Source of the DNA: a virus
DNA length: 64,000 bases
Reading direction: 5' to 3' (one strand)
IMG/VR virus record: IMGVR_UViG_3300045988_125731
Coordinates: 1-64,000 of that record
A program made the translations under genes and the position numbers. The notes below the pieces were generated by a model. The model was not told the DNA's origin and did not search any database. It was given only the letters and a program-made list of their open reading frames with translations. Positions 1 to 64,000 of this stretch are shown here, in pieces; position 1 is the first letter of the stretch, and each line of letters begins with the position of its first letter.

Positions 1-58
1 ATTTTTTTTGTTCGTTTTTAATTATGTAAACAGTCGCTTTATTCATATTTTGTTTCAT
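1..58 (-). CDS. N-terminal fragment of a leftward early gene; continues beyond the window start
   Basis: Minus-strand ATG at 56-58 preceded by GAAAGGA RBS (59-75). Same promoter/palindrome context as the other early genes. Open to the window edge. Confidence 0.4.
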   Translation of the reverse strand, partial: MKQNMNKATVYIIKNEQKK

Positions 59-80
59 TTCTTTTATTCCTTTCTTTTTA

Positions 81-131
81 AGTGCTTTGCACTGATATAA
101 ACATTATAGCATAATATCTATTTTAATTCAA
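81..131 (-). promoter_or_regulatory. sigma70-like promoter (-35 TTGAAT 126-131, 17-bp spacer, extended -10 TGcTATAAT 103-111) plus 13-bp palindrome AGTGCTTTGCACT (81-93) in the 5'UTR
   Basis: Read on the minus strand: TTGAAT-17-TATAAT with a TG two bases upstream of the -10. The palindrome lies between the -10 and the RBS. Confidence 0.5.
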
Positions 132-174
132 GCCTTTTACTCAACTTTTTATTATACTATTTTTGATATGGTAT

Positions 175-192
175 TATATCAAATTTGATATA
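175..192. repeat. 18-bp perfect palindrome TATATCAAATTTGATATA, copy 1 of 3
   Basis: Self-complementary 18-mer, 44 bp upstream of the -35 of the adjacent leftward promoter. Identical or near-identical copies at 596-613 and 1362-1379 in the same relative position. Confidence 0.6.
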
Positions 193-201
193 CCCATTAT
201 C

Positions 202-223
202 TGTCAAGTAAAAATACTTGACA
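202..223. repeat. inverted repeat TGTCAAG-N8-CTTGACA, copy 1
   Basis: 7-bp arms separated by taaaaata. Second full copy at 3014-3035, half-site at 1743-1757. The arms contain a TTGACA hexamer on both strands. Confidence 0.5.
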
Positions 224-278
224 CTTATATTTTTAAACTAAAAGAATAATAGTTTTAATTTAAAAGTTTTATTAACGT

Positions 279-306
279 AAAAAAAGAAGGATTTTAAAAT
301 CCTTCT
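279..306 (-). terminator. rho-independent terminator (bidirectional shape) at the 3' end of gene 294-482
   Basis: Perfect palindrome GAAGGATTTT/AAAATCCTTC (286-305) flanked by A-runs on both sides. Overlaps the stop codon of the gene. Confidence 0.5.
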
Positions 307-482
307 AAAAATAAGAAATTGAATGCCATTTTCCAAATTTGTTTCGCTCTTTTTTCTGTTAAATCATAATAGTTTAAATCCTGGAAAGTGTACCCATAAA
401 GGAAACAGTCTATAGCATTTTTATACACTGCTTTTTCTGTAGTTGTTAGTTTTTTGTATTCTGTTGTGTTTTCAAAAATCAT
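294..482 (-). CDS. hypothetical small early protein (62 aa)
   Basis: ORF with RBS AAAGGAA upstream, its own promoter and terminator. Confidence 0.5.
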   Translation of the reverse strand: MIFENTTEYKKLTTTEKAVYKNAIDCFLYGYTFQDLNYYDLTEKRAKQIWKMAFNFLFLEGF

Positions 483-503
483 TTTTTTATTCCTTTCTTT
501 TTA

Positions 504-553
504 AGTCCGTGGACTGATATAAACATTATAGCATAGTTTTATTTATTTTACAA
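504..553 (-). promoter_or_regulatory. promoter (-35 TTGTAA 548-553, 17 bp, extended -10 TGcTATAAT 525-533) plus 12-bp palindrome AGTCCGTGGACT (504-515) in the 5'UTR
   Basis: Minus strand reads TTGTAAaataaataaaactatgcTATAATgtttatatcAGTCCACGGACTtaaaaagaaagga-ATG. Confidence 0.6.
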
Positions 554-595
554 GCGTTATGCTTACTATTTTGTTATATTAATTTTATATAATGG

Positions 596-613
596 TATAT
601 CAAAATTGATATA
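596..613. repeat. 18-bp near-palindrome TATATCAAAATTGATATA, copy 2 of 3
   Basis: 43 bp upstream of the -35 at 548-553. Confidence 0.6.
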
Positions 614-713
614 ACAAAATCTTTAAAATGAATCTATTTATGGCTTTATGGCTTTGTTTATTTATGGTTAAAACTAATACTTTGAAATTAAAAGTATTGC
701 TATAAATAAAAAA

Positions 714-735
714 AAGAATTAAATTAATAATTCTT
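714..735 (-). terminator. rho-independent terminator downstream of gene 752-1237
   Basis: 8-bp stem AAGAATTA/TAATTCTT with a 6-nt loop. Followed on the minus strand by a T-run (the A-run at 707-715 on the plus strand). Confidence 0.5.
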
Positions 736-751
736 TTTAATTACTTTTAAT

Positions 752-1237
752 CTAATCTATTCTATAGATATAATAGACTTCTTTTGTGTCGGGGTCTGTG
801 ATATCTTCTTCTTCCCCGTTGTACATTGAAAGAAACGCCCCGCGACCATCACTTTCTATAGCATCGCTTATTAAATCTTCTAAATTATCTTTTACTAATA
901 TTTTAATAATTTCGTTGCTGTTTTCATATAACTTGTTTTGAATCGTTAACAATCCTAGTATCAATGCTTTTCTTTCCTCTGTGCTATTATAATCATAATT
1001 TAGATAGTCTACTAAAAAATCAGGATTAAAAATCCATAATGAATCTAAGATTTCTTCTTTTGCTTTTTTGTCTGCTTCTTCTTCTGTCAAAATCAAATAT
1101 GTTTCTTGTGTGGTTGTTTCATCAAAGTAGTTTGCATTGTCGTTATTTTTACTATTGCTTAAATAACTACATTCTAAGTTAATGTTTTTATAATCTAACC
1201 CTTCTAAAAACTTTTGTAATAATTCTTTTTTTGTCAT
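752..1237 (-). CDS. hypothetical acidic early protein (161 aa)
   Basis: ORF with RBS AAAGGTT, its own promoter and terminator. No recognisable motif. Confidence 0.55.
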   Translation of the reverse strand: MTKKELLQKFLEGLDYKNINLECSYLSNSKNNDNANYFDETTTQETYLILTEEEADKKAKEEILDSLWIFNPDFLVDYLNYDYNSTEERKALILGLLTIQNKLYENSNEIIKILVKDNLEDLISDAIESDGRGAFLSMYNGEEEDITDPDTKEVYYIYRID

Positions 1238-1258
1238 AATTTTAAACCTTTCTTTTTA

Positions 1259-1318
1259 AGTCCGCGGACTGTTTTATTTTTACAATACCATTATATCAAA
1301 AAACAATATTAAAGTCAA
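1259..1318 (-). promoter_or_regulatory. promoter (-35 TTGACT 1313-1318, 17 bp, -10 TATAAT 1290-1295) plus perfect 12-bp palindrome AGTCCGCGGACT (1259-1270) in the 5'UTR
   Basis: Minus strand reads TTGACTttaatattgttttttgaTATAAT...AGTCCGCGGACTtaaaaagaaagg-ATG. Confidence 0.6.
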
Positions 1319-1361
1319 TACTTTTGCTTAATTTTTTGCTATATAAAAATTGTATGTTTGC

Positions 1362-1379
1362 TATATCAAATTTGATATA
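1362..1379. repeat. 18-bp perfect palindrome TATATCAAATTTGATATA, copy 3 of 3
   Basis: 44 bp upstream of the -35 at 1313-1318. Identical to 175-192. Confidence 0.6.
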
Positions 1380-1742
1380 ACCAAATTAACCATATTTATT
1401 TATATTCCTTATTATATATAATTAATTAGTAAACATCTATTTACTATAAATAACTACTTACTATCAATAAAAATATACAATTTTAAAATATTCTTTTAAA
1501 ATAAAACTATTACATTACTTTTAAATTAAAAATAAAACGCGATTTTTTGACCCTTAAAATTTGTCCATTTTTTGAAAACTTTTTAAATCTTTTAAAATCA
1601 GCATTAAAACACTGCTAAAATATATTAAAAATTAAATCTAAGGCTTAAAAACGGGGTAAAATTAAAAGATAATTTAAAATAGGTATAATTACACTGAAAA
1701 ATAGTAAGATTTAAAAATACCCCCTTTTTAGGCTTCAAATCT

Positions 1743-1757
1743 TGTCAAGTAAAATAC
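1743..1757. repeat. half-site TGTCAAGTAAAATAC of the TGTCAAG inverted-repeat motif
   Basis: Matches the left half plus spacer of 202-216. No right arm. Confidence 0.3.
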
Positions 1758-1895
1758 ATTTTTATTTTTTAACTTAATTTTAAGCGGTTGAAAATAAAAA
1801 TCCTTTATAATTATTCATTCAAACGCTATTTTTTAAAGCTGTAAAAAATTGCAGTAAATACATAAAAGAATATTTACATATTTATGTATAGCAAT

Positions 1896-2016
1896 AAATA
1901 AAGATATATGTAAGTAAGTATGTATGTAAAAGAATAAATAAATATTTATGTATATACATATAACAATAAAAAAATATAACCATATTTAAAGATATACATA
2001 AATAAAGATATATGTA
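1896..2016. repeat. 17-bp direct repeat AAATAAAGATATATGTA (1896-1912 and 2000-2016) inside a TA/TG-rich low-complexity spacer
   Basis: Exact 17-mer twice, about 104 bp apart. Surrounding sequence is made of ATGTATA/TACATA/AAATAAA units. Confidence 0.5.
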
Positions 2017-2031
2017 TTTATGGGTATATGG

Positions 2032-2056
2032 TTAAAAAAAAGAGCCGTTAGGCTCT
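2032..2056 (-). terminator. rho-independent terminator at the 3' end of gene 2056-2397
   Basis: Hairpin AGAGCC-gtta-GGCTCT (2041-2056). Followed on the minus strand by a 9-nt T-run (plus-strand A-run 2032-2040). Confidence 0.55.
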
Positions 2057-2397
2057 TAAAGATTTCTATTTATAAGATATTTTAAACGTTCGGGACAGTC
2101 CGCCCACGTGCTAGCAATTTCTTTAAACATACTTTTAACCTTACTATATCGCACCGCGATATAGTCCCACACACTAACCCATTCCTTGCTTGGTGCGTAT
2201 TTTAGTTTAGTTTGATAGCATTCTATCAAACCTTCCAATCTTGAAATGTTAACAAGAGTTAATAAAATGCAACGCTCTAATGTTTCATAGGAATTATTTT
2301 TTTCTATGCTATCTTTAAGCATTTTCAATTCCCACTCAATAAAATCAATTTTATTTCTTGCATAATTTTCAATTTTGATTATTTCACTTTGTTTCAT
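2056..2397 (-). CDS. hypothetical early protein (113 aa from the MKQ start)
   Basis: Internal ATG at 2397 preceded by an AGGGGG RBS. The ORF-track start at 2433 overlaps the upstream gene. Confidence 0.5.
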   Translation of the reverse strand: MKQSEIIKIENYARNKIDFIEWELKMLKDSIEKNNSYETLERCILLTLVNISRLEGLIECYQTKLKYAPSKEWVSVWDYIAVRYSKVKSMFKEIASTWADCPERLKYLINRNL

Positions 2398-2417
2398 TTT
2401 TTTTACCCCCTTTAAAA

Positions 2418-2660
2418 TTAAAAGTATAAACAATCACTTTTTTGGAAGTGTTCTATTTGTCTTAACATGTCTTTACACATGGCTGTAGCATACCCCATTA
2501 CAGCCGCCATGAAATCGTCGGCGGTGTCATATTCGTGTCTTTTGTGCTTTAATTCATTCAATGCAGCACAAAAGCAGTATTCAAACAAATTATGCTTATG
2601 CCCTTCTTCCATAATGTTTTCATCTTTTTTTTGCATTTCTTTTAATTCTTCTTTTTTCAT
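2418..2660 (-). CDS. hypothetical small early protein (80 aa, His/Cys-containing)
   Basis: ORF with RBS AAAGGTTTT, its own promoter and palindrome. Confidence 0.5.
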   Translation of the reverse strand: MKKEELKEMQKKDENIMEEGHKHNLFEYCFCAALNELKHKRHEYDTADDFMAAVMGYATAMCKDMLRQIEHFQKSDCLYF

Positions 2661-2680
2661 TTTAAAAACCTTTCTTTTAA

Positions 2681-2758
2681 AGTCCGTAGACTATTTTTAT
2701 TTCCGCCCTTGCTTAACAAAGACAATAACAATATATCATAAATAAAAAATTATTGCAA
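2681..2758 (-). promoter_or_regulatory. promoter (-35 TTGCAA 2753-2758, 17 bp, -10 TATATT 2730-2735) plus 12-bp near-palindrome AGTCCGTAGACT (2681-2692) in the 5'UTR
   Basis: Same grammar as the three other early promoters. The palindrome sits immediately upstream of the RBS. Confidence 0.5.
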
Positions 2759-3013
2759 GCATAATGCACTTTTATTTTTTAAATTATTTTTTTGCAACTC
2801 CTAAAAAATACAAGTAAAATCTATCTTTTTTAATAATAAAAAAATTTTTAAAATTTTTATAAAATCACTAAAAAATTAACTAAAAATCATAAACCAAAGT
2901 AGGAAATTTTTGCTTGACAATTTTAAAAACTAGGTAGGAAAAAACCATCAAGCAAATTTTAACCATATTCACTACTTAGCACTCGCCCCCATAGACTGCT
3001 AATATCTCTTAAG

Positions 3014-3035
3014 TGTCAAGCAAAACTACTTGACA
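3014..3035. repeat. inverted repeat TGTCAAG-N8-CTTGACA, copy 2
   Basis: Arms identical to 202-223. Lies at the left edge of the ori-like region. Confidence 0.5.
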
Positions 3036-3044
3036 GCAAATATG

Positions 3045-3232
3045 GTTAGCAATGACTAACTAAATGCAATAAAATTGCAACAAAAAAGAAACAAAAAAGA
3101 AACAAAAAAGAAATAAAAATGAAATAAAAAAAAGTCTTTTAAAAGTTTACTATTACTAAACTTTTGGCTTACATTTAGTAAACCGATTAGCACTTCAACT
3201 AGATTTTAAGAAGTTAGCAATGACTAACTAAA
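3045..3232. repeat. 20-bp direct repeat GTTAGCAATGACTAACTAAA (3045-3064 and 3213-3232) bracketing the A-tract array
   Basis: Exact 20-mer twice, 168 bp apart. Each copy contains the short stem GTTAG/CTAAC. Confidence 0.6.
3081..3134. repeat. phased A-tract tandem repeat, about 4.5 copies of an 11-bp unit CAAAAAAGAAA
   Basis: Units at 3081, 3092 and 3103, degenerate after that. The 11-bp period matches the helical repeat, which fits a bent or unwinding element. Confidence 0.6.
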
Positions 3233-3320
3233 AAAGTGTATATAATTTGATATTATAACTATTATTAGGGGGTATAATTTGAAATTAAAACCATTTTTTC
3301 CGCTCCAAAAACATAGTCAG

Positions 3321-3392
3321 CACTTCTCTCTTTCTCCCATTTTCCCTCTCTCCCTCCCCCTCACTTCCCCTCCTCTTTCCCTTATTTTTCCT
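3321..3392 (+). other. 70-nt polypyrimidine (CT-only) tract on the plus strand
   Basis: cacttctctctttctcccattttccctctctccctccccctcacttcccctcctctttccc. Almost no purines. A C-rich stretch in an AT-rich genome. Confidence 0.6.
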
Positions 3393-3648
3393 ATTCATTT
3401 AGGGTTTACTTTGGTTCTATTTTATCTCTATTTAGTATTTATTTTAGTAATATTTTAGTTTTCACTTTTACTCTTAGATAGTTCAAGAAATCGCTAGTAA
3501 ATTAAAGATTTCTCTTTCATTTTTATTGGGTAATCTTCGAGAAACAAAGAAACAAAGTAGAAAATAGATATAAGATATGTTATATATACTATTTTGGCTT
3601 ATGTAAAACTTTCCTAAATTTTTCTTTAGTTCCAGGTAAAGGACTAAC

Positions 3649-3787
3649 TTAAGAACTCTTTAAAAACTAGACAAGATACTAATCAAAGAACTTTATAAAA
3701 ACTTTCCAAAATCTAACTTAAGAACTTTCCAAAAGAAGATTAGAGAACTCTTCAAAGAACTTTATAAAGACTAGGTTAAGAACTTTG
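3649..3787. repeat. iteron-like array: six copies of (TT)AAGAACTYT, spaced at multiples of about 11.5 bp
   Basis: Copies begin at 3651, 3686, 3720, 3744, 3756 and 3779 (spacings 35, 34, 24, 12, 23). An 18-bp subrepeat AAAGAACTTTATAAARAC occurs twice. Confidence 0.55.
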
Positions 3788-4061
3788 TAAGAAACAAAGC
3801 AAAAGATAAAAGTTAAGATTTTTAGAAATTTATTTTTGAACTTTTTCTTTTACAGAAAAGATTTAGAAAAGTTCCTTAAACATCTTATAAAAACAAACTT
3901 ATCTAGTAAATTCCAAGATATTTACAAGAGTGATTAATTTATAGAAGAACATCAAGATATAATTTTCTTTTTGTATTCTTTTTTCTTTTAAAAGTAATAT
4001 ATAAATAGAATATAATAATAAAGAAAAGAACAAATACTGATTGGAAAGATAAAGTTCTTCC

Positions 4062-4150
4062 CCTAGTAGCCGAATGGCTACGTTCAGGGGGAAGAAGAGA
4101 GCCTCTCTGGCTCTGGAAGAGAGCCCTAGCGGCTTGAGCGGGTATACAAC
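4062..4150. other. GC-rich cluster of mutually exclusive hairpins; possible origin hairpins or a small structured RNA
   Basis: Hairpin GTAGCC-gaat-GGCTAC (4066-4081). Direct repeat GAAGAGAGCC at 4094-4103 and 4116-4125 with GGCTCT (4109-4114) complementary to both. The local GC rise is obvious against the surroundings. Confidence 0.45.
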
Positions 4151-4566
4151 CAAAAAAGAAAGTATACAATTAGCAAAGAGAAAAGGGACAGCTAACCATT
4201 TCTTTTGTATAAGCTAAAAAATTCTACACGTGACTAAGTTTAGCCGATACAAAGAAAAAGTAGGCTTCCACTTTACCTCTAAAATATAAATATATAGGTA
4301 AGAAATTAAGTAAGATTTAGACAAGAAGAGAAGGAAATAAAGGGCTTATGTAAGGGGCTTATGCTAGTTATTTTGGCTCTAATTTATAACATAATTATAT
4401 ATATAACATTTTGTTGTTTTTTAGAGCCATTTTTTATCAGCTAAGACTCTTTTTTAGCGGTGAGTTAGCAGGAGCGGTTGACAAAAATCTTGCACGCTTT
4501 TTAAATAATTATAAAAATAAAAGAGCATTTATAGAACAATATTTATTTGTTTATACTATAATTCTT

Positions 4567-4595
4567 TTGTAAAAACAAATATGATACAATATATT
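4567..4595 (+). promoter_or_regulatory. candidate rightward promoter TTGTAA-17-TATATT for the helicase operon
   Basis: -35 at 4567-4572, -10 at 4590-4595, 56 nt upstream of the ATG at 4652 (RBS AAGGAG at 4639-4644). Confidence 0.45.
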
Positions 4596-4651
4596 ATTAT
4601 TTGTCTAATCTTAATAATTACAATAAAAATAGATAGAAAGGAGTTGATAAG

Positions 4652-6235
4652 ATGAATAATAATATGAACAAGATTCAAAGCAATCTCTATATTAGTGATG
4701 TTATTAGTATTGAAGATATAGAGAGTTGGAAACCAGAACAGTTAGTATTAATCAATGCATCAACTGGTTGTGGTAAAACTTATTTTATAATGCATTCATT
4801 TGGTAAATGGTGCAAAGAACACGGGAAGAAGATTTTGATATTAACTAATAGAAATATCTTAAAATCACAAATGGTAAATGATGTTCCTGAAGATTTAGTT
4901 GATGTTGTTAAAATTTTAAACTACCAATTTGTTAGTGCTCAGGTTATGCAAACAAAGGGTAATGAATCTTTATCGGTGTTGAAGAATTATGATTATATTG
5001 TTTGTGATGAGTGCCATTACTTCTTTACAGATAGCACATTCAATAACGAAACAGACATTGCAATTGATGAAGTTTTAAAAGCTAAGCACGCTGTTAGAAT
5101 TTTCTTATCAGCTACATCTGTTGTTATTGGACAATATTTTGACCAATTAGAAGAAGAAAAGAAAATAGCACCTATTAAGAAATATTCAGTGTTAAAACCT
5201 TTACAATATGAAAATTTATATAGATACAAGAACAATGAATCTATATTAACATATTTAAGAATGATACCAGCTAATGAAAAGGTTATAATGTTTTGTAAGA
5301 GTGCGGAGGAAGCTTATGAGAATGCTAAGGCGTTTGAAGGGCGTAGTGCTTTCATTTGTAGTAAATATAACACTAATGATAAATTTAAAAAGAAGTCAAA
5401 TGATGTAATTCAAAAGGAAGTTGAAACAACATCTAAGTTTAGTTGTCAGTTTTTATTTGTAACTACCGCTTTAGATAATGGTGTAAATATTATTGACCGT
5501 GATGTTAAACATATTATTTGTGATGTAACTGACCTTGATACAATTCAACAATGTATTGGACGTAAGAGATTTATTGATGAAAATGACAAGGTAAATGTTT
5601 ATATTAAACAAATGTATAAAAAGGGTGCTAGATGCCATTTACAAAAAATAGCACGTGCAAATGTTATTGTAGATGATTTTGAAACGATGAATATAGAAGA
5701 CTTCGTTATGAAGTATGGGCGTAATATAAAGAATGGTGCTATCTACACACAAATAGATGAAAGCGGGCATTTACATTACAAGGTTAATCAAATACTAAAA
5801 TTTAAACGTTATTGGGATAAAATATACTATAAGGCGATGATACTTTATAATTGTTCTTTCCCTAATGTGATTGCGTTATCAAGATTAATGCATATTGATG
5901 AAACTGCTTGGAAGAGTTTAGAAGATGATATGGATATTAAAAGCTTAGATAGTTATATTAGAAAGCTTGTTGGAAAGAAATTATTTAGTGAAGGCAAAAA
6001 GAATTTTATTGATTACTTACAACAAACTACTATTTACTTTGCTGATAAGCGTAAAACATTAGGAATGAAAACTATTAATGGATTTTTTGAAGACCAAAAC
6101 TATCCTTACTATGTGTTATCATTTAAAGAAACACAAAGAAACGAAAACCGTAATAAGAACTATTGGGTAATTTTAGCTAAAGATGAGAGCGAAATGCCCA
6201 AGAAAAGAAAGAAACATAAAAAGAATGAGAGTTGA
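4652..6235 (+). CDS. superfamily-2 DEAD/DEAH-type (DECH-box) helicase
   Basis: Walker A NASTGCGKT, motif II CDECHYF, motif III SAT (LSATSV). Shows the two-RecA-domain layout with a C-terminal extension. Confidence 0.8.
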   Translation: MNNNMNKIQSNLYISDVISIEDIESWKPEQLVLINASTGCGKTYFIMHSFGKWCKEHGKKILILTNRNILKSQMVNDVPEDLVDVVKILNYQFVSAQVMQTKGNESLSVLKNYDYIVCDECHYFFTDSTFNNETDIAIDEVLKAKHAVRIFLSATSVVIGQYFDQLEEEKKIAPIKKYSVLKPLQYENLYRYKNNESILTYLRMIPANEKVIMFCKSAEEAYENAKAFEGRSAFICSKYNTNDKFKKKSNDVIQKEVETTSKFSCQFLFVTTALDNGVNIIDRDVKHIICDVTDLDTIQQCIGRKRFIDENDKVNVYIKQMYKKGARCHLQKIARANVIVDDFETMNIEDFVMKYGRNIKNGAIYTQIDESGHLHYKVNQILKFKRYWDKIYYKAMILYNCSFPNVIALSRLMHIDETAWKSLEDDMDIKSLDSYIRKLVGKKLFSEGKKNFIDYLQQTTIYFADKRKTLGMKTINGFFEDQNYPYYVLSFKETQRNENRNKNYWVILAKDESEMPKKRKKHKKNES

Positions 6236-6243
6236 TAAATAAA

Positions 6244-6429
6244 ATGGAAAGCAGAAGGAAAGAAGAATACAATCGTCACGACCCATTTGAAGATTTTGAG
6301 TGGTTTATCGAAACAGACTTTGATGAAGATGATTGGTATGAAGAAGATAGAAATCTTAATGATGATGAGATTTTAGAGTTAGATGAAACTCAGGGTCTAT
6401 ATTATGAAGACCAAGAAGGCGAGGATTGA
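6244..6429 (+). CDS. very acidic small protein (about 61 aa; Asp/Glu-rich with aromatic residues)
   Basis: MESRRKEEYNRHDPFEDFEWFIETDFDEDDWYEEDRNLNDDEILELDETQGLYYEDQEGED. Translationally coupled to the helicase stop. Confidence 0.5.
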   Translation: MESRRKEEYNRHDPFEDFEWFIETDFDEDDWYEEDRNLNDDEILELDETQGLYYEDQEGED

Positions 6430-8078
6430 TATGTTTGTTAAAGTTACAACAGTTCAACATTTTATCTCTTACTTACGAGAGATTAGCTAAGTGTGATTTC
6501 CATTTAGATATTACACTAGATGAAGCGGTGTATAATGATGAAATTATACAACTTGCTGATAATGAAGTGTTAAGAGCAATTAGAAGAATTACTAAACACC
6601 CTTACGACGAACATAAGTTTAAAGATTTATGGAAGTCTAGAGAGATTGTAATTAAACAAAAGAGTGGTAAAGAAAATAAGAGATTAGTTAAAGAACTTAC
6701 TCGCTCAATTGAAAAGATGTTGTATATTCCAGAATATGTGTGTGTTTATACTGAAAAGAAAGCCAAGTATGGAAAGATAGGGAGAAGCGGCTTTTGGATA
6801 AACGGAGTTAAATATAGAAGATTGTTATGTAGTGCGGGACAAGCAAGAACGAATCGAACTATGTTTGTTAGTGAAAAGATTTATAAGGAGCTCCATAACA
6901 TTTTAAAGAATGGGTGCCACGATGTTAAGATTGAACTTGCTAAGTGGAATGCCTATTATAGTTTAACATCATCTGCAACTTTTAGAGTTTCTGAACCAAG
7001 GGTTTGTGTTGTAAAAGATTGTGAAGTTGATAGACTAACTGAAGTTGAGTGGGTTACTGAATATCCTTCTAACGAACAAGAAGATGACATAGACACTAGA
7101 GAGGTAAATTTAAAGTTCAACTTATTTGATGGAATGGGGTTAATTAGTCCTGACAAAGCGATAGAGTGGGCTGGGGAATTAGAATTAGACCACACCCCTA
7201 GTGCATTTATTATAAGAAGTGCATTTGTTAAGGGATTAGTTGCTACGTTTGATTTTCATAAGTTTGCTAGAAAGTTAGAAGAACAAACTGGAGAAACCCC
7301 AATGCTAACTGATATTTATGGAAATCGATATAACCCTTATGAAATTGACATAGTATTATCAGAAAGTCAATTCAAACTTTGGAGAGGTTATAAATCTTGG
7401 GAAGAATACTGTGAGTGTTTAAAGAAAAGTAAAATACATTGGGGAGTAAGTAAGTTTACTCCTAAGATTGAAAAGGATTATATTAGAACTAACTACCAAT
7501 TCTTACAAGTTCTTAATTTAAGCGATGAAGATATTGCTAATTTATGCCAACCTACTATTGATTGGTTAAATGGAATTAAGGGTGGAGATGTAGACCAAAT
7601 GCAATTATATTTGTTAGGTAAGGCTGTAAAAGAGCAAAACCCTGAAAAGTTATGGCAAGGAATACAAGACCATTTTGTAAGAGCGTTGCTTTTAGATAAA
7701 AGATTAATTGCTGACCCCTATATTCAAAGTAGAATAGTTAATTCTCTAAATAAGAGAGTTGAAGAAAGTTACTTTGGAAAAATTTTAATTGCAGGAAATT
7801 ATCAAATAATGGTAAGCGACCCATATGCTTTTTGTGAACATATGTTTGGACTAGAAGTTAAGGGGCTACTTAATAGAAACGAACATTTTTCACATTATTG
7901 GAATCAAAGGGGTGTAAAGGAAGTAGCAGCAATGCGTGCTCCTTTGACTTGGAGAAGTGAAGTTAATTTACTTAATTTACAAAACAATGAAGAAACTAAA
8001 GAGTGGTACAAATATCAAACCGATACAATAGTTTATAATGTATTTGGAGTTGATTGTATGTTGCACGCTGGCTCGGAT
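6426..8078 (+). CDS. exon 1 of a large early protein (about 935 aa after splicing) of unknown function
   Basis: 551 codons open from a TTG start. The frame terminates at a TAA at 8079-8081, right after the proposed 5' splice site. The reading frame resumes at 8417. Confidence 0.55.
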
Positions 8079-8416
8079 TAACAAGACCAAAATAGTCCGC
8101 GTTTGTAGAAATACAGATGGAAAATATCTTTTTGAATTGCTGGGAAATCTTAAAGCTTCTACACCTATATGGAGCGTGAGCAGAAACAAGGTAGAAGATG
8201 GTAAGAAGAGTTTAAATGAAGGGGTCTATGACCTACTCTTCGCCTTAACAATAGATAATCAGCAGGGAAGTCCTAAATGGAAACCTTCAACGACTATCTC
8301 GAAAGAGAGTAGCTAACGCCAAGTGGAAAGACACCTAAACTATTTACAAATAGAATGGTGAAGATATAGTCTAAGCCGACATTATGAGAATGTGTTAAAG
8401 TATTACGAAAGTAACG
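8079..8416 (+). ncRNA. group I self-splicing intron (about 338 nt, no homing-endonuclease ORF)
   Basis: The 5' exon end cggaU(8074-8078) pairs with the internal guide Gtccg (8095-8099), giving a U.G wobble at the splice site. There are an AATTGCTGGGAAA P3/P4-like element (8138-8150), a P7 pairing GACTAT...ATAGTC with the conserved S element AAGATATAGTC (8360-8371), and GNRA tetraloop stems ctcGAAAgag and ttacGAAAgtaa. The terminal G (omega-G) is at 8416. Splicing joins two long open frames without a stop, and local GC is higher. Confidence 0.65.
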
Positions 8417-9571
8417 GTAGAACTGTTTGACGGCGATGTAGTATGCACAACCTCTAACCCTTATATCATCAATGGAAGATATGGGGGTAATCCAGTTTCT
8501 TATGCTGTAAAGAAAGCAGAAAAAGTAGAACTAGATGAAAAACAACTTTATAAAATGGACAAACTAGCCTATAATACTAAAATAGGATTTATCACAAATA
8601 TTTCAACATCTCTTTACGAAATTCAATCTCAATATAAAATTGGTTCTTTAGAGTTTGAAGAAATTAATAAGCGTTTAAAACTTTGTTGTAAACAGCAATC
8701 GGCAACTATTGATAATGCTAAAGGTGTTAAAACAAAAGAATTTCCTAAGTGGTGGTATAAATATAACAACCCAGAAAGATGTACTGAAAATATTAACACT
8801 GTTAATTTTAACAATAGTATCCTAGCAGATAAAAGACCCTACTTTATGAAGTATTTATACCCTAGTTATAAATTAGAATATCGTAAGTTTAGAAAGGACT
8901 TTGACAATTATGGTCTTATTGTATTTGGTAAAACTTACGAAGAAATAAAAGCCGAATACGAAAATTGCCCAACTGCTGAGTATAAAGAGTATTTGGAGTA
9001 TTATAAACAAAAGAATCCGTTGTTAGAAACCAATGGAACTATGAATCGTATTTGTTACTATATGGAAAATCAATTAAAAGATTTTACAAAACTTAATATT
9101 GATAAAACAATCTCTAGTCAAAATATATTCACAATTTTGTTTAATCCTGAATATGAAATTGAAGAAGGTAGTGCTAAGTTTAATCAAATGTTAGACTTGC
9201 TTCGACAATATAATAATTTTAAAGTTAATAAAGCACTTGCTTCTAGCGAGTATAACACTTACGAACAATTTTACAAAAGTTTAAGAAAGCAAGCATTGGA
9301 ACAAATATCTTCTAATATAGAAGAACTTGCAAATTACGCTGTGTATATTTGTTATAGTTACTATCCTAATAAACCGAAAGATTTTTTGTGGGACGTCTTT
9401 GGAAAAGGAATAGTAAAATATTTAATTAGTAAAAATCCACAAGTAGAACTCTTTAAATTAAAGATTGACCCAGAAGAGTTCAATTCTGATGATGTTAAAT
9501 ATTTGTATCAGCATTTTGAAAGAACCACTTTAAATCTTACACAAAAGGAGGAGTTAGTAAATGAGTTATAG
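8417..9571 (+). CDS. exon 2 of the intron-containing large early protein
   Basis: The frame is open from 8399 (stop at 8396-8398) through the annotated Met at 8555 to 9571. The junction reads ...HAGSD|VELFDGDVV... Confidence 0.55.
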   Translation, partial: VELFDGDVVCTTSNPYIINGRYGGNPVSYAVKKAEKVELDEKQLYKMDKLAYNTKIGFITNISTSLYEIQSQYKIGSLEFEEINKRLKLCCKQQSATIDNAKGVKTKEFPKWWYKYNNPERCTENINTVNFNNSILADKRPYFMKYLYPSYKLEYRKFRKDFDNYGLIVFGKTYEEIKAEYENCPTAEYKEYLEYYKQKNPLLETNGTMNRICYYMENQLKDFTKLNIDKTISSQNIFTILFNPEYEIEEGSAKFNQMLDLLRQYNNFKVNKALASSEYNTYEQFYKSLRKQALEQISSNIEELANYAVYICYSYYPNKPKDFLWDVFGKGIVKYLISKNPQVELFKLKIDPEEFNSDDVKYLYQHFERTTLNLTQKEELVNEL

Positions 9572-9797
9572 TATAATTACATCTAACATCTTATGGCTAA
9601 CTATGACCGAAAGTGAAGCTGTTAAATATTCAACAGCGTTGCAACAAAAGGTTTTAGATTATGCTCAAAAAATTAAAGGCGATGGGTGGGAAATATTCGC
9701 TTCGCCACTTACTCCCTATTTTGTAAAAAGAAAGGGACAAATAATCCAGTATGACAAATTTGAAAACTGGCTGAATAAATTAAAGAAAAAGAAATAG
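9561..9797 (+). CDS. hypothetical protein (78 aa)
   Basis: ORF overlapping the upstream stop. No motif. Confidence 0.45.
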   Translation: MSYSIITSNILWLTMTESEAVKYSTALQQKVLDYAQKIKGDGWEIFASPLTPYFVKRKGQIIQYDKFENWLNKLKKKK

Positions 9798-9812
9798 GAA
9801 GGAGTTGTTTAT

Positions 9813-10616
9813 GTGCTTATTTTTAATGAAGAAGAACAATACAAAGAAATATTAAAGAACGGCTTTGCTAAGTTTATTAACATAAGAGACTTAACAATTC
9901 TTTCCAAATTCTTTTTAAAATCGGAAGTTTCTGCAGTTAACTGCAAAAAAGTTGAAAATTCAGAAGTTTTTGCAACGGACTGTCTACAAAGGGTTAAAAA
10001 TAAACTAATCGCATTTTGTACTAATTGGGACAAAGATTTTAGACCTATTAAATATGATGACCGATTAAATAAGGCTATTCAATTAGCAATAGAGAATAAA
10101 CAAATTTATCAAGATACAATTTCTTTTACATCACACGAACTAGATTTCATTCGTGATAGTAATTTAACTCTATGGGAACAAAAGTTATTATTTGTGTTAT
10201 TTACGTTAGCAAAATGGCAACAACACAGATGGATATATTTGAACAGTGATAGTGCTATTCAGATTCGTGATTTAAAGCTCATTTTGGGGCTAAATTTGAA
10301 AGATAGCGATACCCTTGACTTATTACACTCACTATATAAAAAACGCAAAATAATAGTGCTTTTAAAGCCCATTTTAAAGGTTGAAATTAATTATCACGAA
10401 GAACAAAAATATCTTAACCCTATGTCTTATAAACCTTGGCAAGAATTTGGTCAAGAAGATAATAAGGTTTTAGAGTTTAGAATTGGTAGTGATATGAGTT
10501 TATATTTTGATAAAATTATTGGTGAAAAGATTTTTCAATGTGAATGTTGTGGAAAATTGTTTAAACCTGCTGCTAAAGCACGCTACGCTAAGCGATGCCC
10601 AAAATGTACAAAATAA
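9813..10616 (+). CDS. hypothetical protein with a C-terminal zinc-ribbon (CxxC...CxxC)
   Basis: GTG start 8 nt after an AGGAAGGAG RBS. C-terminus reads CECCGKLF...CPKCTK. Confidence 0.5.
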   Translation: MLIFNEEEQYKEILKNGFAKFINIRDLTILSKFFLKSEVSAVNCKKVENSEVFATDCLQRVKNKLIAFCTNWDKDFRPIKYDDRLNKAIQLAIENKQIYQDTISFTSHELDFIRDSNLTLWEQKLLFVLFTLAKWQQHRWIYLNSDSAIQIRDLKLILGLNLKDSDTLDLLHSLYKKRKIIVLLKPILKVEINYHEEQKYLNPMSYKPWQEFGQEDNKVLEFRIGSDMSLYFDKIIGEKIFQCECCGKLFKPAAKARYAKRCPKCTK

Positions 10617-10753
10617 TTCCAATTTTCCATCTTAAATCATCACTTTTTCTCGATGATTACGCGACAAAATATTTTTTCACACTATAGGATAAGAAAGAGA
10701 ACAATGTTTTCGCTCTATCTTATCTTAAATTTATTATAGAAGGGACTGATAAA

Positions 10754-11122
10754 ATGAAGGAAAACAAAACAGACAGAGTGTCCTTGAAAGACATTTATCG
10801 TGAAGTTGCTCAGACAACAAATGTAAGCATTATAGACAGCCGAATTGTGTGTGAGGCTTTCTTAAACATCTTAATGGAAAAGCTTTTAAATTTTGAAACA
10901 GTAACATTAAGCGGTTACTTTTCATTAGAACCAACTGTTCACAAATCTAGACCAGTAGTTCAATGGGGAACTAATAAGGTGGTTACTTCTTGTGAGGCTC
11001 CACAAATTAAGTTCATACCTTGTAAACAACTTAAGCAAAGTTTAAGAGATAGTTGGAAAACTAAAAAAGCTCAATTAACAGCAATAGCAATAGATGACGA
11101 TAATGAAGAGGAGGACGAATAA
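10754..11122 (+). CDS. HU/IHF-family DNA-binding protein (divergent)
   Basis: Alignable by eye to Bacillus HU: VTLSGYFSLE versus IQLIGFGNFE, and IKFIPCKQLKQSL versus PAFKPGKALKDAV. Size is 122 aa. Confidence 0.6.
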   Translation: MKENKTDRVSLKDIYREVAQTTNVSIIDSRIVCEAFLNILMEKLLNFETVTLSGYFSLEPTVHKSRPVVQWGTNKVVTSCEAPQIKFIPCKQLKQSLRDSWKTKKAQLTAIAIDDDNEEEDE

Positions 11123-11123
11123 G

Positions 11124-11402
11124 ATGATTGCGGTTACGGTAGAAGAATTTAGATATTTAGAAAAGAATGAATTGCTTGGCACTTATGTAGTTACAAGAAG
11201 ACAAGGAAAGAGCAAACATAAGAAACATTATGTTGGCGAGGAAAATGCATATATTGTAAATTGGTTACGTAATAATGCTCACAGAACCAAGAACTATAGA
11301 TTAGCACCACCTGCATACATTAAGGAAAAACCGCAAGTTGTAAAGGCTCGAAACATTCGTAGTTATTCAATGAATACAATAAACGCCTATATGGAGGATT
11401 AA
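11124..11402 (+). CDS. hypothetical basic protein (about 92 aa)
   Basis: ATG after a GAGGAGGA RBS. Confidence 0.45.
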   Translation: MIAVTVEEFRYLEKNELLGTYVVTRRQGKSKHKKHYVGEENAYIVNWLRNNAHRTKNYRLAPPAYIKEKPQVVKARNIRSYSMNTINAYMED

Positions 11403-11408
11403 TAAGAT

Positions 11409-12629
11409 ATGAACGAATTAACTCGCCGAGAAGGTGAATCTGAATACGAGTTTTTCAAGAGAATCATCAAAGGCAAACTTGTAGATAAGACTATAACAGC
11501 CGATTGGGAAGACCTTTCTGAACTCCTTTTCGGCGAGGGAAATTGTTTTAACTCTAGCGAAGTTCGTAAAAGAGCTTATGGAGCGAATAGAGCAATTGAC
11601 CTTATAGACAAAGAAGGTCTTGAAAAAGTCCTTTCTGATAGGGTAGAAATTCTAGATGAACTAACCCTAAAAACACAGGAGCTACAAAAGGAACGTATAA
11701 AACTGCAAGATACAAAAACGGCTCTCACATCGTTACTCCGTACTGAAGCGAGAAAAGAAGCCGTACACGAAGCAGTGAAAGAAGCAGTAGATAAGTTACC
11801 ACCATTTGAAACACCAGTAGCTCGTTTTGTACCCCATAATGCAAAAGCAGGTGTACTATGCCTAGCAGACATTCACTTTGGGAAAGAGTTTATATTGTAT
11901 GGTCTTAATGGAGAAGTTATTAATCAATACAATCCTGAAATTGTATATCAACGCTTATGGAAAGTGCGTGATTACGTTTTAGATATTTGTGAAAAAGAAG
12001 AATTAGATGTTATTGACATTGTAGAGTTAGGGGACACTATTCAAGGTGTTTTAAGAATGAGTGACCTTAATAAAGTTAAATATGGAATAGTAGATGCAGC
12101 CATAACTATTGCAAGATTTTTAGCAGTTTGGCTAAATGATATTTCCAAATATGTCAATATTAGATTCACAAAGATTTCAGGAAACCACGAAGAGATTAGA
12201 CCACTTGGAACCAAAAGAGGGGAATTAGAAGAAGAGAATATTAGCAAGATAATTCTAGAAATGATAAGAATATCGTTGGAAAATAACCCTAACGTTACAT
12301 TTACCGAAAATGTAATGTCCGATATATCCTTGCTAAAAGTTGCGGGACTCAATATAGTAGCTACTCACGCCGTAGACAGAGACCGCTTTAAGACAATTAC
12401 AAGCTACGAGGAACAGTACGGAGTAAACATCGATTATATCATAGCGGGGCACGAACACTATGATAATAGTTCTAATGTCGGGAAAGGAAAATACGTAATC
12501 GGTGTTAGGAGCTTGATAGGTACCGACGATTATTCACGAAAGATAAAGAAATCGGCAGATGCTGGTGCTTTATTCTTAGTGTTTAAAGAAAATTATGGGA
12601 AGTATGCCACATATGATATCATAGTGTGA
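11409..12629 (+). CDS. protein with an N-terminal helical/coiled-coil region and a C-terminal calcineurin-like metallophosphoesterase domain
   Basis: Metallophosphoesterase motifs in order: DIH (LADIHFG), GD (LGDTIQG), GNHE (SGNHEE), H (ATHAV), GHxH (AGHEHYD). Confidence 0.65.
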   Translation: MNELTRREGESEYEFFKRIIKGKLVDKTITADWEDLSELLFGEGNCFNSSEVRKRAYGANRAIDLIDKEGLEKVLSDRVEILDELTLKTQELQKERIKLQDTKTALTSLLRTEARKEAVHEAVKEAVDKLPPFETPVARFVPHNAKAGVLCLADIHFGKEFILYGLNGEVINQYNPEIVYQRLWKVRDYVLDICEKEELDVIDIVELGDTIQGVLRMSDLNKVKYGIVDAAITIARFLAVWLNDISKYVNIRFTKISGNHEEIRPLGTKRGELEEENISKIILEMIRISLENNPNVTFTENVMSDISLLKVAGLNIVATHAVDRDRFKTITSYEEQYGVNIDYIIAGHEHYDNSSNVGKGKYVIGVRSLIGTDDYSRKIKKSADAGALFLVFKENYGKYATYDIIV

Positions 12630-12910
12630 GTGAAAATTTTTGCAAGTTTTTTAAGAAATTTTCATAAAACATTTGAGTTTTATTTCATAAACGGCATATA
12701 ATTAAGTGTAACTAAAAAATAAAAAAGAAAAACAAATGGTAACCTCTATTTTCTATTAATTTCTATTTTTTATTTTATGTGTATTCTATTAACATCTAAT
12801 TTGAGTTACCATTAAATTTTCTAGAGTTACAAGTTTTACTCTCTAAGTATTGGGAACACTTAGTGAGGTGGGGCGAGTATCGCATATTACGGCAAAAGCG
12901 AGAATCGTGT

Positions 12911-12992
12911 GGAACGTTCGTGTAGCTAAGACCTATTCGGGCGTTCTTTTTTACCTACATAGAGTAATGTCTGTGTAGGTAATTTTTATTTT
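12911..12992 (+). terminator. two tandem terminator-like hairpins inside a GC-rich structured segment upstream of the packaging genes
   Basis: GGAACGTTCG...CGGGCGTTC followed by TTTTTT (12911-12952). ACCTACA...TGTAGGT followed by aatttttatttt (12953-12992). Confidence 0.4.
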
Positions 12993-13005
12993 GGAGAGAT
13001 GTAAA

Positions 13006-13467
13006 ATGAAAAAATTTAAAAATATATTATTAAAGATTTTATTATTCTTAGTTAACATTTCTTGGTGCTTGCCACAAAACATAGTTGGGTTGGTAGTTTG
13101 GCTTTATTTAAAAGTTACTGGTCGAATTAAATTTGTAGAATTTGTTGATTACCCTGATGGAAGTACTATTAAGTCTTATACCTGGACAATACAAAGTGGT
13201 AGTATGTCAGTTGGTGAATTTAGGTTTATGTATGACTATAGAGCAGAATCCACTTATAAAACAGTTTTAGCACACGAATATGGTCATACCTTGCAATCTT
13301 ATTTGCTTGGCTGGTTATATTTGCCAGTAATTGCTATACCTAGTATTTTATGGTGTAGTTGGATAAGTAATTGGAAATGTAATATTGGAAAAGAATATGA
13401 TACTTTTTATACTGAAAAATGGGCAACTGCTCTAGGAGAATCATATTTATATCCAAAAGAGAAATAA
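13006..13467 (+). CDS. small membrane protein with an HExxH zinc-metallopeptidase-like motif
   Basis: Hydrophobic N-terminal segments. HEYGH within LAHEYGHTLQ. ATG at 13006 follows a GGAGAG RBS. Confidence 0.5.
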   Translation: MKKFKNILLKILLFLVNISWCLPQNIVGLVVWLYLKVTGRIKFVEFVDYPDGSTIKSYTWTIQSGSMSVGEFRFMYDYRAESTYKTVLAHEYGHTLQSYLLGWLYLPVIAIPSILWCSWISNWKCNIGKEYDTFYTEKWATALGESYLYPKEK

Positions 13468-13510
13468 TAAAGTTTTATTGTAGAATTATTATTATAGAAA
13501 GGAGGGAGTT

Positions 13511-14500
13511 ATGGGACGTTCAATTATTAGAAAACCTGCTGCTCCAGTTATTAAAACTCCTAAAGAACCTAAAGAGACTTATAGATGTATTAAGTGTCAA
13601 AAGGATTTAGCGGCGAGTAAGTTTTATACATTTACGCCAGATGGTAGAATAACACCTTATTGTAAAGAATGTTTAATTCGAATGTGTTTAAATACAAAAG
13701 GAGAGTTTGATTATTCTTTATTAAAAGAAGCAATGCAATTAGTTAATAAGCCAGTTCTTTATTCTAAGTTTATAGAACTTAAAAGTGATAAAGATTTAAC
13801 CGAAGTAGAAAAAGCTCAAAGATATTTCCATTTTCTTACTTTAAAAATTAATCAAAACTTAACTTGGCTAGACAGTAAAGATGAAACTTATATTGATTCT
13901 ATTCAAGTTGCTAAGATAAAAGCAGGCGTAGAAGAAGCACCTGCGGCTCTTTGTGTTGATGATGAATTAACTTACAAATGGCACACTAGCGATAAAGAAA
14001 AAATTAATTGGCTAGAGAGAGAGTTTAAGGAATGGGCAACTTCTTATGTAGTAGAAGGTAAAGCACAAAGAGAATTGGTACAACAAATATGTTTGTTAAA
14101 ATGGGATATTGCTTCTTATCAACGTCGTGGGTTAGAAGTACCAGATGCTTTGTATAAGAATTTATCAAAACTACTTGGGGACGCTGGTCTTAAACCTATT
14201 CAAGAAACTGAAAACGGAGCCGACATAGGTCAAAGTTTTGGTATGATGATAAAGATGATAGAAGAAAATGAACCTATTTTACCTTTAACTACTCCTGATT
14301 GGTTTGATGAACTGCAATTAACTATTACAGGACAAATTGCTAAGATGATGGGTCTTCATAATAGCGTTACGCAAAAATATGAGGAATATTTGTCTGGCTA
14401 CTCTGTGAAAGAAATTGAAGCGTTATTCAATGATACCGAAGATGAAAGTGATATAATGCTTGAAGAAGAACTTGAAGATAAACTTGCTGGAGAACAATAA
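13511..14500 (+). CDS. putative terminase small subunit (by position), with an N-terminal zinc-ribbon
   Basis: Lies immediately upstream of the terminase large subunit. Contains CIKC...CKEC and an acidic C-terminal tail. Confidence 0.4.
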   Translation: MGRSIIRKPAAPVIKTPKEPKETYRCIKCQKDLAASKFYTFTPDGRITPYCKECLIRMCLNTKGEFDYSLLKEAMQLVNKPVLYSKFIELKSDKDLTEVEKAQRYFHFLTLKINQNLTWLDSKDETYIDSIQVAKIKAGVEEAPAALCVDDELTYKWHTSDKEKINWLEREFKEWATSYVVEGKAQRELVQQICLLKWDIASYQRRGLEVPDALYKNLSKLLGDAGLKPIQETENGADIGQSFGMMIKMIEENEPILPLTTPDWFDELQLTITGQIAKMMGLHNSVTQKYEEYLSGYSVKEIEALFNDTEDESDIMLEEELEDKLAGEQ

Positions 14501-14502
14501 TT

Positions 14503-16356
14503 ATGAATATAGCGAATTACCGTTCTCCTAATGATTATTACAAGGCTCTTTTGCAATTATTACCTATAAAAGAATTTAAGGGTAATGTAGGACTTAATAA
14601 ACAAGACAAACAGTATAAGGCTGTATATAGATGGACACAGTATTTTAGGCGTTATCCAGCACAACTTGCTAAGTTGTATGGGTTACACTTACACCCATTT
14701 CAAGAGTATATCTTAACAATGTGGTTTAGAAATAACTATGGAATGTATATTGCAGCGAGAGGTCAAGGAAAAACGTATCTTATGGCTGTGTTCTGTTTAT
14801 TAAAAATGATTCTGTATCCTAACATTAAAATTGTTGTAGCAGGTGGTGTAAAATCACAGGCTGCTAAAATTGTCACAGAAAAAATACCACAAATTTTATT
14901 ACAAGCACCATTATTTAATAATGAAATTGCTGAAATTAAAAACAACTTAAATACAGTAGACTATAACCTTCGTATGCATAATGGTTCTTTATTGCATATT
15001 GTAGCAGCGACTGATAATGCTCGTTCTGGTCGTGCTCAAATTTTAATATGTGATGAATTCCGTATGATAAAGAAAGAAGTATATTCAACTGTATTAAAGA
15101 GATTTTTAACTGATTCACGTTTAGTTGGTTATAGATTTAAGCCTGAGTGGAAAGATTATCCACTTGAAAGAAACCAAGAATTTTTCCTTTCATCTGCTTA
15201 TTTAAAGTCTAATTGGTCTTGGGAGAAATTACAAGCCCATTTAAAGCAAATGGTGAGAGGAAAGAAATATTCTTTAGTTGCTTTTCCTTATCAAATCTCA
15301 ATTAAATATAAGTTGTTAAACCCAGAACAAATATTAGATGAAGCAGAAGAATCAGACTTTAATCCACTGCTATTCCAGATGGAAATGGAGTGTCAATTTT
15401 ATGGTCAGTCTGATAAAGCGTTTTTTAAAGATAAAGAACTTTATGATAGTCGTAGGATACCTTATCCTGTTTATCCTAGGGCATATTATGAAAAGCCTTT
15501 GATAAAAGATAAGAAGTTTAGACCTGATTTAAGAAAGAATGGAGAAATTCGTTTGTTGTGTGTCGATATAGCGACTATGGCAGGTAAAGCGAATGACGCC
15601 AGTGCTTTTATTTTGCTTAGACTAATTCCAGACAAACGGGGCTACTTAAGGCAAGTTTCATATATTGAAACAATGGAAGGTGGACATACTCAAACACAAG
15701 CGTTAAATATTAATAGGTTATATTATGGTCTTGATTGCGATTATATCGTTCTTGACCGACAAAATGCAGGTATAGGTGTATATGATACACTTGTATTGCC
15801 TTTATATGACCCAGAATTAGGTATTACGTACGACCCTTTATGTTCTATTAACGATGAAGAAATGGTCGCTCGTTGCCCTTATAATGACGCTGAGAGAGTA
15901 ATTTACACTATTGCTGCCTCTGAGTCTTTCAATGATAAGATAGCGAGAGAATTAAAAGATGCATTAATGCGACATAGAATTGAATTATTAGGAGATTCTG
16001 AAGTTGCACAAACTTATTTTGATTCATTCCCTAACTATTTTGAATTACCAGCAGAGGTAAAAAATACATTAAAATCACCTTATGATGAAACTGAAAGTCT
16101 AATTCTTGAGATGGTACAACTAGAAAAATCTTTTGGTAATACTTCGCAAGCTTATTTAAGATTAAAGACAGTAGGAAAAAATCGTAAGGACAGATATACT
16201 GCTTTAGCATATGGCAATTATATTGCTAATGAACTAGAACGTAATAACTTTAAACCAAGTGATAATTTAACACTTGTTGAAGGTTTTGCAAGACTAAATG
16301 GTTCTTCGTCTATTGGAGGACAAAGAACAAGTTTAAGAAATAAATTTATTATTTAA
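14503..16356 (+). CDS. terL: terminase large subunit
   Basis: Walker A AARGQGKT, Walker B ILICDEF. The size (617 aa) and position before the portal gene fit. Confidence 0.8.
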   Translation: MNIANYRSPNDYYKALLQLLPIKEFKGNVGLNKQDKQYKAVYRWTQYFRRYPAQLAKLYGLHLHPFQEYILTMWFRNNYGMYIAARGQGKTYLMAVFCLLKMILYPNIKIVVAGGVKSQAAKIVTEKIPQILLQAPLFNNEIAEIKNNLNTVDYNLRMHNGSLLHIVAATDNARSGRAQILICDEFRMIKKEVYSTVLKRFLTDSRLVGYRFKPEWKDYPLERNQEFFLSSAYLKSNWSWEKLQAHLKQMVRGKKYSLVAFPYQISIKYKLLNPEQILDEAEESDFNPLLFQMEMECQFYGQSDKAFFKDKELYDSRRIPYPVYPRAYYEKPLIKDKKFRPDLRKNGEIRLLCVDIATMAGKANDASAFILLRLIPDKRGYLRQVSYIETMEGGHTQTQALNINRLYYGLDCDYIVLDRQNAGIGVYDTLVLPLYDPELGITYDPLCSINDEEMVARCPYNDAERVIYTIAASESFNDKIARELKDALMRHRIELLGDSEVAQTYFDSFPNYFELPAEVKNTLKSPYDETESLILEMVQLEKSFGNTSQAYLRLKTVGKNRKDRYTALAYGNYIANELERNNFKPSDNLTLVEGFARLNGSSSIGGQRTSLRNKFII

Positions 16357-16370
16357 AGGAAGGAGGATAT

Positions 16371-17981
16371 ATGGCACAAAAAAAGAATAAACCAGCCACA
16401 CCAGAACAAATCAAGATAATTGAAGATACGTTAGGCGAGAGTCTTCAAGAATTTGCTGCAAAAATGAGTGATAAAGCATATAGAGAAGTGTTTGCTCGCA
16501 ATCTACATAAAGATTTACGAAGAATAGAAACTATTACAAAAGATAGTGCTGCAAAAGGAATGTATCAACCTATTCTATCTAATGATTATGTAAACAATAT
16601 CAACTATTCTCCACTTCCAGCTACAAGTGATACGCTCAGTCGTTGGTTGTGTAATCCAAGACAATATGCCGATAATTTACGTAGTCTTAGTCAATATTTA
16701 TCATATGTTGTAGGGCAATATAAAAATTTCCTTGATTACAAATGTGCTTTACCAGCATATAATTATGTGCTTACTTCCTTAGCTCCAGAAATTATACCTG
16801 GAGAAGAAAAGGTATTTAAAGAAGATTTAGCCAAAGTATATGATTTATTACGTAGATTGAACATAAAATATCAAAGTTCAAGAATTAGAAAAGCGTGTGC
16901 TTATGATGGTGTATATTATTGTTATATAAATAGAACTAATGAAAGCAACTATTTAATACAACTTCCTTCCGCTGCTTGTTATATTACAGCACCTTGGGGA
17001 TACGGTTGGCGTTTTTGCGTAGACTTAGCGTATTTTGATAAATACATTGGACTAAAAGATGTTATTCCAGAATTAAGTGCTGCTTATGAGGCTTTTATTC
17101 AAGCAAGAGAAGCCGCTATTAGGGGTGAAGATGTTGTACCACAACAATATTATTTAATGCCAGTAGAAAAATCTTGGTGCTTTACATCAGACATTTTACA
17201 CGCTGATGTAGTTCCAGAAGGTGCTAGTACAATGGGTGCTGCCTTAGATATTTTGTCTTACAAGAATGTTTTAAAAAATAAACTTATTTATGAACTATAT
17301 AAGATTATTGCTTTAAAAATTCCTATGAAGAAGAGTGGCGACCAATTGGCTATTACGTTCCAAGAAGCACAACAAATGATAGAAGCAATTAAAGCCGAAC
17401 TTCCAGAAAACGTTACTGCTTACGCTTCTCCATTTGATAGTTTAGCAATTCCAACAGACCAAGTAGATAATCTATCTTCTTATGTTAATTTAGGAACTGA
17501 TAGTTTTTCATCTTCTAGTGGTATTCCACAAGCATTTTTAGGTGGCGATGATGAACTTCATCAAGGAAGTGCCTTAACAGTCGTTAATAATATTGAATTT
17601 GTAAAAACTTCTAAAGATTTTTACAGTCAAATTGAAAATTTTGTTAACTTCCAATTACAAATATTACCAACAAGATATAAATTTGCTATTCATATGTTTG
17701 GTAATGCAACAGAAAAAGAAAAAGAAATTAGTCTTTATGCGGGTTTAATTACAACTATGAATTTAAGTCCAGAGTGGGCATTAGCCGCTATGGGGTTAGA
17801 GCCATATGAGATTAAGTCAACATTACAAATGAGTGATATGCTTGGCACAAGAGATTTATTAAAACCAATTGTAACAGCATATAATGGAGCAGCAGCACAA
17901 AAATCAGCAGGACGTCCTCAAGAAAGCGAAGATGGTTCTACAAGTGATGGGGCTTCCATTCATAGAGACTATCAAGAATAG
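16371..17981 (+). CDS. portal protein (putative)
   Basis: 536 aa, immediately after terL, with an acidic C-terminus. Called on synteny and size. Confidence 0.55.
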   Translation: MAQKKNKPATPEQIKIIEDTLGESLQEFAAKMSDKAYREVFARNLHKDLRRIETITKDSAAKGMYQPILSNDYVNNINYSPLPATSDTLSRWLCNPRQYADNLRSLSQYLSYVVGQYKNFLDYKCALPAYNYVLTSLAPEIIPGEEKVFKEDLAKVYDLLRRLNIKYQSSRIRKACAYDGVYYCYINRTNESNYLIQLPSAACYITAPWGYGWRFCVDLAYFDKYIGLKDVIPELSAAYEAFIQAREAAIRGEDVVPQQYYLMPVEKSWCFTSDILHADVVPEGASTMGAALDILSYKNVLKNKLIYELYKIIALKIPMKKSGDQLAITFQEAQQMIEAIKAELPENVTAYASPFDSLAIPTDQVDNLSSYVNLGTDSFSSSSGIPQAFLGGDDELHQGSALTVVNNIEFVKTSKDFYSQIENFVNFQLQILPTRYKFAIHMFGNATEKEKEISLYAGLITTMNLSPEWALAAMGLEPYEIKSTLQMSDMLGTRDLLKPIVTAYNGAAAQKSAGRPQESEDGSTSDGASIHRDYQE

Positions 17982-18001
17982 GGAAGAAAGGAGGACACGA
18001 A

Positions 18002-18520
18002 ATGCAATTTGTAAACGAAAATACTAGACAGTATTTATCAAAGTTATTTTTACACGAATTTAGAAACGCATACATTTATTCTTATGTTTCTTCTTATCTT
18101 GCAACTATTGGACTAGCTCATTTTTCTGAATTCTTTAAAATTCGCTCTCACGAAGAATTTAAACATTCTGAATGGGTTAGAGAGTTTTGTGAAGAAAAGA
18201 ATATAATGTTAGATTTTGGCAGTCCAATTGAAGGTTTTGATTACGACCTTAGTTTGCAACCTATTTCTTATTTTACTCAATTAGCATATGATGTAGAAAT
18301 GGATACAAACCGTTTATGGGATTCTTTCTTTGACGCTGTTTATGTAGAAGGAAATTCCAGATTACTTATTAGTTTAGCCATTAAGTTCCAAGACGAACAA
18401 AATGAAGAGACTAAATGGGCAACTGATTTAATGGACTTAGCGGAGAATCTTGGTGATGACAAAGCCAATTGGCAAAAGTTTGATGAAAAATTTGACCCTT
18501 ATAAGTACGGTGGAAAGTAA
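18002..18520 (+). CDS. hypothetical helical protein (172 aa)
   Basis: An ExxH-containing helical bundle signature, not conclusive. Confidence 0.4.
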   Translation: MQFVNENTRQYLSKLFLHEFRNAYIYSYVSSYLATIGLAHFSEFFKIRSHEEFKHSEWVREFCEEKNIMLDFGSPIEGFDYDLSLQPISYFTQLAYDVEMDTNRLWDSFFDAVYVEGNSRLLISLAIKFQDEQNEETKWATDLMDLAENLGDDKANWQKFDEKFDPYKYGGK

Positions 18521-18538
18521 TTGCTCTGGAGAAATTAT

Positions 18539-18766
18539 ATGAAAATAGTAGGTTTGACAAAAGAACAATTACAAGACAAAGAACAATTTTACCAATGTGG
18601 TAGTAGAAAACTATGTCATTGGTTAATGACCTCAAAACAAACATTTCCAGTTTATTCTTATGTACACACTAATGGTAAGACTATTAGTGTTTTTGTAATG
18701 AATAAAGAATTAAGTGAATATTTGCACGAGTGGTCAAATGCTAAAAACACAAAATTTGTAAAATAA
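18539..18766 (+). CDS. hypothetical small protein
   Basis: ATG after a GGAGAAA RBS. The ORF-track TTG start lies 18 nt upstream. Confidence 0.4.
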   Translation: MKIVGLTKEQLQDKEQFYQCGSRKLCHWLMTSKQTFPVYSYVHTNGKTISVFVMNKELSEYLHEWSNAKNTKFVK

Positions 18767-18782
18767 TAGAAAGGAGAAAACA

Positions 18783-20759
18783 GTGGACGAAAATCAATTA
18801 TTAGAACCTACACCAACACAAAGTGTATTTCTTAATTTAGATAAGATTAAACTTCTAGAAGAAGATGATGACATTATGTTGGTTGACCTTTGGTTACTTC
18901 ACGAAGGTCGCAATCGCAACAAATGTGATTTGAAAAAAGAAGTTATTGAAGAAGCTATTCCTTCTTTCTATAATAAGTTTATCGTATATAAATTCGATAA
19001 TTCTTATTATCCAACAGATGTGGCAGAACATAACAAAAGCCTTAATGACACATCAATGAATATCGCTGGAATTATTCTTAAAGATACAGGATATAAATGG
19101 GTTAAGAAAAATGGCAAAAATTATTTAGTAATGTGCGGAGCAATAAGCAAAGTATATCAACCTATTCTTGCTAATATCATCAAGAAACGTGGTGGCAATA
19201 TGAAAATTTCTATTGAAATATTACTTCCAGAAGATGATGTTAAGAATAAAGATGAAGATGGATATATCGTACCTTCTTTTATTAGACTAAGAGGGGTTGC
19301 TTTACTAGGACAAAATATCCAAGAGGGTATTGAAGGTTCACATTTAGATGTAACTAAATTTGCTCTAGTAACTAATTCATTCTTAGACAATGACAACGTA
19401 CAAATTATTGAAAAGAAATATAATCCATTATTGAAAGGTACAGTTATGTCCCATATTGAAGATAATTCTAAGAAATTTATAAAAGATGAGAGCTCTGAAG
19501 GAAAGGAGGAAGGAACAATGCAAACAGTTAACAATTCTCTAAGTGCAAGAACTATTGAAGAAAAGATTTGGGTATTTTTAAAAGATTATAAATATAGTGA
19601 TGGCGATTGGGAAGGTCGTAAATATTATATCGAAGATATTTATCCAGATGAACATTTTGCAATTATTCGTGATAATGAAACTGGTAAAATATATAAACTT
19701 CCTTATGAACTAGACGCTGATGGTGAAGAAGTTAGTATTGAACGTGATAAGATGTCTGCTTTAAAAGAAGTAGTTAAAAAAGAACATTACGTTGAAAAAG
19801 ACCACGAAGACCACGTTATTCATAATGTTTATAATTTATTATGTAATGCTGAAGATTTTGGAACTGGCAGTGAAATTAAGATTGATGAATCTGAAGAAGC
19901 TGTTAGTGATACTCCTTGGGGAGAAGTAGACAAAACTGATTTAAGAAATAAGGTTTTAGAAGCTTCAAACTATAAAGAGCTTGTACATAAGGTATATGCC
20001 TTAGTAGAAGAAGGTTGGGAGGAAGCTCCTAGCGAAAAATTAAAATATCCTATTATGGAAATCAAAGGCGGAAAAGCAGTTTACAATAAAGGTGGACTTG
20101 CTAGTGCTTTAGGTTATGCTAAGAAAGAAAATGAAGAGGAAGTAATCTCTAAAGTTGAGAAAATTCGTGAAGAATTAGACCTTGACGAAGATTCAGACGA
20201 TAAGAAAGCTGTTAAAGAAAACAGTTTAGAACCAGGTGACTTAGGTACTCCTGACGAATTTGCAACACGTATGGCTGAACTTCAAGAAGCTTTAGCAAAA
20301 TCAGAAGAAGAATGTGCTTCACTACGTGCTTCTCTAGATGATAAGTGTAAAGAATTTGAAGAAGTAAAAGCAAAATGTGATGTATTCGAAAGAGAAAAAG
20401 AAGTTATCTCTATGAGAGAGTTCCTTGACAAGTATTCACGATGCTTTGATGAAGAAACTATAGAAGAACTTAACAAAAAGACAGAAGAAATGTCTTATTG
20501 TGATTTTGAAAAATTAGTTAAAGATAAAGTATGTGAATATGTTGCAAAATCACAAGATGGTAAAAAACAAGGAAAGGTACAAGAAGATGAAGATGACCTA
20601 ACTGCTGGTCAAGAAGACAAGGCTAAAAAGGCTATTCAAGGCGGTTATGGTTTTGAACCACTACCATTCTCTTACACTTTACCTCAATCTAACAATGGTA
20701 ATGATACTATAACTAAAGAATCATTATACGAGCGTTATGCTCACATATTTGACAAATAA
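18783..20759 (+). CDS. putative prohead protease / scaffolding-like protein (658 aa)
   Basis: Sits between the portal and capsid genes. The C-terminal 200 aa is acidic with coiled-coil character, which is scaffold-like. Confidence 0.4.
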   Translation: MDENQLLEPTPTQSVFLNLDKIKLLEEDDDIMLVDLWLLHEGRNRNKCDLKKEVIEEAIPSFYNKFIVYKFDNSYYPTDVAEHNKSLNDTSMNIAGIILKDTGYKWVKKNGKNYLVMCGAISKVYQPILANIIKKRGGNMKISIEILLPEDDVKNKDEDGYIVPSFIRLRGVALLGQNIQEGIEGSHLDVTKFALVTNSFLDNDNVQIIEKKYNPLLKGTVMSHIEDNSKKFIKDESSEGKEEGTMQTVNNSLSARTIEEKIWVFLKDYKYSDGDWEGRKYYIEDIYPDEHFAIIRDNETGKIYKLPYELDADGEEVSIERDKMSALKEVVKKEHYVEKDHEDHVIHNVYNLLCNAEDFGTGSEIKIDESEEAVSDTPWGEVDKTDLRNKVLEASNYKELVHKVYALVEEGWEEAPSEKLKYPIMEIKGGKAVYNKGGLASALGYAKKENEEEVISKVEKIREELDLDEDSDDKKAVKENSLEPGDLGTPDEFATRMAELQEALAKSEEECASLRASLDDKCKEFEEVKAKCDVFEREKEVISMREFLDKYSRCFDEETIEELNKKTEEMSYCDFEKLVKDKVCEYVAKSQDGKKQGKVQEDEDDLTAGQEDKAKKAIQGGYGFEPLPFSYTLPQSNNGNDTITKESLYERYAHIFDK

Positions 20760-20829
20760 AAATAAAACACATAGTTACAAAATGATAACTATAATTTAAC
20801 AAAAAAATCTAAAAGGAGAAAAAATAATT

Positions 20830-21348
20830 ATGGCAAATTATGTTGCTTATCCTGTAAAACGTGTTCCTGATTATTTAATTTTTAACGCCGTAGTTCCTAC
20901 TGGCGAAAAATTCCACATCGGCACTGTTGTTGAATTAGAATCTATGACAGGTGCTGGAAACTGTAATGTATGGACAGTTACTAAACCTGCTGCTACTGCT
21001 AAGCACGTTGGTTTAATCATTGCTGCTGATTTTGAAACATTAGCAGATGGTAGACGTCCTGCTGGTAATCCAGACTTCACAACTTATGAAATTCCTGCTG
21101 GTTCAGTTGTTACTGTTGTAATGCTTGAAAAGTTTATGGAATTTGAAATTTCTAAAGACATTTTAGCTGACCAAACTAATGTTGCTGCTGGCAATTTCTT
21201 AGTATGTAACGGCTCTTACTCACTTGCAACTGCTGCAGCTTCTGCTGGCAATCCTGTTGAATTAAAGATTTTCGCTGATGGATACTTCCGTAACGGTGGA
21301 AACGCTGGTGCTGGCTTTGTTCCTACACTATTTGTACGTGTTGAATAA
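20830..21348 (+). CDS. head-associated protein (172 aa; decoration or scaffold candidate)
   Basis: Ala/Gly/Val-rich, immediately upstream of the capsid gene. Confidence 0.35.
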   Translation: MANYVAYPVKRVPDYLIFNAVVPTGEKFHIGTVVELESMTGAGNCNVWTVTKPAATAKHVGLIIAADFETLADGRRPAGNPDFTTYEIPAGSVVTVVMLEKFMEFEISKDILADQTNVAAGNFLVCNGSYSLATAAASAGNPVELKIFADGYFRNGGNAGAGFVPTLFVRVE

Positions 21349-21381
21349 TTTAAGAAAGGTTAGAAGGAAGGAGAAAACTCT

Positions 21382-22518
21382 ATGAAAAACACTAATATTA
21401 ATGTTTTAACATTTTCTGGCGAAGAATATGCAGCACCTCTAGCACTTGCTAATGGATTAAAAGACATTATCAAAGCTGCTGCTTATACTCGTTATGGATA
21501 TACTAATATGGTTCAAAAATTCTCTCTTGACAATTACAATGAAGAGATGAATAAAAATAAAAAAGCAATTCTTGGCTATTGTAAAGAAGTATCTCACGTT
21601 ATTGCTGATTTCTCAACAAAAACTGGACTAGCTGCTGCTTTCGATAACTCAAATTTCACAACAATGTTCAACTCTATTATAGCAACAGCATTAAGAGGCG
21701 TTATGGTTGAAGCCGTATCTCCACAATTAAATGCTTTATGTAATATCGTAACAGTTGACCTTGGTGATTCTTACACTTGGGAAATCGATACTAAAGGTTT
21801 ACCAATTGCTCAAAGAGCTTCTTATAATGACAACGTAGCAATTTTAAGAGGACACGCTGCTGGTAGTATCACTGTTAAACCAAGACCTTATAGCCTTGGT
21901 ACAACTATTGACTACATCAGAATTTTAGCTAATGACTATGACCTAGGTGCTGAACTTGCACGTGTACAATTAGGTATGTTATATGCTCAATATAAACTAG
22001 TTGTTAACACAATCTTTAATAGTGCTAATATCGTTGATACTGCTCTAGTAAGTGCTGCTTGGAATGCTACTACATTCGTTCAATTAGCAAGCGATATTAA
22101 GATGTTAAATGGTGGTGCTGGTGTTACTGCTTATGGTACACTTACTGCATTTAATAAGATTAGTGCTTTAGCTACAACTGGCGGATATGGTTTCGTATCA
22201 CAAGATGAAATCATCAGAAATGGATACCTTGGCAAGATTTATGGTGTAGATTGTGTTGTTATTGACCAAGCTACTGACTTCTCTGCTCCATTTACAACTG
22301 CTAACGCTGCTAACTTACGTTTAGTTCCAGATAACTATATCGTTTTATTAAGCACAGTTGGTGATAAACCAGTTAAACTTGTTCGTGAAAACTATGTACG
22401 TGTTAGAATGATTGAAGCTATCGACAACTCTCTAAACCGTATTGAATACAACTACTTTATGAACTTCGACGCTGGTTACGCTACTCAATGCCATTACGGC
22501 TTACAAGCTACTAACTAA
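21382..22518 (+). CDS. major capsid protein (putative)
   Basis: 378 aa, with the codon bias of a highly expressed gene. Followed by a strong intrinsic terminator. Confidence 0.55.
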   Translation: MKNTNINVLTFSGEEYAAPLALANGLKDIIKAAAYTRYGYTNMVQKFSLDNYNEEMNKNKKAILGYCKEVSHVIADFSTKTGLAAAFDNSNFTTMFNSIIATALRGVMVEAVSPQLNALCNIVTVDLGDSYTWEIDTKGLPIAQRASYNDNVAILRGHAAGSITVKPRPYSLGTTIDYIRILANDYDLGAELARVQLGMLYAQYKLVVNTIFNSANIVDTALVSAAWNATTFVQLASDIKMLNGGAGVTAYGTLTAFNKISALATTGGYGFVSQDEIIRNGYLGKIYGVDCVVIDQATDFSAPFTTANAANLRLVPDNYIVLLSTVGDKPVKLVRENYVRVRMIEAIDNSLNRIEYNYFMNFDAGYATQCHYGLQATN

Positions 22519-22562
22519 TAAGTAGTTTATAACTTAGACAACCCGTTATAATATAACATAAA

Positions 22563-22617
22563 ATAGGTCTTCGTCATATGGCGTCGTATGATGTTTTAGG
22601 CGAAGACCTATTTTTTA
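22563..22617 (+). terminator. rho-independent terminator after the capsid gene
   Basis: 11-bp stem ATAGGTCTTCG/CGAAGACCTAT followed by TTTTTT. Confidence 0.6.
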
Positions 22618-22643
22618 CTAATAGAAAGGAAATTTATAGAAGT

Positions 22644-23321
22644 ATGCCAAATACAAATCCAATTATAGAACAAAAACCAAAACGTAAATCTAGTGCTAAA
22701 GATGAAAAAATCCGTCAACTCGAAGAGATGATAGAAAATAATAATAAAACTATTCAAGCCTTACAACAAATGTTACTAAATATGCAAGCAGGTTCAATGG
22801 CTCAACCTACAGCATCAGGATATACTGATGAAGAAGTTGAAATGATTGGACATTCTGTCTACCCAGTTCGTTTAGGCACACCAGATAAAAGAATCGATTA
22901 TGAATTCCCTAATGGCGATGTTAAAAATGTTAGCGTAGCAGATTTAAAAGAGTTATTAAAGGGCAATGTTTGTAACTTAAAAGGTTTATTAGAACGAGGC
23001 GTTATTTCTTTTATTGACGAAGAAAACTATGAAAAATTCCATATCAGAAAGTATACTATACTATCTGAAGATTATTTTAAACATTGGTTATTAGAAGAGA
23101 GTCCAGAAAAAGCAGTTGAAGAATTTAATAGATTCACTAATAATAAGACTGATTTTATTGCACTTCATCAACTTGTTTATGGACTCGGCTATATTCTAAT
23201 GACAACTACGACATTTAACAATTGGAACTATAATTCCAGAGTTAAAGTTGAAGAATTCTTCGGTCGTAAAATGGAAGATGTTATTTCATCTATAAAAGCC
23301 TATGAGAATCGCCCACAATAA
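22644..23321 (+). CDS. head-tail joining / structural protein (hypothetical)
   Basis: ATG at 22644 after an AAAGGAAA RBS. The ORF-track start at 22578 lies inside the terminator hairpin. Has an N-terminal coiled-coil. Confidence 0.45.
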   Translation: MPNTNPIIEQKPKRKSSAKDEKIRQLEEMIENNNKTIQALQQMLLNMQAGSMAQPTASGYTDEEVEMIGHSVYPVRLGTPDKRIDYEFPNGDVKNVSVADLKELLKGNVCNLKGLLERGVISFIDEENYEKFHIRKYTILSEDYFKHWLLEESPEKAVEEFNRFTNNKTDFIALHQLVYGLGYILMTTTTFNNWNYNSRVKVEEFFGRKMEDVISSIKAYENRPQ

Positions 23322-23343
23322 TATTGTGAGATAAGAAAGGAGA

Positions 23344-24411
23344 GTGACAGTTTTGGGAACAACTTTTGATGATATATACTGTCAGTCAAGATTATTAAAA
23401 CTTGAGAAGGTTCTCTCTTCGCTCCCAAAACCTATGTATTATTCTCTAAATTTTAGATGGCTTAGATATGCAATTTCATTATTTGAATTTGATATTATAC
23501 CACAATCTAAACTTACTGAATATACTCCTTTTTGGGAAAAAGATTTCAACTATGTGGGAGATGGAACCGACACAGAATTTGCCGTTCCTTATTACGATGT
23601 ACCTAATTCATTGCAGATTGGGGACAATGTAAAAGGAAAAACAATATACTTTAATACAGCTTTAACATCTACAAACTTTGGAACTGTTTTTAAAAATAAG
23701 TTATTAACTTTTGTAGGTCAAAAAGATGGCACTGTATATTCAATATATGAATTTAATAATGATGGCGAATTACAAGTAACAAAAACGCAAAATAGAAGTG
23801 AAGAAACACTAATATCTTTATATCGACCTACAGTAGGTTGGGTTAATGATTCTTTTACTTTACCAGGTGACCAAGATTACATTGTAACTAATGCTAGTAC
23901 GAACGATATTGCTCAACGCATTTTTGGTATGCTAGCCTCTTATAAGCCATATGTATTATCTACATATGTAGGCGTGAGAGAATATCAAGATAATTCTGTG
24001 TATGTAGAATCTACTAACTACAGTTATAAATTTCAACAAGACTACATTCTTTATACGTTTAATACAGCACCAAGTAACTTGAGTGATATTTGGATTTCTC
24101 CATATATTTCTGGTCAATTTGACAACGTATTAACTGAAAGAGAAATTACAATTCTTGCTGAAGGTATGGTAGTTCCATTCCTTGAAGAAAATAAAAATAA
24201 TGCTAAATTATCTCGTACATTCATTTATGGTGGCTCAACTAAGATGTATAGTACAGCTAATTTACTTGACAAGAATATTGCTAGTGCTGACGACCAACGT
24301 AATTGGGTACAAAGTTTAATTAGTGAATATTCTTATAAAATGCAATACAACACACAAAACCGTTTAAAACCTCTAGGAACCACTTGGCACGGCAGGGGTA
24401 GGGGGTGTTAG
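23344..24411 (+). CDS. structural protein (355 aa)
   Basis: GTG start after an AAGGAGAG RBS. The track coordinate and the printed sequence differ by 1 nt here. Confidence 0.45.
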   Translation: MTVLGTTFDDIYCQSRLLKLEKVLSSLPKPMYYSLNFRWLRYAISLFEFDIIPQSKLTEYTPFWEKDFNYVGDGTDTEFAVPYYDVPNSLQIGDNVKGKTIYFNTALTSTNFGTVFKNKLLTFVGQKDGTVYSIYEFNNDGELQVTKTQNRSEETLISLYRPTVGWVNDSFTLPGDQDYIVTNASTNDIAQRIFGMLASYKPYVLSTYVGVREYQDNSVYVESTNYSYKFQQDYILYTFNTAPSNLSDIWISPYISGQFDNVLTEREITILAEGMVVPFLEENKNNAKLSRTFIYGGSTKMYSTANLLDKNIASADDQRNWVQSLISEYSYKMQYNTQNRLKPLGTTWHGRGRGC

Positions 24412-25380
24412 GTGAAATATCCAACATCTCATAATTTACAACCTTGTAGAGAAAGAATAAATTACATTAAAAGTATTGATTCTACCGCTGAAGATAATTT
24501 AGTAGATGAAATCAAAGATAGTTTTAAAGATAGTTTATCTTATAGACAAGTTTATAAAAATGAAATACCTGAAGTGAAATATGACACGTGGATATATAAT
24601 GGTAATAAACCAGACCAAATTGTTGGTTGGAAATATTTAGTTTCCTATCCTTATGATAATGTACAATTTGAAATAGGAGATATGATTTATTGGAATTATA
24701 AAGACCACGATAGCACATATTATCCTTGGTTAATGGTTTCTTTAGATACACAACATTATTATGATGTAAAAGGGCATATTGTTCTTTGTAATAATGTATT
24801 GGAGAGATACAAAGATGGCGTGCTAGTTTGGTCTTATCCGTGTGTCTTTAATAATAATATGAGTAGCACTGGACTTGCTCAAAGTTCTGAGGGTGTCCCA
24901 CAGGCTCAGGCTAACGCAGTAGTACAGGCTAGAAGAAACGAGTTTACTTCAACTATCGACATAAATGACCGTTTTGTGTTTAATGGAGGCACTTTCCAAG
25001 TAACACAAATTAACGACCATATTGCTCCAAATTATTTAGAGTTCTACTTTAAATACGTTCCTTCTATGGAAGAAGCCGTTGTCACACAGGAAAGTAAAGT
25101 ATTAATAACACCACAAGTTCTTAATGTACCACTTAATGTTGCACAAACATATGAGGTTTATAACTATATCAATGGTGAGAAGGCTGCTGATTCGTTTGAA
25201 ATAGTTATGGATATGAGAGGACAAGACGACAGTGATATTACTTTCGCTACTACGGACAATTCTTTCACAATTAAAACTACTCGTAAATACCCGTTACCAA
25301 TTACAATTACTTGTTCAGACAAAACCACTGCTGGTGTTAAGCCAGTTACAATAACAATTACACTAGGAAATAAATGGTAG
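24412..25380 (+). CDS. structural protein (322 aa)
   Basis: Contiguous ORF in the head-tail module. Confidence 0.45.
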   Translation: MKYPTSHNLQPCRERINYIKSIDSTAEDNLVDEIKDSFKDSLSYRQVYKNEIPEVKYDTWIYNGNKPDQIVGWKYLVSYPYDNVQFEIGDMIYWNYKDHDSTYYPWLMVSLDTQHYYDVKGHIVLCNNVLERYKDGVLVWSYPCVFNNNMSSTGLAQSSEGVPQAQANAVVQARRNEFTSTIDINDRFVFNGGTFQVTQINDHIAPNYLEFYFKYVPSMEEAVVTQESKVLITPQVLNVPLNVAQTYEVYNYINGEKAADSFEIVMDMRGQDDSDITFATTDNSFTIKTTRKYPLPITITCSDKTTAGVKPVTITITLGNKW

Positions 25381-25388
25381 GTGAGAAT

Positions 25389-25997
25389 ATGAATGATACA
25401 ATTTATAACATTCCGTCTAATTTGTATAATCAATTTGCACAAGCCGAAAATATTTGCGAATGTATTGTAAATTTCTTGTTCGACAGTCCTAACGCAAAGA
25501 ATTTTTGGAAACTACTCTATTATCCAAGCCGTGATTGCTTATATAAACCTGACTTAACTGATGAACAAAAGCAATCGATGATTTGTGTCGACCCAACTAT
25601 CGATGGTTCTACAGCCGAAAAGAACATAATCTTTCAAAAAGACATTGATGATGGGTTAACACTTAACATACCACAAGTGAGAATTTATACTGGAGATTTA
25701 ATTCCTATTAATGATTATTCAGGAGCAATTGAAATCCTTATGGAAATTGTTGTTCCAAATAAACTTAGTTCAGGAATTATTACAGATAAGACTCAAGTGG
25801 GAGATAGAGCTTATTTAATTGGTAGAGAGATTCAGCGTAATATTACACATACTATAATACCTGGTAGTGGAACTAACTCTAAAATCTTTATGAATAGAGA
25901 AGCTCCTGCAAGTGTAGGAAGACAGAATGGGTGGTGGAGAAATACTGCCAATAAAAACTATTCTGGCTATTTCTTATGCTTTACTGTACTTTGTTAA
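25389..25997 (+). CDS. structural protein (about 202 aa)
   Basis: ATG after a GGTGAG RBS. Confidence 0.4.
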   Translation: MNDTIYNIPSNLYNQFAQAENICECIVNFLFDSPNAKNFWKLLYYPSRDCLYKPDLTDEQKQSMICVDPTIDGSTAEKNIIFQKDIDDGLTLNIPQVRIYTGDLIPINDYSGAIEILMEIVVPNKLSSGIITDKTQVGDRAYLIGREIQRNITHTIIPGSGTNSKIFMNREAPASVGRQNGWWRNTANKNYSGYFLCFTVLC

Positions 25998-26021
25998 TAA
26001 TAAAGGAAAGGGTATTATAGA

Positions 26022-26927
26022 ATGCTTGATATTATAGAAACACCTGAATACAAAGACTTTGTACAAGTTGCACAATATTTCTACGGAACTAAAGAATATT
26101 ATAGTTTTTTCTATGCTAATAACTATCCAGTTGCTTATATGAAACAAACAGGTATAAAGACAATTGAAGAAGATGATGGTGTAGGAGGAACTAGGCAGGT
26201 ACAAGTTCCAGAGTTTAAAACTTATTATATTTATCCAATTCCTATAAGTCTATATGAGGTCTTAGGTGGACTTATACCAATGGTGCTAAATCTTGACGAA
26301 GAGAAAATGCAAGGGAGCAATCCTGAAACTATCAAAATGTCATATTTAGATTTTCTATTGTATAAGACTATTAAAGACAATAATCAAACTTTATTCTTCT
26401 TATTATGGGAAGTTCTTAGTCAATGTTTACATTTGGCAAAAGATAAGATTGATATGAATACAGACGATAGTGGGAAACTGCATTTTTATTTAGATGATGT
26501 AGAAATTGAACCTGAAGAGTTTGACGAAATAAGAAATATAATTCTTGAACAGAATAATATTGAAAAGGTAGATTTATCTATCCACCCTTCAATTCGTCAA
26601 AAACTTAAAGAGGTTGAGGAATTTAAGCGTTCGCATAACAAGAATAAGATGTGTTCGTTTGAAGACCTAAAGTATCGAATTATGGCAAAAACTGGCATTT
26701 CTTTTGAAGAAATAAATAAGATGAGCATAAGACAATTCACTAAGTTATTAGAGAGTTGTGAAGTTCTATCTAATTATGAATTAGAGATGATATTATCTCC
26801 TAACCTAGAAAAGAAAGACCAGCAAAACATAAAACATTGGCTTTCAGATATTTCTAAGAGCAAGAAAGAAACTATTGAAGAGAATAGTATCGAGTTTGAA
26901 GAAATGAAAGCTAAATTATCAATATAG
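26022..26927 (+). CDS. structural protein (301 aa)
   Basis: ORF with an AAAGGAAAGGG RBS. Confidence 0.45.
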   Translation: MLDIIETPEYKDFVQVAQYFYGTKEYYSFFYANNYPVAYMKQTGIKTIEEDDGVGGTRQVQVPEFKTYYIYPIPISLYEVLGGLIPMVLNLDEEKMQGSNPETIKMSYLDFLLYKTIKDNNQTLFFLLWEVLSQCLHLAKDKIDMNTDDSGKLHFYLDDVEIEPEEFDEIRNIILEQNNIEKVDLSIHPSIRQKLKEVEEFKRSHNKNKMCSFEDLKYRIMAKTGISFEEINKMSIRQFTKLLESCEVLSNYELEMILSPNLEKKDQQNIKHWLSDISKSKKETIEENSIEFEEMKAKLSI

Positions 26928-26982
26928 TAAAATACTATATATAATAATGCATTATATTACATATTTAAGAAAGGAAAACAAA

Positions 26983-28038
26983 ATGAAGAAATTTTTAATT
27001 GGTGTTGCCGATGTCAGACTTTATGCCGATGAACAATGCACTTCTTTAGTAGCAAGTTCAAAGACAATGTTAAACAACACAGTTGATATTACAAACTCTG
27101 CTGTTGACATTCAAGGTGGTAAGGGTAACAAATTACAAAAACGTTTCTTTACATCAGCTATGATGAACTTAACTCTTACTGACTGTCGTTTTGACTTAGG
27201 TATGATTGCTGCTAACGTAGGTAGTGAAATTGCTTCAAGTTTTACAGTTCGTAAAGAAATGAACGTTACATTAAATAATTACGTTGGCACATTAACTGGT
27301 GTAACTCCAGTAGGTGTTAACGGTGGTGCTGCTGTTGGTTACGTTGAATACGATGGAGAAATCTTCGGTGAAGGTATCGCTCTTGCTACTGCTGGTGATA
27401 ATTATACTATCACAGTTCCTCAAAGTTGGGGTATTCCAGCAAATGCTTCTGTTTGTGTATCATTTAACGCAATCGATGATTCAGCACGTTATATTACAGT
27501 TCCTGCAAACATTATTCCAAAGGTTGTTTATGCTGTATTAGAAGCAGACCTTGCAAGTGATGAAGCAGGCGAAGGTGTTATTGGTCGTGCTACAGTTGTA
27601 GTTCCACGTTTACAATTAAGTGGTACTCAAAGTCTTGCTTTAACAAGTGATGGATATGCACAACAAGAACTTACTGGTTCTGCATTAGCATTCACTCCAA
27701 GTGGAACTGCTCAACCTTGTGGAAGCAAAGAAATTTATGGATATATCGTTGAAGAATTAAAGAACGCTGCTTGGTATAGTGATGTTAAGGCTCTTATAGT
27801 TTCTGACTTAAAAGGTGCTTCTGGCGACGCTATTCCAGTTGTTGTTTATGCATTTAATGGTCAATATTCATTCCTTTTAACTAATAAACAATTAGATGAT
27901 TTGACTATTACTGGTAGTGATGGTGTTACTTACACTAAAGCTGCTCATACAGTAAGTGCAACTAAAGCAGGAACAATTACTGCTAAAGTTACATCTAAGC
28001 CTGAATTAGTTGGCGTTGGAAATATTACAATAGGATAA
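26983..28038 (+). CDS. major tail protein (putative)
   Basis: ATG after an AGGAAAACA RBS. Ala/Gly/Thr/Val-rich, 351 aa. Followed by an intrinsic terminator, as expected for an abundant tail tube protein. Confidence 0.5.
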   Translation: MKKFLIGVADVRLYADEQCTSLVASSKTMLNNTVDITNSAVDIQGGKGNKLQKRFFTSAMMNLTLTDCRFDLGMIAANVGSEIASSFTVRKEMNVTLNNYVGTLTGVTPVGVNGGAAVGYVEYDGEIFGEGIALATAGDNYTITVPQSWGIPANASVCVSFNAIDDSARYITVPANIIPKVVYAVLEADLASDEAGEGVIGRATVVVPRLQLSGTQSLALTSDGYAQQELTGSALAFTPSGTAQPCGSKEIYGYIVEELKNAAWYSDVKALIVSDLKGASGDAIPVVVYAFNGQYSFLLTNKQLDDLTITGSDGVTYTKAAHTVSATKAGTITAKVTSKPELVGVGNITIG

Positions 28039-28047
28039 TTAATAATG

Positions 28048-28083
28048 TAGGATTAGATATTTTAACTAATCCTATGTTTTTTA
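28048..28083 (+). terminator. rho-independent terminator after the major tail gene
   Basis: Stem TAGGATTAG/CTAATCCTA followed by TGTTTTTT. Confidence 0.6.
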
Positions 28084-28242
28084 GGTTTATTTATTTTAAG
28101 GTACTTGCTTTCAATAGATAAACGTACAAAACATAGGATTGGAACATTTAGAAAAATATCTAATAGGCAGAAACTGACAAAATAATTTTAGATTATATAG
28201 TCACAAATTTGCAATTAATTTTTCTGAAAGGAAATTATAAAA

Positions 28243-28575
28243 ATGTTAAGAAATGTAAAATTTGCTACAACTACTGCAAATCAAGATATATTATCAATTC
28301 CAGCCGTTAAGGCTTCTATTTGTGAAAGAATGGGTTGGAAGAATTTAAGCGTGGCTGAAAGGGACGCAAGATATGTTAATCTACTTTTAAGTGGAATGAA
28401 AATATCTTTTACTCTTTTATTTTCTGCAGACAATACTGTTTCTGTAAACGGAGGAATTCCTAATGCTTTGATTGAAGCGGTTGCTTATGATAGTGGAAGT
28501 TATATTCCTGTTACTAAGTCAATTGTAATAGGTACTCCTGACGCTAATATTGTATTTAGTTACGATATTCAATAA
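28243..28575 (+). CDS. hypothetical tail-module protein (110 aa)
   Basis: ORF with an AAAGGAAAT RBS. Confidence 0.4.
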   Translation: MLRNVKFATTTANQDILSIPAVKASICERMGWKNLSVAERDARYVNLLLSGMKISFTLLFSADNTVSVNGGIPNALIEAVAYDSGSYIPVTKSIVIGTPDANIVFSYDIQ

Positions 28576-28591
28576 ATAGGAGGTCTATTAT

Positions 28592-29251
28592 ATGGCTAAT
28601 AATTTAAGTTTAGGTATGGTCATAGCCCTAATTAAAAAATTAGGTGGAGGCGGTGGAGATATTGATAAGGCTATCGCTGATTATATTGCTGCTCATACCA
28701 ATATTGCTGATGGAATTGCTGGGTTAGACGCTGCTGGGCAAGTGGCTCCTGCACAATTACCAGACCGAAACCATCAATTAGTTTTACCTTATGTTGTAGA
28801 ATTAACTAGCGAAGAAATGGCAAACGCAATAGATGACAAAACTGAAGATTATGGCACTATTGCTATTGGTCAAGTCGCAACCCCTACTACTAATGATGTA
28901 TTTGTAGTAGGGCATTTATATCAATATGTATCTGAAGAAGGCGTATATAATTGGAATGATTTAAGTGATAGTTTTCAAGCAAAGAACTTATCATTTACTA
29001 ATACATCAGTTGCCGCTTCTTTATTTGCTGATGATACAACTTATGCTGATTTAGGTTTTAGTTTTAAAGCCACAATTCCTCTTACAGGAGTTACGCAAGC
29101 AATGTATCCTATTGCTTCTTTTAGTTTAGTTGACGCTATGAGTGGAAATTATGCTCCAACAGTAGAGTCTTATAATGGCGGTATATACATTTGGGCAAAA
29201 ACTAAGCCAGACACAGCCTTAGTTATACCTAGAATAGAGGTGATTAGATAA
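28592..29251 (+). CDS. tail-module protein sharing a C-terminal domain with 30232-31443
   Basis: The C-terminus DAMSGNYAPTVESYNGGIYIWAKTKP is homologous to DAASGNFAPFVN...GFVIYAKEKP. Confidence 0.45.
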   Translation: MANNLSLGMVIALIKKLGGGGGDIDKAIADYIAAHTNIADGIAGLDAAGQVAPAQLPDRNHQLVLPYVVELTSEEMANAIDDKTEDYGTIAIGQVATPTTNDVFVVGHLYQYVSEEGVYNWNDLSDSFQAKNLSFTNTSVAASLFADDTTYADLGFSFKATIPLTGVTQAMYPIASFSLVDAMSGNYAPTVESYNGGIYIWAKTKPDTALVIPRIEVIR

Positions 29252-30006
29252 TGGCAGTCGGAATTACTAATTGTTTAGTAGGAAGTAGTGAAAATACATT
29301 AAAGAATTTATTAGATGCTACACAAAGTTGTTATTATTTATTTCGTAACTATAAAGGAACTTCTATTGATGATTTGATTACTTATAATGACACAAGTAAT
29401 GTTACTAATATGTCTAATATGTTTAATAAGTGTTCTAGTTTAACTACAATACCACAATTAGACACTAGTAAAGTTACTGATATGTCTTCTATGTTTTATG
29501 ATTGTAACTCATTAACTTCTATACCTTTATTAGACACTAGTAAAGTTACTAATATGTCTTATATGTTTGGATATTGTAGTAAGTTATCAAGTATCCCTTT
29601 ATTAAATACTAGTAATGTTACTAATATATCTTCTATGTTTTATGCTTGTAAGTCATTAACTTCTATACCTTTATTAGACACTAGTAAAGTTACTTTTATA
29701 TCTGGTATATTTAGTGGTTGTAGTCAGTTAACTACCGTTCCTGCATTAGATGTTAGTCATAGCAATAATCTGAATAGTATATTTAGTGGTTGTACTTCTC
29801 TTAAATCTATTTTAATGACGGGAATGAAAGTATCGTTTGACATTTCTGCTTCTACCCAATTTGAAACAGATGACATAGTAACTATTTTAAATAATCTTGC
29901 TACTATTACAACTCCACAAACACTAACAATGGGTGCTACAAATCTTGCTAAGTTATCAGACGAACAAAAGAAAATAGCAACCGATAAAGGCTGGACTCTA
30001 GCCTAA
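29251..30006 (+). CDS. BspA-type leucine-rich-repeat (LRR_5-like) protein
   Basis: Six tandem repeats of about 22 aa: TSKVTNMSxMFxxCxSLTSIPLLD. Confidence 0.6.
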   Translation: MAVGITNCLVGSSENTLKNLLDATQSCYYLFRNYKGTSIDDLITYNDTSNVTNMSNMFNKCSSLTTIPQLDTSKVTDMSSMFYDCNSLTSIPLLDTSKVTNMSYMFGYCSKLSSIPLLNTSNVTNISSMFYACKSLTSIPLLDTSKVTFISGIFSGCSQLTTVPALDVSHSNNLNSIFSGCTSLKSILMTGMKVSFDISASTQFETDDIVTILNNLATITTPQTLTMGATNLAKLSDEQKKIATDKGWTLA

Positions 30007-30031
30007 ATTTTATTTTTAGAAAGGAGATAAT

Positions 30032-30217
30032 ATGTATAAAATTCTTTCTCGACCTAGCCAAAACAATTTTGTAACCGAGTTTATCTGCGATACAGAAGAA
30101 GATTTACCAATCATAGTGGCTTCTGAACCAGGAATACGCTGGGGTTCAACTTGTTATGTGGCAGCGTCAAAAACTTTATATGTTCTAGATTCTTCTTTGC
30201 AATGGGTAAAAGCCTAG
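30032..30217 (+). CDS. small Cys-containing protein; paralogue of 48565-48741
   Basis: Shared motif C-D-x3-DL...GSxCYVxxSxxLYVLxxxLxW. Confidence 0.45.
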   Translation: MYKILSRPSQNNFVTEFICDTEEDLPIIVASEPGIRWGSTCYVAASKTLYVLDSSLQWVKA

Positions 30218-30231
30218 CATAGGAGGTATTT

Positions 30232-31443
30232 ATGAACATAGTTGATATAAAAAAGATACAAAAACTTATAGGTAGTGAAGGGGGAGCTGCTATAGTAGTG
30301 GACTCTCTTCCTACTGAAAATATAAAACCTAACGTAATTTATGCTGTGAAGAAAATAGATTATTATACTTCTTTTTACGGATTACACATTTCACCTTTAA
30401 CTTCTATGAGTGATGTAAATACTAGTGTATTAGCTGACCTAATGCGACAAAATGGTTGGAAAAGCGGTGAAATAACCGAAGCATTATTTGGTGGTATATT
30501 AATGATGGGATTATTACCAGAAAATTTAACAAAAATTAGTAATTTTGAAGGTCATTTTATCAACGAATATGCTGACAATTTATTTAAGTTAAGAACATAT
30601 ATTGCTGACGCAGGAGTAGATTTTGACAAATCATTTGAAAAATTAGATGATTTATATCAATATTTATTCTCAAAAGAATATGCTCAATCAGCTGGATTGT
30701 TCACACAAAACTTTACTAATACTCAAACAAAATTAAGGGAGCATAACTTTGTATGGTCAGAACAAGCACTTCCTGATTATCAATTAGGAGTAGTATTTAC
30801 ACCAACGTATGAATATTATATTTATAATGGTGAAGAATGGAAGAATGTAGACGACCAAATTGTTGTAAAACAAATAAATAGTTTACAAGGTACCATTACT
30901 TTTACAGAAGAAGAAACTTTAAAACTCGCACAAGGTGCAAAATTATATGCATTACCTTATAGCTATGGCTCTCCAATATTTATTGATTGTATAGAAATAG
31001 GAAGACAATCTGAAATTAAAGATGGAAAAGCTAATATATGGGCATACTATAAAATAGGTTTAGCTTTTGACCTAGATGGTACTACTTATACTGAATATTT
31101 AATAAAGATTATAACTTCTAGTACTGGTACAAAAGGTAGCGTATATTGTCAACTTGGAACTAGACTTAAATTTTGGAGAGACGATATAAGTTCTGATGGA
31201 TGGAAAGAAGTAACAGATGTACCTGGATATAAGTATGGATATTTTGTTGAGCAATGGGGAGTACAAGCAAAATCTATAGTAGAAGTATATTTTGAAATTG
31301 CTGACGCAGCAAGTGGCAATTTTGCTCCATTTGTAAATACTAATCCTGATAGTTCAATAAGTTCAGGTGATTATGGATTTGTAATTTATGCCAAAGAAAA
31401 ACCAACAGGTATGATGTCTTTCAGTTATGATGTTGAATTTTAG
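30232..31443 (+). CDS. tail-module protein (403 aa) with the shared C-terminal domain
   Basis: See 28592-29251. Confidence 0.45.
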   Translation: MNIVDIKKIQKLIGSEGGAAIVVDSLPTENIKPNVIYAVKKIDYYTSFYGLHISPLTSMSDVNTSVLADLMRQNGWKSGEITEALFGGILMMGLLPENLTKISNFEGHFINEYADNLFKLRTYIADAGVDFDKSFEKLDDLYQYLFSKEYAQSAGLFTQNFTNTQTKLREHNFVWSEQALPDYQLGVVFTPTYEYYIYNGEEWKNVDDQIVVKQINSLQGTITFTEEETLKLAQGAKLYALPYSYGSPIFIDCIEIGRQSEIKDGKANIWAYYKIGLAFDLDGTTYTEYLIKIITSSTGTKGSVYCQLGTRLKFWRDDISSDGWKEVTDVPGYKYGYFVEQWGVQAKSIVEVYFEIADAASGNFAPFVNTNPDSSISSGDYGFVIYAKEKPTGMMSFSYDVEF

Positions 31444-31455
31444 GAGGTAAAAATT

Positions 31456-31986
31456 ATGCCAGGAAAAACAAACGCAGTAAGTGGAGGAGGAGCCTCTACA
31501 ATAAAAGTAGCAGGTTGTTGCCCTGTTTATTTAACTTCTAATATTAATTGGACTGATGAAAAGAAAAACGCCATTATAACTAAGCTAAGAGCTCTATTGG
31601 CACAATATGAAGCCTTAGGAGTTTCAATATATCAAATTACAGGAACAGGTAGTGTTGGTTCAGTTCAAACGAGTTATCAAAAGGTTACATCAAGTGAGTT
31701 ATCTATGGATTATGATAGTAACTATCTTTATATAGGAGGTGCTCCAGTGAGTTCAAACGTCGGACAAATCATTGGTTATACTGCAGGTCTTGCAACGTAT
31801 TATTTAGAAGCACCATCTAGTTTAGCAACACAATTGACTGCTATTTTAAAAACTGTATGGTCTGACCCTGAAACTTCGGGTGTTTATAGTTTATATGCGA
31901 CTATTACTTGGGGAGCAGATTATACCTATGCAAATGTAGGAAGCGGTTTATCAATTCCTTATATGAGAATGTGGATTAGTGATTAA
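31456..31986 (+). CDS. hypothetical tail-module protein (176 aa)
   Basis: ORF with a GGAGG RBS. Confidence 0.4.
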   Translation: MPGKTNAVSGGGASTIKVAGCCPVYLTSNINWTDEKKNAIITKLRALLAQYEALGVSIYQITGTGSVGSVQTSYQKVTSSELSMDYDSNYLYIGGAPVSSNVGQIIGYTAGLATYYLEAPSSLATQLTAILKTVWSDPETSGVYSLYATITWGADYTYANVGSGLSIPYMRMWISD

Positions 31987-32017
31987 ATTTTAATTTATAG
32001 AAAGGAATACTTATAGA

Positions 32018-32701
32018 ATGAAAAAATTAAAATCAGAGAGTTTTGCTCAAGATATTAAATTTGAAGATATTATTAGTCTTGAAGAACTTAATGAAGATTT
32101 ATTTACCGAATTTAAATACAAAGGAAAAACTATTATAGTAAAAACATTTTTAATGCCAGAAGAAGTTAACGAGTTAGTTAACTATTGTATTTCTAATTTC
32201 TTTGAAGATTTCGACCCAGAGAATTTAGAAGTTAATAAACTTCCAGCAATAAAATCTATTTTTGATTTATTAGTTTTGCGATATTCAGCTAATGTAGAAA
32301 TTGATTTTGATGACCCTGAAGCTAAATATCTTCGCCTTTTATCTTCACGCTTTTTACAAGATATTTTAAAACTTGTAGAAAATAGAGAAGAAATCTGGCA
32401 TTTAATAGAAGAAACTATTAATCATCAAATTACTATACATAGTTTAAATCTTGTAGCTTCACACATTCCAACATCAGCCGAACTAGATTCTAGTATGGAG
32501 CAAATGGGAGCAACTCTTGAAGCATTAAAGAAAAGTAATCCAGAACTAATAGAACTTTTAATTAATAAGACAGTTGCAGAAACTACCAAACAAGCAGCAA
32601 GAGAAGAACGTAAAACTCAAAAGCCAAAACCTTCTGTTGAAGAAACTACACGCTTAGAGAAAATACGTAAAGATGTAGATTCTGCTGTTGAAGGTAGATA
32701 A
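32018..32701 (+). CDS. acidic protein; candidate tail assembly chaperone
   Basis: Acidic, 227 aa, upstream of the tape-measure genes. No frameshift partner identified. Confidence 0.35.
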   Translation: MKKLKSESFAQDIKFEDIISLEELNEDLFTEFKYKGKTIIVKTFLMPEEVNELVNYCISNFFEDFDPENLEVNKLPAIKSIFDLLVLRYSANVEIDFDDPEAKYLRLLSSRFLQDILKLVENREEIWHLIEETINHQITIHSLNLVASHIPTSAELDSSMEQMGATLEALKKSNPELIELLINKTVAETTKQAAREERKTQKPKPSVEETTRLEKIRKDVDSAVEGR

Positions 32702-32736
32702 AAGGTAGATAAATAGAAATAAACTTTTATAAATCT

Positions 32737-32777
32737 ATAGGACTAAGAAAAACAATACTCTTAGTCCTATTTTTTAC
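32737..32777 (+). terminator. rho-independent terminator inside the tail module
   Basis: Stem ATAGGACTAAG/CTTAGTCCTAT followed by TTTTTT. Confidence 0.55.
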
Positions 32778-32871
32778 TAACCTATTTTATTCTTTAAACT
32801 GCTTTTTATTTTGCAATTTAAGGCTTAAAAATAGGCTATTTTTGAAGTTTTGAAGAAAGGATTTATAATTT

Positions 32872-33477
32872 ATGGTGGTGTTTAAAAACCATTCAGAATT
32901 TGACCGAATTTTCGGCTCGATGTTTTTATATACTGTGATGTCTAGCGTTTTGGATTCTGTTATAAAAGAGTTTAAAAAGAACTTCAAAAGTAGAAATATT
33001 AATGTAGATGTTTTTAAACAGTATATAAAAAGAGAAATTATAGTTCATAACAATAAAAAAGTTGAAGGTTTTATTTATATAGATACAACTCTTTTACAAC
33101 TACAAGAAGAAGCAGACGCAAGTCCTGCAACTGGTGGTTGGTCAAGATTTAAGTTTACGTATGACGCTAGTGAAAATTATGGAGATTTTCCTACGGCTGG
33201 TGATAATACAATTAATGGAAAGTATGTATCTTGGCATATGATTAAATGGCTAGAACACGGAATGACTATCGACCCAAATTCGCATTATCGTGGTAATATG
33301 GCGAAAAGAATCCGTGGCAAATTAATACCTAAACCTTGGAAAAAAGTAGGAATGTTTGAGAAAACCTATGAATGGGCAAAGGCAAATTATGCTACACTAT
33401 TAAACAAAGCATTCAAAAAAGTTGGTTGTATTCCAGTTGGTCAACCTGGTGGACAACCAAGATTACATAATAAATAA
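32872..33477 (+). CDS. hypothetical protein (201 aa) between the terminator and the tape-measure genes
   Basis: Has its own RBS AAAGGA. No motif recognised. Confidence 0.4.
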   Translation: MVVFKNHSEFDRIFGSMFLYTVMSSVLDSVIKEFKKNFKSRNINVDVFKQYIKREIIVHNNKKVEGFIYIDTTLLQLQEEADASPATGGWSRFKFTYDASENYGDFPTAGDNTINGKYVSWHMIKWLEHGMTIDPNSHYRGNMAKRIRGKLIPKPWKKVGMFEKTYEWAKANYATLLNKAFKKVGCIPVGQPGGQPRLHNK

Positions 33478-33512
33478 ATTAATTATTGAAGAAAGGAGGT
33501 ATATGAGGAAAT

Positions 33513-36500
33513 ATGGCTAATAAAATAACTGGCACTAATTATTATATATCCAGTGGAATACAGATTACTACAACTGCTCAAGATATTCAAGAACAACTTA
33601 ATAAACTTAGTGCAGATAAAGTTTTGGCAACTGGAATTCGACTTAAGTTTAGTACTACTGGGTTACGAAGTGGTTTTAATACAGCAATTAGGAATGTATT
33701 AAAAAATTCTAATTTAGGTTATATGGCAGGACTTGCTCCAGGTAGTGGCAGTGGTGGAAGTGGTATTGCTAGTAAAGTAGCAACTCCTATAAGTCCTATT
33801 GATGGACTTAATAAAGATGATGTTTCTAAGATGGGAATTCTTGAACAATTTTCTACTACTAGTAGATTTTCTTTAAAGAAACCACCTTCAGTTACTGAAA
33901 TGTATAAATATCAGCAAAATTTAAATACCACTATTAGAGCCACTTTTAAAGAGGGACAGGGGTTAATTTCTTTAACTAAAACTCTTACTACTAGAGCAAG
34001 TGATACTACTAGAAGATATGAAGAGTTAAAGATTAGACTAAATAATTTACGTAAAATTGGCAAACTTTCTAAAGTTCAGTTTAGACGTTTTACTGATGAA
34101 TTAGAGGCTACCAATCAACTTACAGGCAAAGATAAACTAGAAGCATTAAGAAAAATTCAAACAGAACTTGCCGATATTAGCAAACGCAGTCAGTCTTGGC
34201 TTGGTATATTTAAGCAGAATCTACAAAAGTTTACATCTTGGATAACTATTACTGTTGGTTTCTTTGGTATTATTAATTCTATTAAGAAACTAGTAAAAGA
34301 AGTGAAAGCCGTTGATGATGCAATGGTCGAACTTAATAAAGTTGCCGACCTTTCACAAACGCAAATCGCTAAAGTTCAAAAAGACGCAAATGCTTTGGCT
34401 TCTAGGGTATCCACAACTGCTGACGAAGCGTTAAGAGCGGTAGCACAATTTAAAAAGGCTGGTTATAGTTTAGACCAATCGTTTATCTTAGCAGAAACTG
34501 CTTTACGTACTGTTAATGTAGCAGATGGAATAGAAAATGCAGAAGATGCCGCAACTTCTCTTATTGCAATCTTAAGAGGTTTCAATATGGAGGCTACTGA
34601 AGTTGGTCGAGTTCTAGACGTATTAAATCATATATCTAATAATTTCGCCGTCGATGTTAATAATTTAACTGACGGTATGCAAAGAATATCAGCCGTTATG
34701 GCACAGACTGGAACTTCTTACGAAGAAACTATTGGTCTTTTAACTGGTGGCTTTGAAATTTTAAGAAATTCTGAAGTAGTCAGTCAAGGTCTAAATACAA
34801 TTTCACAAAGAATGCGTAGAGTAACTGAAGATGGACAAGACAATAGTCAAGTAATATCTAAGATAGAAGAAGGTTTGTATAAATATACTAGGGGAGCAGT
34901 TTCAGTTTACGACAAGCAAACTGGAGAGCTTCGTTCTACTTATGATGTATTAGCTGACCTTGCTACTGTGTGGGATACTTTATCATCTTTATCACAATCT
35001 TATATTACTGAATTGTTAGCTGGTAATAGACAAAATAAAGTTTTAGCAGCTATTATGAGCAACTGGGCAAATGTTCAAAAAGTTGTTGCAGAAAGTGCTT
35101 ATGCTTATGGCTCAGCTAAGGAAGAAGAACAAAAAGTTTTACAAAGTGTTCAAGGTAAGTTAAATGCGTTAAAACAAGCTATTCAAGAATTTGCTCTAAG
35201 AAGTTTAACTTCAGACACAGAAAAAGGAATACTAGATATATTAACTAGTATTGTTAAATTTGGGACTGATTTAGGGGGCTTATTCAAGATTTTAGGGCGT
35301 TTGGGCATAATTATACTAGCTTGGAAACTACCTCAAATTATACTCCTTATTAGCTCTTTAAGAACAAATGTTATTAGACTAACTACTGAGATTAACGGTC
35401 TTACTTATCAATACCAAGTAATGACGGTTATGGGCAAAGAATATGTTATTGCCGAACGTAGTTATGGAGAGGTTACTAATGCAGCAACCAATACAGTTAA
35501 TGGGTTAACCGCTTCCTTAAAACATATATCTATAGTTATAACAGCTTTAATTGCAGTTTATACAGCTATTCAATTTATAGATTCTCGTATTACAGAGTCT
35601 ATGAAAAAAGAAGCAGAAGAAGCTGAAAAATTCTATGATAAGAATAAATCTCAATACGATACTCTAATGAGTAATTATGATGAATATATTAAACTTATCA
35701 CAAAAACTGACGCTACTGCTTCTGAAGTAAATAAATTAAATGTATTAGAAAAGCAATTTGCTCTTTATGGAATAGATAATGAAATAGCTCAATTAGGAAC
35801 TAGAACCGATAAGATTGAAGCAATTGCTGACATTATAAGACAACAAGCTTTAGCAAGACAAAAAGTAGTAGAAGATACTGCTAATGCTATGGCTGTTAAC
35901 AAACTTCCAAGTTATTGGTATAATGCTACACAAAGTTCTGCGGGTAAAGGTAGAATACACGCATTTCAGGAAGCTTCTTTTGAAGAAAAAATAAAAATGC
36001 TTAGGAGTATGGCTTCTAATGAGAATATTAGTGCATCGCATAGGGACGAATGGCAAGCCGCTTTAGAATATTACGAACAACTTTACAATGAATGGAAACA
36101 ATTAGGCTTAGCCGCTGACCTTGAAGGTAATCCTAAGATTATAGAATTACGTACTAAAATAGGAGAGTTTTTAAATGCTGCTGATTTTTCTTTAGATAAA
36201 ACAAAAGAAACCCAACTTACTATGTATAAATCTATTGACGCCTTAGTTGCTGATATAGAAAAAGAACTTAGTGATGGTTCTTTAAGTGGAGAGGCTCAGC
36301 TTTATATAGAGTCTTTACTAAAGGCTTACCAAGAGCAACTTGATATTGTTTTAAATAAAGACTATGCTTTTGAATACTTAGGAGATAAATTGCAAGAACT
36401 TAAAGATATTCAAAGCAATAGAGAAAAAGAATTAGAGCGACAAGAAAAATTAAAAGCTATTGAAGAAGCTAGACAAAAACTAGCTGAAGCCGAAAGAACT

Positions 36501-37073
36501 CATATGCTAGTACGCACTAAAGAAGGTTGGCGTTATATAGTTGAAAAGAGTACCTTAGAAGAAGCTCAGGCAGAATTAGATAGTGCTTTAAAAAATGCAG
36601 GGCTAGATGATTTATCTCAGGCTATTGCTGGAATAGAGGCATTACGTAGTATCTATTCTCTTGCTAGTGGTTCTGTATTAGATAATATGAGAACGTATTT
36701 TAGAGAGGCAGGAAATTTATCTAATTGGCTCGCTTCTGATTGGGAAAGTAAATTAAAAACTTTAGATAGTTTTGGCGACCCAGAATTATCAAAGAAATAT
36801 TATGATTCACAAAAAAATTCTACAGCAACAGGAATAGACCTAAGTAAATTCTTTGGTTTAGGTAGAACTGGTGGCTATGTAGGAGATAGTCCTAATAAGA
36901 ATTTAACTTCTATAGATACAAATAAATCACAAGCAATTCTTTCTGCTATAAGAGAGAAAGCAAAAAATATTATTTTAAATATTGATGAATTAGATTTGCC
37001 AGGCGTAACTAATGCTTCACAATTAGTTGCTGCTTTGACAAGTTATGCTTATCAAAAAGCGTCTAATAAATAG
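33513..37073 (+). CDS. tail tape measure protein, copy 1 (1186 aa)
   Basis: TP901-type tape-measure core (VDDAMVELNKVADLS...AVAQFKKAGY...NVADG...LLGGFEILRNSEV). Hydrophobic segment, long coiled coils, a Gly-rich stretch. Confidence 0.8.
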   Translation: MANKITGTNYYISSGIQITTTAQDIQEQLNKLSADKVLATGIRLKFSTTGLRSGFNTAIRNVLKNSNLGYMAGLAPGSGSGGSGIASKVATPISPIDGLNKDDVSKMGILEQFSTTSRFSLKKPPSVTEMYKYQQNLNTTIRATFKEGQGLISLTKTLTTRASDTTRRYEELKIRLNNLRKIGKLSKVQFRRFTDELEATNQLTGKDKLEALRKIQTELADISKRSQSWLGIFKQNLQKFTSWITITVGFFGIINSIKKLVKEVKAVDDAMVELNKVADLSQTQIAKVQKDANALASRVSTTADEALRAVAQFKKAGYSLDQSFILAETALRTVNVADGIENAEDAATSLIAILRGFNMEATEVGRVLDVLNHISNNFAVDVNNLTDGMQRISAVMAQTGTSYEETIGLLTGGFEILRNSEVVSQGLNTISQRMRRVTEDGQDNSQVISKIEEGLYKYTRGAVSVYDKQTGELRSTYDVLADLATVWDTLSSLSQSYITELLAGNRQNKVLAAIMSNWANVQKVVAESAYAYGSAKEEEQKVLQSVQGKLNALKQAIQEFALRSLTSDTEKGILDILTSIVKFGTDLGGLFKILGRLGIIILAWKLPQIILLISSLRTNVIRLTTEINGLTYQYQVMTVMGKEYVIAERSYGEVTNAATNTVNGLTASLKHISIVITALIAVYTAIQFIDSRITESMKKEAEEAEKFYDKNKSQYDTLMSNYDEYIKLITKTDATASEVNKLNVLEKQFALYGIDNEIAQLGTRTDKIEAIADIIRQQALARQKVVEDTANAMAVNKLPSYWYNATQSSAGKGRIHAFQEASFEEKIKMLRSMASNENISASHRDEWQAALEYYEQLYNEWKQLGLAADLEGNPKIIELRTKIGEFLNAADFSLDKTKETQLTMYKSIDALVADIEKELSDGSLSGEAQLYIESLLKAYQEQLDIVLNKDYAFEYLGDKLQELKDIQSNREKELERQEKLKAIEEARQKLAEAERTHMLVRTKEGWRYIVEKSTLEEAQAELDSALKNAGLDDLSQAIAGIEALRSIYSLASGSVLDNMRTYFREAGNLSNWLASDWESKLKTLDSFGDPELSKKYYDSQKNSTATGIDLSKFFGLGRTGGYVGDSPNKNLTSIDTNKSQAILSAIREKAKNIILNIDELDLPGVTNASQLVAALTSYAYQKASNK

Positions 37074-37087
37074 GAAAGGAGGTAGTT

Positions 37088-40000
37088 ATGGCACAATATA
37101 ATTATTATGTTGGCGTTGGCGTTAAGATAGTAACAAGTCCTAAAGAGTTACGAGATTTGTTATCGAAATATAATGTAGCGGTTAATAATGTAAAAGTAAA
37201 TTTTGATGTTGATTATATGGCTGCACAATTCAAAGCAGCGATAAAGAAAGCCCTAGGTAGTATTAGTGTAACTAATCTTGGAATAGATAATTCTACTAAG
37301 CCATTTAATATAAAAGATATTGAACCTAGTGCAAAACTAGAAAGTTCAGTAAAAGCATATAATGAACTTGGTAAAGTTATTAAAGTAGTTAATACTTATG
37401 CTATTGGAACAAACAAAACATTAAAAGTTGTAACTGACGGCACGGGTAAATTAATATCTACTCAACAAACTTTAAAAACGCATAATACAGAAGCCAATAT
37501 TGCGTTAAAAAATGTGCAAGAAAGATTTACATATTTTAAACAAAATGGTAAATTAACAGCACAACAAATTAACTACTTCACTCAAGAATTAAATAGAATC
37601 AGCAAATTAACAGGAAAAGAAAAGGTTGAAGCGATTAAGGTATTCAATCGACAACTTTCTGACACAGGCAAAAGAGCGTTAAGTATTGGCGAACAGTTTA
37701 AAGAAGCGTTCAAGAAATTTATGGTCTGGTCTGCTGCTACAGTAACATTTGCAAGTTTAGTAAAAGCTATTAGGAGTATGATTCAAGAAATTAAAAAGCT
37801 TGATGATGCTATAGTTGAATTAAACAAAGTTGCTGACTTAACTAACAAAGAATTAAGTGGCGTTATAGATAAAGCTAATGAACTAGCTGATAAAGTTTAT
37901 AGCACCGCAGACCAAGCTTTGCTCGCCGTTGCTCAATTTAAAAAAGCAGGTTATGAATTAAATCAATCTTTTGACTTAGCTGAAGTTGCTATAAGAATGA
38001 CAAATGTTGCTGATGGTATTACAAATACTGAAGAAGCCGCTTCTTCTCTTATAGCAATATTAAAAGGCTTTGGACTAGAAGCGTCATCTGCTAATAGAGT
38101 TCTAGACCTTTTGAACCACACTTCAAATAACTTTGCGGTAGATACTGACGACTTAACCAACGGTATGACTAGAATTTCTGCTGTTATGGCTCAATCAGGC
38201 ACTTCAATTGAAGAGACTATAGCGTTATTAACAGCGGTAACCGAAGTTATGCGTAATGCCGAAGTTGCGAGCCAAGGCTTGAATGCTATTTCACAAAGAA
38301 TTAGAAAAGTTACAGAAGACGGCGAAGATAACACCAAGGTTATTGCTAAGATTCAGTCTGTATTTGATAAGTATGTTAAAGGTGTATCTGTATATGATGT
38401 TAATGGAGAATTACGTTCTACATATGACATTTTAGCAGACTTACAACCACGTTGGGCTGGATTAAGTTCAGAAGTAAAAGCATATGTTACAGAAGCAATT
38501 GCTGGTAATAGACAAAATAAAATTTTAGTTGCTTTAATGCAAAACTGGGAAACTGTTGATAAAGTAATAACAGAAAGTGCAAACGCTGCTGGTTCCGCAA
38601 TTGAAGAAGAAGGTAAATTTGCTGACAGTGTACAAGGTAAATTAAATCAACTAAAGCAAGCGTGGAACGAACTTGCTCAAGCAACTTTAGATTCTAATCT
38701 TTTAAAATTCTTTATTGACGCAGGTAAGAGTGTTGTAAAATTAGCTACTTATCTTGGTGGACTACACAACGTTTTGTTTGCTATCTCGGGTTTAGTTGCA
38801 GGAATAAAACTTCCAGTAATAGTTAATTATGTTATGGCTTTAACTAAAGGCTTTAGAGCTAATCACGTAGCTTCTGTAAGTAAAACAATTTCTACTAAAG
38901 CTGAAACGCAAGCCGTTAATGAAAACACTCAAGCAATGCAATTGAATAATGCTGCTATGAATACAAATATTGCTTCTACCAATAAGCTTAGCAAAGCATT
39001 AAAAATAGCTTCTCTTGCAATCACAGGCATTACAATAGTATGGAGTGCTGTTACAACTATTATTAATAAAATCAAGGCTGATATGGAAGAAGCGATTACC
39101 CTTGCTTCTGAAAATGCCACAAAACAAAAAGAGCGTTTTGATGAATTTTTGAAAGAGCGTGATGTATATCTTGAATACTCACAAACTATTAATAAAACCG
39201 CTAAAGAAATTACTGCATTAAATGCAGCCGAAAAGAACTTAGCAGAAACTTATGGCTTTGTATCTTCTCAAATGGACTTAGCAAATGATAGTCTAGATGC
39301 AAGAAAAGAAAAGTTAAAGGCTTTATTTAATGTTCAAAGAACAGAAGTTCAAAAGACTATTGACGCTTATCAAAAGCAGATTAATACTTTAGGCAAAAAT
39401 ACATCTGCTATTAGAAAAAGCGAACTATGGACTGGTACTCGAGCTATGTCTTTAGAAGAATATTTAAGTAAGCGAGAACGCACACTACTAAAGAATGTTC
39501 GTGCTAAGGGTGAACCTAAGTTTACTGTTGAAGAAATTAGACAATTTAGAGAAGGTTGGACTAATACTTATAATCAGTTATTAAAAGAACTTCAAGGTAA
39601 TGAAGCATATCAAGAAATTACTTCATTACAAAATCAAATTACAGCACTTCAAAAAGTTTACCAAGATGAGGAAGTATTTAATCTTAGTAATTTAATAGCA
39701 CAATTTCAAGCACTTCCTACTTTTGCCTTAGAGCAAGGTACAGATATAGGAGATTTAGCAGATACACAAGTTAATTCTATTGCTACAATAGACGCTGTAA
39801 TTGCCAAAGTTAAAGAACTTTTAAATTTGGAAAACCAAACTCCTGAAGTTATACAGATGTTTAATAGTATTATTGAAAGATATACTACATTAAAAGAAAC
39901 TATTGAGAAAACTGATTTTGCTTATAACACACTAGATGAAAAGTTAAGTATTTTAAAGAAGATTCAAAGCGAACGAGAAGAAGAACTAAAGACAGAAGAA

Positions 40001-40681
40001 AAACTAAAAGCCGTAGAAGAAGCCAGACTTGCTTTAGCTAAGGCTCAAAATAAATATGTCTTAACTTATACTTCACAAGGTTGGCGATATGTAAAAGATG
40101 AATCTGCTATGCAATCAGCAACTGAACAACTTACCAAGGCTATTCAAGACGCTGGGTTAGATGATTTATCTCAAGCAATAAACGGCGTAGAGCAACTTCA
40201 AGAAATTTTGTCTACTATGACAGGAGATGAAAAGGACGCTATGCTTGCTTATTATAGAGAAGCAGGTAAATTAGCCGATTGGCTTGAAATGGACTATGCT
40301 AGTAAACTTGCTGTTATAGATTCTATTGCAAGAAGTGCTGGATATGAAGGCTCTTATACTCAAGACTATTTTAACGAATGGGGAAAAACTGGAACTAGAT
40401 TTGGCAATCTAACTCCTTATATTCCAAGTTCGCATACTGGTGGTGTAATTGGCGGAGTTCGCACCAATCCAAACGAACAAATTACTAAACTTCTTAAAGG
40501 AGAACTTGTATTAACTGAAGGACAACAAAAAGCCCTTGTAAATCAAATGGATAAACAAGGTGGTGGACTATCTATTAATATAGGTAATATTTCTACTAAG
40601 GAGCAAGATGTTGATGTTACTAATTTTATAGAACAAATTAAACAAATTGGTAGTATGCAACGAAGAACAAAGAGAATATAA
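37088..40681 (+). CDS. tail tape measure protein, copy 2 (1197 aa); paralogue of copy 1
   Basis: The same tape-measure core (LDDAIVELNKVADLT...AVAQFKKAGYEL...). N- and C-terminal regions are alignable to copy 1 (GWRYI/GWRYV...AGLDDLSQAI). Confidence 0.8.
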   Translation: MAQYNYYVGVGVKIVTSPKELRDLLSKYNVAVNNVKVNFDVDYMAAQFKAAIKKALGSISVTNLGIDNSTKPFNIKDIEPSAKLESSVKAYNELGKVIKVVNTYAIGTNKTLKVVTDGTGKLISTQQTLKTHNTEANIALKNVQERFTYFKQNGKLTAQQINYFTQELNRISKLTGKEKVEAIKVFNRQLSDTGKRALSIGEQFKEAFKKFMVWSAATVTFASLVKAIRSMIQEIKKLDDAIVELNKVADLTNKELSGVIDKANELADKVYSTADQALLAVAQFKKAGYELNQSFDLAEVAIRMTNVADGITNTEEAASSLIAILKGFGLEASSANRVLDLLNHTSNNFAVDTDDLTNGMTRISAVMAQSGTSIEETIALLTAVTEVMRNAEVASQGLNAISQRIRKVTEDGEDNTKVIAKIQSVFDKYVKGVSVYDVNGELRSTYDILADLQPRWAGLSSEVKAYVTEAIAGNRQNKILVALMQNWETVDKVITESANAAGSAIEEEGKFADSVQGKLNQLKQAWNELAQATLDSNLLKFFIDAGKSVVKLATYLGGLHNVLFAISGLVAGIKLPVIVNYVMALTKGFRANHVASVSKTISTKAETQAVNENTQAMQLNNAAMNTNIASTNKLSKALKIASLAITGITIVWSAVTTIINKIKADMEEAITLASENATKQKERFDEFLKERDVYLEYSQTINKTAKEITALNAAEKNLAETYGFVSSQMDLANDSLDARKEKLKALFNVQRTEVQKTIDAYQKQINTLGKNTSAIRKSELWTGTRAMSLEEYLSKRERTLLKNVRAKGEPKFTVEEIRQFREGWTNTYNQLLKELQGNEAYQEITSLQNQITALQKVYQDEEVFNLSNLIAQFQALPTFALEQGTDIGDLADTQVNSIATIDAVIAKVKELLNLENQTPEVIQMFNSIIERYTTLKETIEKTDFAYNTLDEKLSILKKIQSEREEELKTEEKLKAVEEARLALAKAQNKYVLTYTSQGWRYVKDESAMQSATEQLTKAIQDAGLDDLSQAINGVEQLQEILSTMTGDEKDAMLAYYREAGKLADWLEMDYASKLAVIDSIARSAGYEGSYTQDYFNEWGKTGTRFGNLTPYIPSSHTGGVIGGVRTNPNEQITKLLKGELVLTEGQQKALVNQMDKQGGGLSINIGNISTKEQDVDVTNFIEQIKQIGSMQRRTKRI

Positions 40682-40703
40682 TATAGAAAGGGTATAACAT
40701 AAT

Positions 40704-41468
40704 ATGTCTTTAAATGCTCAAACAGGTAAAGAGATTAGAGTTGCATTAGAGCAAGCATTAGATAATGTGCTTAGTGAAGCATATAAAACTTTGCCTTATG
40801 ACAAAATCTATTATGGAATATTAATAGGCGTTGATAGTCTGGGTATAAATTATACTCTTTCTATCAATGATAAAATTTATACTGATGTAAAGCGAATACA
40901 AAACTGTGGAGTTCTATCTATTGGAACTCCCGTTATTTGTATGGCTCCACAAAATCAAATGACAAAACTTTTTATTCTTGGGGCTGTACAAACTACTACA
41001 CAAACGGCTGGACAAATTACTCCTATTTTAATTAGTATTACAGATAGTGATATTAATAATGTAAATGGAGTATCAGTTCCTAGCGTTAGTGATTTAATTA
41101 ATGAAAGTTTATTATTTACCAATCATATTAAATTACAACTTCAATCAGGAGAGTATTTAAACCTTCCTTTTACAAGGAAAACCTCTAATAATGTATATTA
41201 TAGTGCGGTTGTAGATGGACAACTTTGGACTTTATATACAAAGGGTGCTGAAAATAAAGTTTATATTACAAAATCTTCAATGGGTATTGACACGTACGAC
41301 GCAACAGCTTCTGAGGCTGATATTGCATTAGATAAAACTGCTTATGCCCAAGGAGAAAAGATAACTGGTAATATTAATACTTATGATGGAAGTTATATTT
41401 TGGAAAAAAGAATAAATAATAAATTACGAAAGTTTACGAAAATTAAACGTAAAACTAGGAAAATTTAG
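40704..41468 (+). CDS. distal-tail/baseplate protein candidate (254 aa)
   Basis: Sits immediately after the tape-measure genes. Its C-terminus (AYAQGEKITGNINTY) resembles the shared motif of the next two genes. Confidence 0.4.
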   Translation: MSLNAQTGKEIRVALEQALDNVLSEAYKTLPYDKIYYGILIGVDSLGINYTLSINDKIYTDVKRIQNCGVLSIGTPVICMAPQNQMTKLFILGAVQTTTQTAGQITPILISITDSDINNVNGVSVPSVSDLINESLLFTNHIKLQLQSGEYLNLPFTRKTSNNVYYSAVVDGQLWTLYTKGAENKVYITKSSMGIDTYDATASEADIALDKTAYAQGEKITGNINTYDGSYILEKRINNKLRKFTKIKRKTRKI

Positions 41469-41486
41469 AAAGGATTATATAATAAT

Positions 41487-42455
41487 ATGGCAACTTGTAT
41501 AGTTAAAAGCTATGATGGCAATAAAATAATTGGTCAATTTGATAATGCTACAGGTATAGTTATTTCAAATAATGCTAATGGTGGTATTACTCAAGGCTCT
41601 ACCTTAGTTTGTTCTTTACCATTCTTGCTAGGTTTATCCACCTCTGCCAATGGAGCATTAAAGTATACGCCTAAAACAACCGCTCAAACGGTTACCGAAA
41701 CTACTTTATATGCTTCAAGAGACCCTATTAAAATTAGTTTAGGAACTGGAACATATAGTTTAAGTACGCAAGACACTATTGTAAGAAATAATATTCAAGT
41801 TACAGTGGCTTCGGATGTTAAAAACCAATCAAAGACTGTAACTCCTACAACTTCTCAACAAACTATTACTCCAGATAGTGGATATAGTGGTTTGAACCCT
41901 GTAATTGTTAACGCTATTCCTGCAAAATATAAAGACACTTCTGACGCTACAATTGTAGATGGTTCTCAATTATTAACTGGATATACTGCGTATGGTCACA
42001 ATGGCAAAGTTATTGGTTCTATGCCTAAAGCAACCTCTGGAGTATTAGTTAATAATGCCGCTGGTGTAATTATTCCTAAAGGATATTACGATGGCACTTT
42101 AAAAGCTACTGTTAATTTACAATCTAAAACAATATCTCCAAAAGCAACTTCTCAAACTGTAACTCCAGACAGTGGACAATTCTTATCAAGCGTTACAGTT
42201 GACCCAATTCCTATTTCAAATTTAACTTATAGCAGTCAAGCTTCTTTAAACAAAGCCTTAGTTTTAGACTTTAGTAAGCAAGCGGCTGTTCACGACAATT
42301 ATCAATCATTCTTCACAGCCGATGGATATTATGCTGACTCTATTGATGTTATGAGACCAGATACTCTTATCCCAGACAATATTCCAGCCGATGTTACAAT
42401 TGCTGGTATTGCTGGTGGAATCCCAATTTACACAGGAGCGTATACTAAGAACTAA
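41487..42455 (+). CDS. tail/baseplate protein (322 aa) with a conserved C-terminal TLIPxNI...VTIAG motif
   Basis: C-terminus PDTLIPDNIPADVTIAGIAGG. Confidence 0.45.
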   Translation: MATCIVKSYDGNKIIGQFDNATGIVISNNANGGITQGSTLVCSLPFLLGLSTSANGALKYTPKTTAQTVTETTLYASRDPIKISLGTGTYSLSTQDTIVRNNIQVTVASDVKNQSKTVTPTTSQQTITPDSGYSGLNPVIVNAIPAKYKDTSDATIVDGSQLLTGYTAYGHNGKVIGSMPKATSGVLVNNAAGVIIPKGYYDGTLKATVNLQSKTISPKATSQTVTPDSGQFLSSVTVDPIPISNLTYSSQASLNKALVLDFSKQAAVHDNYQSFFTADGYYADSIDVMRPDTLIPDNIPADVTIAGIAGGIPIYTGAYTKN

Positions 42456-43240
42456 TGGCAAAGAGTAAAGTAATAACTGTCAGTGAATTTTCAAATAGTA
42501 CAGCGGCAAATAGTGCAAAGAGAATATCAGATATAAATAATATACAAATTTCCATCACTGAAAATGGTAGTTATACTTTACAAACTAAAGGCACAATCTG
42601 TCGTAAAGATGTTGATTTAATAGTTAATGTAGCTTCTGCTGGAATTACAGGAGTTAATCAAATTAATAATACACTCTTTATTGATAGTAGTTGTACCGCT
42701 ACAAAAGCAACAAACCATTTAAATGGTAATGCAAGTGATGTGTATATTAATAGGTTGGATTATTGTGATGCTCTTTCTCATAAAACTTTCAATGATAAAG
42801 GGCTTGTCTATAACTTTATAGACGATTACGGGGGTGGAGCAGATGGAAGCAACGGAATAATTAAATTTTGTAACGGGTCTGAGGCTGATAACAACCTATA
42901 TCAAGAAGGCTGTGGGGCGAGTCTACAGTTTACAGCAGGCGATAACTCTATACCTACTGTTGATATTTATGATAGAGATGGAAATCTTGTTGCATATATG
43001 CACGATGGCTTACTCGAGAATGTGAAGGAAATAACCATCGATGATTTACATCTAGCCAGTGGTAATCAAATAATACAAGGGTTGGAATTTCAATATCAAT
43101 CACAGGCAACTGGGACTAGTGGAGAGTGTCTTACCTATTATAGTAAAATTACAATAATTAAACCTAGCACGCTAATTCCAAGTAATATTAGAAAAGGTGT
43201 TACTATTGCAGGTGTAACTGGAACATATGAAGGAAATTAA
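42455..43240 (+). CDS. tail/baseplate protein (261 aa), C-terminal paralogue of 41487-42455
   Basis: C-terminus PSTLIPSNIRKGVTIAGVTGTYEGN. Confidence 0.45.
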   Translation: MAKSKVITVSEFSNSTAANSAKRISDINNIQISITENGSYTLQTKGTICRKDVDLIVNVASAGITGVNQINNTLFIDSSCTATKATNHLNGNASDVYINRLDYCDALSHKTFNDKGLVYNFIDDYGGGADGSNGIIKFCNGSEADNNLYQEGCGASLQFTAGDNSIPTVDIYDRDGNLVAYMHDGLLENVKEITIDDLHLASGNQIIQGLEFQYQSQATGTSGECLTYYSKITIIKPSTLIPSNIRKGVTIAGVTGTYEGN

Positions 43241-43336
43241 TCTTATTTAGATTAGACAAATTAAACAAAAAGTTTAGTAATACTAAACAAAATTAAATAA
43301 AATATCATTTTAAATTCTCAAAGAAAGGAGAATAAA

Positions 43337-44104
43337 ATGGCAACTGAAAATTATAAAAGTTCATATACTGGCGTAGAAATTGATAATGCTTTTACAGCCA
43401 TTAAGGCTCTTACAAATTATCTTAATGCTATAAGTTCTGCAACTGGTAAGGTTGACCCTAGTCTTATTAAAATTTTGGCTTCACAAATTAGTGGAGTAAT
43501 TCCTTATGCTGATAGTGCTGGGACGTCAATAGATTCTGCTAATGCTTCTAACGCTAGAAAAGGAAGTGCTTTAGATTTACGTATTACAGATGTTGAAAAT
43601 GGAATATCAGGTCTTGAAGATATAATCAATAATAGACCTACAATAAGTAAGTTAGCAAACACTATTAATGATTTAACGACTTTATCAGACGTAAATATAT
43701 ATGACCTAGTTTTTGTTCAAGAAACTCAAAGTGTTTATATATATGGTCAAGGAGATAAAACAAAACTTACAGACTGGACGTGTGTATCAAAAGGAAATAT
43801 AGCAGATACTACTTCTGGTGCTAAAACTATTGATTGCTCTCACGTGGCTTATTATAAGTTAAGTTCTCCAACAGCAATTACTTTAAAAGCAGTTGATTTA
43901 ACAAAACTCCCACAAGGCGATAGAACTACAGTTATCACATTCCCTACAACGCCAAGTATGACCTTTACTAATACTTTAGGAGTGTATTTTAAAGGTGATG
44001 ATTGTGCTAATGGTGTATTTACTCCTGTCAATGCAGACGCTTTATATGAACTTAATATTTGGTATAATGGCTTTCAATGGTGTGGCACAGTTGTTAAATG
44101 GTAG
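43337..44104 (+). CDS. tail protein (255 aa)
   Basis: ORF with an AAAGGAGAA RBS. Confidence 0.4.
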   Translation: MATENYKSSYTGVEIDNAFTAIKALTNYLNAISSATGKVDPSLIKILASQISGVIPYADSAGTSIDSANASNARKGSALDLRITDVENGISGLEDIINNRPTISKLANTINDLTTLSDVNIYDLVFVQETQSVYIYGQGDKTKLTDWTCVSKGNIADTTSGAKTIDCSHVAYYKLSSPTAITLKAVDLTKLPQGDRTTVITFPTTPSMTFTNTLGVYFKGDDCANGVFTPVNADALYELNIWYNGFQWCGTVVKW

Positions 44105-44111
44105 GTAAAGT

Positions 44112-45905
44112 ATGGCATATTCAATTCAATATCAGACTTATAATGGCGTACTAGAAGATGGGTTTATAAGTTCTACTACGCAAGATAAAACTACTTTACC
44201 CAACCCACTTCCTTTTTGCGTAAAAGAAAATAATGTTTTTAATGGTTGGTTTTTAGATTCAACATTTTCTGAACCCGCAACGGCTGGAGCAACACTTACT
44301 GAAAACGTAACTTTATATGCTAAATTTGTTACTGAAACAGACGCAGAAAGAGAATCTTATAATTTAGTTCAACCTTTAGTAGGTATGATAGCTCCATTTG
44401 ACGCTACTTATTTTACAGGTGGAATTAATATTAATGTAACTTTAGTTGGTGGTGTAGCAGTTGATAAACTATTAATTAAAGTTACAGATATTACTACTAG
44501 CACTGCAACAAAAGTAAATTTAAATTATAATTTTTATGATGTTACAGATATTGGCGATTATATTCGCACTTTTAATATTTTTGTTTCACTAAAAGCAAAT
44601 GCAGTTAAAAATAATCATAACTATAATTTAACAGTATCTAGTGTTAGTAAAGATAGATTGGTATTATCTACTATTTCGCAACCAGCATTTTTTACTTGTT
44701 TTGCGAAACCAACATTAGATTTTTACACTGACTCTGCATTAAATACTAAATTTACTGGCTTCATTTATAATAGTACGTTAAATCTTTATCCTGTATTTAA
44801 CACACAAGATATTAACAGTGCAGCAACTCTTGGTTATTATTATGTAAATTTATATGGTCGTCCACAAGATGGTAGTGCGGAAGTATTACTTCAAGCCACC
44901 CCAGTTTTATATAACACAGGAAACCCTATACAATTTAATAATATTTTACCTAGTGGGATAGGTAGTCAATTTGCTTATCTTTCATATGTCTTAAGGTATA
45001 CATTCTCTACTAGTGATGGAATGGTCATAGAAAATTCAATTAATTGTAGTGCTACTTATGACCAAGCTGTGTTGTCTAGTTCTTATTTAGAATTAGAAAA
45101 TTATTGTGGTGGATATATAAAAATTACTACTAAAATTGATAATGATAGTTGGCAAAATATTGGAAAAGTGATTCTCACACGTAAACTATTAGATAATTCT
45201 CCTCTGACATCTAATGAAGAAATTGCTCTTATGACATCAACTTATAAAGCAAATTTTTCAATGATAGACCCATATAATCAATCTGGAGTAGTGTATGAAT
45301 ATACTTTATATCTATATGACAATGATGGAAATTTATTAAGTTCAACTATTCATTCTAAGGTCTATAGTTCATTTGAAAATGCGTGCGTTTGCGACCCATA
45401 TCAACTCTTTACTTTGAAGAGCGGCTTACAATATGGGGACTACCAAAAAGTTGCTTTAACGGGCGTATATGAGCCTTATGGAGCAATTTATCCTACAATA
45501 GTTAACAATGCTTCTATCAGTTATAATAAAGGTAGTATTACTGTAACTTCTTTAAGTAGAAGCACAATGACTAATTACAGAGATAGTGGCATTAGTTATT
45601 TAGATGAAGTTAAAAATAGAGAAATGCTTAATAGTTTCTTAACAAATAGACGACCTAAAATACTTAAAGATACTTTAGGAAATATTTGGGTTATTTATGT
45701 TAATGGTGGAGCAAATAACTCATTTAATTCTAGTTTATTCAATGCTATTAATGATACAAGTTATGATTGGGTAGAAATCGTGCCACTTACGCAAGAAGGG
45801 TTAGATAGCGTTGGTATGCTTGGTTATTTTCCACTTGTGTATAGTGATGGAACAACTAACGGTTTAACTACGACAATAGGAAATTCTAATAATATAAATA
45901 TTTAA
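44112..45905 (+). CDS. tail fiber / receptor-binding candidate (597 aa)
   Basis: Large Asn/Ser/Thr-rich protein in the distal tail module. Confidence 0.4.
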   Translation: MAYSIQYQTYNGVLEDGFISSTTQDKTTLPNPLPFCVKENNVFNGWFLDSTFSEPATAGATLTENVTLYAKFVTETDAERESYNLVQPLVGMIAPFDATYFTGGININVTLVGGVAVDKLLIKVTDITTSTATKVNLNYNFYDVTDIGDYIRTFNIFVSLKANAVKNNHNYNLTVSSVSKDRLVLSTISQPAFFTCFAKPTLDFYTDSALNTKFTGFIYNSTLNLYPVFNTQDINSAATLGYYYVNLYGRPQDGSAEVLLQATPVLYNTGNPIQFNNILPSGIGSQFAYLSYVLRYTFSTSDGMVIENSINCSATYDQAVLSSSYLELENYCGGYIKITTKIDNDSWQNIGKVILTRKLLDNSPLTSNEEIALMTSTYKANFSMIDPYNQSGVVYEYTLYLYDNDGNLLSSTIHSKVYSSFENACVCDPYQLFTLKSGLQYGDYQKVALTGVYEPYGAIYPTIVNNASISYNKGSITVTSLSRSTMTNYRDSGISYLDEVKNREMLNSFLTNRRPKILKDTLGNIWVIYVNGGANNSFNSSLFNAINDTSYDWVEIVPLTQEGLDSVGMLGYFPLVYSDGTTNGLTTTIGNSNNINI

Positions 45906-45927
45906 TGAAGGGAGGTTATTATATTAT

Positions 45928-47994
45928 ATGGATATTTCTACTACAAGATATAACATTTTTAACCAACCTTTAAGAAATAAACACGTTAAAATAGAAGTGT
46001 ATGATTTTTCTAATACTTTAATTGATGTGTTGCAAACAAAAGTTATTAGTGGAAGTTTAACCTTTGACGCTGATAACGATTTACGTCGTTCTGGGTCTTT
46101 AGAACTAGCCATTCCTGCTAAATTTAACAGCCCAGTATTTACACAAAATGTTCACGCCTTTTCTTCAGTGCTTAGTGGAGAAGGGCATATTTGGTATGAC
46201 CGATATTTAAAAATATTTATTGGTATAGAAAATATAACTCTTTCTCCATTAGTAAAGGAAGAAGATAAGATAGAGTGGTTTAATATGGGTTGTTACTTGG
46301 TAGATAAACCTAGTGAACAAATATCAGCAACTGAAGATTCATTATCTTTTAATTTACTTGACAGAATGGCAGAATTATCTGACCAAAGACAAGGTCAATT
46401 GCCTAACTTATCAGTTGAGATTAGAGGCGATGAATATATTAATGGCGAGTGGGTAAGAAAAGAAACACGCACTGTAATAGTCGATGTGCTTACTAATCTA
46501 TGTGGAATCACTAAATATGCTATAGCAGATATTCCTTCATATTACCAATATTTACCTTATAGCATAAAAGTGTCTGCAGGAGCAACAAAATTACAATTAT
46601 TACAAGAAATTAGAGACACCCTTCCTAACTGGGAGTTCTTTTTTGATGAAAACGGCGTGTTTATTTTCCAAGAAATACCTAACGGCTTAACTTCACCAAC
46701 GCTAAGAATTCCAGAAAACCAAGTTATTAGTAATACATCAGACGTTGAATTTACAAATGTAAAGAATGAGATTATCATTTATGGAAAAACTCACGAAACA
46801 ACTTTCTTTGCAAAGTCGGCTCGATATGCTAATGATACAGAATTACAATTAGACTTTGATAGTTTAGGTGGTTCTTCTGGATTTACACAAAATACTTTTA
46901 CTGCTGGTTCTACAATTGGTTTTACTACTCCAGACAATGGACTAAGTAATCCAACAATCAATTATGTTTCATTTTGGTATGACAATTTTACTAAAAAGAT
47001 TTTTGGCACTGAAACTTGGAGTGGAGATTTTTATCTATTTCCTTATGAGAATGCTGACGGAAATCCTTATCCAGACTTTCCTGCTCAAGCATATAACTTT
47101 GATGGAAATCAATTAGCTCCTAATACTTCTTACGTATTATCTATGTATTATGGATTATACGATGAGAATAAAGTGTTTATATCAAATGATGGACTATATG
47201 AGATTAATAGACCAGCTTTACAATTATTATCTCACTTGCAAGTTAAAGCGGTGAGCGTAAATAATACTGTCCGCAGTCCTTTCTATATTAATAGAAGACT
47301 TACTGGGGAAAATTATTATGGCGGTTTAAGTAATTTAAATAACTTAACTCTTGCCACTTACTCTGTATCTATTAATGATATTGATGTTAATGGAATACCT
47401 TTAACCCAATTTAATTTGGGAACAAGAATAACCTTTATGCCTCAATATCCTAACACTGAGAATAATACCAGCATATATGTAACGAACCAAGATGGCTCTT
47501 TATATGAACAAGCACATTTAATTACAACAAGTAAAACTGTGTATCAGGCTTTACCGCAAAATTCTTTTGTGGGCGATTATACTATCTTTGTAGTACAATT
47601 AGTAGAAATTGCGGGAACTCGTTATTGGTATCTCGAAGGAAGGCTAAATTCGGCTATTCCTTACATTTTAACAGATGGTGAGTATGGTAACCTATCTTCA
47701 GATTATATCGCTCAAATTAGGGCGGATTATGAGCTTTATTTGCACTCTTATTTGCCTAATACGATTAATCTAAATGTTATACCTAATTATTTATATAATG
47801 TTAACCAAAAAATAGAATTTGGTCAAACATATAAGGACTTTACAACAAAGTCTGAACAATTGGTTCAAACATCAGATAATAAAATATTCCAAGTTAAAGA
47901 TAAGAATACTAATTATTTGATTAAAAAAATTTCTTTTAACTTAGATTCTGACGCAAGCACAATGGATATTACAGCGATGGAAATTTTACAATAG
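45928..47994 (+). CDS. tail fiber / receptor-binding candidate (688 aa)
   Basis: Large Asn/Ser/Thr/Tyr-rich protein, the last structural gene before the lysis region. Confidence 0.4.
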   Translation: MDISTTRYNIFNQPLRNKHVKIEVYDFSNTLIDVLQTKVISGSLTFDADNDLRRSGSLELAIPAKFNSPVFTQNVHAFSSVLSGEGHIWYDRYLKIFIGIENITLSPLVKEEDKIEWFNMGCYLVDKPSEQISATEDSLSFNLLDRMAELSDQRQGQLPNLSVEIRGDEYINGEWVRKETRTVIVDVLTNLCGITKYAIADIPSYYQYLPYSIKVSAGATKLQLLQEIRDTLPNWEFFFDENGVFIFQEIPNGLTSPTLRIPENQVISNTSDVEFTNVKNEIIIYGKTHETTFFAKSARYANDTELQLDFDSLGGSSGFTQNTFTAGSTIGFTTPDNGLSNPTINYVSFWYDNFTKKIFGTETWSGDFYLFPYENADGNPYPDFPAQAYNFDGNQLAPNTSYVLSMYYGLYDENKVFISNDGLYEINRPALQLLSHLQVKAVSVNNTVRSPFYINRRLTGENYYGGLSNLNNLTLATYSVSINDIDVNGIPLTQFNLGTRITFMPQYPNTENNTSIYVTNQDGSLYEQAHLITTSKTVYQALPQNSFVGDYTIFVVQLVEIAGTRYWYLEGRLNSAIPYILTDGEYGNLSSDYIAQIRADYELYLHSYLPNTINLNVIPNYLYNVNQKIEFGQTYKDFTTKSEQLVQTSDNKIFQVKDKNTNYLIKKISFNLDSDASTMDITAMEILQ

Positions 47995-48107
47995 TTAAAG
48001 AAAGAATTATCAAACATTATAAAATAATAAAACATACAAACGATGTTCTTTACACAAAGAACTTAAGAATTACAACAGAAGATTTTCAAGAAAGTGGTGA
48101 GTTTAAA

Positions 48108-48527
48108 ATGAACCTTGGCACAATAATTACAATTGTTGCTAGTGTTTTAGGGGGTATTAGCACTATTGTTGGAACGATTGTGGCTGTTATTAAGTGGTTT
48201 AGTAAACAATCGAAGAAGATTATAGAAAGTGTATTAACAGAAATGTTACAAGAAAAAATCACTCCGCATATGCAAGAAATAGATAAGAATATTAATGCCT
48301 TGCAAGCAGAAGTTAATAAAAATGAAAGAGATAGACTCCGTTCACATATAATAGATTTCTCTGAGAGGCTACGTGCAGGAGAAGTGCCAACCGAAACTTC
48401 CTTTCAGAGTATATTCTCAGAACACGACAAATATCATTCATTAGGTGGAAATGGTTTTGAAGCTGCCTGTATGGTCTTAATCCGTGAAAAATATGATGAA
48501 TATTATATGAAGACAGAATCTAAATAA
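48108..48527 (+). CDS. holin-like protein (N-terminal transmembrane helix plus a coiled-coil tail)
   Basis: MNLGTIITIVASVLGGISTIVGTIVAVIKW forms a transmembrane helix, and a charged helical tail follows. Confidence 0.4.
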   Translation: MNLGTIITIVASVLGGISTIVGTIVAVIKWFSKQSKKIIESVLTEMLQEKITPHMQEIDKNINALQAEVNKNERDRLRSHIIDFSERLRAGEVPTETSFQSIFSEHDKYHSLGGNGFEAACMVLIREKYDEYYMKTESK

Positions 48528-48564
48528 GTCTAAATAAATAATAAATTTAAAAGGAGATTTTTAT

Positions 48565-48741
48565 ATGCCTTGGAGATTAATAGCAGCTGCAAGTCCTGAT
48601 TACGATAGCGATAGCTATGTATGTGATGATGTTGCAGATTTAGATAATTTACCTAAAAATAGAATAGGTTCCTATTGTTACGTAGTTAGCACTACTGACT
48701 TATATGTTTTAAATGGTGAACTTGTATGGACTATTTGCTAG
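48565..48741 (+). CDS. unannotated 58-aa Cys-containing protein; paralogue of 30032-30217
   Basis: ATG 7 nt after an AAGGAG RBS. It is not in the ORF track because it is shorter than 60 aa. Carries the motif CDDVADL...GSYCYVVSTTDLYVLNGELVW. Confidence 0.5.
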   Translation: MPWRLIAAASPDYDSDSYVCDDVADLDNLPKNRIGSYCYVVSTTDLYVLNGELVWTIC

Positions 48742-48825
48742 TTAAACTAGTTAAATTAGCAAATATTTTTATATTTTATTAATTTAATTATATTATAAAA
48801 AATTATATTATACAAGGAGGATACT

Positions 48826-49143
48826 ATGATATTAGCAACTCTTAATTCTTGGCAAATTGCCTTAATAGTTATTGCAAGCATTGTTGCTTTAGTGATTGGT
48901 TTTATATTATTCGTTAAATACGGTTGGTTTAGAAAATTAGTTTATAACCTAGTTGTAAAAGCCGAAGTTCTTATTAAAGAATCTGGACAAGGTCAAGTGA
49001 AGAAAGCAATGGTAGTAGATTGGATACACGAAAAATTACCTAACGCTTTAAAACCTTTTATCTCTAAAGAACTTATTTCTCAAACAATAGATAAAGCCGT
49101 TGAGAAAATGAATAAATATTTAAAAGAACAAGCAGATAAATAA
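48826..49143 (+). CDS. holin-like small membrane protein (105 aa)
   Basis: N-terminal transmembrane helix IALIVIASIVALVIGFILFV, then a charged tail. Preceded by an AAGGAGG RBS. Confidence 0.45.
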   Translation: MILATLNSWQIALIVIASIVALVIGFILFVKYGWFRKLVYNLVVKAEVLIKESGQGQVKKAMVVDWIHEKLPNALKPFISKELISQTIDKAVEKMNKYLKEQADK

Positions 49144-49218
49144 TAACTATTAAACAAACCTTGCAACCAAAAAAGGTTTCAAATACAAAATGCAACTAAT
49201 TTTGGTTGCAAATAAATA

Positions 49219-49258
49219 AAAAAAATAAAAGGGTAGTGTAAAATCTACCCTTTTTTAT
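49219..49258. terminator. bidirectional intrinsic terminator between convergent gene blocks
   Basis: Stem AAGGGTAG/CTACCCTT with an A-run 5' and a T-run 3'. Confidence 0.6.
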
Positions 49259-49288
49259 GCCGAATTTAATTGTAGTTTAAATTGCATT

Positions 49289-49897
49289 TTATTCTATCTC
49301 ATCTTCGTCGATACTCTCACAATGTACTTCATATTCTTTACCTAGGTCAATATCCTCTCCGTCATAAAATTCTTCATATATGATATCATAAATGTGCTGG
49401 AAGTCATAATGATATGTAGTCCTATTTAGTTTCTGAGGGATAAGTAGCCCTAGCATCTTACAGTCATCTTCGTTTATTGACTTTTTATTAAAGTCAGGCG
49501 ATGTAATAAATGATATGAAATCTTCAATAGGAACAGCGTACGTTTTATTAGTTTTTCTAAAGTTAATAATAAACATAGCATTTACATCAATATACTCGGC
49601 TGCTTCTAATAAAGATTTTATTTGGTGCCATTTGATATTTGCTGAAGTATTTTTCTTTTGTTTTGCTTCTTCTTCCGTTTGAAAACTTACACTAGTTCCT
49701 ATAACTGATTTTAACTCTAAACAAAAGAGAGTTGGATACTTATAGGCGATAAAGTCATATGGATTTTTAGCACTAAATCTTACCTTAGTGCTATCTTTAC
49801 CAAAAGAAGAAGGAGGGTCTATTAGACGCAAAGTGTAAAATTTATCTTTTAATAAAGATTTTTGAAATTGGTGTTCAAAAGATTTTCCTGCGTTCAT
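49289..49897 (-). CDS. RecU-like Holliday junction resolvase (PD-(D/E)xK fold)
   Basis: DFIAYKYPTLFCLELKSV matches RecU DYNGIYKGRYIDFEAKET. FIINFRKTNKTYAVPIEDFISF matches RecU FVIISAFDQVYFLEADKLFYF. Confidence 0.6.
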   Translation of the reverse strand: MNAGKSFEHQFQKSLLKDKFYTLRLIDPPSSFGKDSTKVRFSAKNPYDFIAYKYPTLFCLELKSVIGTSVSFQTEEEAKQKKNTSANIKWHQIKSLLEAAEYIDVNAMFIINFRKTNKTYAVPIEDFISFITSPDFNKKSINEDDCKMLGLLIPQKLNRTTYHYDFQHIYDIIYEEFYDGEDIDLGKEYEVHCESIDEDEIE

Positions 49898-50068
49898 AAA
49901 TTATCATTCCTCCATTGTAATTGCAATTTGGTCTTTTGTAAAGAAAAGTGGTTGAAATATACTATCTGCAAGAAATTTTAAATAGTTGTTTGGGTCATAT
50001 TTTGGAACCAAGACATCATATTTTGGAACAAAGACATATGGTGGGAATGGTTTAAAATTAAACATATA

Positions 50069-50371
50069 TTATTTATCTTCTTGAAAATCGACATCTATAT
50101 GTTCGATTTTTGCTCTTTTGCTAAGTATTATTAAGTAATTGTACATAGCATTTAATTGTTCAGTTAAAAGTTCAACTGGACAATTAGGCGTAAAGTCTAC
50201 CACTCCAGAATTAATTGCCCCAATTAATGTAGATAATTTAGCGATTCTCCACATTAATAAAAAATATTCTGCTCTAAATCTTTCTTTATAATCATCACTT
50301 TTTATTAATTCGATAGTATGATTAATTTCTTCGGTAGTTATATTATTTATTTTGTTAATTATAGGTTCCAT
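50069..50371 (-). CDS. hypothetical protein (100 aa)
   Basis: ORF with a GGAAAGGAGG RBS. Confidence 0.4.
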   Translation of the reverse strand: MEPIINKINNITTEEINHTIELIKSDDYKERFRAEYFLLMWRIAKLSTLIGAINSGVVDFTPNCPVELLTEQLNAMYNYLIILSKRAKIEHIDVDFQEDK

Positions 50372-50523
50372 TATTTATCCTCCTTTCCATTTAATTTTTC
50401 TTCTAACGAATATTGTTTTGTTTTCATATTTGCTAGTTCATCTTTCAAAATTATTATTAAAAAATACAGATAAAAAATAATCAACATTTGTATTGCAAAA
50501 ATTAAGATACCTAATAAGTTCAT
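50371..50523 (-). CDS. unannotated 50-aa single-pass membrane peptide
   Basis: Minus-strand ATG 9 nt after a GGAGG RBS. MNLLGILIFAIQMLIIFYLYFLIIIL is a transmembrane helix. The stop overlaps the next start. Confidence 0.4.
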   Translation of the reverse strand: MNLLGILIFAIQMLIIFYLYFLIIILKDELANMKTKQYSLEEKLNGKEDK

Positions 50524-50571
50524 TAAGTAATTCCTCCTTCTCTATATTATATGCTGTTGATAAAATAAAAA

Positions 50572-50901
50572 TCAATCATCATTAGAAGATAGGATAATTT
50601 TCTTTTTATAACTATACTTGCTATTACTAAGAGGCGTTGCCCACACCGATAATTCAAAAGCATTAGTAGGAGTAATTGCGATACGATAATATTCATTTGA
50701 GTTATCTAAATAAGGAATTTTATCATAATTATCTTTTATCCATTGAATAATTTTTGGTAATATTTCCTCATACATTTGATGGTCTTTATCTCGTATCCAC
50801 CAGCTATAGTAAACTACAAATTCAAGTAAATCAGTATTATATTGTGGTCTAAAATCATTGTTGCCTGGAATAATTAAATAAGTATTTACTGCTCTTTTCA
50901 T
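50572..50901 (-). CDS. hypothetical protein (109 aa)
   Basis: ORF. No motif. Confidence 0.4.
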   Translation of the reverse strand: MKRAVNTYLIIPGNNDFRPQYNTDLLEFVVYYSWWIRDKDHQMYEEILPKIIQWIKDNYDKIPYLDNSNEYYRIAITPTNAFELSVWATPLSNSKYSYKKKIILSSNDD

Positions 50902-51068
50902 ATTTTCTCTTCTCCTATTCTTTAAAATCTAAGGCTAAAATAAGGGGTAAAATTGAACGTTTTGTCTCTATTTGCATACCCCTTAATAACTTATAAGGGA
51001 AGTATTCAAAATGCAGAAATACCCCCTAAATAAGTCTTAAAATTGAAAATATAACACTAAAAACACTT

Positions 51069-53423
51069 TTATTCCTCATATAAAGAATAAGTATATTCAT
51101 CATCATTAGAAGAACTATTCTTTAAGTCTGCGTTAAGGTCATAATATCCACTTAACATTTCAGATAATAGTGTTTGTTTAGTAGAAACTTTTGTTGTAGC
51201 AATAGCAGTTTCTAATGCTCTTTTTTCAGCACAAAGAATACATTTCTTTTTTGCTCTTGTAATGGCAGTGTATACCCATTGTCTACATAGTAAAGTATAA
51301 GCAGAATAATTTACACCTACTATAACAGTATCGGTTTCACTACCTTGGAACTTATGACAAGTAATTGCATAAGCAAGTTGAAGACTACCTAACATTTTAT
51401 CTTCATAAATAACTTCTCCAACTTTATCATAGTTCATAGAAAAATCTACAACTAAGGTACGCTCTAAACGATTGATTTCTTTGATAATACCAATATATCC
51501 ATTGTAAACATCAACTTTATCACCATTAGTATTTAAGCAGTTATAAGAATTAACAATATTAATTACTTTGTCTCCAACTCTAAAACACTTATCATTCTTT
51601 AATGGTAAAGTATTTAAACTCGAACATTTACTTTCTGGATTGTAGTAGTTTTGTATCATAGTATTTAAAGAGCTTACACTGATAGAACCCCTATCACGCA
51701 TCGGCACAATAATTTGAAGTTTATTTATGTCTTGTAATCTTTCATAGTTTTCTTTAAATGCTTCAAAAATTGCTTGTTCTGTATGTGCATTATTAATTCT
51801 AAGTTCAAAATCTTCTAATTCTCCCCTAATATAAGAACCACCATCTACGCAGCCATTAGTAATACTTTCTCCATTACGTACGTGGAAAGACTCAGTAATA
51901 ATACCACTCTTTAAGGCTTGTCTATGAATTTTATTTAAAACTTGACAAGGAATAACTCTGCATTCCAATAAGTCTTTTAAGATGTTCAAACAACCGATGC
52001 TTTCTAATTGGTTATGGTCGCCAACCATAATAAGTTTTGCTCCAGTCGGAATGGCTTGAATTAAAGCATAAAACAATTCTCCACCAATCATAGACACTTC
52101 ATCAAGAATAACAATATCAACATCTAAAGGATTTTGCTTGTTGTGTAAAAATCCACCTGTTTCAACATCTATTCCTAATAATCTGTGAATAGTAGAACCT
52201 TCTAGCCCTGTAATTTCAGTTAATCTAGAAGCGGCTCTTCCTGCTAAAGCAACTTGGGCTATTCTATAACCTTTAAATGCTCTAACTAATACTTCTACAG
52301 TAGAACTTTTACCAGTACCAGAAGCACCAGTAATTACACCTACATTAGATTCACTAAAGATTTTTGCTCCATTGATTTGTTCATCAGTTAATTTCCAACC
52401 ACGTTCTTCTTCAATTTGTCTTACGATGCTATCTATTGTATAACCTGGGAAAATACGTCTATTGTTTCCATCTAACAAGCGTAATAATTCATTAGCAATT
52501 TTACGTTCTAGATTATAATATTTAAGTAAAAATACTCTATTGCGTTCTTCATCAAATCTTAAAATATCATTATCAGTTAATTGCGTAATAGCGTCGCCAA
52601 ATGATTGCATTATAGTATCTTTATGGGAGTTGATATATTCTGAATCAAATAGTTTAAGAACGCCTGCTGTTATAACATCTGGAGTAAGCCACGAGTTACC
52701 GACTTGAGCCTGCTCTTCTAAGTAATAACAGATAAATCCTGCAATTCTTTGTGGACTGTCAAAAGCAATGCCAACTTTCATTCCAATTTCATCTGCTTTA
52801 GCCCAACCAATACCTTTAATATCTCTAATTAGTTGATAAGGATTTTCTTCTAATATCTTAGATATTTTATCAAGGTTGCGATAACGTTTTAAAAGTTTAT
52901 CGATAATAGATACACTTAGATTGTATTGACCTAATTTAGAATATGCCATTTCATATTGCTTATTTTCTTCGTATTTTTGAATTATTCTTTGAGCAGTAAC
53001 AGTTTTTATACCTTTTACTTCACATAAAGCGTCTATATCTTTTTCTTTAATAACTTTTAATGGGTCGCTCAAGGTATTATATAATGCTTCAACTTGTCTT
53101 TCTGATAGGATATAAGATAAAAATTGTCGTGTAGAATAATCATTTTCACTAGCAAGAGAAGGTTGCATATATATAATCTGATATTGTAATCCATAAGTAG
53201 GGTGTTCCACAATATTTGCCATTAACGAAAAGTACGTTTTGGCGTCAGTATGCATATCTATTTTAGGCAATTCACCAACAACTGATATAGAATTACCACT
53301 CTTAACATCTACACACGCTAAAGTTCCCCACGTACCCTCTGAAACTCTTTGTCCAGATGGGTATTTTATTCTTGAAACCTGTACGGTAATTTGTACAGAC
53401 TTTTTAATATTAGATTTTTCCAT
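51069..53423 (-). CDS. RecD2/TraA-family SF1 helicase
   Basis: N-terminal OB-like domain and helix-hairpin-helix, Walker A GASGTGKSS, Walker B VILDEVSM. The C-terminal accessory domain is typical of RecD2. Confidence 0.8.
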   Translation of the reverse strand: MEKSNIKKSVQITVQVSRIKYPSGQRVSEGTWGTLACVDVKSGNSISVVGELPKIDMHTDAKTYFSLMANIVEHPTYGLQYQIIYMQPSLASENDYSTRQFLSYILSERQVEALYNTLSDPLKVIKEKDIDALCEVKGIKTVTAQRIIQKYEENKQYEMAYSKLGQYNLSVSIIDKLLKRYRNLDKISKILEENPYQLIRDIKGIGWAKADEIGMKVGIAFDSPQRIAGFICYYLEEQAQVGNSWLTPDVITAGVLKLFDSEYINSHKDTIMQSFGDAITQLTDNDILRFDEERNRVFLLKYYNLERKIANELLRLLDGNNRRIFPGYTIDSIVRQIEEERGWKLTDEQINGAKIFSESNVGVITGASGTGKSSTVEVLVRAFKGYRIAQVALAGRAASRLTEITGLEGSTIHRLLGIDVETGGFLHNKQNPLDVDIVILDEVSMIGGELFYALIQAIPTGAKLIMVGDHNQLESIGCLNILKDLLECRVIPCQVLNKIHRQALKSGIITESFHVRNGESITNGCVDGGSYIRGELEDFELRINNAHTEQAIFEAFKENYERLQDINKLQIIVPMRDRGSISVSSLNTMIQNYYNPESKCSSLNTLPLKNDKCFRVGDKVINIVNSYNCLNTNGDKVDVYNGYIGIIKEINRLERTLVVDFSMNYDKVGEVIYEDKMLGSLQLAYAITCHKFQGSETDTVIVGVNYSAYTLLCRQWVYTAITRAKKKCILCAEKRALETAIATTKVSTKQTLLSEMLSGYYDLNADLKNSSSNDDEYTYSLYEE

Positions 53424-53486
53424 TATATATATGCTCCTTCTTTCAAAATAAAAATGTTTGTTGTTTGTTTTATTTTAGTTTATTTA

Positions 53487-53801
53487 TCAATTATTGTCAA
53501 TAGTGTAAATTTTAGTAATTTGACACACACTTATACTAGAATTAAAGATTAAATTAGTATTAATCCACTTCACTACTTGTGGCAAAGTTGCAAAAATTAT
53601 TTGCTCTTGTTTACCAGTGGAATAATCTACATAAATAGCTTGATATTTAGGAAATAGGTACGTCATTGTACCTTTGTAAACACCCTCATCATTAGTAGAT
53701 TCTTCATTAAGGTTCTCATTTTTAGTTGTTTTAGTTGTGTTATTTTCTTGATTTTCGCACATACTATTTTTTGCCCTTTTTAGCCATAACTTCTTCAGCA
53801 A
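53487..53801 (-). CDS. hypothetical protein (about 90-104 aa)
   Basis: ORF that overlaps the upstream gene. Confidence 0.35.
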   Translation of the reverse strand: MLKKLWLKRAKNSMCENQENNTTKTTKNENLNEESTNDEGVYKGTMTYLFPKYQAIYVDYSTGKQEQIIFATLPQVVKWINTNLIFNSSISVCQITKIYTIDNN

Positions 53802-54381
53802 TCTTTGTCATACGAGGTAATTGTTCATTTACTATTTCCATTTTTGCACCAAGCTCCTCATCTTTTAAAGCGTTAACTTCTTCTCTGGTACGAAGAATAA
53901 CTTTAATTGTGCCACTAGGAAGAGCTTCAGATAAATGTGGCAACATCATTATACAATGCTTTTCAATAGCATTTGCAAAGATAGTAGACAGATTTCTTTT
54001 ATGTTTAGGTTTTGCAACAAAAGAAAGTTCTTTAGTTTTATCATCTTGTAATACATCATAGTTAGTATAAGTTTGAATTAAAATATCTTTTATCTTATTG
54101 CCATCTTGTGCATTCATTTCTACATCAAGACCATCTTCAAGTTCTAATTTAATATCTTGTTCAATATCTTGTCTTTGCTCTGGAGTTAAGTCTAACCCTT
54201 CAACTGCTGTTTCAACTCTTTTATGATAAAGGTCGTCGATTGCTTTTTGTAGCCCTATGATTTCATATAATTGTCCAATATGTCCTAATTGTTTGATATC
54301 TTCAATATTAAAATTAAATATTTTTTCTTCCATATTATTCTCCTTTATTTTTTTTGTGGTGCTGTATATACCACATTCCAA
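53764..54381 (-). CDS. hypothetical acidic protein (205 aa) immediately downstream of the polymerase
   Basis: Overlaps the polymerase stop by 37 nt. Confidence 0.4.
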   Translation of the reverse strand: MECGIYSTTKKIKENNMEEKIFNFNIEDIKQLGHIGQLYEIIGLQKAIDDLYHKRVETAVEGLDLTPEQRQDIEQDIKLELEDGLDVEMNAQDGNKIKDILIQTYTNYDVLQDDKTKELSFVAKPKHKRNLSTIFANAIEKHCIMMLPHLSEALPSGTIKVILRTREEVNALKDEELGAKMEIVNEQLPRMTKIAEEVMAKKGKK

Positions 54382-57300
54382 TCTAATAAAATATCCTCAA
54401 ATTCAGTATTAGATTGAATAAATTTTCTTTCCGTTCCACCTTCTATAAAATTAGGATTAAGCAGCCATTTTCTGTCTTGTCTATCTAATATTAATTGGAA
54501 GATAGAACCTACACTTATTGGTTTTACACTAAGTTTATTAAGGTCTTTACATTTATATACCTTAGTAGAAGCGTCATACAAATGCTGAACAGTAATAGTA
54601 TAATTCTTTTTACTATGACCCTCAACTATTTTAGTTACAAAATAAAAATCTTTCATTTCTGGATTAGTATAAATAATACACGTATAATATTCTAGTTCAG
54701 CGTTAAGTCTTTCTTCTAATAATAAATGTTCATCTGGTATCATTTTCCAATAGAACTTTAAAAAAGATTGACTATTAAAGTTTTTTAATTGTTTTGGAGT
54801 TTCACCACCACAAAATGGAATTAATTGAGAAATAGGAACTATATATTCCTTAGCCTTACTTAATTGAACTTTATCTCCAAGTTGAATATACGCTTCTAAT
54901 ATCTTACATATCTTGGCTGTTTTACCAAAATTTCTAAAGAAATTAAGTTTAGCAAGGGCTTGAACTTTAGATTTTCCAACCGCTTGGAATAATAAAGGAA
55001 TTAATTCTACAAAAGATAAGTTTGAATTATTAACAGCAACTTCATATAATTTACTTCCATCAGTTGTTCCAAAACCTTTAAGAGAAGATATACCTTTATA
55101 GATAATCTTATGTCCGTTTTCTATGCCAATTGCGTAATTATCTTTAGATTTTCCAAATTCAATACTATAAATAGGAATACCTAATTGCTGTGCTAAAGAA
55201 GTTCCATCTTGAATATCTTTGTTATTCGCAGCACAATTTAAGAACGCTGTAAGAAATTCGTGTGGATAGTAGTATCTTAAGTAAGCACAAATATAAGTTA
55301 ACATACTATATGCTTGAGCGTGATTGTAGTTAAATTGGTAAGAAGCAGAATCCTCAATAATCTTTAAGAAAGTTTTTGCTTCTTCTTCTGCAATTTCTCT
55401 TGGTTTGTCAGATTTATTACAATAACCTTCTAATATTTTTGGAAGCCATTCAGCAATTTTATCTTCTTTTTTAGCACAAATATAACGTCTAACAGTGTCA
55501 GCGTCGCCTCCACTAAAACCACATATTTGTTGCAAAAACGCAATACAATCTTCTTGGTAAAGCAAATACCCATAATTATTTTTTAAGAGTTCATCTATCA
55601 TAGGAGATGGATTCTTATACCACTCTTTAGCAAATAGTTTATCTCTAAAACTTGCTCCCGAAGGACGGATAGCAGCAGTTACCAAGTCAATATCACTAAT
55701 ACAATGTGGCTCAAACTTCTTTAAAGAACTAAAAGCAAAATCACCATTCATTTGAAAGAGTCCTACAGGACTATCTAACATATGCTTCCATACCTCTTCG
55801 TCATTCCAATTTAGTGTCTTAGAATTAGGGAAGGGAATATTTGCCAAATCACAAGTTTGTTGAATAATAGAAATGTTCACTAGACTAAGTAAATCGTATT
55901 TTAGGATACCGAGTTCGTGCGATTCGTCCATATTCAAATTAAGAATATGCTTGCTATTTTCTCCACTATTATCCCACACCCAACCAAAGTTATCAGGTAA
56001 AGTCCAAGGACAAATTAAAATGCCAGCAGGGTGAATACTCCTAGAGATTGAAGTGTTAACTAACCCATCAAAATAATAAAATAATTGTGGATATTTAGCT
56101 CTTATATCAGTTTTATTTTCACTTTCATCAGCGTCATATTCATCTTTTATTTTATCAATATCAGCAAAGGAATAATCTAAAACTTTACCCACAATATCTA
56201 TTGTTCCGCGGTCAGCAATTGTTCCGATAGATAATACGTAAGCCGTATGTTCAAGACCAAAACTATCTATAATATGCTTATATATTCTAGGTTTATCTTC
56301 ATCTCTTACATCGACATCTATATCAGCTAAAACTTTTCTATTTTCATTGGCAAATCTAGAAAAAATAGTGTGCCATTCTATACTATCAACATCTGTAATA
56401 CCTAATATATAAGCAATTAAAGAACCACTTACTGAACCACGACCTAAACCAACAGGAATGTTATTGCTCTTACACCAACCAATTAAATCAGACATAAACA
56501 GCATAAAACTTAACATATCTAATTTATTGAAAACATCATATTCTTCTTTAATACGGTCTAAATATTCTTGTTTTTTATCTAAAGGAATATATCCCTTAGC
56601 AAGTTTATCTTTAAACATAGTATAAAGTTTTGTTAAAAAATCTTGCTCAATATTATCACTTATATGGGGGTATTTAAATGAAGTATCTAACGTAAATTCT
56701 TCTACACTATCAGCCATCACATTAGTATTTTCAATTGCTGATAAATATTCTTCTTCAGTTAACGCCCCTTGTTCTCTAAAACATTCAACTAATTCATCAT
56801 AAGTTTTGTATGTTAAGTCAAAAGTATCTTCGTCCCCGTAAGATTGTCCCTTATATTTCATTAATAAGCTACGGCATTCTGCTTTGTGCTTATTTAAACT
56901 ATGTGTATCAGTTCCTGCTATCAAAGGTTTATGTATCACTTTTGATATACGTGCGAGCCACTTATTATATTCAATTTGTTCTTGCGATTTGATATGAGGT
57001 TGTACTTCAAGATAGTCATAATGTTGACATAATTTATAAAAAGTTTCATCAGAAATAGTAATGCTTTGATTTCCATTTTGTTTTCGATAAGTGTTTAAAG
57101 GAGAAGCTAAACAAGCAGATATTTTAATCACATTAGAGCTGAGTTGAAAGAACTCATCAAATGTAATTCGGGGTGCGTAGTAGTAATGCTCTCGGTCGCT
57201 AGCCTTGCTCATAGCAAGATTAATTTCTTTTACACCTTCGTAGTTTTTAGCAAGCAAAATAGTATGGTAATTATCACGTATTTTGTTGTCTAGTGATTGT

Positions 57301-57518
57301 GTTAAGTAGCACTCTACTCCGTGTATGTATTTAAGCCCATTTTGGTCGCATAATTGCTTTTTTGAAACCCAGTCGTATAAATTACCGTGTTCCGTAAACG
57401 CAATCGATTTTTGACCCAATTTTACGGCTAATTCAACATAATCTTTGGCTTTAGTACAACTATCTAACAAAGATAAATCAGTATGTAAATGATAACATAC
57501 GTAATTATTTGTACTCAT
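54345..57518 (-). CDS. dnaE: DNA polymerase III alpha subunit (DnaE-type, PHP N-terminal domain)
   Basis: N-terminus CYHLHTDLSLLDS...IAFTEHGNLYD is a PHP domain. 1057 aa. No separate C-terminal tau-binding region recognised. Confidence 0.8.
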   Translation of the reverse strand: MSTNNYVCYHLHTDLSLLDSCTKAKDYVELAVKLGQKSIAFTEHGNLYDWVSKKQLCDQNGLKYIHGVECYLTQSLDNKIRDNYHTILLAKNYEGVKEINLAMSKASDREHYYYAPRITFDEFFQLSSNVIKISACLASPLNTYRKQNGNQSITISDETFYKLCQHYDYLEVQPHIKSQEQIEYNKWLARISKVIHKPLIAGTDTHSLNKHKAECRSLLMKYKGQSYGDEDTFDLTYKTYDELVECFREQGALTEEEYLSAIENTNVMADSVEEFTLDTSFKYPHISDNIEQDFLTKLYTMFKDKLAKGYIPLDKKQEYLDRIKEEYDVFNKLDMLSFMLFMSDLIGWCKSNNIPVGLGRGSVSGSLIAYILGITDVDSIEWHTIFSRFANENRKVLADIDVDVRDEDKPRIYKHIIDSFGLEHTAYVLSIGTIADRGTIDIVGKVLDYSFADIDKIKDEYDADESENKTDIRAKYPQLFYYFDGLVNTSISRSIHPAGILICPWTLPDNFGWVWDNSGENSKHILNLNMDESHELGILKYDLLSLVNISIIQQTCDLANIPFPNSKTLNWNDEEVWKHMLDSPVGLFQMNGDFAFSSLKKFEPHCISDIDLVTAAIRPSGASFRDKLFAKEWYKNPSPMIDELLKNNYGYLLYQEDCIAFLQQICGFSGGDADTVRRYICAKKEDKIAEWLPKILEGYCNKSDKPREIAEEEAKTFLKIIEDSASYQFNYNHAQAYSMLTYICAYLRYYYPHEFLTAFLNCAANNKDIQDGTSLAQQLGIPIYSIEFGKSKDNYAIGIENGHKIIYKGISSLKGFGTTDGSKLYEVAVNNSNLSFVELIPLLFQAVGKSKVQALAKLNFFRNFGKTAKICKILEAYIQLGDKVQLSKAKEYIVPISQLIPFCGGETPKQLKNFNSQSFLKFYWKMIPDEHLLLEERLNAELEYYTCIIYTNPEMKDFYFVTKIVEGHSKKNYTITVQHLYDASTKVYKCKDLNKLSVKPISVGSIFQLILDRQDRKWLLNPNFIEGGTERKFIQSNTEFEDILLDWNVVYTAPQKK

Positions 57519-57587
57519 ATTTAGTTCTCCTTTCGTTTACTTTTTTTCATTTGCTTCTATATAATTATATTCCGTTTAAATTTCTTT

Positions 57588-57992
57588 TTAAACTTCTTTA
57601 CTAATATCTACTACCATATAATTAGGAATATCTTTTACAATACTAACAATTTTTAATTTAAAATCTTTTGCAAATTCTAAAAAATCTTCAATAGCTGCAT
57701 AACAATCTTTAGCTTGTTCAACTTCTTCAGTAAGTAATTTTCCAAAATCTAAGAAATACTCTTTTATTCTATCTTCTTCATCTAAACTAATGCCGATGAA
57801 TACTTGCGTTGTAATAGGTTGGATATAACTATAAGCAAAAGAAATATGATTTTTTAATCCACCACTTGTAGTTATCTTTCCACCAAAAGTAGAAGTATTT
57901 TCAAACTTTACTCCACATTGCAACAACGCTGTGCTTATCGCCTCTTGAAAATCTCTAGCACGCATTTGATTATTTGTTATTTGATAAATCAT
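57588..57992 (-). CDS. hypothetical protein (134 aa)
   Basis: ORF. No motif. Confidence 0.4.
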   Translation of the reverse strand: MIYQITNNQMRARDFQEAISTALLQCGVKFENTSTFGGKITTSGGLKNHISFAYSYIQPITTQVFIGISLDEEDRIKEYFLDFGKLLTEEVEQAKDCYAAIEDFLEFAKDFKLKIVSIVKDIPNYMVVDISKEV

Positions 57993-59279
57993 TTATTCCT
58001 CCGTGTTTTTATTTGATTTGGCTCCCCAAATTTTATTAAAAGCAGAACCACCGATTATTTCTGGGTTAGTATCTCCAGCTTCTTCTCGTTCTTTCTTTGC
58101 TTGTAAATAAGCTTGATAAGGTTTATGTAACCTTGGAGAATATTCAGATAAGTTTTCAAGTCTATACACATCATCATATGTTACGTCTTGCCACCATAAA
58201 TTTTCATCTTTAGTTTGTTCATACAATTCTTCAAGATGTTCGATTTCTTTAATAGTCCCAACGATAAAGCCTTCAAGAACAATCTTTTCAGCTTCATTAT
58301 ATTCGATTGGTCGTAAACAATTAGAGAATGTAAATAACTTTTTAACTTCTTCTGGTAAACAATCTAAAGAATTACTCATACCAACTTCATAAAGATATTC
58401 ATTAATTTCATCTTCAGAATATTGACCTACTAAATTAAACTTTTTAGCATTATTAAAGATAGTTTTTAAAGCAGATTGCAGACCATCTTTATACATTCCA
58501 GACTCAGGGTCAAGCACTCCACCAATTTCATCTCGCTCTAACCTTCTAGACTTAATTTTACCATTGGCTTGTGGATATTCTACTTGAATATATTTTACAA
58601 AGTTCCACGCTAGATTAATATCTGAAATTGGAATGTTTTCGTTTTGTTGAAACGCAAGAGCATAGAACTCTAGTTGTCTTTTTAACTTTTCTGCTTTAGC
58701 ATTTTGATAGAAAGTTGAGGTTTTATAATCTATAATGTCTACTTTTCCATCTTCTTTCCAGTTCAAAAAGTCTATAAAGCATTGAATAAGATAATTTTTA
58801 CCTTTACTATCAGTTAACACACAAGGATAAAATTTTTCACATTCTACTAAACCCTCGTCCTTTACAACATTGGTTAAGAAATGTTTAACACTATTAACAA
58901 ACTTACGGGCTAATTTTTCATTAGCAGCAATACACGCTTGTTTAGTTTCTTCGTCTGCGTTAGGGTTAACATAAACAAAACTACGACCAAACATTTCTTT
59001 TGCTGCAATATAAGCACTTTCAAAATTAATTGTCATAGTTTTATTGTCTATATCAGTAGTATAAAACTCTTCCATTTGTGTATGTAAAGCAGTTCCTAAC
59101 GTTCCATAGATGCTATCTGCTCTATCTGGCTTTACTTTTAAAACATACTTTAAAAAATATGTCCATTTATCTTCTAAAAAACAATTAATTCTACTCCAAG
59201 AATAAATTTTATCTACTCCGTATTGAAAACGAAGTAAATCTAATGTATCTTTGTATTGTTGATTTTGATTATTAGGCAT
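57993..59279 (-). CDS. RecB-family PD-(D/E)xK nuclease
   Basis: Has the IDYKTS motif (the D-x-K of RecB/lambda-exonuclease-type nucleases). N-terminal YSWSRIN. Confidence 0.55.
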   Translation of the reverse strand: MPNNQNQQYKDTLDLLRFQYGVDKIYSWSRINCFLEDKWTYFLKYVLKVKPDRADSIYGTLGTALHTQMEEFYTTDIDNKTMTINFESAYIAAKEMFGRSFVYVNPNADEETKQACIAANEKLARKFVNSVKHFLTNVVKDEGLVECEKFYPCVLTDSKGKNYLIQCFIDFLNWKEDGKVDIIDYKTSTFYQNAKAEKLKRQLEFYALAFQQNENIPISDINLAWNFVKYIQVEYPQANGKIKSRRLERDEIGGVLDPESGMYKDGLQSALKTIFNNAKKFNLVGQYSEDEINEYLYEVGMSNSLDCLPEEVKKLFTFSNCLRPIEYNEAEKIVLEGFIVGTIKEIEHLEELYEQTKDENLWWQDVTYDDVYRLENLSEYSPRLHKPYQAYLQAKKEREEAGDTNPEIIGGSAFNKIWGAKSNKNTEE

Positions 59280-59601
59280 TAGCGTTCTCCCTTCTTTCTT
59301 GTGAAATAATAGCAGATAAAAGTTTAGAACTAATTTTAGTAGTTTCTGTAATAGGTAAGAATTTATGTGTGTGATAATATATTACATCAGCAGACACAAT
59401 ATATCCTGCTTCTTTTTGGCACCCACATTTATAATACCTATCATATATTCGCATTGAAAAAGGTTCTCTATCTCCTTTTTTATTACGAATTAAATTAAAT
59501 GTTATAAGACCCTTCCCATATATAAAAGAACATTTAAAATCTTCTATTTTAGGACACAAACTAAGGTCGAACAACATTTCCTTTGTAAATGGATTAGCCA
59601 T
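59272..59601 (-). CDS. hypothetical protein (110 aa from the MANPF start)
   Basis: ATG after an AAGGAGAG RBS. Overlaps the primase stop by 8 nt. Confidence 0.4.
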   Translation of the reverse strand: MANPFTKEMLFDLSLCPKIEDFKCSFIYGKGLITFNLIRNKKGDREPFSMRIYDRYYKCGCQKEAGYIVSADVIYYHTHKFLPITETTKISSKLLSAIISQERRENANA

Positions 59602-60637
59602 AAATTTTTCTCTCCTTAAATAATTTTTGATATTCTTGGTTGGTTTTATCAGCAGGACTTTCAGTTTCACCTAGAATGTTTTGCGTATCTAAGATATAAC
59701 TTAGTTTTCTTACGTTGTAAAATCTTCTACAAGTTTCTTGTAAAAATTCTTCTGGAATATCTTTATCAAACGCTACAATAATTTCCACACCTAAAGCCAC
59801 TAACATTTGTCTTTGTTTAGCAGTTATTTCGTGTGACCCTACAGCAACCCCCGTAAAATCTCCATAACTTGCTCTTTGTACTACTGATTTCTCAGCCTCA
59901 AAAACTACAACAAAACCAGCCTTTTTAATATCATAATAATTTTGGGCAAGTCCAAATAAATATGCTCCCTTATCAAAACCTTTTTCACAGCGATATTTAG
60001 GAATTCCTAATTCTTTTGCGTTAGGAATAGTTGTACGCCTAACAAAGCCTGCAATAGGTTTTTCAAATTGTTGTGGTGGAATTGCCCACTTAAACCAAGG
60101 AATAACAACTGCACTATTAATATTATCAAAGACTAAAGAATATCTTTGGCAAGCATCAAAAGTACAGCCATCATCTATCCAAGACTTATGAGGAAGTTTT
60201 ACATATTTATTTAGTTCACTCAACGGATACCCCTCTGTTTCAAGAGGTTTATTATTATATTTTTTACCCCTTGCTGCTTTATAAACGGCTAATACATCAG
60301 GAGTATTCTTTTTAACTTGATTACGGTCAAAAGGAAGTCCTAAAAGTTCGTGAACCTTTTTTAAAGCATTATAAAAAGAACAGTTGTTATTTAAGTAAGA
60401 AACGAAGTCGTAGATATTCCCATTTACACCACGAGAATACACATTTACAAATAACGTATCTTTTCTTACTGATACGCTTGTAGGATTATCTCCATCTGGT
60501 AATGCACATCTAATATCTTTTTGAAAAGATTTTGTTTCAATGTGCTTACAACCTAACTTTTCTAACAAAGGAATAATCAAATCATTGTTTATAATATACT
60601 GAGTTAATTCATTTGCTAACATAATTTTCCTCCTCAT
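59594..60637 (-). CDS. DnaG-like primase (zinc-binding motif plus TOPRIM)
   Basis: CALPDGDNPTSVSV resembles the DnaG CPFHxExTPSF zinc motif. TOPRIM is shown by the Glu in VVFEAEKS and by AFDKD. Confidence 0.6.
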   Translation of the reverse strand: MRRKIMLANELTQYIINNDLIIPLLEKLGCKHIETKSFQKDIRCALPDGDNPTSVSVRKDTLFVNVYSRGVNGNIYDFVSYLNNNCSFYNALKKVHELLGLPFDRNQVKKNTPDVLAVYKAARGKKYNNKPLETEGYPLSELNKYVKLPHKSWIDDGCTFDACQRYSLVFDNINSAVVIPWFKWAIPPQQFEKPIAGFVRRTTIPNAKELGIPKYRCEKGFDKGAYLFGLAQNYYDIKKAGFVVVFEAEKSVVQRASYGDFTGVAVGSHEITAKQRQMLVALGVEIIVAFDKDIPEEFLQETCRRFYNVRKLSYILDTQNILGETESPADKTNQEYQKLFKERKIYG

Positions 60638-60676
60638 ATAAATTATAAACCGTTTAAGAAATAAAAGAATAGTAAT

Positions 60677-61249
60677 CTATTCTTTTTTGCTCCAATTATA
60701 TACACCACAAGGAAACATTTCTGAACACTTTCCATTTCGATATATACAAAGCGGTACAAGTAATTCCTTTAATTCAGGGCAAACCTTTATTGCTTCATCA
60801 CACATTAATTTAACTGCTTCTCTAGTTTCAGGAGAAGCTTGATAGCACAAACGCTTGTGTGCTAGTTGAATTAATTCTTGAGCGTTAATAGAAAAGATAT
60901 GTGATACTATTTGACCTTGTGGAGCATTGTTTCTATCATACTTAGTTTGTCTATCATTTCTTTGAGTTTGCACATAATGATTACAACCTATATGATGTCT
61001 CACAAGATGAACACTAACCCAATAAGGAATTTCTAGTCGAAACCCAAACCACAGTTCTCTAATAGGGCTGTGTTCTGCTTTAAGTAATTTGCTCTTCCAT
61101 TCACTATCAACAGTTAGAGAAGAAGATTTTAATTTCTTCCCAACTGTATTTAAAGTGCATTGTTTAACCCACAACCAATCTTGTTCGGTTGGATATTTTA
61201 AAAGTTCTACTTTTATATCTTTAAATTTGTCACTGACTACTACAGACAT
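60677..61249 (-). CDS. ThyX-like protein (flavin-dependent thymidylate synthase family) with a divergent active-site motif
   Basis: FGFRLEIPYWVSVHLVRHHIGC aligns to ThyX [22 protein letters not shown]. The RHR is RHH here and the downstream Ser is not conserved. Confidence 0.45.
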   Translation of the reverse strand: MSVVVSDKFKDIKVELLKYPTEQDWLWVKQCTLNTVGKKLKSSSLTVDSEWKSKLLKAEHSPIRELWFGFRLEIPYWVSVHLVRHHIGCNHYVQTQRNDRQTKYDRNNAPQGQIVSHIFSINAQELIQLAHKRLCYQASPETREAVKLMCDEAIKVCPELKELLVPLCIYRNGKCSEMFPCGVYNWSKKE

Positions 61250-61488
61250 TAATTACCTCCCCTTTTTGTATATTGTTTTTTAGTATATTGTTTATTTATG
61301 TTGTGATTAATTGTTCGTGTATTTCTTTGTTGGTTTTTGGTTTTGGCGAACTCTAACATTCGATTTAACGCACTCTCACAATACATTTCTCTTTTAGGAT
61401 TGTTGACCAACGCCCAATCATCGCATACTTGTTTTTCTGTTCGTGGATTAAAAATAGAACAGAATTGACATCGTTCACATTTGTTCAT
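61249..61488 (-). CDS. small zinc-finger protein (79 aa)
   Basis: CERCQFC...C...C pattern. Confidence 0.45.
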   Translation of the reverse strand: MNKCERCQFCSIFNPRTEKQVCDDWALVNNPKREMYCESALNRMLEFAKTKNQQRNTRTINHNINKQYTKKQYTKRGGN

Positions 61489-61503
61489 TTTTATTTCTCC
61501 TTA

Positions 61504-63087
61504 TCAACTAAAAGGGACAAGCGTATACCCGACTTCTTTAAATATATTTCTGGAATAGTCGGCTTCAATTACTATTTGTCTCTTTTCAGCTTCTCCATTA
61601 CGATTTTTAACAATAAAAACTAATAGATAATCTTTTGCTGGGTCTATTGCTACAGGAACTACGTGTTTCCCATCAACTAAAGTTACAACATCTAACTCTG
61701 CTTTATTACGCTTATAAGAACTACTAGCCTTAATATCGGCTACAGTTTTACCTTCTACACAAGCAGGATTTTCTAACGGTTTTTCATCATCAAACATTCT
61801 ACGTATCATAAGGTAAACGCTCATTACGTTTGCCATTGCTTTACTGCCAGCCGTGTTATCTTTAGTTAAATAACGTTGTCTAACATCGGCAGTTCTAAGT
61901 TGTAAAGTACAAAAGATATGTAAATTTTTATTTTCAGGTTTAATAACATCATAAATATTGGTCATATTCTTACGTAATAATTCCCACTCATTGTCATTAA
62001 ACTCTGTTCCATCTTCTTTAAAAGTATCAATTGCGTAGTATTTTACACCTTTGCTAGCGTATTGTTTAATACGTCTAATAACTTCTTTACAATTAAAAAC
62101 ATCAACTGGAACAATTGTAATAAGTTCTTGGTCTTTCATCTTTTTAAGCCATTCTCCAGCGTCTATAATTAGCTGCTTTTGTTCGGCTGTTAAAGATGAC
62201 CCATATTTCATTTTACCTTTAGCCATATCTTTTTTGAATACATTATTTATTACCCAGGCAATAAATTCGATTTGCCACTTTTGACGACTTTCTTCATTAA
62301 TAAAGATGACTGCTGGTTCTCCGTAATTAATTAACGATGTAATATAAACATTACGCATAAAAGTAGATTTTCCTACACCTGTAGGAGCCCCTAATCCAGT
62401 AATATCACCCAAAGAACAACCGTTAGTAAGTTGTGTTAGAAAAGGCATTTCATAATAGGGTAGTCCGACCATTTCATCACTAAATAGTTTTTGAATTGTA
62501 TCGTCTATTCCATCAGATAAATCATAACCCTTTAAGTTATTACTTGCTTTAACAAAAGAATTATTGTTAAGATAATCATAATAATCATATATCTCATCAT
62601 ACGTCATATCAATAAAAGTGGAAAATTGCTTTTCAGTAATATATTGACCACTTTCTATTTTACGATATAATGCTTCCCATTTATTATTGTTGTCTATATA
62701 ACTTTCAATATTGTCAGCATTAACATATTCACTAGAAAGCATTTGAATTGTTTCCCAACCACCAGTATTGTCATATACTTCTCTAAGTTTTTGGTGTTTT
62801 TCAAGGTATAAATTAATTTCAAGTTCATCTATATGTTCAAACTTTTCATTTTTCATACCTTTAATAATTTCAAAATAAACTTTCCATTTATTAATACGAA
62901 AATCTTCTAAAGTTAAAGTATCATAATCGTAAATTAGGTCTGGATTTTGATATAAGCAACCAACGATATAACTTTCACTAATGTTCTTGTTGTCGTATAA
63001 TTTTTGCTGAACTCTAGTAAGTTCGTCTGGAGTATTAGATGAAACATTTTGTTGTGCTTGTTGCATATACTCTCCTCCTATTTCCAC
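61504..63087 (-). CDS. DnaB-like replicative helicase
   Basis: Walker A GLGAPTGVGKST within a DnaB C-terminal domain layout. Helical N-terminal domain. Confidence 0.75.
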   Translation of the reverse strand: MEIGGEYMQQAQQNVSSNTPDELTRVQQKLYDNKNISESYIVGCLYQNPDLIYDYDTLTLEDFRINKWKVYFEIIKGMKNEKFEHIDELEINLYLEKHQKLREVYDNTGGWETIQMLSSEYVNADNIESYIDNNNKWEALYRKIESGQYITEKQFSTFIDMTYDEIYDYYDYLNNNSFVKASNNLKGYDLSDGIDDTIQKLFSDEMVGLPYYEMPFLTQLTNGCSLGDITGLGAPTGVGKSTFMRNVYITSLINYGEPAVIFINEESRQKWQIEFIAWVINNVFKKDMAKGKMKYGSSLTAEQKQLIIDAGEWLKKMKDQELITIVPVDVFNCKEVIRRIKQYASKGVKYYAIDTFKEDGTEFNDNEWELLRKNMTNIYDVIKPENKNLHIFCTLQLRTADVRQRYLTKDNTAGSKAMANVMSVYLMIRRMFDDEKPLENPACVEGKTVADIKASSSYKRNKAELDVVTLVDGKHVVPVAIDPAKDYLLVFIVKNRNGEAEKRQIVIEADYSRNIFKEVGYTLVPFS

Positions 63088-63644
63088 ACTGAATTTAATT
63101 CTTCGATTAGTGGATTTTTCTTTTTTGTTTTTGGCTTGTAAGTTAAAGTGTTATAACTTTGATTTAAGTTTTCCGTTGTGAGTTGTGATACATTATTAGA
63201 ATTTTCTCTTAACTTTTTACAACGTTCTTCTATTCCATTAATATATTGTTCTAAGATATAACACAATAAATTAATTTTATGGTTCTCATCTACCGCTTTT
63301 TCAAATGCTTTAATAAGTGAAGCAGTGCAATAAACACTTGTCCAATACACTGCTTCGGTTGAATAAATTTGTTTTAATTCTTCTGGGTGCTTAGCACTAG
63401 GTTTACGGAGATATTTTTGACCATATGCTAAACCTTTAACTCTTAAGATTAATGCCTTAGGAAGTTTTTGTTCTTTCGTATATTGAAAAATATTTGTTTT
63501 AATATATTCAAATACATCATTCCACGCTTTATTTAAAGGTGAGTCAGACTTATCTTCTTCACTTTTTTGTAGGGACTTTTGAGTATTTGTTACACCTTTT
63601 GGCAAGGAGTTTGATGTGTTCTCTACACTTTTCTTACGTGCCAT
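63078..63644 (-). CDS. hypothetical protein (188 aa); candidate helicase-associated factor by position
   Basis: Overlaps the DnaB-like start. Basic N-terminus. Confidence 0.35.
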   Translation of the reverse strand: MARKKSVENTSNSLPKGVTNTQKSLQKSEEDKSDSPLNKAWNDVFEYIKTNIFQYTKEQKLPKALILRVKGLAYGQKYLRKPSAKHPEELKQIYSTEAVYWTSVYCTASLIKAFEKAVDENHKINLLCYILEQYINGIEERCKKLRENSNNVSQLTTENLNQSYNTLTYKPKTKKKNPLIEELNSVWK

Positions 63645-63719
63645 ATAAATTATACCTCCGTGTTATAAAGTTTCAAAAATAGGGCTATTTTAAGGCTCTA
63701 TTTAAGGTTTTATTGTTTA

Positions 63720-64000
63720 TTATGCTACATCATCAGGAATAGTTTTTACAAACTCAAGAATTTGTTTTGTTTGTTCTTCAGTAATATCTTTAAGTGAAGG
63801 CTTAGCTCCTGTTTCTCTAATATATTTTAAGATTTCTGGCATATGTTTACTCTTCTTAGCGATAGCCCCTCTAATAATTTTAGCTCTTGCTACTTCAGGA
63901 CTTTCTTCTACAGGAGTAGGAGCAGGTTCAACTGGAGTTGTAGCCACAGGTGTTGTATTAATTGCAGGGGTTGGTGCTACAGGAGTTTCTGTTTTAACTG
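63720..64000 (-). CDS. C-terminal part of a gene extending beyond the window (Pro/Thr-rich linker plus a 60-aa C-terminal domain)
   Basis: The frame stays open upstream of the GTG at 63945-63947 to the window edge (PAINTTPVATTPVEPAPTPVEE). Confidence 0.4.
   Translation of the reverse strand, partial: VKTETPVAPTPAINTTPVATTPVEPAPTPVEESPEVARAKIIRGAIAKKSKHMPEILKYIRETGAKPSLKDITEEQTKQILEFVKTIPDDVA

Follow-up and report, generated by a model that had tools for sequence, protein, structure and literature searches.

The T7 genome carries a terminal repeat of 160 bp, followed at positions 174-340 by about a dozen copies of the heptamer CCTAAAG with a period of 13.1 bp (the SRL array). To our knowledge, the function of these short repeats has not been established, and searches of the literature on it and on the replication origin of SPbeta returned nothing usable. 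In phages lambda and SPP1, the sites cosB (R1-R3 plus an IHF site) and pacL/pacR are bound by the small subunit of the terminase beside the cut. Such sites are aided by bent DNA or by a protein of the HU/IHF type, and their specificity varies among related phages while the cutting machinery is conserved.

In one review, replication of SPbeta is described as not investigated, and its pac as having no similarity to that of SPP1. The start of SPbeta packaging, the 'genome opening point', has been mapped between yonR and yonP. For SPbeta-type phages, the replication origin and the packaging signal are both undefined.

The window analysed here is a stretch of 64,000 nt (positions 1 to 64,000 of the virus record IMGVR_UViG_3300045988_125731), and it contains a phased array of short direct repeats in a non-coding region which is syntenic with the yonR-yonP intergenic region of SPbeta. 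The locus resembles the T7 SRL in its short terminal repeat (a predicted one in our case) followed by head-to-tail repeats with a 7-nt core and variable spacers, and in the position of the array upstream of the first early promoters and genes. The T7 heptamer is also contained in the array core (T)ACCTAAAG of the relatives L001, L006 and L026. On the other hand, the T7 period is 13.1 bp and that of the window is 11.6 bp, and the T7 SRL starts 14 bp after the repeat, whereas in the window a polypyrimidine tract intervenes and the array starts ~320 bp from the predicted boundary. The two phages are unrelated, T7 being a podovirus with a single-subunit RNA polymerase (RNAP) and the phage of the window an SPbeta-like siphovirus with a YonO RNAP. 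When a second array was sought across the predicted terminal repeat, as in T7, no array of the AAGAACT type was found to the left of the core, where only the A-tract repeat at 3079-3131 was present. The novelty of the locus is modest, as it represents a known sort of cis-acting repeat array in a new variant; the array matters as part of a conserved terminal-region architecture, and iteron is not the best supported label for it.

Phage identity and genomic setting

The window has a low G+C content (about 31%) and the gene complement of a tailed phage. On the plus strand, from 4652 to ~49 kb, it encodes an SF2 helicase, a two-barrel RNA polymerase of the YonO type (Pfam RdRP), an HU homologue (10754-11122, downstream of the array), a YonJ-like protein, the large terminase, the portal and tail proteins, with a small ORF between the SF2 helicase and the YonO RNAP. 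On the minus strand, from 49 to 64 kb, a resolvase, a helicase-nuclease (with PHROG matches to exonuclease V and Dda-like helicase), Pol III alpha, an exonuclease, a primase and a DnaB-like helicase are encoded. Gene content and order match those of SPbeta (yonP, yonO, yonN, yonK, yonJ and the late genes, with the yor replication genes elsewhere), by which the window is assigned to a distant SPbeta-like siphophage. A megablast search of positions 2500-5000 against GenBank phages gave no match.

The genes beside the array (SF2 helicase, YonO RNAP and small ORFs) showed no match to an initiator family in Pfam or PHROGs, and the replisome genes are located ~45-60 kb from the array, on the other arm (51-63 kb). 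DnaA boxes (TTATNCACA) were found 0 times in the 64 kb, against 4.4 expected. A small terminase subunit was not identified, and the ORFs at 12991-13467 and 13511-14500, upstream of the large terminase gene, gave no informative family matches.

The array is situated in a gene-free region of 1.9 kb (about 2750-4650) between diverging gene sets, in surroundings of 25% G+C. The features of this region, in window positions, are the following:

3045-3064 and 3213-3232, + strand: 20-nt direct repeat GTTAGCAATGACTAACTAAA in two identical copies, within the predicted terminal block
3079..3131, + strand: 11-bp tandem A-tract repeat AACAAAAAAGA, 4.8 copies, on the other side of the core from the array and inside the predicted terminal block
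3268..3326, + strand: conserved core GGGGGTAT..(fixed spacing)..CATAG(TCA)GCACTTC, from the lineage comparison and the alignment with SPbeta and BUCT082
3319..3400, + strand: polypyrimidine (CT-rich) tract directly 3' of the core, conserved in kind in all lineages
3500..3800, no strand: conservation island in fast-diverging non-coding DNA, from the comparison with L003 and L025
3579..3592, - strand: ATAGTATATATAAC motif, 45 bp upstream of the array, from the lineage comparison
3639..3793, + strand: tandem array of ~13 head-to-tail units of ~11.6 bp, with a core AARAACT and 4-5 variable nt, from the stacked units and the Fourier peak
3651..3786, + strand: six strong copies, AAGAACTCT at 3651, AAGAACTTT at 3686, 3720, 3755 and 3778, and GAGAACTCT at 3743
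4057..4100, + strand: GC-rich hairpin TTCTTCCCC...GGGGGAAGAA, kept in all lineages with different stem sequences

A phased and conserved array of short direct repeats

The first-pass annotation of this DNA had described six copies of AAGAACTYT, with an optional TT prefix, at multiples of ~11.5 bp. A pattern search of the window confirmed five of them as exact (+ strand, starts 3651, 3686, 3720, 3755 and 3778), while the sixth, GAGAACTCT, which starts at 3743 in the same register, departs from the consensus at its first base. The first three starts agreed with those given before, and the last three, placed at 3744, 3756 and 3779, had each been set one base too high; the copy-to-copy spacings are 35, 34, 23, 12 and 23 bp, so that only the interval to the fourth copy, formerly 24 bp, had to be amended. 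The TT prefix is present in three of the six copies and absent from the other three.

The five exact copies fall within 136 bp, against a mean of 0.15 per dinucleotide shuffle of the 1.9-kb non-coding region, an excess over base composition that supports the earlier claim of a non-random array. In 5000 dinucleotide shuffles the largest AAGAACTYT cluster had 2 copies, and shuffling of the local 231 bp gave a mean of 0.11 copies. Over the whole window 9 copies were found and 4.0 expected, the 4 copies outside the array being at chance level. A test for any repeated 8-mer was left unused, as homopolymer runs in the shuffles confounded the counts.

Among periods of 10-12 bp, the six copies gave a vector length R of 0.98 at 11.5 bp (P ~0.002 against random placement), in accordance with the multiples proposed earlier, and of only 0.32 at 10.5 bp; the fourth copy was placed at 3744 in this test, and the corrected start of 3743 fits better. 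Fourier analysis of 3639-3793 showed a peak at 11.6 bp with a power of 8.9, which 0 of 300 shuffles reached (shuffle maximum 1.7). The array was the top periodic signal and the strongest k-mer cluster of the 64-kb window, and a Tandem Repeats Finder (TRF) row with a period of 23 lies within it (3684-3772). When the sequence was stacked at steps of 11.58 bp, units started at 3639, 3651, 3662, 3674, 3685, 3697, 3708, 3720, 3732, 3743, 3755, 3766 and 3778. The six copies are thus the strong members of ~13 consecutive units, with a strong AAGAACT every 1, 2 or 3 units, and the array (3639-3793) is larger than originally described.

The phasing does not place all copies on one face of the helix, as had been proposed, since the lattice is of 11.6 bp and B-DNA has a turn of 10.5 bp. 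On relaxed B-DNA the six copies fall at turn fractions of 0, 0.33, 0.57, 0.86, 0.90 and 0.10, and neighbouring units rotate by ~38 degrees. A period of 11.6 bp instead of 10.5 bp suggests that bound proteins would wind a shallow helix round the DNA, or that the DNA would be undertwisted. CRISPR arrays consist of repeats of 24-48 bp with unique spacers of similar length, usually accompanied by cas genes. The array has units of 11.6 bp without spacers, and no cas genes were present among the annotated ORFs, so the exclusion of a CRISPR-like array made in the first-pass annotation holds.

The array is under purifying selection. Against the metagenomic relatives L003 and L025, whose helicases are 97-98% identical to that of the window, positions 3500-3800 showed 1-7 differences per 100 bp, a level comparable with that of the helicase coding sequence (0-7), while the flanks (3000-3500, 3900-4000 and 4300-4600) showed 12-60. 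Every AAGAACT heptamer is unchanged in the three sequences, and the sole substitution within a strong copy (3750 C>T) is toward the consensus. In folding as single-stranded RNA, the + strand came out less stable than 196 of 200 shuffles (z=+1.8), a depletion of self-complementarity, and the - strand was average; Rfam gave nothing in the non-coding region even at E<=1, and a promoter and terminator scan gave no match inside 3600-3800. A structured RNA or a cluster of promoters is unlikely on these data, and conservation, poor RNA folding and the lack of Rfam and promoter matches together point to a putative protein-binding site on duplex DNA that is under selection.

Such a site could belong to a transcriptional or chromosome-structuring regulator that would control the diverging early promoters; candidates are a repressor, an anti-repressor, a silencer that acts on the early region with the help of HU, or a signal for pausing during genome entry. 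This is improbable. The gene sets on either side of the array do diverge, a 27-nt inverted repeat (2763-2789 and 4503-4529) and promoter-like sequences are found at both edges of the region, and an HU-like gene is encoded downstream; moreover, in SPbeta the master repressor MrpR binds the yonP promoter region and the sRNA ncr1052 is transcribed between yonR and yonP. However, the edge promoters are 700-850 bp away and no promoter-like site occurs within the array. SPBRE operators are single sites over many promoters, whereas AAGAACTYT clusters in one array only and its other 4 copies are inside genes. The TTACGAT cluster of SPbeta, in turn, is absent from the nearby MrpR-bound yonT and yonX promoter regions.

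The predicted boundary motif and the repeat clusters of related phages

The core sequences of the window and its relatives align with SPbeta and BUCT082 around CCCATAGCACTTCC. In the window, L001, L004, L006, L025 and L026, GGGGSTAT is located exactly 51 nt before AGCACTT and is followed by the polypyrimidine tract. The supplementary sequence of the SPbeta authors describes a high-coverage fragment of ~250 bp which runs toward yonO from CTTCGATTCCCTCGG... to ...GGGGGTATATTTAC...TACCCATAGC, thus starting with CTTCGATTCC and finishing with TACCCATAGC; these authors read their data as pac/headful packaging and not as a terminal repeat. The end of this SPbeta terminal block, CCCATAGC/ACTTCC, is conserved in the window at 3312-3326, and the GenBank record of BUCT082 begins exactly at CTTCGATTCC, the opposite end of the SPbeta fragment.

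Psychrobacillus phage Perkons, found through the same helicase and YonO proteins, has direct terminal repeats of 264 bp that were defined with PhageTerm. They end ~500 bp upstream of its helicase gene, and their boundary AATAGCG/TAAGACTTC resembles the core only weakly; MAFFT did not align the two. The similar sizes (about 250 and 264 bp) and positions suggest that the SPbeta-like family has short terminal repeats, with the conserved motif as their probable inner boundary. By homology with these phages, the terminal block of the window is predicted at ~3050-3317 with its right boundary near 3316, which would place the array about 320-470 bp inside the predicted left end. This block would hold the A-tract repeat at 3079-3131, likely an intrinsically bent segment, and both 20-nt repeats, which occur nowhere else in the window.

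In the Enterocloster phages PMBT24 and CB457P1 the region is a different one, with an extremely high AT content; because of a poly-T artefact at the end of the CB457P1 record, the start of this record was not trusted as a terminus. The core has the look of a coding start (Shine-Dalgarno sequence and TTG), but the short ORF has 9, 13, 13 and 59 codons in four lineages, and with such an unconserved length a coding role was rejected. The core motif AGCACTTY was likewise rejected as a general YonO promoter, as it is not repeated near the late genes.

Downstream of the core, each lineage carries repeats of its own. In L001, L006 and L026 there are units of the TACCTAAAG type with periods of 11.3-11.4 bp, and in L004 units of TTGCTTAAG/GTCTAGC with a period of 11.2 bp. 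L105 has three 10-bp TTTTCGTTAC units directly 3' of the core; its helicase gene is inverted, yet the non-coding region keeps its polarity toward YonO. Of TTACGAT/ATCGTAA, the 14-kb locus of SPbeta and BUCT082 has five copies, all of them <=300 bp after the core. The SPbeta pac region is thus like that of the window in its syntenic position, in its core GGGGGTAT...CATAGCACTTCC, in its pyrimidine-rich tract and in its lineage-specific heptamers (TTACGAT) within 300 bp. It differs in that its cluster is non-periodic and in both orientations and the array sequence of the window is unrelated to it; besides, in the window the helicase gene is inserted between the region and the yonP and yonO homologues. 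A-rich repeats are also found at the place equivalent to the A-tract repeat, as an A-rich array in L105 and as repeats of the AAAAGTTT type in L001.

No periodic array was present in SPbeta, BUCT082 or Perkons, which indicates that packaging in the wider family can do without phased repeats. Strict phasing characterises one clade, while the family-wide plan would consist of a common boundary motif and a lineage-specific repeat cluster. The comparison provides a map for the family (A-tract, boundary motif, polypyrimidine tract and lineage-specific repeats, in this order) that predicts the chromosome ends.

Some of the searches were of limited use for this comparison. Among 80 metagenomic loci gathered by way of the helicase, the core was present in just the two closest (97% and 47% identity) and absent from the more distant ones, which therefore did not extend the comparison. 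A scan of IMG/VR with the core GGGGSTATRWTTTGAAATT gave 12 loci, of which one, the known relative, was genuine and the other 11 were ordinary contexts of a ribosome-binding site and a start codon. A sliding Fourier scan of the helicase loci was uninformative at moderate power, given that coding DNA peaks at period 12 with values up to 5.4. A strong 15.6-bp signal in L084, L097 and L100 was due to an unrelated hairpin-repeat array and was set aside.

The turnover of units could be taken for a functionless tandem duplication, produced by replication slippage in an AT-rich spacer: the region is of low complexity and AT-rich, and L001, L006 and L026 differ in the number of units and in the 3' part of the array. 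We consider this reading scarcely credible, since divergence is 5-10 fold faster in the flanks than in the array, which is conserved at the level of coding sequence, the strong heptamers are preserved without change, and different sequences with the same period of 11.2-11.6 bp are found at this position in three other lineages.

Head-to-tail repeats of 11-12 bp are also found in centromeres of partition systems, R1 parC (11 bp) and tubC (12 bp), which the array matches in the length of the unit and in its strict tandem order. In a prophage of plasmid type, the repeats would be coated by an adaptor resembling ParR or TubR, which would couple the DNA to a filament-forming NTPase, and a period above the helical repeat would fit a filament winding round the DNA. 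Clostridium phage c-st and the LIBA-type phages of C. difficile, known or suspected plasmid prophages, are among the relatives by similarity of Pol III alpha or YonO. Nevertheless, a centromere is very improbable. Genes for ParA, ParM, TubZ or an adaptor were found neither next to the array nor in those parts of the window that are annotated, and an operon of adaptor and NTPase adjoins the array neither here nor in L001, L004 or L006. Known centromeres abut the adaptor gene, whereas the genes to the left of the array differ in every lineage, and the array is tied to the terminal-region core and to no gene.

A proposed binding platform near the predicted genome end and the case for an origin

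The reading that we prefer, with a probability of roughly 40%, is that of a cis-acting platform on double-stranded DNA for a binding protein, located in the region of the genome end and with a role in DNA-end processing or packaging. The chromosome would end in a short direct terminal repeat of ~250-270 bp (roughly 3050-3317), and the inner boundary CATAGC/ACTTC, the polypyrimidine tract and the array would follow each other inward. A phage-specific DNA-binding protein, most plausibly the terminase subunit for recognition or an accessory factor that binds DNA ends, would polymerise head-to-tail along the ~13 units of 11.6 bp, with the strong AAGAACT copies as anchors. The assembled complex would then mark the concatemer junction as the place to cut, at the boundary motif, and to begin packaging, as the R-sites of cosB do beside cosN in lambda. 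We infer from the motif common to the family that the cutting machinery is conserved, and the lineage-specific sequence of the array would make it a specificity determinant co-evolving with its binding protein.

In cosB and the SPP1 pac sites, repeated recognition elements also stand beside the cut site, which makes them possible analogues of this locus with its predicted cut. Their elements are, however, 2-4 in number, longer, partly inverted and ~50-170 bp from the cut, against ~13 tandem units in the same orientation at 320-470 bp from the predicted cut. This distance, farther than that from cosB to cosN in lambda or from the SRL to the terminal repeat in T7, counts against a packaging role, as does the fact that the position of the end was derived from short-motif homology and synteny.

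If the array were an end-recognition element that confers specificity, it would explain the packaging specificity between related phages, help to orient metagenomic genomes of this group and offer a handle for engineering transducing particles. A broader proposal, which we regard as speculative, is that fixed ends with a direct terminal repeat of ~250-265 bp, bounded on its inner side by CATAGC/ACTTC, are present in SPbeta-like phages, SPbeta among them, in place of a simple pac/headful start. One clade would have added an array of 11.2-11.6 bp as a specificity module, whose reader would coat undertwisted DNA or wind round it, and an architecture like that of T7 would have evolved independently in large temperate siphophages of Firmicutes.

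The first-pass annotation had interpreted the array as iterons bound cooperatively by a replication initiator. As an origin, the array would be bound at AAGAACT by an initiator that distorts the AT-rich DNA and loads the DnaB-like helicase, or the SF2 helicase would itself act as an origin-binding helicase. This alternative is plausible but less probable. As in the iterons of the lambda ori (O sites), R6K and P1, the array has same-orientation direct repeats spaced by ~2 x 11 bp (strong copies 23 or 34-35 bp apart), AT-rich flanks and phased A-tracts of an 11-bp repeat nearby, with a lineage-specific sequence at a conserved position, as expected with a co-evolving binding protein. The transcription units on either side of the site diverge, the cumulative GC skew reaches its minimum there, and the first downstream gene encodes a helicase; the phage encodes its own replisome and so needs an origin, none being known for SPbeta.

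The evidence on the other side concerns both the partner and the array itself. No recognisable Rep, O-like or DnaA-like gene adjoins or overlaps the array, DnaA boxes are lacking in the window and the replisome genes are on the other arm, so the proposed initiator did not find support. The units of 11.6 bp with 7-nt cores are about half the length of classical iterons (17-22 bp). The minimum of the GC skew coincides with the switch of coding strand, and as gene orientation explains it, it is not independent evidence of an origin. BUCT082 retains the helicase without a periodic array, and the L105 helicase is turned round with respect to the region. The whole region is AT-rich, so that no distinct unwinding element can be singled out, and a second very AT-rich, repeat-bearing non-coding region at 1240-2055 (20% G+C) is equally plausible as an origin. 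Finally, the region matches the SPbeta packaging start and terminal block and the Perkons terminal repeat, a context that points away from an initiator and toward the predicted terminal region. The iteron interpretation as a whole is partly supported. An origin at this site would be the first defined for the SPbeta-type group; as the strong sites are few and exact, they represent a good footprinting target for an end-binding factor and for an initiator alike.

Two further elements of the non-coding region were recorded. In L001, L006 and L026, the opposite strand carries the 17-mer of the ATAGTATATATAAC motif twice, a short way upstream of the arrays; the motif was rejected as a dispersed promoter motif, as it is not dispersed. 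Covariation in the stems of the GC-rich hairpin was judged by eye only, since automatic alignment mis-registered them. This hairpin is preceded in the window by one inverted copy of AAGAACTTT (4051-4059, minus strand).

Conserved core and polypyrimidine tract

An element of constant order, made up of GGGGSTAT, a fixed spacing of 51 nt, AGCACTT and a polypyrimidine tract of ~80 nt, was common to Bacillus subtilis phage SPbeta (L007) and the low-GC metagenomic phages, namely the window and its relatives L001, L004 and L006. It was located as follows.

window 3268-3400, core and polypyrimidine tract
L001 4465-4620, core and polypyrimidine tract
L004 4703-4840, core and polypyrimidine tract
L006 1692-1850, core and polypyrimidine tract
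L007 (SPbeta) 6590-6480, minus strand, core and polypyrimidine tract

The flanks of the 51-nt spacer have the potential to base-pair, and changes on one side are compensated on the other, as in L004 (GGGGCT/AGCCCC) and SPbeta (GGGTA/TACCC). A -10-like sequence, AAAAAAGTATATATAAT, is found 25-55 nt upstream. In SPbeta, the sRNA ncr1052 has been reported between yonR and yonP. The element may both mark the terminal boundary and give rise to a CU-rich transcript.

Repeats, hairpin and edges of the non-coding region

On the opposite side of the core from the AAGAACT array, two kinds of repeat fall within the predicted terminal block.

3079-3131, tandem A-tract repeat AACAAAAAAGA, 11-bp unit, 4.8 copies
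3045-3064 and 3213-3232, exact 20-nt direct repeat pair GTTAGCAATGACTAACTAAA, 168 bp apart

Downstream of the array, a GC-rich hairpin, conspicuous against the very AT-rich DNA, was present in all lineages.

window 4057-4140, GC-rich hairpin
L001 5196-5275, GC-rich hairpin
L004 5469-5550, GC-rich hairpin
L006 2433-2512, GC-rich hairpin

Its stem sequences differ by lineage (TTCTTCCCC/GGGGGAAGAA, ACCTTCCC/GGGAAGGT and AACTTCCCAC/GTGGGAAGTT), and the hairpin had no match in Rfam. GTAGCGA..GCGTTAATC comes after the hairpin in three lineages, and in the window the sole inverted copy of AAGAACTTT (4051-4059) directly precedes it.

The entire 1.9-kb non-coding region is flanked by an inverted repeat that adjoins promoter-like sequences at each edge.

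2763-2789 and 4503-4529, 27-nt inverted repeat, 89% complementary

Related TTGCAAGTAATATG motifs were found at each edge of the non-coding region in L001, L004 and L006; these and the inverted repeat may serve the diverging early units as common operators or promoters.

Other non-coding features

A second gene-free region of the window (1240-2055), very AT-rich (20% GC), showed several tandem repeats, the two below among them, and a period-10.2 signal near 1551, and offers another candidate for a replication origin or a regulatory region.

1570-1599, tandem repeat, 10-bp unit, 3 copies
1933-2020, tandem repeat, 32-bp unit, 2.8 copies

The DnaA-box sequence TTATNCACA was absent from both strands of the 64-kb window (0 copies versus 4.4 expected from shuffles).

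In the more distant helicase relatives L097 (3950-4210), L084 and L100, an array of another kind is located 570-640 bp upstream of the helicase gene. It has about eight units of ~31 bp, in which a short hairpin precedes AAAATTTAGGT, and a Fourier period of 15.6 (power 7-7.6).

The SPbeta yonN-yonK spacer (L007 1153-2835, minus strand) is non-coding, 1.7 kb long and, by eye, markedly higher in GC than its surroundings; the window has no such spacer, its HU and yonK-like ORFs being overlapping.

YonO-like RNA polymerase gene

Two ORFs of the window, 6426-8081 and 8555-9571, constitute a YonO-like RNA polymerase gene interrupted by a group I intron.

8061-8395, plus strand, group I intron within 6426-9571 (Rfam RF00028, 57.9 bits, E=6e-14)

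The RF00028 gathering score is 50, versus 57.9 bits for this intron, although an Rfam scan of the complete window at gathering threshold did not report it. The gene is uninterrupted (932 aa) in L003, a 98% relative, and split in a comparable way in L001 and L006.

Follow-up and report, generated by a model that had tools for sequence, protein, structure and literature searches.

Does the DNA between two neighbouring open reading frames of this 64,000-nt stretch of phage DNA (the window) separate two genes, or does it interrupt one? The upstream frame (6426-8081) closes at a TAA stop codon at 8079-8081. The second, in another frame, is open from 8399, directly after an in-frame stop at 8396-8398, and ends at 9571, its first start codon being an ATG at 8555. 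A sequence-only reading had proposed that a group I intron at 8079-8416 splits one large gene. Our analysis indicates that the RNA at 8079-8425 is very probably a subgroup-IA-like group I intron, lacking a homing-endonuclease gene, within the gene for a YonO-type single-subunit two-barrel RNA polymerase (Table 1).

Genes are densely packed in the window, which encodes a terminase, a DnaE-type polymerase, RecD2 and DnaB helicases and RecU; in a near-identical contig (L007), YonJ and YonG are neighbours. Megablast against GenBank phages gave no match over 24 kb, and no close relative was found among GTDB representative genomes. The phage is uncultured and SPbeta-like, and a contig from a human gut metagenome is among its nearest. 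Upstream of the helicase/RNA polymerase block, two AT-rich regions (1-2055 and 2746-4651, 19-27% GC) hold no open reading frame of 90 aa or more and may represent a regulatory or early-promoter region, or small genes.

The intervening RNA has a group I intron core

When the 801-nt segment 7900-8700 was searched on its own, the Rfam group I intron model RF00028 matched 8061-8395 over its whole length (model positions 1-253) with 57.9 bits, above the gathering score of 50 (E = 5.3e-14; about 4e-12 if scaled some 80-fold to the full window, by our own arithmetic and not as tool output). Scans of the whole 64,000-nt window against Rfam, in both the 'gathering' and the 'evalue' mode, returned no match. 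Since 7900-8700 alone does match, these negatives reflect loss at Infernal's speed filters and not absence: the RF00028 signal passes the filters only for a short query. The GC content of the intron (37.5%) is higher than that of the exons (32.9% and 28.6%) and of the window (31.3%), while its folding stability by itself is not significant (MFE z = -1.31).

All 56 hand-derived base pairs of the model from P1 to P9.1 are standard pairs; they form 11 helices (P1, P2, P3, P4, P5, P6, P7, P7.1, P8, P9 and P9.1). For comparison with other introns we used a core model of 175 nt, R1, in which the P5 extension of about 100 nt is swapped for a tetraloop. The core DNA pattern is common in IMG/VR (at least 119 loci), and R1 gave 75 matches on these loci, 60 of them distinct. 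In the alignment of the 60 distinct related introns (A3), 91.4% of cells are paired, and sliding the partners by 1-3 columns lowers this to 36-46%. For the fitted helices the pairing is inflated, because A3 was fitted to the R1 structure, P7 excepted. P7 is 94.6% paired in A3, though absent from that structure. Compensatory (both-side) changes occur in 39 of the 45 core pairs, and none of 500 shuffles reached the observed values. By helix, such changes affect 7/7 pairs of P3, 4/6 of P4, 4/4 of P5 and all three inner pairs of P6, the latter 98.9% paired. Covariation among these 60 phage introns thus backs the P3-P9 core and its pseudoknot, formed by P3 and P7. A P7.1 hairpin after P7 is typical of subgroup IA introns; here P7.1 is present and covaries at 4/4 pairs, and the candidate region for a P7.2 (8309-8324) offers at most 2 bp.

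Most elements named in the sequence-only reading were recovered. The pairing of exon CGGAU (8074-8078) with guide GUCCG (8095-8099), the P3/P4-type element AATTGCTGGGAAA, the P7 pairing GACTA/TAGTC inside AAGATATAGTC, the stop codon right behind the 5' splice site and the locally raised GC are all present, and the covariance search that it had proposed, run on 7900-8700, scored above gathering. Its two GNRA hairpins do exist, but the count is three, each with a GAAA tetraloop (P2, P7.1 and P9.1). As it had also stated, the intron has no endonuclease ORF; two ORFs that overlap 8079-8425, of 92 and 70 aa, have no Pfam match. For P1, Rfam's own alignment of 8065-8073 with 8094-8102 was rejected, as it contains a U-C mismatch and lacks an exon-U/guide-G wobble. 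This alternative pairing (ACGCUGGCU/AGUCCGCGU), with 8 standard pairs of 9, overlaps P1 and could compete with it in the precursor.

With filters off, R1 matched 8079-8425 and nothing else in the window (next best 14.4 bits, E = 0.06), so that a second intron of the R1 type was not found there. Nor did other signs of introns appear in the window, where non-coding gaps are mostly AT-rich and the minus-strand replication genes look unsplit. The match and the covariation place the RNA in the group I family; that it would also splice itself is our inference.

Table 1. Coordinates of the interrupted polymerase gene, the parts of the predicted intron, and insertions in related genes. Positions without a contig label refer to the window.
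Feature	Location	Strand	Remarks
Exon 1, YonO-like RNA polymerase	6426-8078	+	551 codons, TTG start; last codon GAU is the first catalytic Asp, D551
Group I intron (predicted)	8079-8425	+	347 nt, no ORF; opens with in-frame stop TAA, closes with omega-G G8425; RF00028 and R1
Exon 2	8426-9571	+	381 codons plus stop; begins FDGD, brings second and third catalytic Asp
P1	8074-8099	+	exon CGGAU 8074-8078 and intron UA 8079-8080 paired with guide UAGUCCG 8093-8099
L1 loop	8081-8092	+	contains CAAA 8088-8091
P2 hairpin	8102-8117	+	6 bp, GAAA tetraloop; in MFE and centroid structures
P3, P4, P5 5' strands	8127-8133, 8138-8143, 8147-8150	+	J3/4 GAAU between P3 and P4
AATTGCTGGGAAA	8135-8147	+	J3/4 plus 5' strand of P4
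Peripheral P5 extension	8151-8252	+	about 100 nt, two stem-loops; an insertion in Rfam's treatment
P5-extension stem-loop 1	8156-8162/8191-8197	+	
P5-extension stem-loop 2	8200-8202/8242-8244, 8205-8211/8235-8241, 8222-8226/8230-8234	+	
P3, P4, P5 3' partners	8325-8331, 8259-8264, 8253-8256	+	
P6	8265-8285	+	GG/CC plus UCC/GGA
P7 5' strand	8292-8296	+	GACUA, pairs with UAGUC 8367-8371
P7.1 hairpin	8297-8308	+	GAAA loop, directly after P7 5' strand; 4/4 pairs with compensatory changes
P8	8332-8360	+	
J8/7	8361-8366	+	AAGAUA
P7 3' strand	8367-8371	+	UAGUC, within AAGATATAGTC (8361-8371)
P9	8379-8393	+	
P9.1 hairpin	8403-8414	+	GAAA loop
3' tail	up to 8425	+	CGGUAGAACUG; last base omega-G 8425
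D|xDGD insertion	L005 5310-5696		387-388 nt, no ORF
D|xDGD insertion	L130 4145-4532		387-388 nt, no ORF
D|xDGD insertion	L006		387-388 nt, no ORF
D|xDGD insertion	L131 4145-5226		same element as L005/L006/L130 with NUMOD3 ORF, endonuclease-like, apparently split in two
D|xDGD insertions	L190, L205		1.0-1.1 kb; ORFs of 224-254 aa with NUMOD3, GIY-YIG-like N-terminus by eye
Phage c-st insertion	L002 about 3098-3413		between CST179 and CST178; about 316 nt, group I core motifs
ID|xAKG insertion	L158 4433-4725		293 nt, no ORF
ID|xAKG insertion	L180 4428-5302		I-HmuI-like ORF: HNH_3, NUMOD4, NUMOD1
ID|xAKG insertion	L190 5436-6304		ORF with HNH_3, NUMOD4, NUMOD1; both sites occupied in L190
ID|xAKG insertion	L194 4434-5312		ORF with HNH_3, NUMOD4, NUMOD1
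ID|xAKG insertion	L003 about 2068-3222		
Extra C in Asp triad	L180 4145 (= L231 1660)		
Extra C in Asp triad	L194 4151 (= L217)		
Extra C in Asp triad	L213 about 11629		

The interrupted gene encodes a YonO-like RNA polymerase by homology

Joining 8078 to 8426 gives a predicted protein of 932 aa (...HAGSD|FDGDVV...), not the roughly 935 aa expected with the upstream 3' site. The sequence-only reading had left the host gene unidentified. The fused frames matched the Pfam family RdRP (PF05183) with 43.2 bits, compared with a cut-off of 23.8, and phrog_8308 with an E-value of 1e-120. In tblastn searches they aligned to SPbeta/SPBc2 yonO with 26% identity (E = 5e-27), to Bacillus phage BUCT082 with 36% identity over residues 9-883 in one uninterrupted piece, and to homologs from other Firmicute phages that carry an RNA polymerase annotation. 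A search of a large protein database gave 1064 homologs at E <= 1e-10, and among the best 120 most are uninterrupted and 900-950 aa long. Two metagenomic ORFs, P0001 and P0003, stop at the same residue as exon 1; P0003 is the exon 1 product of L005 and is 84% identical to that of the window. A PDB sequence search with the spliced protein gave no match. By these similarities the host gene codes for a YonO-like single-subunit "two-barrel" RNA polymerase, which falls outside the list of usual intron hosts given in that reading (polymerase, taken here as DNA polymerase, ribonucleotide reductase, terminase and lysin genes).

YonO, which has one subunit and is related to the multisubunit RNA polymerases, has been characterised by experiment; its triad of Asp residues is essential, and replacing the triad by Asn abolishes catalysis (PMC5467207). 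The motif context of the triad has been described (PMC2919709). The intron lies between the codon of the first catalytic Asp and those of the second and third, and a contiguous D-x-D-G-D exists only in the spliced product. Given the behaviour of the triad mutant (PMC5467207), the unspliced products should be unable to act as an enzyme.

Position of the splice sites

At the 5' side, the U8078.G8095 wobble marks the splice site and fixes its position, with P1 prolonged into the intron by U8079-A8094 and A8080-U8093. An insertion at the same codon boundary in another contig (L190) supports this assignment by exon-guide covariation: CGGAU/GUCCG in the window corresponds to GUGAU/GUCAC there, with two compensatory changes by eye.

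At the 3' side, no G other than G8425 gives D|FDGD in combination with U8078; the predicted junction cDNA reads ...GGCTCGGAT|TTTGACGGCGAT... In an alignment of the spliced product with 24 uninterrupted homologs, D551, D553 and D555 are invariant columns, and none of the 24 carries a three-residue insert in D-x-D-G-D; their motifs read AGADFDGDVV, AGSDLDGDIV, AGSDFDGDGV and AGSDFDYDII, among others. When the spliced protein was compared by tblastn with 80 IMG/VR loci encoding relatives, the alignment was unbroken in 73. It broke exactly at 551|552 in four (L130, L131, L190 and L205); their proteins share 43-85% identity with that of the window, and their insertions end in a G immediately before xDGD. 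A weak P10 of 4 bp can be drawn by eye between UUUG 8426-8429 and CAAA 8088-8091, and is not conserved in L005; an exon starting at 8417 offers no P10 by eye. The invariant triad, the four breaks at 551|552, the 3' domain shared with known introns, the pattern of differences from L005 and the weak P10 together argue for the 8078/8426 junction.

An omega-G at G8416, 9 nt upstream, had been proposed in the sequence-only reading. A G is present there and removal of 8079-8416 does fuse the two frames, as claimed, yielding a 935-aa protein (...HAGSD|VELFDGD...) that tblastn still aligned to BUCT082 across the junction in one piece. The fusion, however, places VEL after the first Asp and ahead of the second and third, within a motif that all 25 aligned sequences show in contiguous and invariant form, and the four other interrupted homologs break at D|xDGD. 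Related 3' domains point the same way. In the phage c-st insertion and the Staphylococcus terL introns the likely omega-G lies 5-6 nt past GGTAG, and in Quidividi an in-frame TAG TAA right behind GGTAG excludes a splice at the 8416 equivalent. Relative to L005, the last 31 nt before 8426 are identical, whereas the next 129 nt differ at 15 positions (14 third and 1 first codon positions, corresponding to 12 synonymous and 2 non-synonymous codon changes in 43 codons). Positions 8417-8425 are 100% conserved, like the intron upstream of them, and third-position differences start at 8428. Use of G8416 is therefore very unlikely, and the comparison identifies G8425 as the 3' splice site.

Could the two frames instead be expressed as separate polypeptides, a split polymerase with a decayed, non-splicing intron remnant between its parts? 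In the record of phage c-st, YonO homologs are annotated as 'N-ter only' and 'C-ter only', and the downstream frame has an ATG of its own at 8555. Against this, the unspliced products would hold just one of the three catalytic Asp residues of a triad essential in YonO (PMC5467207), the ribozyme core is intact and scores above the Rfam gathering threshold, and the 43 codons at 8426-8554 show constraint at the protein level, yet contain no in-frame start. As the frame, open from 8399, has no start codon ahead of 8555 either, these conserved codons would be translatable only after splicing. We regard such a split enzyme as slightly less probable still than splicing at G8416. That the RNA is no intron at all, but a structured intergenic RNA or a chance resemblance, would agree with the non-significant MFE z-score and the empty whole-window Rfam scans; it is at odds with the RF00028 E-value of 5e-14 over the full model, the covariation of the core across relatives, and the precise, in-frame restoration of an invariant motif, and is the least credible of the three, to the point of being negligible. 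An intron at 8079-8425 remains by far the best reading of the locus.

Related insertions in other YonO-like genes

The codon boundary D|xDGD is also occupied in L005, L006, L130, L131, L190 and L205. The insertions in L005, L130 and L131 resemble the window intron at both ends: the first 20 nt or so are shared, the last 65 nt in L005 are identical to those of the window at 59 of 65 positions, and L130 and L131 have the same 70-nt 3' end, in orthologs about 85% identical. Unlike the window intron, those of L005 and L130 have a different, longer central core (RF00028 18.5 bits in L005, below gathering). Shared ends with different cores suggest, at the sequence level, core swapping or recombination between introns. 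L131, L190 and L205 contain NUMOD3 ORFs of 173-254 aa, whereas the window intron has none. Upstream of the polymerase gene in L131, R1 also matched 477-661 and 898-984, with 43 bits (partial, 18-94 of 175) and 25 bits, which hints at a further related intron in one of the neighbouring genes. In L005, an ortholog from a gut metagenome, an IS200/IS605-type pair (Y1 transposase and an OrfB/TnpB-like gene) lies at 9916-11312, a few genes downstream of the polymerase; the matching positions in the window and in L007 lack it.

In phage c-st the insertion lies two codons (6 nt) downstream of the window site, at DMD|GD, and has the same 3' domain as the window intron; in both, the upstream exon ends in GGAU paired with a GUCC guide. 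RF00028 gave 25.4 bits (E = 1.5e-4, below gathering), and R1 gave 12.8 bits, below two unrelated matches, so that the c-st case rests on the RF00028 score and the visible core motifs. Three YonO-like contigs show an extra C in the Asp triad at exactly this position (GAT TTT GAC C GG(C/T/A) GA(C/T), or D-F-D-[+1]-G-D; positions in Table 1). In the zero frame the codon reads CGG. The three contigs, all from IMG dataset 3300045988, use different Gly codons and, by eye, have different flanks; in L213 the frame is broken elsewhere as well. The extra C could reflect a systematic sequencing error, a programmed +1 frameshift or a scar of intron loss.

A second recurrent site, ...ID647|xAKG, adjoins the invariant D647, K650 and G651. 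It is uninterrupted in the window and occupied in L158, L180, L190 and L194 (Table 1; the ORF-bearing insertions carry an I-HmuI-like ORF), and in Enterocloster phage CB457P2 (RF00028 27.6 bits), its relative PMBT24 being empty at this position. That group I introns interrupt essential phage genes at catalytic-site codons is textbook knowledge, and insertions at D|xDGD and ID|xAKG, the two most conserved motifs, fit the rule that catalytic-site codons are targeted.

DISCUSSION

We propose that the pre-mRNA folds into the P1-P9 core, that exogenous guanosine would attack after U8078, held in the P1 U.G wobble, and that the freed 3'-OH of exon 1 would then attack after omega-G G8425. Ligation would join GAU (D551) to UUU GAC GGC GAU (F-D-G-D) and so complete the metal-binding triad D551-x-D553-G-D555 of a 932-aa polymerase. 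An unspliced message would be read to the TAA at 8079-8081, giving a 551-aa protein with one Asp of the triad. This product and the 43 codons without a start together imply that an active polymerase would need splicing. Such guanosine-initiated two-step splicing is standard group I chemistry (PMC3984707).

Because the intron splits the Asp triad, an active enzyme would arise only after ribozyme folding and guanosine-dependent splicing, and splicing could in principle time the late transcription of the phage or tie it to the state of the host. The intron, which has no ORF, would persist by vertical descent or recombination, and endonucleases of related same-site introns might aid its upkeep or spread in trans. 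The position of the c-st insertion, shifted downstream by 6 nt, hints that spread might also occur by reverse splicing at GGAU sites. Taken together, the idea that this intron is more than a neutral parasite, with splicing gating phage transcription and with spread in trans or by reverse splicing, strikes us as improbable.

Gene callers report this polymerase as two pieces of 551 and 338 aa, each a 'hypothetical protein'; recognition of the intron restores a complete 932-aa YonO-type enzyme. Two protein clusters at 90% identity, with 53 and 177 members, show the same split, as does the record of phage c-st. A default Rfam scan misses the intron and routine annotation would too, so that similar introns of AT-rich phages may be under-reported. 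The same-site introns, with or without an endonuclease, with shared ends and different cores, and with one shift of 6 nt, offer a compact system for studying intron turnover. YonO-like single-subunit two-barrel polymerases join the phage genes colonised by group I introns, with two hot spots. In the literature searched we found no link between YonO-type polymerases and introns, an absence that is not proof of novelty; introns in this type of host gene apparently have not been described before. The intron itself is of an ordinary phage kind and well supported; it involves no new mechanism and leaves the workings of group I introns unchanged.

Comparison with known introns

The classical subgroup IA introns of phages are those of T4 td, nrdB and sunY, the DNA polymerase genes of SPO1 and SP82, and SPbeta bnrdE and bnrdF. 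The window intron is like them in general features, namely the type of site and the architecture, and differs in host family. Location in functionally critical codons of conserved and essential phage enzymes, the P1-P10 architecture and an extra pairing after P7 are described features of group I introns (PMC3984707).

The closest likeness in sequence is to the terL introns of Staphylococcus Twortvirinae (Quidividi, Romulus, Remus and K-like phages; the Twort ribozyme family), whose 3' domain is nearly the same. The shared part, J8/7-P7'-P9-P9.1, reads RATATAGTCTAA.CCGA...GTTAAAGTATTACGAAAGTAACGGTAG and is 83-85% identical over about 70 nt by megablast. Like the window intron, they belong to group I and have an insertion of the P7.1 type behind P7. 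The Twortvirinae introns differ in that their host gene is the terminase and in a 5' half and peripheral P5 extension unlike those of the window. A VSR homing endonuclease is annotated beside the terL intron of Quidividi, and Romulus has a 'group I intron protein' downstream, whereas the window intron is ORF-less.

In host gene, the nearest parallels are introns in the multisubunit RNA polymerase genes of jumbo phages, namely the PhiPA3 gp210 intron (PMC11620839) and that of 201phi2-1 gp273/274 (PMC2919709). The former encodes the HNH endonuclease gp210 (PMC11620839); the latter is described only as mobile (PMC2919709). Those hosts are beta-like subunits of Pseudomonas phages, whereas the window intron, with no endonuclease gene, interrupts the gene of a YonO-type enzyme with a single subunit, in a phage that is SPbeta-like and low in GC. 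In both systems, the intron occupies a highly conserved region of a phage two-barrel RNA polymerase gene.

Follow-up and report, generated by a model that had tools for sequence, protein, structure and literature searches.

Tandem full-length tape-measure paralogs in a clade of uncultured siphoviruses and a possible two-chain tail ruler

Introduction

The tape-measure protein of long-tailed phages is the textbook molecular ruler encoded by one gene, and its length sets the length of the tail, at about 0.15 nm per residue. To our knowledge, every tape measure that has been resolved is a homo-oligomer, and the mismatch between its symmetry and those of the six-fold tube and the three-fold tip is a standing structural puzzle. 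An uncultured long-tailed phage with a genome of ~92 kb carries two adjacent tape-measure genes, hereafter T1 and T2, within positions 1 to 64,000 of IMG/VR record IMGVR_UViG_3300045988_125731, the whole stretch of DNA analysed here and referred to as the window. The locus raises the question of how a phage uses two complete rulers, that is, whether both are built into the same tail, serve in different virions, or have parted in function.

Results

Two complete tape-measure genes

T1 and T2 are encoded by the ORFs 33513-37073 (1186 aa) and 37088-40681 (1197 aa) on the + strand, exactly where the first-pass annotation had placed them. By BLASTP, the two proteins are colinear over 1185 residues with 36% identity, 55% positives and E = 0, which bears out the earlier description of two complete, diverged genes alignable over their full length; for the whole length, however, the 40-55% identity given at that time was too high. 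By region, the core reaches 63% and the C-terminal module 47%, against 20-30% in the remainder. Both copies score above the curated cut-offs of PF10145 (89.6 bits for T1 and 112.5 bits for T2; cut-off 33.2) and TIGR01760 (103.5 and 136.6 bits; cut-off 28.8), and both match phrog_4211 (E = 3e-65 and 1e-73, respectively). T1 and T2 are full-length TP901-type tape-measure paralogs. A sequence search of the PDB gave no tape-measure homolog. The features of the locus and its surroundings are as follows.

26947-28038, + strand: tail tube gene, YomU/SPbeta type (identity to PF27173 YomU_Tube genes)
32018-32701 and 32872-33477, + strand: two chaperone-slot genes before the tape-measure pair (position, homologs in relatives)
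33493-33512, + strand: T1 translation-initiation region, with AAGGAGG at 33493-33499 and GAGGA at 33505-33509 (sequence read directly)
33513-37073, + strand: T1, tape-measure paralog 1, the more derived copy (ORF, PF10145, TIGR01760, orthologs)
34230-34283, + strand: T1 hydrophobic segment 1, aa 240-257 (sequence motif)
34266-35198, + strand: T1 TP901-type core, aa 252-562 (TIGR01760)
35265-35579, + strand: T1 hydrophobic segments 2 (aa 585-615) and 3 (aa 671-689) (Kyte-Doolittle means 1.89-1.96)
36333-36737, + strand: T1 C-terminal module, aa 941-1075, with EKLKAIEEAR, GWRYI and AGLDDLSQAI (alignment columns, motif coordinates)
36969-37037, + strand: T1 end motif IILNIDELDLPGVTNASQLVAAL, aa 1153-1175, with the ancestral L-P-x-V (alignments with P0121/P0122, CB473P1 and P0015)
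37074-37087, + strand: intergenic spacer of 14 nt, carrying the T2 ribosome-binding site (AAGGAGG, 37076-37082; sequence read directly)
37088-40681, + strand: T2, tape-measure paralog 2, the copy closer to single-copy relatives (ORF, PF10145, TIGR01760, orthologs)
37718-37771, + strand: T2 hydrophobic segment 1, aa 211-228 (sequence motif)
37751-38800, + strand: T2 TP901-type core, aa 222-571 (TIGR01760)
38741-39073, + strand: T2 hydrophobic segments 2 (aa 552-579) and 3 (aa 634-662) (Kyte-Doolittle means 1.81-1.97)
39887-40291, + strand: T2 C-terminal module, aa 934-1068, with EKLKAVEEAR, GWRYV and AGLDDLSQAI (alignment columns, motif coordinates)
40487-40519, + strand: T2-only motif KLLKGELVLTE, aa 1134-1144 (T2 orthologs, single-copy outgroup)
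40704-41468, + strand: distal-tail slot, first gene past the tape-measure pair (N-terminal 95 aa match)

The motifs quoted in the first-pass annotation are present, namely NYYI at residue 9 of T1 and NYYV at residue 5 of T2 near the N-terminus, and GWRYI (GWRYV in the second copy) and AGLDDLSQAI, the latter in both copies, near the C-terminus; an ancestral N-terminal strand-helix-strand pattern is also kept by both. AlphaFold2 monomers are mostly helical from residue ~160 to ~1100, with pLDDT so low (47.5 for T1, 52.4 for T2) that only their secondary structure is usable. As for the hydrophobic segments reported before, two are clear in each copy in a Kyte-Doolittle scan (19-residue window, threshold 1.4), while segment 1 is weaker, falls below 1.4 in T1 and T2 and was located by sequence motif; among orthologs, it exceeds the threshold only in T1 of lineages L005 and L006 (1.45-1.56). 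Divergence between the two copies is greatest in the N-terminal 160 aa, the hydrophobic region, the helical spacer and the C-tail.

At the DNA level, T1 and T2 are 52% identical over aligned codons, with a maximum of 71% in a stretch of 217 nt, and they share no exact run longer than 21 nt; their subtrees are congruent, with no gene conversion. Recombination or gene conversion between the copies was therefore rejected, and with it the earlier suggestion of recombinational length variation. No repeat families were found inside T1 or T2, Tandem Repeats Finder giving only two marginal 21-nt matches of 1.9 copies. Apart from T1/T2, no substantial pair of paralogs occurs in the window, where the sole other paralog match is a 29-aa C-terminal motif common to the genes 41487-42455 and 42455-43240.

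Tail module and translation signals

With 29-33% identity to the PF27173 YomU_Tube genes of L008 and L009, the tube gene marks the tail as long and non-contractile, and no sheath family was found in family searches. The pair lies past the tube and chaperone slot and before the distal-tail/baseplate genes, in a slot syntenic with that of L008, L009, L020, L022, L005 and L006. Homologs of the chaperone-slot genes lie before the tape-measure locus in L009 and L020, where it is a single gene, and in L005 and L006, where it is the pair; the two chaperone-slot genes of the window, putative chaperones by position only, have no similarity to each other and are unduplicated. The N-terminal 95 aa of the product of 40704-41468 match the gene after the tape-measure gene(s) in L005, L006 and L009. 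Co-duplication of chaperone-slot or other tail genes with the tape-measure gene was not found in the window.

The T2 Shine-Dalgarno sequence lies five nt 5' of the ATG inside the spacer, the GGAGG upstream of T1 is conserved in relatives, and a GGAG-type site before T2 is kept in all lineages. The terminator scan gave 13 terminator-like sites against a shuffled mean of 6.6, about twice, and none between T1 and T2; promoter-like sites were at chance level in the promoter scan, and Rfam and tRNA scans had no matches. Judged by these signals, T1 and T2 belong to one operon and are probably translated separately, each from its own Shine-Dalgarno sequence. Fusion of T1 to T2 by read-through or frameshifting was considered and rejected, as the relative frame of the genes differs among lineages and L006 has a second in-frame stop.

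An old duplication retained throughout the clade

A comparison with relatives, as the first-pass annotation had proposed, places the pair throughout its own clade and a single copy in the nearest relatives. The relatives are all metagenomic contigs and represent three to four diverged lineages only; within this small clade, every contig that spans the slot has T1 and T2, and neither has been lost in any lineage. At least 10 contigs that were assembled independently show the two genes in this layout, and an assembly or frameshift artefact can therefore be dismissed. Orthologs in L005, L006, L007 and L011 are 48-49% identical to T1, and T2 orthologs are 53-55% identical to T2. In the tree, bootstrap support is 100% for the T1 clade, for the T2 clade and for the two combined, the subtrees mirror each other and the single-copy outgroups fall outside; one old duplication, predating the divergence of the lineages, therefore accounts for the pair. 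What was duplicated, in tandem and in situ, is a TP901/SPbeta-type tape-measure gene of a siphovirus lineage. Synonymous sites are saturated. In the two lineages for which dN/dS was calculated, it is 0.05-0.13 for both copies (per copy, 0.08-0.12 for T1 and 0.05-0.09 for T2), and both are under strong purifying selection.

The lengths are 1185-1193 aa for T1 and 1180-1197 aa for T2 across the clade, with sums of 2383, 2381, 2370, 2370 and 2373 aa. In every clade phage the copies differ by 0-11 residues, which is <2 nm and less than one tube ring, and this speaks against the alternative tail lengths suggested at first. The view that two copies are unusual held up: among 365 deposited phages with a homologous core, none has two full copies, and the only three records with two matching places are all intron-split single genes. 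A prophage/host search of 185,579 species genomes gave no relative, and a near-identity DNA search in phages gave nothing.

Divergence from the single-copy ancestor

The nearest single-copy relatives have, in the same slot, one tape-measure protein of 1207-1212 aa (L022-L024) or 1102 aa (L008), and each copy has thus kept the ancestral ruler length (~1190 aa). T2 is nearer to these relatives overall (34% identity vs 30% for T1), especially in the C-tail, where identity to the single-copy outgroup is 45-52% for T2 and 24-26% for T1. The core region has 142 invariant columns. The C-terminal module also occurs in the single-copy outgroup P0121; its 135 columns include 48 that are invariant and 22 in which the paralogs show a fixed difference, and 13 more columns are fixed in a paralog-specific manner in the C-tail. 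KLLKGELVLTE is present in all T2 orthologs (KLLKGEYVLTE in the outgroup), and the KGE.VLTE position is an 8-10-aa gap in all T1 orthologs; conversely, the L-P-x-V of P0121/P0122 (IGNISLPNV) is kept in T1, whereas T2 has TKE plus an insertion instead. Relative to P0121/P0122, KGE.VLTE has thus been lost from T1 and LPNV from T2, both being short motifs, and KGE is also absent from some single-copy tape-measure proteins (P0013, L020). The paralog-specific columns and the reciprocal motif loss suggest that the copies are non-redundant and subfunctionalised.

Discussion

A possible two-chain ruler

The reading favoured here, tentatively and with a probability of about 0.45, is that T1 and T2 lie side by side and in register as a hetero-oligomeric ruler with non-equivalent anchoring at the tip. 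The two proteins would run through the same tail lumen as a coiled-coil bundle, possibly a 2:1 heterotrimer or a 3+3 bundle, with their N-termini at the tube end and their C-termini anchored at non-equivalent sites of the tail tip. Tape-measure coiled-coil bundles are trimeric in 80alpha, T5 and diffocin and possibly six-fold in Pam3. As both copies have the ancestral N-terminal pattern and the invariant C-module, their end contacts are implied to be the same. The role of canonical anchoring chain would fall to T2, with T1 as its specialised partner. Tail length would be unchanged, at ~188 nm (1190 aa x 0.158 nm/aa), the factor being taken from PMBT24, which has a 1508-aa tape-measure protein and a 238 nm tail (PMC11035940). 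At infection, both proteins would be ejected, and their hydrophobic segments may help form the membrane conduit.

Several observations count against such a two-chain ruler. The local charge profiles of T1 and T2 correlate positively (r = 0.33-0.88), with no complementarity; indel compensation is not significant (P = 0.09-0.49, sign-permutation test); and the length match within a phage is no tighter than conservation between phages, with few independent changes. In addition, the hub has three-fold symmetry, which a heterotrimer would break. Searches of the open-access literature gave no precedent for heterotrimeric, duplicated or two tape-measure proteins, only chaperone pairs, split genes and unrelated heterotrimers.

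Alternative readings

That a sequencing error or an intron divides what is really a single gene, or that one copy is a pseudogene, has a negligible probability and was ruled out; the first-pass annotation, too, had judged a split by frameshift unlikely. Many records do annotate two tape-measure ORFs that are one gene interrupted by an HNH intron (TR-TP1, CB457P1, E3, ICP1), but here each ORF spans the whole protein from N-module to C-end with its own start site, the spacer is 14-20 nt across the clade and holds a ribosome-binding site and no endonuclease or intron, and the repeated layout and low dN/dS of both copies point the same way. It is unlikely, though conceivable, that T1 and T2 form separate homo-oligomers as alternative rulers, giving two kinds of virion per burst with equal tail length that would differ in the ejected, membrane-facing protein. 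Examples of proteins that stop infection via the tape-measure protein are Ltp of phage TP-J34 and gp15 of HK97, and alternative rulers could evade such superinfection exclusion by host or prophage or suit different envelopes. Each copy keeps every ancestral module, both ends and the ancestral length, both are under purifying selection, and their most diverged parts could face host factors. However, T1 is without KGE.VLTE and T2 without LPNV in all lineages, so that neither is fully equivalent to the single-copy protein; redundant copies should have vanished in some lineages; and the 22 paralog-specific positions lie in the C-module, where the tip is bound.

Somewhat less likely still is that T2 alone measures and T1 has been repurposed, for example, to scaffold assembly, to act as a decoy or to serve as an additional ejected channel or pilot protein. 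The greater closeness of T2 to single-copy relatives, its retention of the C-terminal motif lost in T1, and a level of conservation among T1 orthologs that in most regions does not exceed that of T2 orthologs are in favour of this; yet T1 has held its length despite ~50% divergence and ~40 residues of indels, which is hard to explain unless its length matters, its N-terminal module, core, hydrophobic segments and invariant AGLDDLSQAI module are all kept, and its dN/dS is as low as that of T2. An arrangement of T1 and T2 end to end, in which the tail follows their sum (~2375 aa, ~376 nm), is improbable. Conservation of the sum matches that of either length, T1 has gained 5 aa while T2 has lost 5 aa between L005 and L007, the extreme C-termini differ systematically, and tape-measure proteins of 1500-2300 aa exist among relatives. 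Nevertheless, the +5/-5 change is a single event far below one tube ring, and one N- and one C-terminus would lie mid-tail and lose their constraints, yet the same ancestral end modules are kept in both copies. Moreover, each copy has the nearest single-copy length, so that with a serial ruler the duplication would at once have made the tail twice as long, and the open-access literature gave no precedent.

Significance

If true, an obligate two-chain ruler would be the first tape measure made from more than one gene product. Because synonymous sites are saturated and the copies are only 36% identical, two rulers of equal length have been retained for a long time, and the pair is a natural experiment on whether a ruler can be hetero-oligomeric and how two chains set length. 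It could also separate the protein parts used for measuring, tip anchoring and membrane penetration. For annotation, two tape-measure ORFs are usually taken as one intron-split or frameshifted gene, which is wrong for this clade.

Comparison with known systems

T1 and T2 have the core family PF10145/TIGR01760 in common with PMBT24 ORF60 (1508 aa), CB473P1 gp33 (1509 aa), SPbeta YomI and P0121/P0122 (1207-1212 aa), and resemble the single-copy TP901-1/SPbeta type in slot, in the modules at both termini, in hydrophobic segments and probably in helical build; P0121 also has GWKY, AGLDD[IM]SQAI and KLLKGEYVLTE. Those phages have one gene, whereas this clade has two full-length diverged copies, in each of which the ancestral C-tail is partly altered, and a YomI-type lysin domain is absent from both copies. 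Tape-measure proteins with internal tandem repeats, whose length changes by unit steps, were reportedly described by Belcaid et al. in 2011; T1 and T2, in contrast, are without periodic intragenic repeats. Adjacent tape-measure-annotated ORFs are also found in Thomasclavelia phage TR-TP1, Enterocloster phage CB457P1, Geobacillus virus E3 and Vibrio phage ICP1, but these are complementary N- and C-terminal fragments with an HNH gene or intron between them, while T1 and T2 are each complete and only 14 nt apart.

A tape measure is expected to fill the tube lumen as a bundle of helices whose N-terminal end lies at the collar and whose C-terminal end sits on the tip, and homotrimers have been resolved by cryo-EM for full-length diffocin CD1366 and for the tape-measure C-termini of 80alpha and T5 (PMC11329794). 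Each of these bundles is made of one gene product, whereas a two-gene bundle would be hetero-oligomeric. Tandem tail-gene paralogs retained in a lineage have parallels in phage Colossus, where phiCbK gp99 is duplicated as gp122/gp123 (PMC3556154), and in the two-gene tail chaperone of 0305phi8-36 (PMC2147016). Those cases concern fibre, tip or chaperone proteins, whereas in the present clade it is the length-determining ruler itself that has been duplicated and kept.

Two complete tape-measure genes and their translation signals

Both ORFs lie where the first-pass annotation had placed them, on the + strand:

33513-37073, + strand, T1 tape-measure gene, ORF of 1186 aa
37088-40681, + strand, T2 tape-measure gene, ORF of 1197 aa

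The assignment of T1 and T2 to the tape-measure family is secure. Both exceed the curated PF10145 and TIGR01760 thresholds, and the top PHROG match of each is a tail-length tape-measure family. The motifs NYY[IV], GWRY[IV] and AGLDDLSQAI, as well as the hydrophobic segments, are present in the two proteins, as had been noticed from the sequence. In BLASTP the proteins align end to end over 1185 columns with 36% identity and 55% positives (E=0). Identity reaches 63% in the TP901 core and 47% in the C-terminal module. It falls to 20-30% over the first 240 residues, the hydrophobic region, a variable helical spacer and the C-tail (the final ~110 residues). The initial figure of 40-55% is therefore an overestimate for the whole protein. 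An artefact, a split gene or a pseudogene can be excluded with near certainty.

The genes are separated by 14 nt, with AAGGAGG 5 nt 5' of the T2 start and a GGAGG of its own upstream of T1, and relatives keep equivalent ribosome-binding sites before both. A promoter and terminator scan found no signal of either kind between T1 and T2. A tiny ORF (ATG AGG AAA TAT GGC TAA, 33503-33520), directly 3' of a strong AGGAGG, overlaps the T1 start codon out of frame; kept in the related locus L013 and not in L005 or L006, it might modulate translation of T1 relative to T2.

Genome and tail-module context

The window is a piece of a large uncultured phage genome of low GC (~32%); scans of the window for tRNA genes and Rfam families returned none. 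Two clade members in IMG/VR measure 92.4 and 92.8 kb, and the closest cultured phages are siphoviruses of ~100 kb that infect Enterocloster and Thomasclavelia. A search of 185,579 genomes representing bacterial and archaeal species yielded no relative, and thus neither an indication of a prophage state nor a host; to judge from the related phages of Thomasclavelia and Enterocloster, the host is probably a low-GC gut Firmicute. Genes for terminase and portal can be recognised, and gene 26947-28038 encodes a homolog of the YomU-type (SPbeta-like) tube proteins found in relatives. A sheath was looked for and not found, and the tail is therefore long and non-contractile.

After the tube gene come some small genes, the chaperone slot with its two genes, the one or two tape-measure genes and the distal-tail genes. 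Relatives that carry a single tape-measure gene (L008, L009, L020, L022) and relatives that carry two (L005, L006) have this order, and the duplication was therefore tandem and in situ. The two chaperone-slot genes are not duplicates of each other, and in the single-copy locus L024 (2320-3582) an HNH gene lies between its own two chaperone-slot genes. The window holds no other substantial paralog pair; the sole other paralog match is a 29-aa C-terminal motif common to genes 41487-42455 and 42455-43240 (322 and 261 aa), which are located after the post-tape-measure gene and before the baseplate/fibre genes. L005 and L006 lack these two genes, and the motif, which also ends an 825-aa DUF5048 protein of L006, may be an exchangeable anchoring motif.

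Elsewhere, a DUF285/LRR protein is encoded at 29251-30006, between the tube and chaperone-slot genes, and its 48%-identical homolog in L005 (19061-19591) lies downstream of the fibre genes; this cargo gene has changed its position in the tail module. In the capsid region, a 378-aa protein (21382-22518) is 49% identical to gp17 of Thomasclavelia phage TR-TP1, a 'putative orfan', and 44% identical to the product of a gene in L020, which links these phages in their head modules although they are otherwise distant. Positions 1-4600, with GC of 22-29%, few ORFs and repeated motifs, look like a regulatory/early region or an origin: the palindrome TATATCAAATTTGATATA is found at 175, 596 and 1362, CCTTTCTTTTTAAGTCCGYGGACTG at 479, 1234 and 2656, and the 11-nt unit AAAAAAGAAAC in ~4 repeats at 3071-3124.

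A single duplication, then co-divergence

In searches at the protein and locus level, all contigs of the clade that span the slot proved to contain the pair. Relatives with one copy and with two, a comparison that the first-pass annotation had envisaged, both exist: every such contig of the clade has two, and the related phages examined have one.

Lengths of T1 and T2 in the two-copy clade
Window lineage: T1 1186 aa, T2 1197 aa
L006: T1 1193 aa, T2 1188 aa
L005: T1 1190 aa, T2 1180 aa
L007, L012, L015-L017: T1 1185 aa, T2 1185 aa
L011: T1 1188 aa, T2 1185 aa

Orthologs are 48-68% (T1) and 53-69% (T2) identical, and paralogs 34-39% in every comparison. In bootstrapped neighbour-joining trees, the T1 clade, the T2 clade and the joint T1+T2 clade each received 100% support, the two subtrees mirror each other, and every single-copy protein falls outside T1+T2, which indicates one duplication and then co-divergence without gene conversion. 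For T1 and T2 alike, dN/dS is 0.05-0.13 in two independent lineages. Third codon positions at identical T1/T2 residues match in only 54%, near saturation for this AT-rich genome. The suggestion that DNA similarity drives recombinational length variation finds no support, given the mirrored subtrees, a DNA identity of 52% (71% in the best segment, of 217 nt) and a longest exact run of 21 nt. Nor does tail-length switching, as the two proteins differ by 0-11 residues (<2 nm) in every phage. Between the close relatives L005 (6408-13543) and L007 (3971-11106), T1 differs by +5 aa near residue 828 and T2 by a net -5 aa at residues 789-813; both changes, a single event pair, lie in the homologous variable spacer, and the sum stays 2370 aa.

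In the nearest single-copy lineages the lone tape-measure protein has 1207-1212 aa (P0121/P0122, in L022-L024) or 1102 aa (P0013, in L008); therefore each paralog has the ancestral ruler length and their sum is twice that. T1 and T2 both keep the N-terminal strand-helix-strand pattern of these relatives and the C-terminal module of P0121 (EKL.AIE.AR, GW.Y, AGLDD.SQAI). The last ~100 residues of P0121/P0122 carry KLLKGEYVLTEGQQ and then NIEIGNISLPNV. The C-tail of T2 keeps KLLKGE[LV]VLTE and IGNIS, with LPNV exchanged for TKE plus an insertion; that of T1 keeps L-P-x-V and has lost KGE.VLTE through an 8-10-residue deletion. The KGE motif is also missing from two other single-copy proteins, P0013 and that of L020. 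T2 is the more ancestral-like copy, because its C-tail is 45-52% identical to the single-copy outgroup, versus 24-26% for T1. In the C-terminal module, 48 columns are invariant and a further 22 are fixed differently in T1 and T2, and the C-tail adds 13 paralog-specific columns. The divergence may fit subfunctionalisation better than redundancy, although the evidence from the motifs, which are short, is thin.

A proposed two-chain ruler and its alternatives

Inside the tube lumen, tape-measure proteins assemble into coiled-coil bundles. A trimer has been resolved at full length in diffocin, the C-termini resolved for 80alpha and T5 are also trimeric, and six-fold features have been suggested for Pam3. 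For the relative PMBT24, of which electron micrographs exist, a protein of 1508 aa goes with a tail of 238 nm, which gives 0.158 nm/aa (PMC11035940). At this value, one copy here predicts a tail of ~188 nm and two in series ~376 nm.

The best-supported mechanism, to which we give a probability of roughly 0.45, is that T1 and T2 would share one tail, side by side and in register, and together make up a hetero-oligomeric ruler, with T2 as the canonical anchor and T1 as a specialised partner. It is suggested by the retention of both ancestral end modules and of the ancestral length in each copy, by the strong constraint on both, by the persistence of both copies in every lineage, and by the fixed, complementary divergence of the tip-proximal ends. 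Charge profiles along the two proteins correlate positively and so give no heteromer signature, and a sign-permutation test for compensating indels was not significant. No solved structure is detectably homologous to T1 or T2 by sequence; the AlphaFold2 monomers are of low confidence (pLDDT 47.5 for T1 and 52.4 for T2) and usable only for a common, mostly helical order of secondary structure and a beta-hairpin at GWRY.

The full-length conservation of both copies would be compatible with T1 and T2 each forming a homo-oligomer of its own, so that virions of two types with the same tail length arise; exclusion systems directed at tape-measure proteins, such as Ltp and HK97 gp15, could be the driving force. 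This is unlikely, as neither the reciprocal loss of motifs nor the lack of any descendant with a single copy agrees well with it. Rather less probable is that T2 is the only ruler and T1 has been repurposed, which agrees with T1 being the more derived copy and leaves unexplained why T1 stays at 1185-1193 aa despite ~50% divergence and ~40 residues of indels. A serial ruler, with T1 and T2 end to end, draws on a summed length that is equally well conserved (2370-2383) and on the one +5/-5 change between L005 and L007; it is improbable, the same N- and C-terminal modules being retained by both copies and each copy having the ancestral length.

Comparison with known tape-measure genes

A search of 50,697 phage records with the T2 core matched 368 places in 365 records, three of which (TR-TP1, TR-TP2 and CB457P1) have two matching places. 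Unlike in the two-copy clade, the single gene of TR-TP1 (L002) is broken by HNH-endonuclease genes, and in CB457P1 (OP172753.1) the N- and C-terminal parts are in two ORFs with an unrelated ORF between. Similarly, the "two tape-measure ORFs" of Geobacillus virus E3 (L010) and of ICP1 are pieces of a single gene. Interruption of the tape-measure gene is recurrent in related large siphoviruses (TR-TP1, E3, CB457P1), and the genes of the two-copy clade contain no HNH or splitting insertion. Full-text searches of open-access papers for double, duplicated, paralogous or heterotrimeric tape measures turned up no account of a tandem pair of full length. The tandem, complete, equal-length and apparently subfunctionalising pair of this small uncultured large-siphovirus clade is genuine, conserved and, it appears, undescribed, a variant of a protein that is itself very well known.
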